Shown: in pieces, positions 1-64,000 of the stretch
Position numbering within the stretch: position 1 is the stretch's first letter
How the letters are laid out: every line of letters starts with the position of its first letter
Source of the DNA: Mizuhopecten yessoensis
Taxonomy: Eukaryota
Length of the DNA: 64,000 nucleotides
Reading direction: 5' to 3'
NCBI RefSeq assembly: GCF_002113885.1
Contig: NW_018407282.1
Location: 1,019,469 to 1,083,468 of the forward strand
Made by a program: the position numbers and the translations under genes
Notes under the pieces: generated by a model
Seen by the model: only the letters and a program-made list of their open reading frames with translations
Told to the model about the DNA's origin: nothing
Databases searched by the model: none

Positions 1-826
1 AAGAAACTTTCCCTAATGTACAAACTCCATAATAAACAAACACCTTCTTATTTAACTAACATTCTTCCTCCTAAAGTATGCGAACGCAATAGCTACAACT
101 TGAGAAATACTGAAAACTACACTGTTCCCAATTTCCGTCTGTCTAGTTCATTCCAATCCTTTATTCCTTCTTCTATAAGACTATGGAACGATTTACCAAA
201 TACTGTCAGAGAGCAGCCATCCGTTAACATTTTTAAATCATCGATTAAGCGTAACCAAGGTTACTTGTTGCCTATTTTTTTTTCATGTAGGAAATCGAAA
301 ACTAAATATTTTACATACACGATTGCGTCATTCATGTAGTGGTTTAAATTATGATTCGTATAGATTTAATATTGTAGGTGATCCAATGTGTGCATGTGGA
401 AATGAGTGTGAAAATTCAGTCCATTACTTTTTTGATTGTATGCTGTATATCAGACAAAGACAAATTTTGATTGATGATATCTCACGTTATTGTAATATTT
501 CTCTAAATGTTATTATGTACGGTTCTCCAAATTTGTCAGATGAAGACAATGAAAATATCTTCCATATAGTCCAAACCTGCATTAAAAATAGTAACAGATT
601 TGAAGGTCAGTAGTATTATCCTATCATCTCTCTTTCTTATTCTTCTAAATTTCTTTTCTTCCCTTTTCCCTTCCTTTCTTCTTTGTTCATATATATTATA
701 AATATATTTGTTGTTGTTGTCATGTAATCAATATAATGAAATGTATGGGAGAGGGCGTTTCTAAGTTGAGATAACTTGTGCCTAATCCTTTTTGTTGAAT
801 GACAAATAAAAAATGTTTAAATCAAA
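1..826 (+). mobile_element. 3' end of a CR1-type non-LTR retrotransposon (ORF2 C-terminus plus 3' UTR), frameshifted
   Basis: ORFs 16-339 and 323-613 join across a frameshift in the T-run at ~275-283. The joined protein reads YKLHN..PSYL..YNLR..SFIPSSIRLWNDLP..HTRLRHSCSGLN..CACG.ECENSVHYFFDC, the post-RT region and C-terminal Zn-binding motif of CR1/L2-clade ORF2. A pyrimidine-rich 3' UTR follows, ending AATAAAAAATGTTTAAATC. Confidence 0.8.
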
Positions 827-1267
827 CTTGTATTTACAGATTACAGTCAGAATACTGACTGGTAGAATGCGAAGTATGTATACATAAGATTGTGTATTTC
901 AGAGATCACATTTTGCTGGTAGTGCTATGAGAATGATGCGTTGCTAGATGGCAAAACTGGGTCAAACACTTATGATATATATATATATATATATATAGCA
1001 GAATACAAAATCTAATTGGCAGTACTCAGACGACCAAGTGCGTATGAGTGATGTAAGATTTATATATGTAGAATAAGGTAGTATACAGAATGAGAATCAC
1101 CAGATTGCTATTTTAAACATTCTTTGGAGGTTTTTTTATTCTGTTTACAGAAACAGTTTTTGAAATTTATTTTTACAACTTTCGAAAATTTCTCTGCTTC
1201 CTTTATGAACGGTGTTTTTGTCTCCGTTCAGAGGGTTGTTCGCCATTTACCACATTTGACAGGAGTG

Positions 1268-1416
1268 AGGGTGGTCAGGTGGCGCAGTGGAAAGCGCACT
1301 TTTCTTTCACCAAGGCGGCCGGGGTTCGATTCCCCGATCGGTCGTGGTAAGGGTGATTAATATAAGTTGAAATAAATTGTTTCATAATTGTTGTAAAATA
1401 AGTAAAGTTTATATTT
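1268..1416 (+). mobile_element. tRNA-derived SINE, internally deleted
   Basis: Box A TGGCGCAGTGG and box B GGTTCGATTCC. Head and AT-rich tail match the copies at ~5510 and ~59700. Confidence 0.75.
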
Positions 1417-2314
1417 CAACAAGAGTGCATTAAAACATTAACATAGTAAAACTACCAGGTAATGAAAGCAGAAACAAAATATTATACTTGTTGACGATAC
1501 CGAGTTCTTTGTTAGAAAAACCAATAAATCAAGTATTTCACGTTTTCAAATTATACCAATAAAAATCAATAACGTTCCATCTGATACATGTGTATATCTA
1601 TAAGTTGAAAAATGCTGATCCATCGTTAAATAAACAAAATGCTACAACTCTCTGAATATCTCACACTTATGAGTTAGATTGAAGCATATATAGCGGAATA
1701 GTTGAACTAATCTACAAATTGATGATATGACTTTGAAAAAAATCCTTAAACAGGATATTGATTATACAATATATATTAAGCTAATTAAATTGACAATTAA
1801 ATAATTGATAAATTATCAAACAACTTTTTATCAGTACACTAACACTTAGCCCTTAGCCAGGTATTGTAGGATCGCATATCTTTTGTTTTTGAATTCCCTC
1901 TGTAAGTAGTCGCCTTCAGTGGCCGGTGTTCCCCTTGCTGTAGGTTACACAACTGTCCCCAAATTATGGTTGGGAAGTGACTTTGAAAAGGGTTTAATTG
2001 CATTGTACTTGGCGGTTTTTAAAAATCCCTTTTTAATTACTCTTAAAATAAGAAACCAAATGTGTTAAACCTGGTGTATTTAAATGATAATTAAGTAATT
2101 TTAATGCCATAAGAGACTAAGAGTTGTCTTTCATGTTACGTAACTTTTAAATTTGTGTACCGTCTAATGTGTTTCCTCATTCCTGAATAAAACCTATGTG
2201 TAAAGAAAAACAGACCACGCCTTGTTTCAATTCCAATGTATAATGAAGATTACATGAATGCAGATCACTCAAACCAATATCGCATGGCAAAACATATCCA
2301 ACATAGCATAAGTA

Positions 2315-2732
2315 TGTAGCCGAACTGGAAGTCCCGGGTTCGAATCTCGGTGCATAATTCTTCTCCTGTTACACATGTAGCGGAACTGGGCTCGGTCGAC
2401 AGTTGGCGACCAGGTAGCTCAATTGTTAGAGCGTCGGTCTATAGTTCCGAGGGTCCCGGGTTCGAACCCCAGTATGCCCGTTGTATCTCTCTTTCTCCTG
2501 ATACAAAATTGGCGAGCCTGCCAACCCTCGTTCCAAGCACTGGGTGCATGCTTAGCAAGGGGACATCCGAACCTGAGTTGCAAGCATGCAAATGGTTGTG
2601 TCTCCAGGGGGGAAGACTAAGAAAAAGGGGAGAGGAATGACGCGGAACTGGACGAGGTCGATCATCGGCGATCAGGAAGCTCAATTAGTAGGGCGTCCGT
2701 CTAGAGTTCGGAAGGTTGCATTTCTCTTTCCC
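2315..2732 (+). mobile_element. TRIM (miniature LTR retrotransposon) with tRNA-like Pol III promoter in its LTRs (Helenus/TRIMp3-like), preceded by a deleted solo LTR
   Basis: LTR 2376-2505 (TGTAGCGG...CCTGATACA) contains box A and box B (GGTTCGAACCC). PBS TGGCGAGCCTGCCA at 2510-2523; PPT AAGAAAAAGGGGAGAGGAA at 2619-2637; degenerate 3' LTR from 2638; shortened LTR at 2315-2373. Confidence 0.75.
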
Positions 2733-2896
2733 CAAATTAAATTGAAATTGCATAAGAATTCATGTTACGTGTAAAAGTTTAAAAGTAAATCGATAAATTT
2801 TAACGAAAATGGCTGAAATTTCATATTCCTCAGGAGAGGCATATCTGCTGACAAGTACCCTATTGTAAGACATTCAGTCTCGAACCGCATGCCTGA

Positions 2897-3399
2897 TTTT
2901 TTTATACGCCCGTCGAAGACGGGGACGTATTATGTTATCACGTGAGCGGGCGGGCGAGCGGGCGGGCGGGCGAACGATGTCCGCTCGATATCTTGAGTAA
3001 TTATTAACGGATTAACTTCAAACTTCACAACAAGGTTAATTACCATGAAACCTCGGACAAGTTCGATAACCGCCATTATCCGACCATAATTTCTGGAGTT
3101 ATGCCCCTTTACTTGCCGAAACAGTGTCCGCTCGATATCTCGAGTAATTATTAACGGATTAACTTCAAACTTCACAACAAGGTTAATTACCATGAATGCT
3201 CGGACAAGTTCGATAACCGCCATTATTCGACCATAATTTGTGGAGTTATGCCCCTTTATTTACTTGCCGAAACAGTGTCCGCTCGATATCTCGAGTAATT
3301 ATTAACGGATTAACTTCAAACTTTACAACAAGGTTAATTACCATGAAAGCTCGGACAAGTTCGATAACCGCCATTATTCGACCATAATTTGTGGAGTTA
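2897..3399 (+). mobile_element. Non-autonomous Helentron/HINE (DINE-1/pearl-like) element, 3' truncated, with ~147-151 bp core tandem repeats
   Basis: Starts in a T-run with TTTATACGCCCGTC..GACGGGGACGTATTATG (subterminal palindrome), then a (GCGG)n microsatellite, then near-identical cores starting at 2978, 3125 and 3276. Confidence 0.8.
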
Positions 3400-4674
3400 A
3401 TCTAAAAGCCAGTCGAATCCGGAGAGTAGAACTATCTTGAAAACGACGTATTGAACCCCGGAAAGTTAACACTAATTATGACATTGACTCTTTCACCGAT
3501 ATGTGCTAAACATGTTGCAGAAATATAGACATTTTATGATGTAGTTTCGAGGTGTGTTCAACAATACCATAGAAGAAATTTAATCCTGAATCAAATGATA
3601 TTTTACTTAAAAATCAAAGATCCCCTAGACAAACGTTTGCTACTGTTTGGCAAAGTGATCTCCTAATTAATTAAGACATATAGGAATAAGCTATGTACTG
3701 GAAATAAACTGTGAGATGTGCTAAAAATTGGATCATTTTGCATTTGCAACTTGAAATCCGGAATATTATAAAGTTGAATAAAACTGCGCACTATAGACTA
3801 ATCTAACACAAACTGGCGTAATCTGAATAATCCAACTATGCATCATTACTCTACGAAATGAATATATGCATGTGGTCTAAATAAATAGTCCTCATTAGAT
3901 AATACTTAAACGATACTACAAAACCTAGTAGGAAATATACGATACGCGATTTGATTTCTCCTGGATCATGTTATCCTTGCCGGTACACACTCAAACCAAC
4001 CCATTTTTTCACCAAGAAACCGCACACAAACCGTACTACATTTAGAGCAAAACAGAATTAGATTTCCTCCTGTACCCACTTATCATAAAATGCTTAGCAG
4101 AGATAAGTATAGCGCTACAATAACAAAAAATAATAATACTTCAAAATATAGAAACGTAAACAACGAAAATCTGTCATAATTATGTTTAGTTTTTATTTTA
4201 AAGAGATACATAACGCCGGAAACGGTTTTTTTGCATTTTCACAGATTGACAGAGAAATTGATATACCTTAAAATCAATACATAATTAAAATATCCAACCA
4301 AAGTTGTCGATTCGTCTTGCCACCAAACACTAGAAATCTGTCCTCATAATAAATGTAAATTTGAATCGTCCCGCTGGTTCTACGCGCCATTGCTGATGAA
4401 TATTCAACAGAAGTTTCCGAAAACGAGTCACGTGATAATTCGGAACACAACAAAAATGGATAGTGAGGTAAGAAACACGTGGTTTTGTTTACGATATCAA
4501 AATCGGTATGTGGGTAATGTAACACCACCACTGTGTTTAATTCTCAAACTAAGCAAGTCTTTATGCTTAAAATATTACCTCCCATCATGTAGAATTCCAA
4601 ATCAAAGTAATTTGGCAAAGTTGGGAATTTTCAGTCGCAAGTTTTACATTTTAGCGACGAACAAAAATAGCTAC

Positions 4675-4868
4675 CTGTCGAGAAGAAAAGAAGCAACATC
4701 CTGGTTCCACCGCAACCCTAGTTCAGCCTGTTCCATCTGTTGATGTGCTCCCAATATTAACTCGACTTTAACCTGTTAGTCTGGCAAGCTCGAGTTTCCG
4801 TCGTTTCCGAGCCGAGGTTGTGTTAAATATTCAGCTGGACAACCACGTTTCGGTGCGTGTGTCGCCAT
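4675..4868 (-). pseudogene. Decayed coding exon inside the Kolobok-type element (ZNF653 N-terminal-like motif)
   Basis: Minus strand reads, with frameshifts and one stop: MATHAPKRGCP..YLT/SARKRRKLELARLTG*SRVNIG/EHINRWNRL/LGLRWNQDVASFLLDR, followed by a GT donor. Confidence 0.55.
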
Positions 4869-5046
4869 ATTGTTTTGGTTTTCGGAGGTCGGGTCATGAG
4901 CTCGGGTCATAAAGGTTACGTCATGTCACGTAGCTTGTAATTATGCAAAGTAGCCTTTTATGGGAATTTTTGCCGACCGGCATTTATTCATTTTTTTTAT
5001 CTTTATATTTACAGCTCCATGTTTGTAGAAACTTTTCAAACTTGGT

Positions 5047-5234
5047 ATTCCGTCTTTGCGTATTGCAGAGTTATCTTCTCTTGGGAGCAGGTATCGATTG
5101 TTACGTCATTGGTTTGTGTGAGAAAATTACGTCGTTTTCTCAAAAATTGATGACGTTACTCTCAAAAACAAGTGACGTAACAATCAATACCTGCTCCCAA
5201 GAGAAGATAACTCTGCAATACGCAAAGACGGAAT
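5047..5234. mobile_element. Palindromic MITE nested in the Kolobok-type element
   Basis: ~60-bp near-perfect inverted arms ATTCCGTCTTTGCGTATTGCAGAGTTATCTTCTCTTGGGAGCAGGTAT... / ...ATACCTGCTCCCAAGAGAAGATAACTCTGCAATACGCAAAGACGGAAT. Confidence 0.8.
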
Positions 5235-5509
5235 TAGCGTAAAGTTTATAACCTTCTCTATCGAGGAAAAATAAGGATTTGTGTTGGGTTCTTTTATAAG
5301 AGAGAAAGAGCTTTTCCGGCGTCATGTATCTCTTTAAATGTATTCCAGGTATGTCACACGGTATCAGTGTTTTATCCCAAATATATCAAAACCATTTCAG
5401 CACTTGGATTTAAACCTATATTTATCCCTAGAAATGTGTATATTCCCGTAAGACTTTCATTTGCCCTTTGACATTTAGCAATTTCAGGAGTCAAATAACA
5501 TTTCTCATC

Positions 5510-5690
5510 AGGGTGGTCGAATGGCGTAGTGGATATCACCTGGCCGACGACGTGGGTTTTCTCTGGGTATTCCAGTTTCCTTCCATATTAAGACCCACAT
5601 CGCGCTAATGTCCGCGCTAACAACAGTGATTCATTTAAGTTTCAACAACTTATATCATAATTGTTGTTAAAAAAATAAAGTATATATTTA
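5510..5690 (+). mobile_element. tRNA-derived SINE with V-domain-like core, partly deleted
   Basis: Head GGGTGGTCGAATGGCGTAGTGG, core GTGGGTTTTCTCTGGGTATTCCAGTTTCCTTCC, and a tail shared with the 1268 copy. Confidence 0.7.
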
Positions 5691-6754
5691 TATTTAATAT
5701 TTTCCCTTATTGTTGGAGGGTCAAATCACCTGTCAAAAAGACGTAGGTCATTTCAAAGCCAAGAGTCAAAGCTCGTTTCCGGACAAAAAAAAATAAGGGC
5801 AGTGTGTAGCAAAGAAGCAAGGGGGAAAAACGCACGCATGTGAAGCTTCGGACGGGCGGGCGCCGACGGCCTTATGAAATGAAAGGCATCTTTTGCAGCC
5901 CAACTTAATTCTACAAAATGACATAATATCAAAAGTTCATTGTACTCCCAGGTCGTGCGGAGTAGTAGAAATGAAACTCATTGCAGGCTGTCGCTAGTGG
6001 GAAAATAAACACGACGGGGCTACTCGATTCGGGTTGCATACCGGTAACATACGATATCGATCATGCTTTGCAGAACCCCTTTTACTTTTCCGGGATTTCA
6101 ATCATTTATTCATAAATGACGAATTATTTCTTCAAATATTAATTGAACTTGATTTATCTGTTCACGGTAAAAAAACATATTGATAATCTTTTGTAAATTT
6201 GACGTTTTCACCACCCAGCAGTGTGCGCAATCCGTATGACGTGTCCGTTATCTAGAATGAGGACGTGTGAGACTTATTGTATCGATATGCTATTTATAAC
6301 GATGACAGATAGATCAGGTTATTAAATACCTTTTTATCGGGTTTGGATGACTGCCCAATTATGTGTACCCGTTATAGAGACATCAATATAGAGCTGACGT
6401 GATCCACCCATTGTAACTGGTGTAGTACATGCTCCGGCCTCATGCTTGCTGTTTTTCGAAATCACAGCACTGGCACAGATTAAACATACCAAGAAATCAT
6501 AGGCACATGCACGGAAACAGAGGTTGTTCTTACTTCGTATGGGAACGGTAGTAAATGAAGATTTAGCATTAAATGATTCAATTTATAATTTTTAATGAAG
6601 TATTCAAAACGTTTATGAACGGGAAGAGCCTTAATCTGTCACTCAAACACGCGATATCACGTTACGGTTGATTGACCATGATCATAAATATCACCACATT
6701 TACTACTTATACTGAACACTCTGACCTTGGTTCACCAATTTATAACTGATAACC

Positions 6755-6757
<3 letters not shown>

Positions 6758-6785
<28 letters not shown>
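6758..6785. repeat. (AC)n microsatellite
   Basis: Direct read of an ACAC run. Confidence 0.9.
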
Positions 6786-7164
6786 CTCCCCTCTACAAGA
6801 CGACCCACCAATTACATGTGCGTGTAATGTAAATGTGTGGTGAACCTGCAGTCAGTAAATATTATAAGGACTTGTGTAAGTCTCTGTGCTTTCAAAAATC
6901 ACCCGAAGTCTATTTTTAGACATGGAACTACACAGACCGACCCACAGTGGTAATTCCCCACAGTAGTGACAGTTTCATACATACGTCATATATGCATGTC
7001 ATTGTTGTGAGTTTGTTAAACCAGTCGTCTGCATGTAGCCTGGAGTATCGTCATCTTTTACATAATTCCCGTTAATAAGTAGCTGAGAGCACATAGTCAC
7101 GGCACGCGTTATCGTTTCATCTATCTAAAAATAGAATAGTTCGCGGAATACTTCACTCATTACA

Positions 7165-7352
7165 GGGGTTTCCCCAAAACACGGAAGTCCCATATAAACA
7201 AAGCACAGTTAGAGCCAAACAAACAGTCAACACATCGACGTCAAACCAGGAGATTGAGAAATGAAGAAATCGACCAGTATGTTATGTCTGCCGATATTTC
7301 CCATATATTTTACCTCCTGCCAGAGCCCTCAACCGGTATCCGACGTCTTTTG
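7165..7352 (+). promoter_or_regulatory. Candidate TATA promoter with NF-kB/ETS sites and a short first exon
   Basis: GGGGTTTCCCC 7165-7175, CGGAAGTCCC 7182-7191, TATAAA 7193-7198, Inr-like CAGT 7224-7227, ATG 7261, donor TG|GTATGT at 7352/7353. Confidence 0.45.
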
Positions 7353-10336
7353 GTATGTATCGTTTTCTATCATTAAGTAATTCAAAGATAATGCTTATGT
7401 AATATGGTGTAATCATTTGCATAAGATGGCGGATATATATGTGTTCGTATTACTCAAGGCATATCGCTATATTAATTTTAGCGTAGCTTGAAACCTCATT
7501 CGGTTTTAACTTGTAACAAAACTGGTATTTGATATTGAATTTCATACATATGTGATTTTCAAATTGATTTAAGTCGAGATATATACAGTTAAATGGAAAA
7601 GTAAAGGCCTTGTCACGTGACAAAAATAATCGCCTTGCAGCAAGCCTCAGTCACGTGATATCAACAATCGTCTGGTCATGAAATGCCTTTTGAATGAGCT
7701 GTACATGTATGCTCGTCTGCTGCATATAACCGCACTACTCGATAGTGAAACTGACGTAATGCAATAGTACACAAACAAACAAACAAACTAGCTGAATATC
7801 TGGTATTTGTTCGGAACTGACGGACATTAATGTATATGATAGCAATGATTTAATTGTTCCACATACCAAAGCAATTCCACGGCATATTTATAGTCAGCCC
7901 CATTACTTTTGTAAAAAAATAATTCCTAATTGTTTAATTTGTGACATGGAATTTCGTTTTGTACAAGTACAACTGGTTTGTGAGTGTCAACAGCCGTCTT
8001 ATCAGGGAGAAATATGACCCTTGTTATCAACAGATAAAAGGTTACACTGCTATAATAACACGATAACACATTACGTCATGGCTTCCTCGTCTATTGTTAC
8101 AACAGAATTAACTAGTTAAAATTCAGACATCCACCTATTGCTTTCGGGTATTTTAAGGTTTCAGTAAGGGGAGCTTTTACGGAAAACAAACCAATAAGCG
8201 TTCTTCAAACACGCATTTGTCTATATTGCTGTTTGTGAATAAATGTCACCAAAACATCTAAAGTCTTTAAGGAGAGGTTTTACACTGGAAAACGTACCCA
8301 TGTGTAATGTCGCCAGTCATGGTCCATTACAACAGTAATAAGATCTGTGTGAGACAGTTGGCATGTATTTTAATTAACTGCTCTCGTGTCAAGGCTTATC
8401 AGCCCAGGCCCTGCTCATGGATATTACACAGGTGTATACTAACCCTGTAACTGTATCATAGGGCACCATAGCCATGTAGCAATACATATGTAGGTGTAAA
8501 TACTGTATTCGGAGTCTGTCATTATTTTGATTACGGCCACAACGCGTACGTAACACCATATATCTCCTGAATTTCACCAATGTCCATAGATTAATTTTCA
8601 ACCAAGGGTAGTTTGTGAGGCTTATGAAACACATATACACATGGGAGGCCATACTTAAGAAATAGGGATGCAAGTGCAATACATAACTAGAATTGTAGAC
8701 CGAGTAATCTGTCTGAACAATAATTCTGGTCGGGATGGTTCATTTTAGACCATCGATATCATGAACATATTTCTGTGGTAGATTATTCCTTATAAAATCA
8801 AAACAACGGAAGGCCATGAGCAAGCACAGAATATCAACATAGTATATACCTATACATTTCCAGCACGAAATGTCATACTCGACTTACTGTATTTATAACA
8901 TACCAGAAAATATGTAACAAAGGGTCTTTGTGTAACCGACGATCCTACCAAGATCAGGACATAGTTTACTCCATATTGTCACTGTTTCAATTGTATTTAG
9001 ATAATATGACCTAATAAAAGCAATAATTGTACTGTAGGGTACCCGTACCACTATCAAAACTGTGACTATATACGCATTGTAAGCTTTATTTACCAGCTTG
9101 TATCATAGTCTGCCTGTTTTCCTTTAAAGTTGCATGTGAAATAAATCTCAATACCCAGTTAAAGGTGGAGCTTAGCTGTCCAATAGCTTACCATACTCCG
9201 GCGGAAGTTGTTGTACACCAATAGTGTACACTAACTTCCCAAATTGGATGTTAATAATACTGCGATTTACTGTTCCTGTGCAGTATATATCGTATATATA
9301 GAGAGAGGTCTAACTCTATGCAGTAATTATGAAGAAAAACATCTCTGAACACTTCAGTTTTTCTCCGTAGTTTTAATTGTAATAAAAAACGTCAACGCGT
9401 ACATTTTTGTGCATGAAATAGAAACATGACACAAGTCACCTGAAAGCGAAAGAATAGCTCATTTTTCTAACAAAAAGTCGAGCCCATTTTTATTTAAATG
9501 TAAATATTAAACTAAAGTGTGCGTCATTATCAATCCAATCACTGAAAATTCACCGAAAGCAGTTTCCTTAATACAATGTATATAACACAAAGTCATCAAA
9601 ATCGTCTTCTTATAAATAAAGGAAATCCGTGTCTTTCAAATTGATAGTGGAAATAGCTGACGGTGTTGTTTCAAAGCTCAAATGGAAATGATGAGAAACT
9701 ACATGTAAAGGCAGGAAGTGGGGTAAGGCTTGAACTTCTAATTGATTGTTGATTGTTTTTGGCGGGAAATGTACTCCTAATTGATTGCTGATTGTTTTTG
9801 GCGGGAAATGTACGCAGGAACACAAGACAATTCTGATTGGTTCTTAGAAATTTAGTGACAGTTGATTGACGGACCATAATACAAGCCATTTATTGTATGT
9901 TTCGGTGATTTACATTGCGATCCAGGTACTCGTACCATCCATAGGCGATTTATCACAATGTTTAAGTCGACATTATTGGGGTCTAGTGTCGACCACTACA
10001 ACTTAAAATACTCCTTTATTCGAGGCGGCCGTTCATCGGGGCCGCGGGTACTTCTTTCTCTGCTTGGCGACTAGGTGCCAGCGATTGTGATATATAGACG
10101 CATGGAAATGGCTAAAGACAAAAACATTGTCTATCTTCGTCAGTGGTGTGTCTATTTCTCTATCAAAATCGAAAGGATACATGAATACGCAGGTTCTTAG
10201 ACTAATCCGCCCCTTCTGTGGACCTTAGCAATACTGCTGTTTAAATGAGCAATTTGAAATCCGATATATATATTTATAAATATTTGCATCATTTTAAGAA
10301 AGGGAACACTATAGTAACAATGCTGTGATGATATAC

Positions 10337-10431
10337 AAACCGAAACCGAAAGTAGTAAGATTGAACATAACAAAACAGAAATAACGAAACCGAAAGTGAT
10401 ACGGTGCAATATTTATCCTGAAACCAAAAGT
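10337..10431 (+). promoter_or_regulatory. ISRE/IRF-binding element cluster upstream of HELZ2-like copy 1
   Basis: GAAACCGAAAGT at 10342-10353 and 10386-10397, and GAAACCAAAAGT at 10420-10431. The first two are conserved exactly in copy 2. Confidence 0.65.
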
Positions 10432-10797
10432 CTCCCAACCAGAATCCGCCACAATACTAATTTTCTGAAAGTATATTGATACAGTGTCGATCAATACGAA
10501 TTTCCTGAGTATTGTGTAATACCTATATTCTATAAATCAAGCTACGAGATACAGTGTGTACATGATTGTCAGTTTGAAGAATACCGCTGTAATGTTATAA
10601 GGTTATTTTTTTTCAAAATAACAGTTTCATAAATTTATAAACAATAACGGACCAAGAACCGAACCCAGTCACTCCTGCATTTATTGTGTTAACAGAAGAT
10701 TTACTATCTATCAATAAGTATTTGCTGATATCGATGACATGTATTAACATAACTCATCTACCAGTTTGATGATTTGTCCGATATCCCATAACTGGGC

Positions 10798-10980
10798 GGT
10801 TTCACTTCAAGGCCCCTGTGCTCACCCTGTCAAATGCCTTAGCAACTCCACCAAATATTCGGAACAGTCAAGCTATGTAAGCGTTATGGTTTACTTAGAC
10901 GGCAATAGCGAATGTGTCAGTTACTATTTATTTTAAAGTTGTATATCAATGACATCTTCGTTATATTCTCTTTTCTTCAG
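10798..10980 (+). promoter_or_regulatory. Proximal IRF site, putative short non-coding first exon and first intron of copy 1
   Basis: GGTTTCACTTC (reverse GAAGTGAAACC) at 10798-10808, donor GTAAGC at 10877, acceptor TTTTCTTCAG ending 10980. All are conserved in copy 2 (39003, 39083, 39182). Confidence 0.45.
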
Positions 10981-11061
10981 AATTCTCTTGAACCTGCATG
11001 TACCATGTAGTGTTTGACATCACAGCGTGAAGACTGAACTATTAAAGCGTATTCTGTTACC

Positions 11062-14000
11062 ATGGGGACTATCGGTGACACCGTACTTAAACAGTTTGGA
11101 CCTTCGGAAGAGGAACAACCGGAACAATCAACACCAATACAAGAAGAATACATTTCAGCTAGAGAAGATCGAGTACCAGCTGACGAAAATACCCAAGGCA
11201 CTGATATCGATTTGCCCATTCAGCACGATCCGAAAGGGGAACCTTCTGACAAGTCGAAGGCTGTGCCAACCGGATGTGAAATCATCTACCAACGTGACAA
11301 CTTTGAAGACTATGATTATGCAGCAGACGTTGATACTGTCAGTGATGATAGTGATGTCCAGGTACATCACAGCTCTCAAATCATTCAAACTAAAACCGGA
11401 AACGACAGCAGTGTCAGTAAAAATGCACACATAGATCTCAGCTCCTCTGACAACGAGGCAAGCATGTGTGGACGTTCCACTCCCGAAGACGACGTGGAAA
11501 TCGAGGAAGTAGATCTAATAAAAAGATCACACGAGTTGGATGAGCTTATTGCTGAAGCATACCTCATGATCACGGCAAAAGAACCTGAGAAAGCACGCAA
11601 AATTGTCACCGATATTTGCGGCCGACTTGACCAATCTTATAACAGTGACAAGGACTATCAGTATCTTGATTACAGTAACTACTTTCACGAATGTGCCGAA
11701 TTGTACCGACAGGTAAGTAATAATTCTCAAGCGACAGATCGTTAAAAATAAGACACCACACACATGCTATCCATAACATTCATAATAACCTTCAAATTAA
11801 TTATCTCCCTTTGGTCAGATTTTACAATTCTTATTTGAATGTTTTCTCGTTTTATTAAAATTGAGAGCTACACATGAAGCTTTTTTCTCATTCAAGGTTG
11901 CTGACCCAAGCAATGCCGTGAAGATGTTTTATAGAGGTAAGTAGTAATTAGTGGAGTGTAGGAAGGAATAAGAAGCATGTAGTAGTTAGAGATATGAAGT
12001 AATTAGAGGCATAAAGTAATTAGAGGTATGAAGTAATTAGAGATTTGAAGTTATTAGATGTATGTAGTAATTAGAGATTTGAAGTTATTAGATGTATGGA
12101 GTAGTTAGTGGTATGAAGTACATGTACTAAGCGTTATGTAGTGTTTAGAGGTATGAGGTAATTGGAGGTATGAAGTAATTAGAGGTATGAGGTAGTTGGA
12201 GGTATGTAGTAATTAGATGTATGAAGTATTTAGATGTATGTTGTAATTATATATTTGAAGTTATTAGATGTATGGAGTAATTGGAGGTAAGAGGTAGTTA
12301 GAGGTATGTAGTAATTAGAGGTGTGAGGAAATTGGAGGTATGTAGTAATTAGAGGTATGATGTAATTAGAGGTATGAAGTAATTAGAGGTATGAGGTAGT
12401 TAGAGGTATGTAGTAATTAGAGGTATGAGGTAAGTGGAGGTATGAAGTAATTAGAGGTATGTAGTAATTAAAGGTATGATATAATTAGAGGTATGAGGTA
12501 ATTGGAGGTATGAAGTAATTAGAGGTATGAGGTAATTAGAGGTATGAGGTAGTTAGAGGTATGAAGTAATTAGAGGTATGTATTAATTAGAGATATGAGA
12601 TAATTGGAGGTATGAAGTAATTAGAGGTATGAAGTAATTAGAGGTATGAAGTAATTAGAGGTATGAGGAGGTTAGAGATATGTAGTAATTAGAGGTATGA
12701 GGTATGTAGTAATTAGATGTACATGTATGCAGTAATTAGAGGTACATGTATGCAGTAATTTAAGGTATGAAGCAAGTAGAAATAATCTGAATTTAGAAGG
12801 ATGTAGTAATTAAGTTATTCTTGCGTTTGGAAAATCAGCAAAAAATGATGTTATTAAAATACTGATATTGAAATCATTAACATATCAAGATTATAGTGTA
12901 AGGAAAATCCCTATAATTTAAATATGTAAATACATTTACATATATGTAATTGAAAGACATTAATATTAAATATTTTGATTAAAGCATACTTTTCATTACT
13001 TTTAATGAACAAATTACTTTGTAAATTACTAATATAAGTTTTTAAATACGCGGACTACTGTAATCAGTATAGCCTACTTATTATACTATTTTCTGCAATA
13101 ACTTTTATAAGTTTAAACATTTCGCTCCGAATTCATCAGTATGGTGTTGTTGTTTTTTTATTAATTCCATGGTATCGCACGTGATATTGCGTCAGCTGTC
13201 TTGTCTTCGCCTACTGTCGTGTTGGGGATAATCTAACTATCCATATTATTATAGTATAAATATATATATATTGATATATATTTGCGTAGTACTCTTAATG
13301 CTTTAGCAAATTAGTCGAAGGCTTTTTATAGTACTTGTATGATAATCGTTCAAAAGACGATTAGTCATTGTGATTGTTGCGAGGAGGCAGTTGCTTATTA
13401 TTAGATGATTAATATAGTATCATATATATTATACAATTATGGACTTTTGTGCTGGTGAATTTACCAGCACAAAAGCCCATAACTATTTTATTATATGCTT
13501 CAACAATAAAATAAAACTAAACTAAAGGTTCTGTAAAATTTAGCCAGGTTTGAATACAACAGTTCATTATTGTAGCTTTCAAAGGTATCGTCTAGATTAT
13601 TTTTCTTAAGATAAGCATGGAGGACATGCACTGCGTGTCCAATGACCTTTTAACGTTAACAGCATCTTTATCCTCGAATAGTTTTGGTAATTTTCTGATG
13701 TAACGGAGGAGAAACGTTCGCCAGCAGCCATCTTCTAATGTCGTCTGACATATCGCGTTCCAGTCTAACTGCGCATGCGCTACGAAAGGTTCCGGGGAAT
13801 TTCCATACAGGCTATATTTAGAAATCGATATTCACCGGATAACCAGTCTACATGACTTTTTGAGGACTGGTCACGTGTATAGTATCCGACCAATGTGATT
13901 GCGAGAAATGTTCATGCATATAATAATAATAATTGTATAACGATATAACTATTAATTTATTTCAGGTGTCTTACACCAGGAAACTGTGATCGTTACACAC

Positions 14001-17000
14001 CACTTAATGATCGCTGCATTGCTTTGGGAAGAGCTTATAAATTCAACAGTATTATTACAAGTATGTTGGATTGTTTCATTTATCATCAATGCAAGTGGTT
14101 ACTTTCACATACATTTGACTATATCTAACGAACAAGTGAAACATTTTAATGTAACATAATTGTTTTCGTTACAGAAAAAAGCAAGATAAACAAAACCATA
14201 TCTCGAATTCAAAATCGATGAATCAGAGGCATGACATGAACAACAAAATTACACGGGGCCTCTGTATTCCCCGTAAACAACACAGAATAAGACTACGTGT
14301 TTCGGAGAAATACGCGTCAGCTGCTATATCGACAAAATACGTCACGATAAATCCAAATCAAACTAAAAAAAAAATATCAGATAAGAACTGAGATGCTGAC
14401 AAAGAAACCGTGAAGCACACTAATGAACATTAAAAGTCGAAGTTCATATGAAACAAGGAAATATTTCAGAACGATATCATGATGGCGACCATAGCTTTCT
14501 ATCAATAAGTATCAAACTGCATTTCCAAAGACTCTGTACTTTTATGTTTTTCCATCAGCAATTCATCTTCCATTCGACTTTCATCATGGCAGTCGTAATT
14601 CAATGATGCAATGTAATTTTCGAGATAATTGTTATCGTTAATTGGGATGATTACAATGTTAATTAATTAAATCTGAACGGCAAGGTATCAAACAATTAAA
14701 CATAGAGTTAATGAATAGAACACAACATGTAAATCTTAATTATAAAACGCCCACAACATACATTGTACATGGGTTTTGAATAAGACAGATGTATTTCTTT
14801 GTTATATAACAATACATACTAACTGTACAATCTTGAATACTGAAATATGTTAACGAGTTATTAATTAAAAGCATTCTGTTTATGTTATAAGGAGGTCTTA
14901 AGCATCGCACATGGGATACAGATCCTCGCAGACATCAAGCTAGAACAGTCGGGTGGAACAGCGGTCCAAGTGCCTTTGTGTATTTATAATGACCTTATGA
15001 TGACCTTCAAAACAATTCAGATACAGAACCCACGGTGCACTGGTGCAAAGGAAGGGAAACTTAAAGCGATGCTTCCGTGGCTAAGATGTCTCCTTACTAG
15101 TGTAAGTGTGGTCTTTTTACACTTTAACCGTTAATATTCACCTCTGGGATTAATACCTTCGAAATGTGGCGTATCATCACGACCACAATAATTTTATATA
15201 TAGCGAATTATGCAAATTAACCATTTGTTTAAACAATAATAAAACATGATGTTTTATTTCCATAGGGTGTATCACCTCACATCGTAACAGGTATATGTAA
15301 AGGAGGTAAGTACTCGTTGTTTGTTATGTTTAGACAATAAACGAAAACTTAGAAGGTTGATCAGATTTAAATGTAGACATTTGGCAGAATATATAAAAAC
15401 AGGTTGAAACAATTATATTATGATTACAAAATACTGTATCTAGATGTACAATGCCATTTATTTTTTATTGGTGTAATTAATTGGAAGGAGCCTGTCGGTC
15501 CATATAGCTGTTATATACAGTAACATTTTCAATTCTGTAGCAAACATGTAGATAAACCAATTTATTCCTGTTATGTCCTCTGTTACTGGGGTAAATACAT
15601 TAATTTAACATAAAATCTCCGTTTTTAGCATAAAGCATGACTTTTTAAAAAGCTAGACATGTTAAGCATTAAAGTACTTTTCATTTACACCACAAAATGT
15701 TATGAAATTGCACATCATCTTAAGTCCATGTATAAATCTCAATTAGTCTTTATTTTCCTATTGACAATCTGTAAAAAATACATCACTGATGAGGGTTAAC
15801 TATGAATTTCTAACGGCCTCGTCCATTTTGATTTGAGGTTTGTATGTCTCTCAAGAGCTATTAAAAGAGAAATTAAGCTCTGTGTGACCCATGTATATAA
15901 ATGAACTTTAGCAAATATGTCATTTCGTAGCTTTCAGTACGATCACTTAAGGGAATGACATGTTATAAGTGCGGTGAACTAATTCTATTGAGATATCTGA
16001 GAAATTTGAATTCCAACGTTTAATTTTGGTCTTCAAATATAACTTATCAGGTGATTGAAATTAAGATGAATAACGTTTTTCTACAAACATCTTGATCATG
16101 AAGCATTCCGCAGTAAGCTACAAAACATGCTAAGATAACGTTAGTTATTGTCTTTAGTCCTGAAGGAGTATCCTGACAACGCTTCAATCCTTGAAATATG
16201 GGCACGTGCTTTACTTGGTATGGGAAAACTTGATCTGGCGCTGAGGAAGACAGAATCTGCACTTCTTTATGTGAAGGTACTTTGGTCGTTGCGATTATTA
16301 AATATTATTCATTACGTCTTTGTGGCCCTGCAGGTAGGGCGTCAGAATTGTACCTGCTGCCCCCAATTGCATGATCGTAAGAGGCGACTAAATTTGGGAC
16401 CTTATTTATCTCTTCTCTCCTTTCTGATTAACTTTCTTTTTCCTAAAGTCTCCCTTGACAATGCCTCACTTTTGGCCATTTGTTGAGCGTTCGCCCCTGT
16501 GAGGAAGGCTTTGGGTTCTGTCCCCTGGCCGAGACATATCAAAGTCTTTAAAAATGGTAGTTTATACTCCTGCTTAACGCTCAGCAAATTAGGAGTGGGA
16601 CGACTGGTTCGCCTGTTGTCAGTATAATGTGGCCGGGTGGGGCGTCCTGCTGGGTGTCTTCGGCAGTATGTTTCAGTGAGGTAGCACTATAAATCCGGCA
16701 TCAGTTCCGCGCTATCACAAGGAGACAAACACGAACATATCGCAGCCTCCCAAAAAACACACATATACACTACACGCATGCATCTTGCCCACAGGGGAGG
16801 CCGTCCTTAAATGACCTTAGCTGTTAATAGGACGTTAAACAAAATAATCAAAAAAATCAAAAAAAATCATTACGTCTTTGTGTACTTAACCTTATTTTCA
16901 TGTTTCAAGTATGCAACAAACGTGCTCATTTTGATATAGATGTTTACAAACATTTAAAGTTAACATATGGGACTGGTACGTTTGAATTATCTCCGATAAT

Positions 17001-20000
17001 TTATTATTTCAATTCATTACTACTCATAAATTACTCGACGTGGTCAAAAACATTTGTTTTAAATTTTAACAGAATCCAAAGCAGAAATCTGAATTGGAAG
17101 AATTACAAAGGGATCTTACTGCAGGAGTTAGGACATCCATCAGAGCAGTAGATGACAGCTCGCCTATTATGTCGTGGATAGAAGGTAGCAATTACATGGA
17201 ACCTCATAGGGTAAGTTATTTTAGATCCAGTCATTAAATATCGTTACTGATCCTGGTCCTTATTTTATATGTTCATATGTCATTTAAATTTAATCTATCA
17301 TATTCATAATCTTTGTTTTTGATAAACCGTACATTTTATCTTACAGAACAGCCCCCAAGTTGAGAAATTAAAGGAAAATCATGTCAAGAAACCCCATCGT
17401 AGGCGTGAGTACAGCTTTATGAAACATTACATGATATTAGACCACGAATCAGAAATCAAGTGTGTTCTTGAAATCTTTTATATTATACTGTTGATGCATT
17501 GTTACAGCTTCGTTTTACATAGACAAACAAGGGTATTTTTTTTTAATTTCAGCCAAAGCTAGGAAATCGACATTGGCTACTTGTCTAGATTTTGCAAGTG
17601 AGGTTGACAAAAAGAAGGAAACAGCACGTTCAAGTTCAGCATCGCCATATTGGGATAGTCATATTAAGAAGAAACGCCGACGACGTAATACAGCTGGATC
17701 CGATGTATCATCGACTGGAAATGGAAAGAGCCTACAACAAGATTTGCTAGAAGAAAAAGTCTACATCGCAGGCTTGGGAGAAGGCGACGACCACTCAATA
17801 GAAAGCGATGAAGAATTTGACGTTTCAGAAATATTAAGATCGAGTATATTTGATTTGGACTTAGGAGACCCTGATGAAAGCTCCGATGGGGAATCCATAA
17901 GAAACGCTGATGTTGAATCAATGTTTGAACAAAGTATTGATGTCGACACAGAAAACGCTGAGGAAGGCATACAAGAATGCGAACAGCTCTTGATCATACA
18001 TGGAGCGGAGCTTTCTCCTAGATTCATTGCCAAATGTGCCTTTCAGGACAAAAAGAACTATTACACCAATAGCCTGTCGATTGACGAGCTCAAGGATTTG
18101 ACCAGAAAGGATCCAGGACGATTCAAGAAATGTACGCTAAAGATAGAATCAGCTCACAAGGCTATATGTGGACTGTTACAACCAGAAGGTGATCTGAAGG
18201 AAATAGAGATCAGCGGCAGATCGAAATGCGGAAAAAACTTCATGGAAGATGAAGTTGTCGTCGAAATACTTAACAATGATCAAAAACAGTCCGATGTTAT
18301 ACCTCGTTTAAACAAAAAACTGAAGACTACTGGAGCAGAGACAAAATATGGAAAGGTTGTTGGTAGACTGAGTAGGAAACGATTTCGCGACATAGAACAC
18401 CCAGTGTTGGTTTGTGGACTGGATGAGCTTGAATACCATTTAATGCGACCGCTCGACAAAACCGTGCCTAAGTTACACATATTCAACAAGCATGTTGAGA
18501 ACAATTTCCAAGTCGAGGTTTACGATTATGACTCTTGTTCTTGTGATTTGAAATTCAGCAATGTTGTTAACATTAATCCTGCTCAAAAACACAGTTACGT
18601 ATTTCTTGTTGTATTCATACGCTGGGATGCAGTTTATCCTCTAGGAGCAGTGATCAAAGTCATGAGATCTGACGGAGGAATAAACAGTGGCTTGAAAATC
18701 CTAGAGTTGCAGCATCAAGTGCCAACAACCTACAACCATGATACGATTCAAAGTGTTCAAAGTATCATGAGCACAATGCCGGAAGAACCTGCTCCGATTC
18801 TAACAGAAGATAGAATAGACTTTTCGGAATCACTGTCCGTATTCACGATTGATCCGAAGGACTCGAAAGATCTTGATGATGGACTTAGCATCCAACGACT
18901 TTCAGACAATGTTTACGAGGTCGGAGTCCACATTGCAGACGTTACAAGCTATGTACACAAAGGAGACGCAATTGACGAAGAGGCGAAATCTAGGGCAACA
19001 ACATTCTATCCAGGACACGCAAAACCACCCTACCACATGTTGCCCGAACCACTAAGTCAAAATCTATGCAGTTTACTCCCAAACAAGAAGAAACTCGCTC
19101 TCTCTGTCTTTTTGTACTTTAGTGCTGACGGAGAGTTAATCCGTCAACGCACAAGCATAAAACAAACCGTAGTCAAATCGAGAAGACAGTTCAGCTACCA
19201 GGACGTTCAAGATATAATCCTTGATTCAACGGTTGACGATGAAACAACCTCCTCTGATATCATTGATTTGTTTCGAATTGCAAAGGGATTGCGCTGGAGA
19301 AGACTAGGTGAATCGATGCATTCATTTCCAATAGAAGTGGATTTGCTGAACGGGAGGGAAAGTGAACGAATGTTCGACACTCTAGAAGCTCATTTCCTTG
19401 TTGAAGAATTTATGATATTAGCAAACATGACCGCTGCCTCGCTGGTGAGCTCAAGCTTTAGGGACTGCGCTCTTTTGAGATGCCAGAATGCTCCACCTCC
19501 TGAGAAAGTGAATCAATGGCTGAATGATTATCCAAGGATTGCTGATGTCATTTTGAAACTACAGAACATAAAGCCAACTCCACAACGACAACTTAAAATA
19601 GCTAACGCTCCAAAGGCAAGGTACAGAGTCGTTATTGAACTGCAAAAGTGGATTTGGTCTTGTTTAGAGCAGCATGTCAAAGATGGAAACTACAGGGATG
19701 CATGCAAACTGATCGGCAGTGATGAATTCCACCCCGAACAAGCAATCGCATGGAACGAATGGATATGTTTTCAGGAGCACGCCGAGTATAGATGTCTTGG
19801 CTCTATGAAAAACCGTAAGGAAAGGTTTCATTTCACACTCAATATTTCTCCGTACACACATTTCACGTCACCGATTCGACGATATGCAGATATAGTGACC
19901 CATCGTCTTGTCCACGCTGCCCTTAACAAAAAAGAAGTACCCTATACGCGATGCGAAATTGAGGATATCTGTTACCACATCAATGAGGTTTCAAGAAGGG

Positions 20001-23000
20001 CGAAACAGTACAGTAAGCAATGTAGAGCTCTGCATTATGGCCACGTTCTGCGACGTAACCCTGCCATGTTCAATGGCTTCATAGAAACAGTTTCCGATAA
20101 ATGTATCCAGCTCTGCATTCCAGGGATGCAAGGTCTACCACAAAACTGTAGGGAATTGCAACTCAACCTACTTGGTGTGTCACGGAAACCAGACATAATA
20201 AAAGACCGAGATGACGATAGACCATTTGACATTCTGACTTTAGCCTGGCAAAAGCGCCTTTACTCCCATAGAGGCTATGCTCCATCCACGAGAGGTCTTG
20301 AGAACATTCGGGTTGATCCACACCAGAGAGCCATCTTTCAACAATATTTACGTTGGCAGGATCTTTTGAAGGTTTTGGTTCACGGAGACACTAAATTGCT
20401 GAAGAAGAACTTCGCTGTAAACGCTGACTATCAGGAAGGAGATCAACTGAAATCATATGTTCCGGCATGCACATCGACGGTCGTTGACGTAAGTTCAGAA
20501 GTCAGGCAGGGGGCCATAACAAAGCATTTCTGTGAGTTCAGCATGTCCTTCAACCATGCTCAGATTCTGTTAGTGCAGATTGGTGCAGAGCCACAGAAGG
20601 GAGTACTTGTACCAACTCCTCAGATCTTAGAACTTACAAATAATTTCATACTGTGTTTACAGCACACAAGTGACCCTGTTAAATACTTGGCTAAGTATGC
20701 GACAAGAAAAGCCCACACTGAAAACTACAAATCCATAGCCGAATATCTCGAAGTGTGGCTGTCGCTGATACGCATGGAAGCTGCAACAATGGCGGGGCAC
20801 GATGACGCAATCACCGTCAATGATCTCCCTGTTAAACTGAATGAAAAAGATGGTACTTTTTCAATGACCATGGATTTTTGTGAAGACAGAAACATTGAAT
20901 TCAGTAGCATGTCAATGGAATTCATTTTACATGGAAACGAAGATGACGAAAATAGCGATGAAACAAAGTACGTTCCTAGTTCAGACTTCCTTTGTCTGAA
21001 GTGTCGTTACGAGGTAGATGACGTCATCTACAAAGGTCTCAAAGGAAGCCCAGGAGAACAAAGGATATGGCTAGCGCACGGACAGGTGGATAAAATAAAG
21101 AAAATGAAGAAAATGGGAAGAATTGAAGTACACTTTTTGCTTCATCCTTCCAGCCAGAGCCTACCACCACAACTGTTGAACAGTGAGAGGAAACCTAAAT
21201 GTAGCGTTGAGATCATGGCGAAACCAGAATCCAATAGGTCTGTTCATGTTTATTTTATACAGAATTACTTGAATATTCAATTGATTTTATTATAACCTTC
21301 ATGCTTAACTTTGCAAGAGTTCCGAATTTCATTGAAATAATTGTTACAAAAAAAATATCACGGTGTTTTATATTCAGAATCAAATTAACTGAAAATCGAT
21401 GTAACGCGATTCGAAAAAAACCCACATTATGACATTGTTTTCCATTAAATATTCCTAGGAGAACGGAGGCTGCCTTACTTTGTTTGGATAAGGCAAACGG
21501 TTTGGCGCAGAAGATAGCTATGCGATTCAAGATTCCAGCCCTAGGTTTGTAGTGCACAGTTTTTATTTCATTATATCTCGCGACCATGATCGTAATTGCA
21601 GTATCAGATTTTGACAGTTTCATTCTTGTAGTATGATACGTTCCTAACGTAATTCTCAGGATTAGATTTATGATATAATGCGTGCTATACTAATTCACAG
21701 TTAACTATTTGTTTCATGATTTTTCTAATTCTCAGTCTCATGTTGTAATATGACTTTCTTAATAAATAACTAATTTTATGTTTCATATGCTCTTATAGCA
21801 ATACTTAGTTCTATGTTTGCGACATGTATACCAATTCCAGCTAAGTGGCTGTACAACCATTCACTCTTTAACTATCTCTTAGCCTTATGTTTATGATATT
21901 AAGAGCTCATGTGCTAAGTATTTTTTGAAGTTTATAGTAATAATTATCATTTATAAACACATATTAGTGACAAAAGAAATACTTACTACAGTAAATAAGA
22001 CAGGAATCTCAATTTTTGATTTCATTTTGCATTTTATTATCGTGAAGCTGTCTTTTAGTAGTAGGCATTTATATTCTTTTAAAAAACCCGCTGTGATTAT
22101 ATTTCAATCTCAAACTGTTTTTATTTTCAAGTAAGAGCATATCTTTGATACATCATTTAAACAAAATACATTGAAAAAAATCTTTCTTGAGAATTTATAA
22201 CTAAAAGAAGAAGAAAAAAGGTGTTCCTCGTGTAAAAAAGCAATGGAGCTAGACAAGGATTCAAACCGTTAACGACACCCAATTGATATACTGTCGCCCT
22301 AACCAACTCGGATTCCTGTTCAGCGGTAGTAAACTGCCCCGATGGCGGAAGGTTACTTAAGAAGGTTCGGTTTCAAAGAAAGAATACAGTGTATTCTCTA
22401 AAGTTTCGCCTGCAATGCCACAGACAAACATTTCTGACCTAACTTTGCAGCAGATTATCTCATGTTCTTAATGCAAAACATTTACTTGCAGACAAAAACC
22501 ACTTGGCGTTAGCGAGAAGAATGGAGGCAGAAGTTGACGTAGTGGGCCTAGCCCGGAACAACACCAAGCAATATCAGGCTATACAACAGGCCCTTACCAA
22601 TAGATTTACTCTAATTCAAGGTCCTCCAGGTAAGGAGATTTCTGCAGACATTAGCATATACATGATGATGTAGAACATAGAATTTGCGTTTACTCTTCCC
22701 AAGCTCCTTCGCGGTTCACTTCTTCTTTTGTGTCTTTATGATTGGATTTCTGTTGCTCCAGGTCCCGCTGTTAACTTTTCATATGAGTTTAGATTTACCT
22801 ATACTTTTATGCTAGGTATATTGCTGTCTAATTCGTGTAACTGTTTTATAATATTGATTCGATTACATGTTTGTATCAATGAATTTTAGGATAAACGCCA
22901 AATGTTATCTACGGAGAAAATATCATTATTATCATTATCATCATTTAGATGAACATTTTCAGACTGTAAGTGCACCATCTTACTGTAACTAACATTTGAT

Positions 23001-26000
23001 TATTCTTGTCATTACGAATTCATTAATATGTTTTGTTAATTTTAGGAACCGGAAAAACTTTCACTGGAATGAAACTGTTGTATCTGTTTACCAAACTGAA
23101 CAGAGTGTGGCATCAAGAAGGCAACCCATTAAAGCAAGTTGTCTATTGTGGGCCTTCGAACAAGTCGGTTGACCTTGTTGCAAGTAGGTTTTTTATGAGA
23201 ATATGTTAATTATTGTACTTGGACCATAGGATTTCAGATTGCGGATGTCTGTTTAAATACTGTTTCAAGATCATAAAAAAAGTTATTAAGATAGAGTTCA
23301 TCATTAAATTTAGTTTGCCAAAAAAAAGTAAAGCTTCAGAAACATCAATAAACGGAATGATTTAATCAACCTTGCTGAGTAAATGACTGAAGGATCAGTT
23401 ACATGTTATTGTTCGGTATATATTTTATTCGTTTAAAAACCAATGTATATTATATGTTGCAGGGTGGACAAAGAAAAAACTTGGCGAGCATGCACCAAGA
23501 ATGGTCAGAATGTATGGCTCTTCCCATGAATGTATGGACTTCCCCATTCCTGGAAAGTTATACTCTCATAAATCTCGCAGAGCTAAAAACCGGCCTGATG
23601 AAGATCTTCAGGACATCGCTTTACATCGTCTGATTCGGCAAGAGGGAAAACCTCATGCTGATGAGATCTTGGAATTTGACAAATATTTTCAACAGTTCCA
23701 CAACTGCCCGTCAATATCAGACCACGATTTGGCGGAAACGTTTAAGAACAAACTGAAAGACTACAACTCTCTTTTGAGTAAGGCAGGACAAGAAGAACTT
23801 CAACACTATGATGTCATATTTTGTACAACCGCTATGACTACTAACCCCAAATTCATCCGTGGCACGAAAGACAAGATTTTTCAATGTATTATAGACGAGA
23901 ATGGAATGTGCACCGAACCAGAAAGTCTTGCTACAATCATCGCCACAAAAGCGGAACAAGTCGTTTTGATTGGAGACCACAAACAACTCCGACCTGTGGT
24001 CATGTGTCAGCACGCAGCAAGACTCGGGCTGGAGAAGTCTCTCTTTGAACGATATTCAGAGAAAGCTGTATTTCTGTCGACACAATATCGAATGGTACGA
24101 AATAAATAGTTTTAATCATCCTGTTATCCATTGACGTTACGACATATACTAGGCACTATTTTGAAAATGTGTGGTTAACTCAGTGACTTTGAAATAACTC
24201 GGCTAACGTAAATTTATTTCTGTTTGTACATTAGAAACGTGGGTTATCACCTAAAGAACTATTGTATCTTCTCAATATATCAAATATATTCCTGGCTATA
24301 TTTACGACACTTACTAAGATTATTCATCCTTCCCTTAAAATTCCATTATTAATTGAATATTTAAATATCTACCCTTGAATGAAATCGTATTTACTGTTCA
24401 CATTATGTTTCAGAATCCACGGATTTGCGATTTTGTGTCAGCAGAGTTTTACAACGACAAGCTTGACACTGCTCCGTCTCGTGCATGGAAGGAGGAAACA
24501 CCCCTTAGCATCTGGAAGTACCCTGATGTGCCTCACATCTTCTGCCACGTGGAAGGGGAAGAGGAATATTTAACAGTTTCTACAGAGGAGGGAAACGAGC
24601 ACTCGTGCAGTAACAAAGCGGAGGTTGAGAAAGTGGTGAGTTTACCTGTTTTTGCTAGGTCTATTACACAGTTGCTGATTCTTTTTAATGATATCGATGT
24701 CCATTTCATGTAGCAGTGACCCAAACATAGAACAACTTAATATCTGCTTATAAGTTGCTGATAGTGCTTCAGTTAATTACAAAACTTTGTTCAATAATTA
24801 CTTTTAAAACATTTCAAACATAGAAAATGCAATTTAATGTAATACATTTATGTATCAACATGTTTGATATCGTAGATGCAAGTTTTCCGGCGCATGTTGA
24901 AAACAGAAGGAGTGAACCCTCGGTACATCAACATTATATCACAGTATAACGCCCAGTGTCATGCCATTAAGACGGCGTTGGTTGACTCTGGGTATATCAA
25001 CTGTAACGTCAACACTGTCGTCGCCAGTCAGGGTAAATACTGTTCTTCTTTTATACGTCATATATGTAAAAACATGCAAACACGAAAACTGATGGTAACT
25101 CATTTCAATAAATGCCCGCATATCATCGATTTGAATTTGCTTACATTTATTTAATTTATAACTACTGTAGATTAATGTTACCAAATTAGATTCTCTATAT
25201 GTCCATAAACTATGTCCATCAATATACCCAATTCCTTAATTTGTTACAAGTGTGACGTGATGTTAATTTTTTTCAATAATGTTCGTATAGCCCTCATACT
25301 CCATTAAACATGTAAACATCATTTTCATTTCAGTGTGTGTGCGTGTGTGTTTTCTTTTTTTGATAAAAAAGATATCTGTATTTATATCCTGCTGGTACTT
25401 TTAGGTGGAGAATGGGACTATGTCATTTTCAGTACCACAAGATCCCTTCCAGACTACAAGATTGAACCGAAACCGACCCTTGGCTGGTGTAAACAGAACC
25501 TTGGCTTCATCACAGATGAGCACCAGATCGACGTTGCCCTATCCAGGGCTCGTAAAGGCCTTGTCATTATAGGTAGGTAATAAATGTTTGTGAATCAATG
25601 TATGTAAAGGATACACAAAATGTTTATTGTATCCGATTGAATTACTATGGAAATACAGTAAAAGACAATTGAAGAAGGAAAATCTTTATTGAAAAATAGT
25701 TCATTTTTGTAGCACAGTGACATATTTTTTATTGTTTCAAAAAGTAAAAAATAATAATTCGTATTATGATAAAAGAAATTATTGTGTTTTATCAAAAGAA
25801 TGTATATCAATATATATATATATGTAACAAGGTTTTGTTCTTCATGAATATGAAGCATCTTAAATACATGCATGTACACTTGTAAATATAAAAAATCAAA
25901 CTGAAAATAGTCTGACTGAGAAAACGTGTACAATTTTCACGACAGCTTTGTCACTTGTCATTCAATTTTTTCCGTCAAATATGTATTTGCATATGGGTGA

Positions 26001-26208
26001 TATAACTTCTTTTTTAGGAAACGAAAACCTGCTGCAATGTGACAGAGTCTGGGAACGCCTTCTGGATCACTATAGGAAAAGGGGATGTATTGTGGACGCC
26101 AGAGAATTCCCGCCTCGCACCAAGACTCAGAACAGGAGGAGGAGGGGTGGTGGGACCGCTTCACGACAAACATCGGAGGAGTTTTATAAAGATACCGACC
26201 TAGGTTAA
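11062..26208 (+). CDS. HELZ2: HELZ2-like protein copy 1 (~2255 aa): acidic N-terminus, TPR-like region, RNB 3'-5' exoribonuclease, UPF1-like SF1 helicase
   Basis: Coding exons: 11062-11712, 11897-11936, 13966-14060, 14892-15101, 15266-15305, 16158-16276, 17073-17210, 17347-17404, 17553-21237, 21459-21544, 22492-22629, 23046-23183, 23463-24094, 24414-24635, 24876-25032, 25405-25572, 26018-26208. All introns GT-AG with matching phases; 6768 nt in total. RNB motifs: TIDPKDSKDLDDGLS, VGVHIADV, LVEEFMILAN, YTHFTSPIRRYAD. Helicase motifs: IQGPPGTGKT, CGPSNKSVD, IIDENGM, LIGDHKQL, QYRM, SQGGEWD, VALSRAR. The symbol denotes family likeness, not proven orthology. Confidence 0.9.
11932..12800 (+). repeat. 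17-bp minisatellite (TAGAGGTATG[A/T]AGTAAT)n in the intron after coding exon 2 of copy 1
   Basis: About 50 units, almost C-free on the + strand, starting at the splice donor. Confidence 0.9.
13429..13940. mobile_element. Copy-1-specific MITE-like insertion
   Basis: 12-bp inverted ends TTATACAATTAT/ATAATTGTATAA and an internal hairpin at 13439-13480. Absent at the equivalent site (~42640) of copy 2. Confidence 0.6.
16325..16866 (+). mobile_element. Composite SINE-like retroposon (structured head, degenerate tRNA region, Meta-like core, A-rich tail), copy-1-specific
   Basis: 16-bp TSD TCATTACGTCTTTGTG at 16309-16324 and 16867-16882; tail CAAAATAATCAAAAAAATCAAAAAAAA; empty site at ~44763 in copy 2. 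Confidence 0.85.
17553..21237 (+). CDS. HELZ2: 3.7-kb exon of copy 1 encoding basic NLS-like KKKRRRR, acidic tract and RNB domain
   Basis: Corresponds to ORF 17573-21295. Acceptor TTTCAG ends 17552; donor AG|GTCTGT at 21237; catalytic motif at 18851-18880. Confidence 0.92.
23463..24094 (+). CDS. HELZ2: Helicase exon (Walker B to QYRM) of copy 1
   Basis: ORF 23501-24109 contains IIDENGM, LIGDHKQLRP, GLEKSLFER and QYRM. Confidence 0.9.
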
Positions 26209-29200
26209 ACACATTCATGTCTCTATTCCTGGTAAAACAGTATCCTTTACCGTTACGGGAACATGCCAGCCTTGTACAGATGCCACAATTTCATTTTGGT
26301 TACATTGACTCTGTATATAGAATTGTTTCCGTTTATGAACGATAAAATTGCTCACACCTCGTCGATTTTTAGTGTTGTTTGAAGACACAAACACGTGTGA
26401 ATCATGACAGTGCAGATAAGCGATTAGATGATTGAGCAAAAATGTCTTGTTTGTTTAAATTTTCAGTTATTTTATAAACAAAGTTAACATTCGTATAGTA
26501 GCAAATGAGATGTTCTTCGAGATGGTATTTGCAATCTAGATCAAACTGCTACTTAAATGTGATACTTAATCAAGTTCCATAAACTAACCTGTAATAAGTA
26601 TATCCTTCAAATATAATTAACTCATTTATTGCATGATGTATTTTCGACTAGTAGCTGAAATATGTGTACAATATCATAACTTGAGTGTCGAAATATATAT
26701 ATTGTATATATATTTTAACAGTTTAAGGAGAGGGACATGCACTCTGAGCCTGATGTTAGATATGCCACGTTTCGTAGATGCAAGACATTGCTATACACAG
26801 ATTAGTTAGACGCAATGTCAGATTTCTGTTTTCAAATTGTTACGTCTGTGATAGGAATCGCGTACTTTCCTAGCTAACCTTTCCACCAAATTCAGAAGAA
26901 AAATTGAAACGAAAAGAGTTACGGATAATCACTAGCATTACGAATATTACTTGTAATACCCATATAACAGCCATTTATAGTATTTTAGTAATAATCACCA
27001 TATACCAGTTATTGATATGTTTTAGTATTACGTGTAATTCCAGTATCCAGTAACTTATCTAGTTAGCTTCAATAAGAATAAATGATACTTCAAGGAATAA
27101 CTGTCAGATAACATTGTTAATAAGATTTATAGAATATCTATCTAAATTACAAGACCCAACAGCTATCAAAATGATTTTATAATACGTACTTGCTGTTCAA
27201 GTAAAAAGCGAATATGATGGCACAATTTTTGAAAAACTAACACTTGTATACTTTTCGAAATCAAGGAGACAGACAAGTATGAGTGTTAAGTTCCTTAGTC
27301 TGATTCGTTTCAATATATTATGTAAAAAATGGGTCTTTTAAAAAAGAGGAACTCCAATTACAAACGAAACGTGCCCTTTTAGTTAATTAAAACACGTTTA
27401 GTTGCATGATACTGAACTTTTCATAGGTTAGATACATTTTACAATTGTAAAAGGAAGCGTTACCATGAAATAATTTTGCTTGTGCTTTTTTCTCTTCTAT
27501 ATTCACATCAACTAGAAATTCAAAGTCAGAAAACATGCGTCCAAGTATTTGTTAAGTTGACACGGATAGCCAAACAAAGTAAACGTTTACTACACTATTA
27601 TGGCCATGAAGATACCATTAGCGAAGGCAGAACAGGTGCATATCAAACCTTTATTAAGTTACAAACTTGTAAGTTTTGCTTACAACATACATTTTGAAAC
27701 CAGTAAATCATGCCAAAATAAAATTCTAGTAGCATGGGTACGAGTAATCTCGGAAAAAGATAATCTTTCAGCAGAGTCAACAAACCAGTGAGGCAATACG
27801 AGTATTAGAGATGCTAGAAACCTATGTTTACACAATTCAACGTCTTAAAGTATTTCATGTTTGTCTATTATAACGTATTTCATGTTTGCCTATTTTAACT
27901 GAAATCGTGGTTTCGAAATTGTTCTTTTTGTAGTGTTACTTAATTAACAATGTTAGTTGTCGTGTTAATGGCACAAAGAAACTCACACAGCAGTAACATT
28001 GACATAAATATATCATTTTAAGGTGTTTTGTTTCCAGTATGCTAAACTAAACCAGTTCTAAATGTATAAGCCATTTGGATCAAATTCATGTATATATGAT
28101 ACATAGTTTAAGTAGGTTTGTCTCAGCATAATAACATTGTCGCGTGTGATAAGGACGCCATGTTCATCTACTCTGCGCTGCTGTAAATACGTTTTATTGT
28201 TATAATTGGTATATTGATTTTATTTCCCAGACGAACGTTTTAATTTTTGCAAGATGCAAATTATAATTATTATGCTTCAGTTAATGTATCAAGTCATTTT
28301 CTTGTCCAATATTTAAGAATACGATACCCGCGTGGTCAGTACTTTTTGGGTGCATGATTGTGCGCCTATTAATGGACAAAAAAGATACTTGACCGAACTG
28401 ACTGACTCTTGTTGATCTTTTATAATTTTCAAATCATATATTGAATAAAATTATCACAACCGTTACATACTTACTTGTTAAATATTTATTTAAATTTATG
28501 ACCAATAAATGGATATCTGATTCAGATGACTTGTCTTCAGGAAAATGTAACGAGTTCTGGGCCTAGTATCTATGACCAGCGGAGAATGTTGTGGACAAGA
28601 CATTTTTAGGTTTTTAGTTTTGGTCAATGTATGCCAATAACTATGTGACTTAATAGCTTATATAAAATGTTATAAAAAATGAGATAATAGCTGTAAAAGT
28701 GTTTTGTGTGTGATGTGAGAAGTGTGAATGTATTTGTATTTCAATTAAGTTAATTAAGAAGGAGTCACATCCCGTTAACTTTTGTGTTTATAATTTTCAT
28801 TTCAAAATTGATGTATGAAATTAAATCAAATAAAACAAATGCATAATCCATTACTTTAGCTAGCTTTGAAGAAAATTTATATAGGCTTTGCCGATTATTC
28901 CATCCAATTGACTTGTAACAACTTTGTCAATAAAATTTGTTGAAATGAAATTAAGATATTGTCAGCAAGTGTGAAAACTTATTGATATATCTTAACTTTG
29001 GAACCAATATGACTTTTACGTAAAGAACGCATCATCCTTTACAAGTACTTAGTGCACTAAAACATCATTTTGCTAAAGAGCAGCTTTTGATCTTTGAAAT
29101 TCGAGTGCAGCTAAAGATGATGTTTTATATAGAATTTTTGTATGTGGCAATCATATTTTTCAGAAAGTATTTTAATGATTCATTGATTTCTGTCTTTCTA

Positions 29201-29445
29201 TTTGTTTGTTTTTATCAAGTATTTTTTATAAAAAAGAAAGCAATTTTCCTGAATCATATTGCAATCTAATAAGAAATATTACACATTTTGATAACCATCG
29301 TACATCATTTTGTTAAGACACGTTAGACTGATATTACAGTATTTCTCAATTCTTGCATGTTAAATGTGTTATGTTAATTCTTTTTATCTAATTTTAAGAA
29401 ACGAACTTTCATATTTATTAGGTTTATGTCTAGCTGAGGTAGTCC

Positions 29446-29636
29446 TTATAAATTTTACAACGATTGTGAAACAAGTAATTGCACCTAATGTTAATCAATT
29501 GTTGGCCTGGATGCTAGCGCGAAGGGGATCTAAACGACGGATGAATCATCACCTTATCACGTCTGATTGGGGAGTCGAACCCCGGACCGTCTTGGTGAAG
29601 GGCGAGTGCGCTATTCATCGTACCATCCGACCTCCC
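29446..29636 (-). mobile_element. tRNA-derived SINE (same family as the 1268 and 5510 copies), V-domain part deleted
   Basis: Reverse complement gives head GGGAGGTCGGATGGTACGATG...GGTTCGACTCCCC. It is the counterpart of 59691-59917. Confidence 0.65.
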
Positions 29637-30869
29637 ATTTGGATGATTATCTATAAATATGAAAGGAATATCGAACTTGGTTCAACTTATTTGTTCATGA
29701 ATATTATTCAAGCTTGTCATTGGATACACACTGTAGATTGCAAACAAAGCTTTATATACTGTATACCGGGAAATTTACCCAAAGGCCAACCTTCTACTAT
29801 TCATCCATGGGATCAATTTTAACCCAGTGTTACTATCGCCCTTCACCCCCTCAAATTTAATTACATTGTGTATAATGTTGTTTACGTTTATTTGTTGTAA
29901 TGATAAATGTGCCCACTTGACGGAGGGGGAAAAAACGCGAAAATTAAAGTTTCCCTGTAAACAATATTACGCTTTCAATCTTAAAAATTGTGAGATAAAT
30001 GATACAGGATTATCAATTATCAATTACTGCACCTACTTGTAATTTCAATACTTAATTATCATTTTTTGATGTTTTACTTTATAGGAATCTGTATAACATT
30101 TTTATTTTTTAATATACATTTAAAATTTGATATTGATTTCGAGTAAATAAATATGTATAACGTATAATCTCTGTTGAACGGTTTCTCTCATATTTGATGA
30201 TCTCATAAGAATGTAAGAAACTCATGACAATAACAATGTACATGATTAATGTAATTGTATGCGACATATCTAGCATAACTGTATACCACAACTTTATCAT
30301 GAATGAAAATAAAATAATTTTCAAAAACAAATAATCATAATGTTATGTATTTCACTGAATGCAAATGTTAACCAGTGAGTAAAGTACTCGACACATCAAT
30401 ATACCAATACAGTACCTGCACCATTAAGGACCCCTGTCCAACTGTACTGTAGGTTTTGGTATATACAGTAAGTTCCCCTTAATTCCATTTTGGATGTCAC
30501 TGTAGGACAAATGGACCAAGACAATTCCGTTGACGAATTGGCTCAGTTGGTAAGAGCGATAGTATATCAATCTGTATTCTTGGGTTGGAATCCTTGTCTT
30601 GGCCAACTGATTTATTTTGCAAACAGAAGAGTGTTTTTTTTTTACTTTTGTTAGGTTTATTTCATCTTTGGTATTTTTCATTTAAGTCCCTCAAGGTACT
30701 TTTTACAGAAACAGCTTTTTAAAATTATAGACATGTCAGCAAAATCGGTTTCCAGTGCTTAGTTACTGTTTTTGACAGTGGTACGAGGTTCCTTAAGGAA
30801 GAGTTCAATTGTCATCCGATGATTGGCTAATCAAATCGCATGTAGTCCATGGTCATTCTATCAACAATT

Positions 30870-31560
30870 CTTATTATCGCTATTTCTCAGAAAGTACTGG
30901 ATGGATCATTCCAAAATTTATTATATAGGCTCCTCTTTGTCCTAAGTTGTGCACGTTTACTCTTTAAACTGATCGAATGAACAATATGGCCGACAGGCAA
31001 CCATCTTGGATATTGACAGTCAAGTGTGTTATTGCTTTTTCCCGAAAATGTTAAAGGAATCTTTCTCAAATTTAATATGCATATTAACTTTTGGGACAGA
31101 TAAGAAAAAGCTGTCATTTGGAATTTTAAAGTTAATGTTTGTTATCGCTATTTCTCAAAAAGTGACGGATCTTTTTTCAAATTTCATATGAAGATTCCCT
31201 TGGTCCCTAGTTATGCATGTTTTATATGGAGAATGATCATAAAACAAGATGGCCGCCAGGCAGCTATCTTGAATTTGGAGAGTTAAAGTTTGTTATTGCT
31301 ACGTGTATTTCTCAAAAGATACTTGACAAATCCTTTCATATTGAGACTGATCGGAAAAATAACATGGCCAACAGGCAACCTTCTTTGACTTGGTGCATTT
31401 AAGTTTGTTATCGCTATTTCTAAAACAAAAACTTTTACATATATTTCTCCAATTTTTTATGAAGTTTCCCTTTGGTCTATAATTGTGCATGTACTATTTT
31501 GAGACTGATCGCGAGATGGCCGCAGGAGGTCATCTTGGACTTTGTTAAGTACTAAACAGA
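30870..31560. repeat. Degenerate HINE/Helitron-derived tandem core repeats
   Basis: Recurrent GCTATTTCTCA..AAGT..GGATC..TT..AAATTTCATAT and AAGATGGCCGCC..GCCATCTTG motifs; duplicated at ~61130-62800. Confidence 0.6.
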
Positions 31561-32459
31561 CATTTCTCATATTGCAATGATCTGTTCTTTTTCTTTCACA
31601 TTAAGTTCTGTACTAGTAAATATGTGAAACGACAAAACCACTTTGAAGGCTGTCTTTTATCCACAGCAGTATAATGTTTAGATCAACATTTACCCGAAGT
31701 TGCATTTACTGTTTAGCAGAAGAAAAAAGATCGAACTGACATAGAACTTATGAAACTAGTACGATGGTGGGCGCCAAGATCCTCTGGGTTATTATGTTTT
31801 CTCATGAAATTATACAATATTCAACAATTGTTCGCATATTTTGAAGAGGCTAACATTTTATAAAAAGTCATATCGAAATTCGGAAAAAATAATACATTAA
31901 ACTGATGATATTATAGCTTTGATAGAAAAATATAAAAAAATGCAATATTCAAATACCTGAAGTAATTTGAAATCGATCTGTGTGGAGAGTGTTCTCCTGA
32001 ATATCGAAGACAATACATTTGTTTTCTTCCAAAGATAACGATTCATCGCCATATAATAATAAGTTGATAATTATATGATACGAAAGAGTTTCAATGTGCA
32101 ATTGTTTGATGGCCGTGTGTAAAGATTCATCCTAGTAGGTCAACATAAGTGTTTCAAATTTTACCGCATACACAAAGGTGAGATCGAATGATTGTTTTAG
32201 ATACTAAATGGAGTGTGTTAAGGTTTGCAATTGTTTTCAAAATATTCAACAGATTTGCAATAGTTTGTAAAAGAAAGGTACATGTGTAAACATGTGCAAA
32301 ATGTGTTCAGTTGTTTCTCCCACCACTGTGTATGGGAGATAAGCATGTCCCATGCGGAACACTCGCGTGGCATTAATATAATCTTTTCTTAGGGGTGAGA
32401 AAAGGTGTTCTAAACCCGAGGGGGAAGATTTTTAAGTTTCTCTGTTACTAAATCGATTA

Positions 32460-33370
32460 AGAGTGTATCACAGGGGTGAACCATCTAGTCATTTGTCACT
32501 AATTCGGCTAGATGTATGTCACAGGGGTGAACCAGCTAATCCCCTGTTACGGACTCGACTAGGGGTGTTTAACAGGCGTTTACCCGTTTTTTCCTTGTTA
32601 CTGACTCGGCTAGAAGTATTTAAGGGATGAACCAGCTATATCCTTGTTACTTACTCGACTAAGGGTGTACCACAGAGGTGAACAAGCTATTCCCCATTGT
32701 TGAAAAACCACAGGCGTGAACTCGCTACCCCCCTGTTACTGACTCAACTAGGGGTGTTTAAGAGGCGTTGACCAGCTATTCCCCTGTTACTAACTCGAAA
32801 AAAGATGTGTCCCACTGGTGAATTAGCTATCACCCCTTGTTAACTTGTGTATAACTATATCACAGGGGTGAACTCGCTACCACCTGGTACTGACTCGACT
32901 AGAGGTGTATCATAGGAGTGAACCAGCTATACCGTTGTTAGTAACTCGGCTTAAGGTGTCTCATAGTTAATGAATCAGCTAATGCCCTGTTCCTGTTCGG
33001 CTTGAAGTATATCTAGGGGGTGACTGTTACTGACTGGATAAGAAGTATCTCTATTGGTTACGCCAGCTATTCTCCTGTTACTGACTTGCTAGAAGTGTAT
33101 TTAAGGGGTGATCCAACTATGCCCCTGTTGCTAACAGGACATAAGGTGTACCACAGAGGGGAACCAGCTATGCCCCTGTAACTGACTCACAGTGGTTAAC
33201 CGTTTTAGTGGCTTGATACTTACACATCTAGAGAATGTCACAGCGATACTGTCACTTTTAATAACTCGACTAGCGGTATCACAGCGGTTAATTAATAAGT
33301 CACTTGTTACTGACTCGACCATAGGTATGTCATAATTGTGATCATATGGTCATTTGTTACTGACTTGGTT
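32460..33370 (+). repeat. 51-bp satellite with internal CAGGGG...CCCCTG inverted repeat
   Basis: Consensus ~GTGTATCACAGGGGTGAACCAGCTATTCCCCTGTTACTGACTCGACTAGAG; period 51 (32471 to 32522). Confidence 0.85.
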
Positions 33371-34159
33371 AGAGGGAAACTCAACACGCCGTAAACTATT
33401 TGGTTGTTTCAGGTAAAGGAAATCTGGTGAAACGATGGGCCGATACTTTCCTTTTAAAATTGAAGAGGAGCATTACCCGACATCAGAACAAGTCAACAAA
33501 GCCGTTACAGTGCCGTACGAATCTTTTGTTGTGCATCAAAGGATCAAACAAGTCTAGCTGCATCATTCACAAGGTGATGCGTACAGAGCCTGCGATTTCT
33601 TCATGACGTATTCTAGAATAACAGAAAATATTACCCCTGGAATTTTGAGCATGTGAACCATCTAGTTGCTTGGTCCAGACACGGCCATACGCCGTTTTTC
33701 GTACAAAGCTTAATCAGTAGAGTACTGAGCCATATTAACCGCAAGTGTCGAATCACAATTCGCTCTGAAAAGCGACTTCAAAAGGTGCCCACGAACCAAA
33801 ACTAAAATGTCACTAAACGTATGTTGTACGGTGTCTGTAGTCTTAGAAATTATACGCTAGTTTCTTTTAAGTGTCAGTTCTTAACTCTGCTTCAGCAGTT
33901 TTAACCACATGCATACGGTATATAATTAGTCCCTATGACTGTTTAGTGCTATATATATCCGAAATTATCTACGGATATCTTAATTAAATGATAGTCTAAC
34001 CACACACGTGCTAGATAGACTGTCTTTATGACTGGTGCATGTACAATGTAGTTTGTTTATCAGATATGATTGCCAGTGTATATATACAGTGGAAAGAGTC
34101 TTGATCATATGGTTTAAGCTACACTCGTTTCATTTATACAATTGTTTTGGAGTGTAGTA

Positions 34160-34322
34160 CTTTAACATTTTCGGAGAAAAAGCAATAACACACTTGACTG
34201 TCAATATCCAAGATGGTTGCCTGTCGGCCATATCGTTTATTCCACCAGTTTAAAGAGTAAACGTGCACAACTTAGGACAAAGGGGAGCCTATATAATAAA
34301 TTTTGGAATGATCCATCCAGTA
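34160..34322 (-). repeat. Inverted copy of 30895-31056 (and 61155-61318)
   Basis: Its reverse complement aligns end to end with only a few mismatches. Confidence 0.85.
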
Positions 34323-37300
34323 TTTATCACTTTATTACCTTTATTCGTTCGACTCATCAGTACAATACCACACCAGCACTATACAAATAGTACGAAGAGT
34401 GTAACCAGTTAAGTTAATTAGTTTCTTCTTTGATATATTTGGCTAAATGGACTAGTTCTATGTAAACAGTTAATGAATATGCTAGCCATTAGCACATGCC
34501 AACCGACGTCTACCCTATGACCTATCGACAGGTGTTTTGATGAGTCAATCAGATCTAATCTTTGAGTGGCACAGGTAGGTATATATGAACTTATTTATAG
34601 TACCTATGTTATCGTGGGACGATTTTCTTTATCATGTTTAGATTGTCTATCTAGTCTGGTTAGTAGGAATGCACTTACCCTTTTATAATGCGTATTTAGC
34701 TGTAAACATCAGTCTTTAAATATGTATTATGTAATATTAGCAGCACGTAAATCTGAATATTAAACACAGCTTTTATATATCGCTGGATACAATGTGTAAG
34801 TACTGTACATTATATCTTTTAATTATTAATAAAAAAAAAGTGCAAACACAAAAGAAAAACAAAAAATATAACATAGCCTGCACAAACTTTGAGGAAGAGA
34901 GTTCAGGTCATGTGAAACGGGAAGCTTTTCCTACATCCGTCTGGAAGTTTCCAATGAAACTAGGGTAATATGTAGGTCATCAACAGGGTAAACACTTTAC
35001 AATTACTTCCATCATAAATCAGGCTATAGTTACGAGTATACTATTTTCTCGGTGTAGATTCAATCTTCTCCGGTAGAGAGTGACGACTACCTAAATATTT
35101 TGTCAATGATGTACTGACACTTGGAACTAGCCTTAAGTAGCAAATCAAAGGTGACATGTTAACACAATAGGAATAGGACGGTAGAAAGATAGTGATCATG
35201 AAAATAAAGTTGTCACGTTTGTCGTTGAATTTGATAATTAAGAGTATTATCTCTTCTTGGTCGCGTCATTTTGTTTAGTTTTTTTATGTTTTATCCAGTC
35301 AACTAAGAGTTATTTAAGGGGCTGCAAGCGTGGAGATGTCCGGGCTCAGTGTTCGGGGCTGCCAGCGTTGGGAAGCCCAATTTTTAGCTTTACGTGTCTT
35401 ATCATACACTCTCCATAGTTTGTGATTATAGTGATATAGTAGTTGTTCAATATAATTTCTTTAAATGATTCCTTCATGCATTCATTGTTTTAAATCCCGA
35501 CATCCCGGATGCATGTCACTAAGCATGACCTTGTAAGTTATATACTTTTACCGATTGTCCAAAACTTGGACGTTAAAGTATCAAGACTTTAGAGGTTACG
35601 CATGGATAAGCAAGCCAAGCTATGACAAGTGTACTTAAATTTGAAATATTGGAAGACATCAATTATGAATATACTTGTCATGTGTTTTAATAAATGTTTT
35701 TATCTCTTTATATACATATGTATATTAATTAGTCACAAATTTGATATGTTTTTCTTGTGACAATTAGATAATCACATAAAAGAAAACAAAAATTCGACAC
35801 TCTCCTGTGCTATATCCATATGTAAGTAGGCACTACCTACTAATACGTATAGATAAATCAGTAAATATCATTCCAATTTCACATTCAGCATTATTAGAAC
35901 ACGGAATAAAACGTCAGCAGGACCTGCTGTAGGAGTTGTAAAGCTCGCTAACTAATTTTTAAAAAATCGAGGTATTTTCTTAATAATAATATCATAGAAA
36001 TCGATTGCAAATATCAGTATATGACGTACATTTATTTATTCTCTAGAAAATACCCGACTCTCGTGAAACGAAACCGGAATGGCATTTTTCCAAAATCTAG
36101 TATCGATTTATTTCAATTCGCTGACATAATACATGCTTGATAACAAATGTGTATATTGTGTAGGTATAAACGCATACCTAGTAGGAATAGATCACAAAGG
36201 ACATATACCTGTACATCCGTACATATACGTTGTAATGAAACTATAATGTGTTCGATTTCTTAACCCTTCGAATGGAGAGTGGTAAGTACAATGTACTTAT
36301 ATATAACTAGCATTACATTGTCACGAAAGTACATGTATTTCATATGTAATGCATTGAACTGCTTCATTTTTATAATGAGAATGACTGTGGGTATGTGCTG
36401 CCTAGCCGATATATGACGTAAAGTCACTTACTGTCATACAAATTAAGGAATGACCAAAGGCACCAGAACTTTTAACGGCATCGTCAGACAGAGAAAAAAA
36501 AATGCTCATTTCTTTAATTAAGTAAAACTTTTGACCAAATAAAGTTATAAGAATTTACAAAACAATGTATGTATTCTTGGTACAGAAGGCATTACAAAAC
36601 ATAAACATGGTCATTACTTCTTATTTAATTTGAAGAAGAAATATGTAACCTGTATAAAACTAATTTCTAAATCATGCTTAATATACTAAATCATATTGCT
36701 GATAGTAAACTCGAGAATATGATAAATTGTTCTAGTTAGCTTAACATAACACGATATCTTTTTTGGTAAATATGGTGTCACCAGTTAGTCACTAAGTCTA
36801 TAAAAAGACACGGAATTCCTACAAATATTTACTGTGTACATGTAGCTGTCACTAAACATTGCCATTTTAATTATACACACACATGTATGCCTCTCTACAT
36901 GTGTGTTGTTTTTCTTAAACAATACACTCGATGTGTATTTAAAGGCCAGTACAATTTCCTCTGTAGACGTTTTCCGAGAACTGAATATATCTATATATCA
37001 CTGCTTATGTAATAACGTATTTTAACTAGATGTTTTACGTGAACTTCCTGTTTTAGATTAGTCAATACACAGGATTTGTATTTAAAGGCCAGTGGAAATT
37101 ACCTCTGTGGTCGTTTTTTGAAAACACATCGTATCTATATATTACTACTTATGTAATGCTGTATATATAAATTAATGACTGGAAGTTTTGTCTGTACTTA
37201 CTATTTTAGATCAGTAAACAGTAGCGCAATATGGAGCTATAGCATCGCCCTAGAAGGTGAAGTGAAAAGCATTATATTATTCTTTTGGTGTTGTCTTTAT

Positions 37301-38513
37301 ACATATATTCTAAGGTTTCTAATATTTAGATGTTTTATATTTATAATTATAATTGTTGTATGTTGTTGATGTATCTGTTCATCACATATTTAATTGCATC
37401 ATTTGTACATGTATCTTACTCATATTTACTAATATGCCTATCAAGGTTTATCAGGAGTATGATATATTAAATGAATCTTCCAAACAAGGAGGAAGATCAG
37501 ACAGAGTTACATTCGTATCTTCCTGACAAAATACCCTCGCTCAAGTCAGATAATTTTACAAGCCAATCAATTTACCCATGTATTTAGTCAATGCGTACTA
37601 ACAAACGCAATAATTGTACTGTAGGGTACCCGTACCACTGACAAAAACTGTAACTATATACGCATTGTAAGCTTTATTTACCAGCATACTAATAGATTTG
37701 ATAAATCATTTCTGAAAAAAGTACCAATACAAATAATCATCAACAAAAATCTGACTTAAAGCGCAGTTGTATAAGACTTTATTTGACTGCTTTATGTTTA
37801 AATGTATCAGTCTAAGTTAAGGTGTTGGTTATGAAAAGCTTAACGGCTTATACATGCAGAACATATTGTTATTAATTTAATGCAATAGAAATGATGAAAT
37901 TAAAATAAGTAAGTTATGCAGCAAGAAATACCTTTACATAAATAAGTTTGCGATTTATGATTCAAAATGACCACATGCAGACAAGAAATTGAAATGGTTT
38001 TAATGATTAGACTCGAGTACTGATTTTCTATAGTATAATCAAGCTTAGAGCAACTAGCTAGACAGTGCAATCGGTCCTACCGAGCTTTATTGACTACAGA
38101 CTGACACGTCAGCGCCATCTAGATGTACACATCACCGGATAGCTCTATCCACTACAACTTCAAAATCTCCTTTAATCGAGGCGGTCGCTACATGTACGTT
38201 CATCAGAGCCTCGGGTACTTCTCTGTTAGGCGACTAGGTGCCAGTGGTTGTGATTTTAACGCCTGGAAATGAATCAAGGCAAAACAGTGTCTACCTTCGT
38301 CACCGGTGTGTCTATTTCTCTATCAAAATTGAAAGGATATATGAATACACAGGTTCTTATATTAGTCAGTCCCTCCCGTGGGCCTAATCAAAACTACTAT
38401 TTATGCTAGCAATATTAAATCCTATATATATTTTGATATTTGCATCATTTTAAGAAAGGGGATACTCTATTGAATTCATAGAAATCCATAGTAACAACGC
38501 TGTGATGATATAC

Positions 38514-38637
38514 AAACCGAAACCGAAAGTAGTGATATTGAACATAATAACACAGAACTAACGAAACCGAAAGTGATACGGTGCAATATTTCTCCTGAAA
38601 CCAAATGTCAAACAACCCAAATCGTGAAAAAGTGAAA
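38514..38637 (+). promoter_or_regulatory. ISRE/IRF-binding element cluster upstream of HELZ2-like copy 2
   Basis: GAAACCGAAAGT at 38519-38530 and 38563-38574; an extra AAAAGTGAAA at 38628-38637; proximal GGTTTCACTTCC at 39003-39014. Confidence 0.65.
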
Positions 38638-39263
38638 TCGCCCTATACTTATTTTCTGAAACTATATTGATACAGTGTCGATCAATACGAATTTCTTTAG
38701 CATTGTGTAATACCTATATACTATAAATCAAGTTACGAGATACAGTATAAACATACATGAATGTTAGTTTGAAAACTACCGCTGTAATAATGGTATAGGG
38801 TTATTAAATTGAGTCTTTTTAAAATAACCATTTCATAAATTTATAACAACAACGAACCAAGAACCGAACCCAGATACTCCTGCATTTATTGTGTTAATAG
38901 AAGATTTACTATCTATCAATAAGTATTTGCTGATATCTATTACATGTACTGACAGAATTAATCTACCAGTTTAATAATTTGTCCGATATTTCATAACTGG
39001 ACGGTTTCACTTCCAGCCCCCTGTGCTACACCCTGTCTTATGCCTTAGAAACTTCCCCAAATATCCGGAACAGTCAAACTATGTAAGCGTAATGGTTTAC
39101 TTAGACGGTAATAGCGAATGTGTCGGTTATTATATTAAAGTTGTATATCAATGACATCTTCTATATCTTCTCTTTCCTTCAGAACTCGCTTCAACCTACG
39201 TGTACCATGTAGTGTTTGACATCACAGCGTGAAGACTAAACTGTTAAAACTCATTTTGTTGCC

Positions 39264-42200
39264 ATGGAGACCATTGGTGACACCGAACTTAAACAGTTTG
39301 GTCCTTTGGAAGAAGAACCACCCGAACAATCAACGCCTATGCATGAAGAAGATCGAGTACCAGCTGACGAAAATACCCTAGGCACTAATATCGATTTGCC
39401 CATTCAGCACGATCCGAAAGGGGAACCTTCTGACAAGTCGACGGCTGTGCAAACCGGATGTGAAATCATCTACCAACGTGACAACTTTCAGAACAAGGAA
39501 TATGCAACAGACTTTACTACTGCTAAACATGACAGTGGTGTCCAGGTACATCATAGTTCTCAAACCATTCAAACTAGGACCCGAAACAACAGCCCCGTCA
39601 GTAAAAATTCACACATGTATATCAGCTCCTCTGACAACGAGGTTAGCATGTGTGGACGTTCCACTCCAGAAGACGTCGTAGAAATCGAGGATCTAGATCT
39701 ATTAGAAAGATCACACGAGTTGGATGAACTTATTGCTGAAGCATACATCATGATCACGACAAAAGAACCTGAGAAAGCACGCAAAATTGTCACCGATATT
39801 TGCGGCCGACTTGACAAATTTTATAAAAGTGACAAGGACTATCAGTATCTTGATTACAGCCATTACTATCACGGATGTGCCGAATTGTACCGACAGGTAA
39901 GTCATAATTCTCCAGCGACAGATCGGTAAAAATAAGACACCACATACATGATATCAATAACATTCATAATAACCTTCAAATTAACTATCTCCCTTTGGTC
40001 AGGTTTTACAGTACTTGTTTGAGTGTTTTTTCGTTTTATCAAAACTAAGAGCTACACATGTAACTTTTTTCTCATTCAAGGTTGCTGACCCAAGCAATGC
40101 CGTGAAGATGTTTTATAGAGGTAAGTAGTAATTAGTGAAGTGTAGGAAGGAATTAGAAGTTGTAGTAATTAGAGATATGGAGTAATTAGTAGTATGAAGT
40201 AATTAGAGATATGTAGTAATTAGAGGAGGTATGGAGTAAATAGTGGCATGAAGTAATTAAATATATGTAGAAATTAGAGGTATAAGGTAATTAGAGGTAT
40301 GTAGTATTTAGAGATTTGAAATTATTAGATGTATGGCGTATTTAGTGGCATAAAGTAATTACAGATATGTAGCAATTAGAGGAGGTATTGAGTAGATAGT
40401 GACATGAAGTAATTAGATGTATGCAGTAATTAGACGTATGAGGTAATTAGAGGTATGTAGTAATTAGAGATTTGAAGTAAACAGAGATGGGTGGAAATAT
40501 AAAAGCATGCAATATTTAAAAGTATGTAGTAATTTGATATATGAAATGATTAAAAGTAATAAGAAGGATGTGGTTATTGGAGTTGTGCTGTAACCAGAGG
40601 AATGAACTAATGAGAAGTGTAACAATTTGAGGTATGTTGTGATAAGAAGTGCGTAATAATTTGAAGTATATATAAATCAGAGTTATGAAGTTAATGGAAG
40701 TATGTAGAAATTAAAAGTGCGTAGTTATTACAGGTATATAGTAATACTAGTTACGACGTGATTAGATGTGTTGTAACAGTATAAAAAGTCTGTAGTAATT
40801 AAAGGTATGTAGTTATTAGATGTGTGTAGTAAAATAAAGTGCGTAGTTTTTACATATATATAAGTAATAATAGGTATTTAGTGACTAAAGAAATGTTTTA
40901 ATCAGAAGGAAGGTCGTAGTTAGAGGTGTGTTATAATCAGAGGGAAGGTAGAAGTTAATGGTGTGTTGAAATCAGAGGGAATGTAGAAGTAAGAGGTGTG
41001 TTATAATCAGGGGGAAGGTAGTAATTAGAGGTGTTTTATGATCAGAGGGAAAGTAGTAATTATAGGCGTGATGTAATCAGAGGAAGGTCGAATGTAGAGG
41101 TGTGTTATAATCAGAGAGAATGTAGAAGTTAATGGTGTGTTGTAATCAGAGGGAAGGTAATAATTAGAGGTGTGTTATAATCAGAGGAAAGGTATAAGTT
41201 AATGGTGTGTTGTAATCAGAGGGGACGTAGTAATTAGAGGTGTAATGTTATCAGAGAGAAGGTAGTAGTAAGAGGTTTGTTATAGACAGAGGGAAGGTAG
41301 TAGTTAAAGAGGTGTTTTATAATCAGAAGGAAGATACTAGTTGGATGTGTGATGTTATCAGAGAGATGTATAAATTAGAGGTGTTTTATAATCAGAGGGG
41401 ACGTAGTAATTACAGGTATGTTGTAATCAGAGGAAAGGTAGTTATTAAAGGTGTGCTATAATCAGAGGGATGTAGTGATTAGAGGTGTTTTATAATCAGA
41501 GGGGACGTAGTAATTAGAGGTGTGTTGTAATCAGAGGAAAGGTAGTTATTAGAGATGTGTTATAATGAGAGGGAGGAAGTAAATAGATGTGTGTTATAAT
41601 CAGAGGGGACGTAGTAATTAGAGGCGTGATGTTATCACAGGGAAGGTAGTAATTCGAGAAGTGTTATAATTAGAGGGATGGTACTAATAAGAGGTGTGAT
41701 GTAATCAGAGAGAAGGTACAAATTAGAGGTGTGTTATAATCAGAGGGAATGTAGTAATTAGAGGCGTGATGTTAGCGAGGGAATTAAGTAGTAAGAGATT
41801 TGTTATAATCAGAGGAAAAGTAGTAATTAGAGGTATGAAGGATTCAGAGAGAAGGTGGAAATAAGAGGTTTGTTATGTAATCAGAGAGAAGGTAGTAGTA
41901 AGAGATTTGTGATAATCAGAGGGAAGGTACTAATTAGAGGTGTGATGTTATTAGAGAATTGTATTACTTAGAGGTGTGTTATAATCAGAGGGAAGGTAGT
42001 AATTAGAGAAGTGCTATACTCAGAGGGAAGGTAGTAATTAGAGGTTTGCTATAATCAGAGGTATGTAGTAATTAGAGATATTTTATAATCAGAGGGCTGG
42101 TAGTAATTAGAGAAGTGAAGTTATCAGAGGGATGGAAGAAAAAAGAGATGTGATGTAATCAGAGGGAAGGTATTAATTAGAGGTGTGTTATAATCAAAGG

Positions 42201-45200
42201 AATGTAATAATTAGAAGCATGAAGTAATTGGAGGAACTAAGTCATTAGAGGTTTGAAGTAAGTAGAGGTAGGTTGTAATTAGAGAGATGTAGTAAAAGCT
42301 ATTTTGGCGACTGGAAAATGTGCAATTTAGTTTTGTTTAAACATTTACACACTACGTCAGCTAGTCTTGTCTACGCCTACTTTCGTGTTAGGGATTATCT
42401 AACTATCCGTCTTATTATAGTATAAATATTTATATAAATATATTTGCTTAGCGCTCTTAATGATTTGCCAAATTAATCGAAGGCTCTTTGCAGTACTTGT
42501 ATGATAATCGTTCAATAGACGATTGGTCATTGTGATAATGCCGAAGGAAACAAGCTGCCAACCATCACGGCATCCAAGGTTCCTTGTGTTGCGAGGAGGC
42601 AGTTGCTTATTATTAGATGATTAAAAATAGTATGGTATATATGTATACCGATATAACTATTATTTTATTTCAGGTGTCTTACACCAGGAGACTGTGATCG
42701 CTCCACTCCACTTAATGATGTCTGCATTACTTTGGGATGAGCTTCTAAATTCAAGAGTGTTATTACAAGTATGTTGAATTGTTTCATTTGTCATCAATTC
42801 AAATGGTCACTTCCACTGACTCTTAACTTTATCTAATGTACAATTGATAATATTAAATGCTTATATTTTATACATAATTATCATCTTTACAAAAGTATTG
42901 AAATAATGCCGAACATTTCTCGAATTCAAAACCGATGAATCTAAGTCATGATATGCACAAATAAAATTACACGGATACCCTGTATACCCATTAACAACAG
43001 AAGTAGAATAAGACCATGTGTTTCGGAAGAACATGTGTCAGATGCTTTATCGAAAAATCAGCCATGATAATCTAGATCAAATTAAACCTGAGAACTGAGA
43101 TGCTGACAACAAAACATTTTTTTTTTTCGTTATTTGAAATTATTACAATGTTAATTGATTAAATCTTAACATGAAATTAAAAAACAAATGATCATAAAAA
43201 AAAAATCAAACATAACAAGACATGTTAATCTTATAAAACACCCACAAAATACTACGTTTTCAATACAGCATATGCATTTTCTTAATTAACAGGTAATGTC
43301 TTTGTTTTAATAACAATACATACTAAATGTACAATCTTAGATACTAAATTATGTATGCAAGTTATTCATTGAAAGCATTCTTTTTATGTTATAAGGAGAT
43401 CCTAAACATTGTTCATCGGATACAGCTTCTCGCAGACATCAAGCTAGAACAGTCGAGTGGAACAGCGGTCGAAGTGCCTTTTTGTATTTATAATGACCTC
43501 ATGATGACCTTCAAAACCATTCAGATACAGAACCCATCGTGCACTGGTGCAAAGGAAGGGAAACTAAAAGCGACGCTTCCGTGGCTAAGGTGTCTCCTTA
43601 TTCTTGTAAGTGTTTCCTAGTCTCATTCCTACTGGTATCTTTCGTCTCTCGTATTTCATTAATACCTTTGAAAAATGGCGAAGATTTATGCAATATATCG
43701 TGTTATTATCGCAATAACAATGTTTGATACCTAACAAATTATGCAAACGTAATCATTTGTTTCAAAAATAACAAAAACGAAATGCTGTTTTTTTCCTAAG
43801 GGGAACTTACCTCACACTGTAGCAGAAATATGCAAAGGAGGTAAGTAGTCGTTGTTTGTTATGTTTGTTATGTTTAGACTATAAACGGGAACTTAGGAGA
43901 ATGCTGTTTCGATTTAAGGATAGACGTTTGGCGACAGACATATACAAATCGGTTAAAACATTGATATTATGATAAAAAATTACTTTCCCTAGATGAACAA
44001 TGTCATTTATTTTTATTGATAAGTTATAAATTCGGAAGATCCTTTCATTTCATATAGGTGTTTTATACAGTAACATTTTCATTCCTGTAGCAAACATGTG
44101 AATAAAACAATTTGTTCCTATTATAAGCATATTCATTGACACCACAGAATGTAATGAAATTGCACATCATCTAAAGTCCATTTAACAATCTCAATTAGTC
44201 TGTATTTTCCTAATGATTATCTGTTAAAAATACATTACTTTGGGGGGGGGGGGATTTTAATATCGTTCTCCTATGGGCACTTCTATTTTGACTGGAGTTC
44301 TGCATGCCTCTCCAGAGCTATTAAAATAGAAATTAAGCTCTTCATGACCTAGGCATATAAATAAACTTAAGAAAATATGTAATTTCGTAGCTTTCAGTTC
44401 GACCACAATAGAGACTGACATGTTGTAAGTGCGGTTAACTATTGAGATATCTGAGATATTTGAATTCCAATGTTTAATTTTATTCTTCAAATATAATTTA
44501 TCAGGTGATTGAAATTGAGATGAAGAACGTTTTTCTATAAACATCTTGATCATGAAGCATTCCGCAATAAGCTACAAAACATGTTAAGATAACGACAATT
44601 ATTGTCTTTAGTCCTGAAGGAGTATCCTGACAACGCTTCAATCCTTGAAATATGGGCACGTGCTTTACTTGAAATGGGAAAACTGGATCTGGCGCTAAGA
44701 AAGACAGAATCTGCACTTCTTTATGTGAAGGTACTTTGGTCGTTGCTATTATTTAACATTATTCATTACGTCCATGCGTCCTTGACCTCATTTTCATGTT
44801 TCAAGTATGCAACAAACGTGCTCATTTTGATATAGATGTTTATATACATTTAAAGTTAACATATGGAACTAGCACGTTTGAATTATCTCCGATAATTTAT
44901 TATTTCAATTTATTACTACTAATAAATTACTCGACGTCGTCAAAACACATTTGTATTACATTTTAACAGAATCCAAAGCAGAAATCTGAATTGGAAGTAT
45001 TACAAAGGGATCTTACCGCAGGTGTTAGGACATCAATCAAAGCAGTAGAGGACAGCTCGCCTATTATGTCGTGGATAGAAGGTAGCAATTACATGGAACC
45101 TCATAGGGTAAGTTATTTCATATCCAGTCATTAAACATCGTTGCTGATCCTGGTCCTTATTTTATATTTTCATATGTCACGTAATTTGAATCTATCAAAT

Positions 45201-48200
45201 CCATATTTTTTGTTTTAGATAAGCCGTTTATTTATAACCCGCTTTCACCGAAACGGGGATATTAAGTTGGGTTTGCCTATCTATCTAACTGTCTGTCTGT
45301 CTGTCTGTCATGCTTCGTTTCCGTGCAATTACTGTGGCAATGTTGACCGATTTTCTTCAAACTTGATAACCGAGTTAAATGCCTGTAGGGCTCGACCAAG
45401 TTCGATGAAAACTTTCAGCAGACTTTATTTGGCGGAGTTATAGCCCCTTGAATGACGAAAAACGTCATTATCTGCCGTTTCCGTGCAATAACTGCAACAA
45501 ATGTTAACCGACTTACTTCAAACTTGAAAACCGGGTTAAATGCATTCAGAGCTCTGCCAAGTTCCATGACCACTTACAGCAGACTTTTTTTGGCGGAGTA
45601 ATGGTCCATTGAATAGCGAAAAACGTCATTATCTGCCGTTTCCGTGCAATAACTGCAACAAATGTTAACCGATTTTTTTTCAAACTTGGTAACAGGGTTA
45701 AATGCCTGAAGGGCTCAGACAAGTTCGATGACCACTTTAAGCAGACTTTTTTTTGGCGGAGTTATGGCCCCTTGAAAAACGAAAAACGTCAGAATCTGCC
45801 GTTTCTGTTCTGTTTAACTCTCGCAAATATTATCCGATTGTCTTCAAACTTAATAGCAGGGTTCAACGCATAAAGGGCCGGCCAAGTTTGACAACAACTT
45901 TAATCGGACTCCATTTGGCGGAGTTATGCCCCCTTGATTAACGAAAAACATCTTTATCTGCAGTTTCCGCTTAATACAGTTGTTGGATCGCACAACGTTA
46001 CAAGATGTGCGGTGTGCGCACGATGTGTGCACGGTGTGTGAACGATGTGTGCACGAAGTGCGAACGATAAAAAATTGGACGATCTTTGCTTGCGCACATT
46101 TGTGCGGACGATCGACGAACGTTGTGCGATAACAATCGTGGTTGGTGTAAATTTAGGGAATGGCTTAACAATATTTACCGTTTGCTGTTTAGACATATAA
46201 ACTTGATTTTTTTAGTATGTTTCCTTTCCTATTCTAGCTTCATCTACAAGCTTATCTTTCTGTCTGTACTTTAGAAATGGCGTTTTCGGTGTTTTTTAAA
46301 CGACCTTACAAAACAGCCTCGGCAACACAGGTAAACATAGCCACTTTGTACCTGCACCGTAGTTTTCCCCCGCCCGGGGCACTTACGTAACGCGCCAAGG
46401 TGTGAAACCAGTTGAACAGGAGCTTTAGATTAAAACGAATGCAAATAACAAATACTAAACGTCCAGTTGTGTTTTCATAACGGTATACGGTATCACATAT
46501 CAGCTCTACCCGTTAGGCACAGGCCAGGTAAAACTCCGGTCACTCATCAAATTGTTATTTATCTGTTCTGTTACCTAGCTAGGAGCCAAATCTATTCTTG
46601 ACACTCTAACGGTCACTGTAATACTGTGTTACATGCATTGTAAAATTGTTCATAATGTTAATTATGGTGATGAGAAATTACAATAATAAATACAGTGTAA
46701 ATTATTGTATACTAGTATGAGCCTTCCGTATTTTTTCATTCCGTAATATTGATCAACAAATTGTACCAAATCGCACAGTTGTGCGGAGAGAAGCGCAGAA
46801 CGGGGCGAACGATTGTCAAATCGCCCAGTTCTGCGCACCATGTGTGGACGATGTGCGGACGGTGTGTGAACGATATATGCACGGTGTGCGCACGGTATTT
46901 TTGGTGCGTTGTGCGGTCACACAACTGTAACTCTAGCAAATATTAGTCAAATTCCTTCAAACTTGATAAGAATGTTTGTTTTCCTCTGTCTTTCTACCCA
47001 TCTCGGGCACTCTTTGGTTTTCGTGTGATAATTGCTTTAGATATTATGCAGATATTTCAACCAAATTCCGTATGTGCACCCCCGACTCATGCTAAGTTTG
47101 CAAACCGATGTGATTTGTGCATATTTACGGATAATTAATGAGGTTAGTAAATTCTGATGGATTAAACGATTAATTTACACCGTAATACCTACATGTTCAA
47201 TAAAAAGTCTAACTTCTGTATGAAGCTTTTTTCGAGTTTCAAGCTATACATTATGTCTCAACAGCACGATACTCTCATATTTAAACCTGGCCTCAATAAT
47301 GTTTACCTACAATATGTCCTGCAAGCGGGGGATATAAATTCCACGAATTTGCTTGTTTATTTTACAGAACAGCCCTCAAGTTGAGAAATTGAAAGAAAAT
47401 CATGTCAAGAAACCCCATCGTAGGCGTGAGTACAGCTTTACGAAATATAACATGATATTAGAAGACGAATCAGAAATCAAGTGTGTTCTTGAAAGCTTTA
47501 ATAATATACTATTGATCCATTATTGAAGCTTCGTTTTACATATGTAATCCAACAAAGGTGTTGTTTTTTTTAATTTTTAGCCAAAGCTAGGAAATCGTCC
47601 TTGCCTACTTGGCTAGACTTTGTAAGAGAGGTTGACAAAAAGAAGGAAAAAGCACGTTCAAGTTCAGCATCGCCTTATCGGGATGGTCATATTAAGAAGA
47701 AACGCCGGAGACGTAATACAGCTGGATCCGATATATCATCGACTGGAAATGGAAAGAGCCTACAGCAAGTTTTGCTAGAAGAAAAAGTCTACATCGCAGG
47801 CTTAGGAGAAGGCGACGACCACTCAATAGAAAGCGATGAAGAATTTGACGTTTCAGAAATATTAAGATCGAGTATATTTGATTTGGACTTAGGAGACCCT
47901 GACGAAAGCTCCGATGGGGAATCCATAAGAAACGCTGATGTTGAATCAATGTTTGAACAAAGTATTGATGTCGACACAGAAAACGCTGAGGAAGGCATAC
48001 AAGAACGCGAACAGCACTTGATCATTCATGGAGCGGAGCTATCTCCTAGATTCATTGCCAAATGTGCCTTTCAGGACAAAAAGAACTTTTACACCAATAG
48101 CCTGTCGATTGACGAGCTCAATGCTTTGACCAGAAATAATCCAGGACAATTCAAGAAATGTACGCTAAAGATAGAATCAGCTCACAAGGCTATATGTGGA

Positions 48201-61725: not shown

Positions 61726-62677
61726 CAGTTGTGGGATCGCACAGCGTTACACGATGTGTGGTGTGCGCACGATGTGTGCACGGAGTGCGAACGATAAAAA
61801 AAATTGGACGATCATTGCTTGCGCACATTTGTGCGGACGATCGACGAACGTTGTGCGATAACAATCGCAGTTGGTGTAAATTGAGGAATGGCTTAACAAT
61901 AAATACGGTTTCGTGTTTAAACATATACACTTGATTTTTTAGTATGTGTCTATATTCAAGCTACAGTACATCTGTAAGCTTATCTTTCTGTCTATACTTT
62001 CTTAAATTAAGAAATGGTGATTTCGGTGTTGTTTAAAGGACCTTAATCGACACATGTAAAATTACGACACAGTCACGCAACACAGGTAAACATAGCCACT
62101 TTGAACCTGGACCGTAATTTTCCCCCGCCCGGGGCACTTACGTAACTAGCCAAGATGTGAAAAACAGGTGAAGGGGAGTTATAGACCAAAGCAAACGCAA
62201 ATAACAAATATTAATCGTCCTGTTGTGTTTTCATAACAGTCATACGATATCACATATCATCTTTATGTGTCAGACAAAGGCCAGGTAAAACTCCGGTCAC
62301 TCATCAAATTGTTATTTACCTGTTCTGTTACCGAGGAGCCAAACCAATTCCTCACAGTCTAACGGTCACTGTATACTGTGTTACACGCATTGTAAAATTG
62401 TACATAATCTTAATTATGGAGATGAGAGAATTACAGTAAAATATATACAGTGTACATCATTGCATACGAGCCTTTTTTATTTTTGTCATTCCGTAATATT
62501 GATCAACAAATTGTAACAAATCGCACAGTTGTGCGGAGAGAAGCGCACAACGGGGCGAACGATTGTTAAATCGCACAGTTGTGCGCACCATGTGTGGACG
62601 ATGTGCGGACGGTGTGTGAACGATGTATGCACGGTGTGCGCATGGTGTTTTTGGTGCGTTGTGCGGTCACACAACTG
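61726..62677. mobile_element. Second copy of the ~950-bp CAGTTGT MITE
   Basis: CAGTTGTGGGATCGCACAGCG ... CGTTGTGCGGTCACACAACTG|TA. Colinear with 45977-46927; absent at the equivalent site (~31430) of unit 1. Confidence 0.8.
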
Positions 62678-63722
62678 TATGTTACATATATTTCTCCAAA
62701 ATCATGAAGGTTCCCCTTGGTCTATAATTGTGCAAGTATTATTTTGAGACTGATCGCGAGATGGCCGCAGGAGGTCATCTTGGACTTTTTTAAGTACTAA
62801 ACAGACATTTCTCATTTTGCAATGATCTGTTCTTTTTCTTTCACATTAAGTTCTGTAATAGTAAATATATGAAACGACAAAATCACTTTCAAGGCTGTCT
62901 TTTATCCACAGCAGGATGAAGTTTAGATCAAAATTTACCCGAAGGTGCATTTACTGTTTACACGACTCGATCAAACACATAAGAGAACAGAAGAGAAAAG
63001 ATCGAACTGACATAAACCTCATGAAAATAGTACGATGCATATTTTAAAGAGGCGAACAGTTTATAAAAAGTCAAATCGACCAAGACTACGTACTCTAGGC
63101 CAATATGTTAAATATTACAAACTTGCATTCAACTTGGTTTGAGCTAATCAGAACGCAGAATAATTCCGATAAATTAATACGTTAAACTGATGATATTACA
63201 GATTTGATAGAAAAATAAACATTTTGCAATAGTTAAATACCTGAAGTAATTTGAAATCGATCTGTGTGGAGAGTATTTCCTGAATAGCGAAGACGATACA
63301 ATTGTTTTCTTCCAAAAATAACGTTTAATCACCATATAATACTAAGTTGATAATTATATGATACGAAAGAGTTTCAATGTACGGTTGTTTGATGGCCATG
63401 TGTTAAGGTATATCTCAGTAGGTAAACATAAGTGTTTCAAATTTTACAGCATACACAAAGATGAGATCGAATAATTCTTCTAGATACTAAATGGAGTGTT
63501 TGAAGGTTTTCAATTGTTTTCAAAATAGTTGACAGATTTGTTATCGTTTCGGAAAGAATGGTACATGTGATCAGTTGTTTCTCCCGCCACTGTGGTTGGG
63601 AGATAAGCATGTCCCATGCGGAACGCTCGCGTGGGATTAATATAATCTCTTCTTAGGGGTGAGAAAAAGGGTTCTAAACCCGATGGGGAAGATTTTTAAG
63701 TTTCTCTGTTACTTAATCGATT

Positions 63723-64000
63723 AAGAGTGTATCACAGGGGTGAACCATCTAGTCACTTGTCACTAATTCGGCTAGATGTATGTCACAGGGGTGAAACAGC
63801 TAATTCCCTGTTACGGACTCGACTAGGGGTGTTTAACAGGCGTTTACCAGCTATTTCCTTGTTACTTACTCGACTAAGGGTGTATCACAGAGGTGAACAA
63901 GCTATTCCCCTGTTATTAACTCGAAACAATGTCTGTCACACTGGTGAATTAGCTATCCCCCCTTGTTGACTTGGAGAAAATCACAGGGGTGAACTCGCTA
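63723..64000 (+). repeat. 51-bp satellite (unit-2 counterpart of 32460-33370), truncated by the window end
   Basis: Same units and same entry sequence as in unit 1. Confidence 0.85.

What the first reader, a model, noticed from the sequence alone, without database searches (positions are those of the whole stretch)
10337..10808. ISRE cluster conserved between paralogues despite diverged flanks
Seen: GAAACCGAAAGT occurs twice, 44 bp apart, in both copies (10342/10386 and 38519/38563), while the surrounding DNA has many substitutions and indels. A proximal GAAGTGAAACC on the minus strand is also kept. Copy 2 has a degraded third site (GAAACCAAATGT) but carries AAAAGTGAAA at 38628, which looks like binding-site turnover. 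Established: GAAANNGAAA is the IRF/ISGF3 consensus.
Basis: partly seen in the sequence, partly recalled or inferred. Interest (0 to 1): 0.7.

Follow-up and report, generated by a model that had tools for sequence, protein, structure and literature searches.

The report
Intronic IRF sites in scallop HELZ2
Two perfect copies of an interferon-response-type DNA word sit in the first intron of two duplicated scallop RNA-degrading helicase genes, and the same rare word lies just upstream of several other antiviral genes, so it likely acts as an IRF-bound immune enhancer in an animal with no known interferon.

Summary
The motifs are at the stated coordinates, and the GAAACCGAAAGT doublet is far beyond chance. 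The genes are two transcribed HELZ2-like paralogues of the Yesso scallop. The same 12-mer (224 copies in 988 Mb) lies within 3 kb upstream of 4 of 15 antiviral genes chosen before looking: viperin, two RIG-I-like receptors and an IRF1/2-like gene (p about 3e-10; 2e-4 at 30 times the rate). It is therefore likely a true IRF element. (1) In copy 1 the cluster is intronic: contigs splice an exon ending at 7352 onto 10981 in 6 of 6 runs, with no support for a start at 10840-10870. (2) Conservation is unremarkable: the copies are 87% identical and 7.8% of background 12-mer pairs are equally intact. (3) The proximal motif is inherited LINE reverse-transcriptase coding sequence (18 of 18 copies). (4) Turnover is untestable. 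Copy 2 is a chimera: the next paralogue's 5' region joined to copy 1's intron tail. Binding and induction are untested. New member of a known kind.

The parts
6931..7352 (+). Non-coding exon 1 of HELZ2-like copy 1 (5' end not defined; contigs reach 6931, 7082 and 7176); single-copy in the genome
   Evidence: Joint 7352->10981 in 4 of 4 runs; loose end maps to 7322-7351; one genome match
7140..7188 (+). GAS-like TTCGCGGAA (7140), kappaB-like GGGGTTTCCC (7165) and ETS-like CGGAAGT (7182) motifs near the copy-1 start region; no ISRE in 6400-7352. Consensus labels recalled; function untested
   Evidence: Regex scan
7353..10980 (+). Intron 1 of copy 1 (3,628 bp, GT..AG), which holds the ISRE cluster
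   Evidence: table 5
9442..9452 (+). Extra ISRE-type word GAAAGCGAAAG in intron 1, in a part without a counterpart in copy 2
10337..10353 (+). ISRE site 1, AAACCGAAACCGAAAGT (core 12-mer 10342-10353, with a partial third half-site)
10383..10397 (+). ISRE site 2, AACGAAACCGAAAGT (core 12-mer 10386-10397)
10420..10431 (+). Imperfect third site GAAACCAAAAGT (core G already missing)
10530..10536 (+). TATA-like CTATAAA, kept in copy 2 (38721); relevant only to the alternative-promoter rival
10636..10860 (-). Decayed LINE reverse-transcriptase fragment, about 73% identical to a young dispersed family
   Evidence: the family ORF hits RVT_1 at E 4e-33
10798..10808 (-). Proximal GAAGTGAAACC: LINE codons for ...RGLEVKL...; present in 18 of 18 LINE copies examined
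   Evidence: 25 exact 20-mer copies genome-wide
10877..10882 (+). Donor-like GTAAGC kept in both copies; no joint from it seen in the rows shown
10981..11712 (+). Exon 2 of copy 1, ATG at 11062
11062..26208 (+). HELZ2-like coding region, copy 1 (P0001, 2255 aa: OB_HELZ2, RNB, one SF1 helicase)
34358..37578 (+). Copy of the 5' region of the next paralogue (gene 4), now upstream of copy 2; holds TGAAACGAAACCGGAAT (36064) and a predicted exon-1 donor GTAAGT (36282)
   Evidence: 77-84% identity to window-equivalent 65493-68691; alignment
37578..37579 (.). Duplication junction: gene-4 5' region on the left, copy-1 intron 1 (from 8992) on the right
   Evidence: Adjacent HSPs
38514..38574 (+). ISRE doublet of copy 2 (core 12-mers at 38519 and 38563)
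38597..38637 (+). Third site GAAACCAAATGT (38597) and the 14-nt indel GTGAAAAAGTGAAA (38624-38637) holding AAAAGTGAAA
38845..39064 (-). LINE fragment in copy 2; it keeps the LINE's GGAAGTGAAAC (EICE-type GGAANNGAAA; label recalled), where copy 1 has TGAAGTGAAAC
39183..59941 (+). HELZ2-like copy 2 from exon 2 (ATG 39264; P0002, 2291 aa); present in RNA-type contigs
   Evidence: contigs with 43, 43 and 37 differences match copy 2's 43 and 38

Best explanation
The doublet is a pair of perfect ISRE-type words in intron 1 of a scallop HELZ2-like gene, and it likely works as an intronic enhancer bound by an IRF1/2-like factor that would raise transcription from the exon-1 promoter about 3 kb upstream during an antiviral response. 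Shown: the sites, their rarity, their intronic position in copy 1, the gene's identity, IRFs with an IRF2-like recognition helix, and the same word near viperin, two RLRs and an IRF gene. Inferred: viral RNA sensing switches on IRF1/2-like protein, IRF dimers bind both GAAA-CC-GAAA sites and act on the promoter, and HELZ2 (3'-5' exoribonuclease plus helicase) rises together with viperin, RIG-I, ADAR1 and IRF itself, without interferon or ISGF3. Copy 2 inherited the element passively in a 28.6-kb tandem duplication that joined it to the next paralogue's 5' region (junction shown; use of that promoter predicted).
For: Rarity. Location: joint 7352->10981 in 4 of 4 runs and the matching loose end in 3 of 3 contig runs; 6 distinct runs from 5 studies, 4 if the best holder's study is left out. 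Same word 132 bp before the viperin ATG, 124 bp before the DDX58 ATG and 951 bp before the IRF ATG, and 2.5 kb before the first detected CARD exon of a second RLR: 4 of 15 pre-chosen genes, p 2.9e-10, or 1.9e-4 at 30 times the rate, or 0.009 with the rate of the looser class GAAANYGAAASY. Viperin and DDX58 carry tripartite forms (GAAACCGAAAGTGAAA). CGAAACCGAAACT lies just 3' of the first Z-alpha exon of an ADAR1-like gene, a precedent for an intronic site. Of 63 hit loci, 19 have a second half-site word within 400 bp against 55 of 594 control tiles (p 1e-5). Older HELZ2 paralogues carry different ISREs: gene 4 at contig 1086691, gene 5 at 1124922 and 1125249. The IRF helix WKANFRCALNSL matches IRF2 at E 1e-19. 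Passages read: oyster IRF2 and IRF8 activate ISRE reporters and respond to poly(I:C) (PMC5557890); scallop C. farreri IRF1/2 bind ISRE (as cited in PMC13524488); Helz2 is up in OsHV-1-infected oyster (10.64898/2026.05.15.723513); human HELZ2 is interferon-induced (PMC10516660).
Against: No binding, chromatin or induction data for this locus. Paralogue conservation is weak (7.8% background). The forward test is not significant: recognisable core antiviral genes at 3 of 63 hit loci against 0 of 54 controls, p 0.15 (only the top 150 ORFs of each set were scanned). Eleven of the 15 pre-chosen genes lack the exact word within 3 kb (3 IRF, 3 RLR, 5 STING loci; several have N gaps or unlocated 5' ends). 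For two of three patterns, co-occurring sites near hits were not enriched (p 0.08 and 0.56). Paired sites are not enriched genome-wide (6 against 16 for the control). Five of 63 hits share one repeat context. At viperin and DDX58 the word is promoter-proximal, which favours the alternative-promoter rival.
Confidence: 0.65

Rival explanations
1. The doublet drives an inducible alternative promoter inside intron 1 (TATA-like 10530, donor 10877), used only after immune stimulation. This is the surviving form of the first reader's model.
For: TATA-like CTATAAA 130 bp past site 2 and GTAAGC at 10877 are kept in both copies. The word is about 130 bp before the ATG at viperin and DDX58. No run is known to be immune-stimulated, and contigs cannot show starts. 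Seven joint rows were not shown.
Against: Every joint or loose end seen at the 10981 acceptor comes from 7352. In X2, X6 and X8 the depth of bin 10808-11090 is fully accounted for by records starting at 10980 or later (my arithmetic). The predicted first exon would be mostly decayed LINE.
Confidence: 0.15
2. The doublet is a relic or neutral sequence, copied along in a recent duplication, with no present function in either copy.
For: Conservation is within background. Most genome hits have no recognisable antiviral neighbour. Copy 1's start region has its own GAS-, kappaB- and ETS-like motifs.
Against: Only 0.0014 such pairs are expected by chance, and it is not a local tandem repeat. It sits in an antiviral-class gene whose older paralogues carry unrelated ISRE clusters.
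Confidence: 0.12
3. IRFs bind the sites but set basal, haemocyte-type expression or repress it (IRF2-like repression, or IRF8 with an ETS partner), rather than induce it.
For: The scallop IRF pieces score best with IRF2, or nearly equally with IRF4/10. IRF2 competes with IRF1 on the same ISRE (passage in PMC13524488). Transcripts are present in runs not known to be stimulated. Copy 2 keeps an EICE-type word.
Against: Oyster IRF2- and IRF8-like proteins activate ISRE reporters and are induced by poly(I:C) (PMC5557890, passages). The word marks viperin and RIG-I.
Confidence: 0.08

Closest known systems
Vertebrate ISRE / IRF-E elements of interferon-stimulated genes (IRF1, IRF2, IRF8, IRF3 dimers; ISGF3)
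   Same: Matches the canonical GAAANNGAAA (PMC6954429, passage); occurs at viperin, RIG-I-like, IRF and ADAR1-like genes; tripartite forms as described for IRF1/2/8. CGAAACCGAAA resembles in-vitro IRF optima (recalled, no call).
   Different: Invertebrate host without a known interferon; the sites end GAAAGT and lack the GG, so they miss the detailed ISGF3 consensus WBVGGAAANNGAAACT; intronic here.
Mollusc IRF/IFN-like pathway (oyster CgIRF1/2/8, CgIFNLP; scallop CfIRF1/2)
   Same: Four IRF genes, RLRs, STING and STAT loci in this genome, as in oyster (four IRF-like genes; PMC5557890).
   Different: In the passages I read, the ISRE tests used mammalian reporters or the CgIFNLP promoter; native genomic sites at mollusc effector genes were not reported in my searches.
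Human HELZ2, an interferon-induced 3'-5' exoribonuclease/helicase
   Same: OB_HELZ2, RNB with an aspartate-rich DPKDSKDLDD motif, and an SF1 helicase.
   Different: Shorter form with one helicase and no zinc-finger Pfam hit; five tandem genes on this contig; regulation in scallop untested.
Transposon-derived interferon enhancers such as MER41 (recalled, no call)
   Same: The proximal word is carried by a retroelement inserted in an immune gene.
   Different: It is reverse-transcriptase coding sequence, a single half-site or EICE-type word, and no better kept than the rest of the LINE fragment; the doublet itself has no dispersed match.

Membership tests
ISRE / IRF-binding element | GAAANNGAAA consensus | tested here: met
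   Sites at 10342, 10386, 38519, 38563; consensus from PMC6954429
ISRE / IRF-binding element | Occurs above background | tested here: met
   4 against 0.01; P(2 or more in 472 bp) 4e-5 from 513 kb of controls. Pattern counts only; no JASPAR matrices were available
ISRE / IRF-binding element | A cognate IRF with a conserved recognition helix in the genome | tested here: met
   8 exon matches forming four IRF loci; IRF2 match at E 1e-19
ISRE / IRF-binding element | Recurs at antiviral genes | tested here: met
   4 of 15 pre-chosen genes; the forward test, 3 of 63 against 0 of 54, is not significant
ISRE / IRF-binding element | Bound by IRF and required for induction | not testable with these tools
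   Needs EMSA, CUT&Tag or reporters
ISRE / IRF-binding element | Conserved beyond neutral flanks | tested here: inconclusive
   7.8% of background pairs are equally intact; no orthologous DNA was available
Promoter-proximal ISRE | Transcription start within a few hundred bases | tested here: not met
   Copy-1 exon 1 ends at 7352, about 3 kb upstream; stimulated samples not identified; copy 2's first exon not observed
ISGF3 (STAT1-STAT2-IRF9) element | Detailed consensus WBVGGAAANNGAAACT | tested here: not met
   Sites read CGAAACCGAAAGT against the consensus
ISGF3 (STAT1-STAT2-IRF9) element | IRF9 and STAT2 present | tested here: inconclusive
   Pieces of 3 of 4 IRFs score best with IRF2 or near-equally with IRF4/10; STAT loci exist but were not classified
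Transposon-exapted IRF enhancer (proximal motif) | Motif derives from a transposable element | tested here: met
   18 of 18 LINE copies; RVT_1
Transposon-exapted IRF enhancer (proximal motif) | Motif kept better than the rest of the element | tested here: inconclusive
   The LINE fragment is 89% identical between copies; an intact 12-mer is seen at 22% of background positions
HELZ2 | OB + RNB + SF1 helicase | tested here: met
HELZ2 | Two helicase domains and zinc fingers as in human | tested here: not met
   One helicase and no zinc-finger hit in P0001 or P0002; human architecture from PMC10516660

The most novel reading that the evidence does not exclude
Scallops run an interferon-free IRF regulon written in essentially one high-affinity word, CGAAACCGAAAST. 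It links RIG-I-like receptors, viperin, ADAR1, cGAS-like receptors, HELZ2 and IRF1/2 itself in a feed-forward loop, so the roughly 70-220 genomic sites predict mollusc antiviral effectors, including unnamed ones. The HELZ2 duplication also shuffled this enhancer under a different promoter.
Probability: 0.5. Interest if true: 0.68.

Novelty: new member of a known kind. Interest (0 to 1): 0.5.

Why it matters
How invertebrates switch on ISG-like genes without interferon is open. In the passages I read, mollusc IRFs were tested on mammalian ISRE reporters or one oyster promoter. A native word shared by viperin, RIG-I, IRF, ADAR1 and HELZ2 gives exact probes for EMSA, reporters and CUT&Tag, and a short genome-wide list of candidate antiviral genes in a farmed shellfish. 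The element alone is an ordinary ISRE. The case also shows that identity between 87%-similar paralogues says little about function.

Tried and rejected
1. Paralogue conservation as evidence of selection: within background. 2. Tandem-duplication origin of the 44-bp spacing: rejected. 3. Assembly artefact (two alleles in tandem): rejected, because run X6 holds two copy-1 variants plus a copy-2 contig and the copies differ by 13%. 4. Genome-wide excess of paired sites: none (6 against 16). 5. Forward enrichment by Pfam: 150 of the 300 selected ORFs per set were scanned; not significant. 6. No run was on record as RNA among the holders; the one raw-read RNA run gave 1 laid read, so no start or strand data. 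Lack of cover at 10000-10900 is used only because contigs join across it. Small depths at 10242-10807 in X2 and X6 at 80% likeness are unexplained; X9 covers intron 1 broadly (pre-mRNA or DNA). 8. Paralogue 0's GAAAACGAAACC (contig 997107) lies in apparent coding sequence and was discounted; the C4037 cluster of hits lies in a dCMP-deaminase array, at the genes' 3' side. 9. No strict ISRE was found upstream of the C5561b paralogue (33% N); hits near C5561a and C1459 could not be tied to a 5' end. 10. STAT upstream regions were not examined. 11. A PDB search with a wrongly chosen stretch found nothing (repeated). 12. No earlier findings of this scan bore on the locus. 13. Seven paper searches showed no listing that describes native ISREs at scallop HELZ2 or a genome-wide mollusc ISRE survey; most subscription papers are not held, and no supplements were read (bioRxiv ones are closed), so gene lists there may bear on this.

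Full report
OBSERVATION. The window holds 4 copies of GAAACCGAAAGT against a mean of 0.01 in 100 shuffles, and 15 of GAAANNGAAA against 5.3. The genome (988 Mb) has 224 copies of the 12-mer (reversed control 150) and 71 of CGAAACCGAAAST (control 42). At that rate 0.0014 same-strand pairs within 5-60 bp are expected. The relaxed pair pattern finds 6 places (control 16), and the two built from this exact 12-mer are these two copies. The 44-bp units are not a tandem repeat (12 of 32 matches outside the motif, background 9.5).

THE GENES. The window carries a tandem duplication of about 28 kb. Each unit encodes OB_HELZ2, RNB and one SF1 helicase, with an intact-looking RNB aspartate motif and P-loop. 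The proteins are 100% and 92% matches to two NCBI 'helicase with zinc finger domain 2-like' proteins of Mizuhopecten yessoensis (P0001, P0002). Five such genes lie in a row on the contig. Both copies appear in RNA-type contigs: records with 43, 43 and 37 differences from copy 1 match copy 2's computed 43 and 38.

WHERE THE CLUSTER LIES. In one search, 3 of 3 contig runs had a loose end before 10980 that maps exactly to 7322-7351. In one search, 4 of 4 runs join 7352 to 10981 across a 3,628-bp GT..AG intron, with exon-1 contigs reaching 6931, 7082 and 7176. That is 6 distinct runs from 5 studies (4 without the best holder's study). The doublet is thus in intron 1 of copy 1, about 3 kb past exon 1 and 0.6 kb before exon 2. 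No support for a start at 10840-10870 was seen. Limits: RNA status is a guess, contigs cannot show starts, no run is known to be stimulated, 7 joint rows were hidden, and the one raw-read run laid 1 read. The copy-1 start region has GAS-, kappaB- and ETS-like words and no ISRE (labels recalled).

COPY 2 IS A CHIMERA. Exon 1 of copy 1 is single-copy. Window 34358-37578 matches the 5' region of the next paralogue (gene 4) at 77-84%, while 37579 onward matches copy 1's intron 1 from 8992. The duplicated unit therefore runs from intron 1 of gene 1 into the 5' region of gene 4. That region holds TGAAACGAAACCGAAATT in gene 4 and TGAAACGAAACCGGAAT at 36064 in the copy, about 200 bp before a shared GTAAGT donor. 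Use of this exon by copy 2 is predicted, not observed. The doublet was copied as intron, so these are not 'paralogous promoters'.

CONSERVATION. Non-coding identity between the copies is 87.1% over 11,875 bases. A 12-mer is intact at 22% of positions, and two 12-mers 44 bp apart at 817 of 10,446 (7.8%; 38 of 794 in intron 1). Windows of 120 bp as conserved as the cluster make up 19%. The flanks are 84-85% and the cluster 93%. This is at most suggestive.

PROXIMAL MOTIF AND TURNOVER. Bases 10636-10860 match dispersed genomic copies at about 73% (39 of the 41 match rows). These belong to a LINE whose ORF hits RVT_1 (E 4e-33). GAAGTGAAAC is part of its codons for RGLEVKL and is present in 18 of 18 copies examined; 25 genomic copies carry the exact 20-mer. 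It is inherited coding sequence, and co-option is possible but unsupported. The third site lacks the core G in both copies. AAAAGTGAAA lies in a 14-nt indel that cannot be polarised, has a 4-base spacer between its GAAA words and occurs 9 times in 513 kb of controls. Turnover is not established.

IS THE WORD FUNCTIONAL? I chose antiviral families before looking at their flanks: IRF (4 loci), viperin (1), RLR (5) and STING (5). The exact 12-mer lies within 3 kb upstream of the first detected coding exon in 4 of 15: viperin (132 bp before ATG), DDX58 (124 bp; first exon mapped with P0044), an IRF1/2-like gene (951 bp) and a second RLR (2.5 kb). The binomial p is 2.9e-10, 1.9e-4 at 30 times the rate, and 0.009 using the looser class rate. 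Eleven genes lack it, several with gaps or unlocated 5' ends; one TIR-STING has it 10 kb upstream and a second IRF has a one-mismatch version. Viperin and DDX58 have tripartite forms. From the other side, I fetched 63 of the 67 other CGAAACCGAAAST hits and 54 control loci. Core antiviral genes were recognised at 3 of 63 (IRF, ADAR1-like, DDX58) against 0 of 54 (p 0.15; top 150 ORFs of each set). Wider looks added a Mab-21/cGAS-like pair (weak Pfam hit for one of two), TRIM-like RING genes and HSP70-12-like genes. A second half-site word lies within 400 bp at 19 of 63 hits against 55 of 594 tiles (p 1e-5), but two other patterns were not enriched. Five hits share one repeat. Older HELZ2 paralogues carry unrelated ISREs: gene 4 as above, and gene 5 with GAAACTGAAAGTTAAAGTGAAACT and GAAAGTGAAAGTGAAACT about 6.5 kb before its RNB exon, its 5' end unmapped.

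MECHANISM. The scallop IRF next to one hit keeps the IRF2 recognition helix (E 1e-19); two others score near-equally with IRF2 and IRF4/10. Most likely (0.65) an IRF1/2-like factor binds both sites as an intronic enhancer and raises HELZ2 along with viperin, RIG-I, ADAR1 and IRF. Rivals: an inducible intronic promoter (0.15), a relic (0.12), basal or repressive IRF control (0.08). Binding, chromatin state and induction are untested.

LITERATURE. Passages read: PMC5557890 (oyster has four IRF-like genes and no IFN homologue; IRF2 and IRF8 activate mammalian ISRE reporters), PMC13524488 (cites scallop and oyster IRFs binding ISRE), 10.64898/2026.05.15.723513 (Helz2 up in OsHV-1-infected oyster), PMC10516660 (human HELZ2 an interferon-induced RNase, present in molluscs), PMC6954429 (ISRE and ISGF3 consensus). 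PMC9839780 was seen as a listing only. No supplements were read. Searches showed no listing on native scallop ISREs or a genome-wide mollusc survey.

VERDICT. A real ISRE-type doublet and a likely IRF enhancer, but intronic, not unusually conserved, not ISGF3-type, and with a LINE-derived proximal motif. New member of a known kind; interest 0.5, mostly for the testable IRF regulon it points to.

Noticed in passing
L168 (G000:C2205:11642-11659), L091 (C5207:144489-144506), L173 (C5207:150636): Tripartite ISREs about 130 bp before the viperin and DDX58 start codons, and another between the two divergent RLR genes.
   Followed up: yes
L057:4996: CGAAACCGAAACT just 3' of the first Z-alpha exon of an ADAR1-like gene, apparently in intron 1.
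   Followed up: partly
L051, L064, L080, L083, L104 (centre of each): A dispersed repeat family carries a perfect CGAAACCGAAAGT followed by a further half-site; it could spread IRF sites.
   Followed up: no
L049, L066, L063/L072, L065, L067/L068, L070/L071, L074/L075, L096, L162, L163, L197: The word lies near ParB-like genes, TRIM-like RING genes, a ubiquitin-like gene, an unnamed gene pair, Mab-21/cGAS-like genes, HSP70-12-like genes, a 3'-5' exonuclease, a Snf7 gene and ankyrin/Roc genes: candidate IRF targets.
   Followed up: partly
L188-L193 (G000:C4037:2.12-2.18 Mb): Tandem array of dCMP-deaminase-like genes with four copies of the 12-mer, three at the genes' 3' side.
   Followed up: partly
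window 7140-7243: GAS-, kappaB-, ETS- and CRE-like motifs cluster near the real start region of copy 1 (labels recalled).
   Followed up: partly
window 11932-12812 and 40116-42295: G-skewed minisatellite in intron 3 of both copies, much longer in copy 2.
   Followed up: no
window 13592-13831 (-) and L092:8329-8634: An antisense reading frame in a copy-1 intron has a close homologue near another ISRE hit; probably a repeat.
   Followed up: no
window 1-800: 3' end of a LINE-like ORF resembling the family that left the 10636-10860 fragment (judged by eye).
   Followed up: no
L208:5350 (G000:C3755:409350): Exact 12-mer beside a donor-like site 10 kb upstream of the first TIR exon of a TIR-STING gene.
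   Followed up: partly

Follow-up and report, generated by a model that had tools for sequence, protein, structure and literature searches.

What stands in front of the nuclease in two tandem genes that a database calls 'helicase with zinc finger domain 2-like', a label put on genes without fingers? Both genes lie on the forward strand of the analysed stretch of Mizuhopecten yessoensis DNA (the window, 64,000 nucleotides). They share with human and other vertebrate HELZ2 (PRIC285; PMC10516660) the order OB_HELZ2, CSD, RNB and UPF1-like helicase 2, but differ from the vertebrate genes in having no zinc fingers, no helicase 1, an AUG start and a TPR head.

Structure and expression of the two copies

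In both copies eight exons with GT-AG borders join in frame, free of stops, with the RNB exon, over 450 codons in copy 1 and 444 in copy 2, and each ATG is preceded by an in-frame stop. Exon phases are identical between the copies and lengths are equal save for exon 1 (651 versus 633 nt). The gene features are:

11062-11712, 11897-11936, 13966-14060, 14892-15101, 15266-15305, 16158-16276, 17073-17210, 17347-17404, + strand: copy 1 coding exons 1-8
17553..21237, + strand: copy 1 large exon, with acidic linker, OB_HELZ2, CSD2, RNB nuclease and post-RNB region (Pfam PF25049, E 3e-18; PF00773, E 9e-75)
18851..18880, + strand: RNB catalytic loop of copy 1, residues 884-893, with all four aspartates
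21459..26208, + strand: copy 1 helicase, eight exons, a single UPF1-like helicase of helicase-2 type with intact motifs, and the stop codon (AAA_11, AAA_12)
36268..37256, + strand: non-coding 5' exons of copy 2, two in number; one ends at about 36281, the other spans 37210-37256 and has a 3-codon upstream ORF (contig joint 37254-39181 and a loose end)
39264-39896, 40081-40120, 42674-42768, 43396-43605, 43801-43840, 44612-44730, 44970-45107, 47368-47425, + strand: copy 2 N-terminal exons 1-8
47581..56300, + strand: copy 2 RNB exon and helicase exons, in open frame, 2251 aa in total

PF25049 and PF00773 exceed their cut-offs in both copies (OB/CSD, then RNB), and the C-terminal UPF1-like helicase is present with its motifs intact. 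The full copy 1 model (2255 aa) is letter for letter the RefSeq protein P0121, and that of copy 2 equals P0122 across the first 2247 residues. The public gene model thus already includes the N-terminal exons, with no domain label on them; Pfam finds no domain in P0121 before residue 625.

Of the eight coding joints, five have direct RNA support and one more is supported by loose ends. In run X24, joint E1-E2 is crossed by 15 reads, E3-E4 by 20, E4-E5 and E5-E6 by 22 each and E8-E9 by 30; E1-E2 is also found in contigs of X4 and X12, and E2-E3 is seen as a loose end in 18 reads (X24) and in both contigs (X4, X12). Joints E6-E7 and E7-E8 are not among the matches listed; both exons are covered by 23-28 reads. 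The reads mostly carry copy-2-like or third-allele letters, and therefore support the shared structure rather than copy 1 alone. In the helicase part of copy 1, all eight joints (exons 21459..26208) were found in RNA. Both copies are expressed. For both copies, the sequence-only reading had spliced eight exons onto the RNB exon in frame, and this is confirmed by the AG/GT ends, the common phases, RNA and the RefSeq match; the RNA joints likewise support one transcript for the N-terminal exons and RNB, as opposed to a separate one. A ninth candidate exon near 14175 was rejected, being skipped in RNA and not conserved in copy 2.

Absence of fingers and of the first helicase

No C2H2 or CCCH pattern occurs in the copy 1 protein, in which the only Walker A motif is at residue 1751. 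A helicase-1 profile gave no match in 24/24 one-helicase heads (best i-E 2.4), and within the window tblastn with the finger and helicase-1 regions matched only helicase-2 exons. Pattern, profile and tblastn searches thus confirm the original observation that neither a first Walker A motif nor a C2H2/C3H finger precedes the RNB. The inferred deletion joint lies near the 5' end of the large exon (17553..21237); neither a helicase 1 remnant nor a homologous linker was found there.

Predicted fold of the N-terminal head

The N-terminal region of copy 1 can be divided as follows:

11062..11526, + strand: acidic segment, 5' part of exon 1, residues 1-155, disordered by inference, 24% D/E
11527..14060, + strand: helical unit A, residues 156-262, extra helical hairpins (end of exon 1, exons 11897-11936 and 13966-14060), helical in both models
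14892..17132, + strand: helical unit B, residues 263-405, a three-TPR-plus-capping-helix domain (exons 14892-15101, 15266-15305, 16158-16276 and the start of 17073-17210)
17175..17192, + strand: W-x-x-G-[ST]-N, a conserved motif at residues 420-425; 92% of heads have an aromatic residue at 420 and 20/25 have N425
17386..17566, + strand: basic tract, residues 445-455, spanning intron 8, most positions being K/R in 52-92% of 25 heads

An acidic segment before the helices had been proposed, and its composition agrees. As residues 1-155 were not folded, their disorder is judged from that composition; they are 30-39% identical to three scallop orthologs and 0-19% to six other homologs. A homolog search with exon 1 alone, limited to 381-2000 aa, gave no match. 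The basic tract is presumably NLS-like.

Residues 156-405 are predicted to form a TPR-like solenoid. The model of the Pecten ortholog has a pLDDT of 82.9, with 14 helices and no strands. The head from the window itself, modelled with hardly any alignment, and a poor one, reached a pLDDT of only 59. Unit B superposes on the TPR of AIPL1 with Z 12.7 and rmsd 2.0 over 127 aa, a Z near 13 being common for helical repeats. All top fold matches of the head are TPR or solenoid proteins, and those of lowest rmsd are the peptide-binding three-TPR domains of AIPL1, STUB1, Sti1 and OM64. The co-chaperone TPRs (AIP/AIPL1, FKBP52, STUB1, Sti1, PP5) fit unit B best, at Z 11-14. Foldseek with the head model gave no match at E<=0.001. 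At the sequence level, Pfam TPR families stayed below cut-off in the window's protein and 14 heads (best E 0.004), TPR_12 was passed by Lottia P0136 only among 16 proteins, and a PDB sequence search with the head profile gave two matches (E 0.07 and 0.10), neither informative. The head of a relative fell with TPR-containing clusters of the ESM Atlas at 0.91-0.93, which is a lead only. In profile comparisons unit A matched neither the ancestral TPR nor unit B (0.6-0.7%), and an internal duplication of the three-exon TPR cassette, with its two 40-nt phase 0-1 exons, finds no sequence support (z 0.3; hhalign 0.6%). The TPR-like helices first noticed in the sequence are thus predicted as a fold, and the TPR-RNB-helicase architecture is supported.

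Ancestry of the head

The two-helicase HELZ2 of the scallop's own genome (C1459) has at its N-terminus a TPR of ZC3H7/RoXaN type. In hhalign, residues 263-455 matched six two-helicase-type heads at 97.5% (E 5.7e-12); unit B alone reached 90.9%, rising to 97.5% once the motif was included, and reversed controls of units A and B gave 0.1%. Against library heads that we take, from their architecture, to be ZC3H7-type, unit B scored 89% directly and the two-helicase heads 99.7%. Compared pairwise with C1459 only, unit B scores weakly (z 2.6, a value reached by 46/2000 shuffles). Since any TPR may score moderately, the introns and the motif carry the case for homology. Intron phases 0,1,0,0,1 are common to the window and C1459, with two introns in exact register, and the motif is also found in the two-helicase forms C1459, P0139 and P0175, the last of which joins TPR, motif and fingers in one chain. 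C1459 and Lingula have W-x-x-G-T-N and the basic tract as in the window.

A TPR stands at the N-terminus of invertebrate full-length HELZ2 (C1459; Lingula P0139; Antedon P0140/P0141; urchin P0142) as in the window's genes, but the full-length forms continue into fingers and helicase 1; the Lingula model is without helicase 2. Because the head also lies ahead of the fingers in two-helicase HELZ2s of the own genome, a brachiopod and echinoderms, it was most likely retained, not swapped in. The earlier description of a TPR 'instead of' the zinc fingers and first helicase is therefore misleading. What is new is that the short one-helicase copies keep a remodelled TPR head. This head is probably ancestral, and the fingers and helicase 1 were most likely lost internally, the direction of loss being set by parsimony. 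None of the vertebrate HELZ2s examined was matched significantly by a profile of 14 heads, and a first-look search, which is weak evidence, found no separate ZC3H7 gene in the own genome.

ZC3H7A and ZC3H7B (RoXaN) combine TPR, a disordered region and zinc fingers (bioRxiv 10.1101/2025.04.21.649502). The three-TPR-plus-cap head is common to them and to the window's proteins, but ZC3H7 has fingers and no enzyme; in the window's proteins the enzyme is present, fingers and clamp are missing, and the head is enlarged.

The mollusc one-helicase proteins form one mollusc-only clade (support 99/98, 10/10 sampled), in a tree of 20 of 59 rows from which the long-branch P0080 and C5561a were dropped. 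Their sister link to Lingula and Owenia has support 82/92. The AU test, run on 22 of the 59 rows, is compatible with a clade of two-helicase forms (p 0.19), which leaves parsimony as the ground for the direction of loss; one-helicase forms as sister to C1459 and Lineus were also not rejected (p 0.21). With its head, the clade was found in 14 genera of bivalves and gastropods, so that in a survey across molluscs the TPR-RNB-helicase form is widespread.

Clamp and nuclease residues

The carboxylate clamp of Hsp70/90-binding TPRs is K5N9-N6-K2R6 (PMC2939883), and it is complete in C1459 and P0175. In one-helicase heads, unlike co-chaperone TPRs, N6 and R6 are each found in 0/25, and K/R at K2 in 5/25. 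Copy 1 has P324, S355 and I359 at clamp positions; the first-repeat K5/N9 positions did not align. Judged by these residues, the Hsp90-type clamp is lost in the one-helicase head. All four catalytic aspartates are kept in both copies, with the canonical D where human HELZ2 has N, and the loop is intact; C1459 keeps 1/4, and by its residues the loop of this paralog is dead. C1459 thus has a full clamp and a dead RNB loop, and the window's genes the reverse.

What the head may bind

In human HELZ2, the sole case shown, RNase, ATPase and duplex degradation activities and virus inducibility have been demonstrated, and the fingers were proposed to provide target choice; their function and the sufficiency of one helicase were left open (PMC10516660). 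With the fingers absent, another part must choose targets. The sequence-only reading had suggested that the head could bind RNA ends, as IFITs do, or partner proteins. Like IFIT1/IFIT5, the head is a TPR solenoid, here a predicted one, in an antiviral RNA context, and IFITs bind RNA 5' ends via their TPRs (PMC10946433). About six hairpins could shape a groove, K/R is conserved at positions 230 (76%), 327 (76%, 19/25) and 376 (84%), of which 327 could contact RNA, and the basic tract follows the head. The head is, however, near-neutral (net charge -4 in copy 1, -18 to +7 across 25 heads). The RNA-binding tunnel of an IFIT is basic. At about 250 aa the head is roughly half the size of an IFIT, it goes back to a TPR of ZC3H7 type with a peptide clamp, and no IFIT is among the fold matches listed, the best fits being protein-binding three-TPR-plus-cap domains. 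IFIT-like binding is thus not supported so far, and a head that binds RNA directly and replaces the fingers as RNA sensor appears improbable. From the predicted fold, docking of a protein is the more likely role.

An intramolecular role is also unlikely, if conceivable: head and W-x-x-G-[ST]-N motif would restrain the nuclease or helicase of their own chain, like a lid or brake that opens on activation. Among invertebrates the motif is shared by one- and two-helicase forms; it was not found in the ZC3H7-type proteins and vertebrate HELZ2s examined, and is thus seen only where TPR and core are combined. It could equally fold back on the TPR, as in a modelled helix at 271-288 (pLDDT about 60-67), and an acidic linker of about 170 aa (about 1500 aa in two-helicase forms) separates head and core. 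Complex prediction of the head with OB-RNB, in which the alignment was not used, scored 0.00 and speaks neither for nor against contact.

Very doubtful is the reading in which the ancestral TPR is decaying and the head persists only as a folded spacer. The clamp of the head is lost and its divergence is fast, its identity to six more distant homologs being 16-33%, while RNB has 38-51%; between the copies, whose helical heads are 86% identical, dN/dS is 0.45 versus 0.23-0.39 in the core. The head is replaced or missing in several paralogs and missing in 4/17 long mollusc matches, and is therefore dispensable in the clade. Against decay, it has been enlarged, not trimmed, its dN/dS is below 1, and it is kept in 14 genera with W251, C343, W360, L364 and A373 conserved.

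The preferred reading, held with somewhat better than even confidence, takes the two copies to be expressed HELZ2 paralogs with one helicase and an intact RNB loop. Their predicted TPR front likely comes from a full-length ancestor and probably serves to dock the enzyme on a partner protein. A gene of the order TPR, fingers, helicase 1, OB, RNB and helicase 2 would have duplicated. In one of the duplicates the fingers and helicase 1, lying between the basic tract and the acidic linker, would have been deleted before the bivalve-gastropod split, and this copy would then have multiplied. The TPR of the short copy would have gained extra hairpins and changed its ligand. By analogy with human HELZ2, the helicase may open up structured RNA so that RNB can degrade it 3'-5', while target choice would pass from the fingers to a putative protein in the TPR groove, on a viral, transposon or cellular RNP.

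A bolder and still unlikely extension is that HELZ2 has split in molluscs into a two-part antiviral system: a conserved nuclease-dead sensor with fingers, two helicases and a clamp TPR, and tandemly expanding active nucleases whose fast-evolving or swapped-in heads would be variable recognition modules, recruiting nuclease in trans to the RNPs of the sensor or directly to viral or transposon proteins.

Implications for mollusc immunity

The common head, motif and introns offer a testable history in which ZC3H7/RoXaN, vertebrate HELZ2 and the mollusc expansion all go back to a single gene, and the one-helicase genes are a natural experiment on the role of the fingers and on whether one helicase suffices. 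As farmed bivalves depend on innate antiviral defence, the ligand of the head is of practical interest. Since finger-less genes are labelled as zinc-finger ones, the nuclease-active one-helicase forms and a nuclease-dead full-length form are pooled in mollusc immune transcriptomes; an oyster 'Helz2', its type unstated, goes up after OsHV-1.

Gene models and expression

The window carries two tandem copies of a single gene, which in both copies is real, expressed and under-annotated. The sequence-only reading had claimed eight N-terminal exons in each copy ahead of the RNB exon, and these hold up, with canonical splice sites, equal phases and no stops:

11062-17404: copy 1, exons E1-E8
39264-47425: copy 2, exons E1-E8

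The copy 1 model (2255 aa) is identical to RefSeq protein P0121, labelled at source 'helicase with zinc finger domain 2-like' from the scallop Mizuhopecten yessoensis. RNA contains the joints E1-E2, E3-E4, E4-E5, E5-E6 and E8 to the RNB exon (E9), and covers all eight joints downstream of the latter; E2-E3 shows loose ends, and neither E6-E7 nor E7-E8 is among the RNA joints listed. Only one of four raw-read runs, X24, shows good expression. At the 5' end of copy 2, two non-coding exons and an in-frame stop ahead of the ATG close the gene, and no fingers or helicase 1 were found hidden upstream.

X24 reads (39264-39896 versus 14892-18200) are nearer copy 1 in exon 1, as are contigs of runs X4 and X12, and carry copy 2 letters in exons 4-9, together with letters absent from both copies. 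This mixture points to a mosaic or a third haplotype, possibly arising from copy-number variation or gene conversion.

Predicted fold of the head

The region before the RNB exon (the head) opens with an acidic, weakly conserved stretch (residues 1-155), followed by a helical, hydrophobic one (residues 156-405). Pfam does not detect the head in the window's protein, and it is therefore unlabelled in databases. The TPR-like fold proposed from sequence was recovered by AlphaFold2 for the Pecten orthologue (59% identical to the window's protein; 14-row alignment), with 14 helices at pLDDT 82.9; Foldseek matches of this model are almost exclusively TPR proteins, none at E<=0.001. Its top VIA-align Z is 13.8, a size that the tool warns is frequent for helical repeats. 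The tightest fits place the C-terminal half on three-TPR-plus-cap domains, including AIPL1 (Z 12.7, rmsd 2.0, 127 aa) and STUB1 (Z 11.7, rmsd 1.9). On our reading of the head alignment, the last repeat agrees with the TPR consensus positions (W360, A361, L364, A373, A380) set out in PMC2939883. Folded almost without an alignment, the window's own head scores pLDDT 59 as a whole, rising to 81-87 in the final repeat and its cap.

Distribution among molluscs

The proposed TPR-RNB-helicase architecture extends across molluscs, the head being present in 14 genera, training proteins included.

Bivalve and gastropod genera with the head
Mizuhopecten, Pecten, Ylistrum, Argopecten, Mytilus, Ostrea, Saccostrea
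Mercenaria, Mya, Haliotis, Gigantopelta, Lottia, Nucella, Babylonia

A single Walker A, C-terminal to RNB, is found in 17/17 mollusc proteins. The head profile matches 13 of these, all outside its training set of 14, and leaves 4/17 unmatched. Among the 28 other proteins from the homolog searches, Walker A precedes RNB in 27, the remaining one, from Owenia, carrying half of helicase 1; of these 28, Lingula alone matches the head profile. P0080 (1747 aa), outside the mollusc clade, is likewise a one-helicase protein, possibly incomplete. Homolog searches were word-limited, so that 'mollusc-only' applies among proteins matched. The mollusc one-helicase proteins form a single clade (support 100/99 with outgroups, 99/98 in a second tree).

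Contig C3955 holds a cluster of five RNB paralogues, the window's two copies included; three full RNB exons lie elsewhere (two on C5561, one on C1459).

G000:C3955:1088000-1133468 (loci L001-L003 and L005): third and fourth tandem copies, P0004 and P0002
C3955, upstream (loci L028, L008, L007): more distant one-helicase paralogue
G000:C5561 (loci L017, L024): two more RNB-helicase paralogues, second catalytic position D-to-V, one with a gap in the DNA upstream

The third copy has a complete head-exon set despite the late start of its database model; in the DNA examined for the fourth, only the exons for the motif and the basic tract gave a score. The upstream paralogue apparently has a head of acidic repeats and no TPR (compare P0044, P0126). 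Heads are swapped within the clade (P0040, P0128, P0125, P0137, P0135, P0136): Mytilus members have C2H2-like heads, Lottia members repeat TPR blocks, and Saccostrea P0125 has a weak DZIP3-type HEPN match ahead of the TPR and a degenerate RNB loop.

A two-helicase paralogue and the origin of the head

The same genome encodes a gene with two helicases and fingers:

G000:C1459:68632-120000 (loci L010-L014): two-helicase HELZ2; ZC3H7-type TPR, complete Hsp70/90-type carboxylate clamp (K5N9-N6-K2R6), finger array, dead RNB loop

Upstream of its fingers, a sequence-derived model predicts eight exons that splice open, coding for a TPR together with a W-x-x-G-T-N motif and basic tract; one intron in the TPR part is GC-AG. 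P0175 carries the same TPR and motif along with fingers on a single polypeptide (E 2e-34, among 150 matches). Head exons on C1459 measure 201, 37, 122, 165 and 37 nt (end phases 0,1,0,0,1); exons 4-8 of the window measure 210, 40, 119, 138 and 58 nt, with the same end phases. Profile alignment of the window's head to two-helicase heads (97.5%, E 5.7e-12) puts the first two introns of these exon series in exact register, with the fourth shifted by one residue. Two-helicase TPR heads in turn match ZC3H7-type proteins (profile match 99.7%), on whose origins the phylogeny figure of 10.1101/2025.04.21.649502 may bear. The fingers are likewise preceded by a TPR-type N-terminus in Lingula (Pfam TPR_1 E 0.003) and, on visual inspection and alignment, in the proteins of Antedon and sea urchin and in P0165; none was seen in Lineus P0138.

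The architecture and history are well supported. The simplest history would be an ancestral TPR-fingers-helicase1-RNB-helicase2 gene, one molluscan duplicate of which would have lost fingers and helicase 1 internally. The direction of loss is supported by parsimony over phyla; the tree tests prove neither it (p 0.19) nor the parent lineage (p 0.21). Unit A (residues 156-262) is extra relative to the ancestral TPR.

Activity and proposed function of the head

The window's genes would work like HELZ2, yet lack two of its defining features, the fingers and helicase 1. No TPR-bearing or one-helicase HELZ2 appeared in the titles and abstracts of the openly accessible literature searched. The main HELZ2 paper (PMC10516660) mentions molluscs and a finger similarity to ZC3H7, with 'TPR' in a reference title only and absent from one supplement searched.

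Both copies retain four of four RNB-loop aspartates and intact helicase motifs; on C1459 one of four aspartates is left and the downstream RNB motif is altered. According to the same paper, human HELZ2 degrades RNA 3'-5', using ATP to pass duplexes; helicase 2 is the more active, and mutation of either helicase reduces ATPase more than expected. Because the motifs are intact here and activity has been shown in human HELZ2, the window's proteins probably have RNase and helicase activity, and one helicase might suffice for duplex unwinding. By family, an antiviral role may be expected; in oyster, OsHV-1 is reported to induce a 'Helz2' whose type is not stated (10.64898/2026.05.15.723513).

With its TPR ancestry and its closest fits to three-TPR-plus-cap domains, the head would, more probably than not, dock the enzyme on a partner protein. 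One-helicase heads have N6 in 0/25 and R6 in 0/25. That the helices instead form an internal lid on the enzyme is unlikely, and direct RNA binding by the head, which is near-neutral in charge, slightly more so. Between the copies, dN is 0.071 in the head versus 0.038-0.047 in the core, with a head dN/dS of 0.45 and nothing to suggest positive selection at such a depth of divergence; that the head is a relic seems the most doubtful reading. Docking on a partner remains our preferred function.

A second basic run (window 17663-17683; residues 488-494, seven K/R) is NLS-like and common to Pecten P0001; human HELZ2 is cytoplasmic.

Repeats and insertions

2978-3399: 151-bp tandem repeat
11932-12767 and 40146-42295: intron 2 minisatellite of copies 1 and 2, 17-bp (and 35-bp) units, G-rich strand, much longer in copy 2
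16330-16850: insertion in copy 1 intron 6, missing from copy 2
45316-45969: 161-bp tandem repeat inside a ~2 kb insertion in copy 2 intron 7

The intron 6 insertion has very deep, mismatched RNA coverage in 4/4 runs and is likely an abundant short repeat element.
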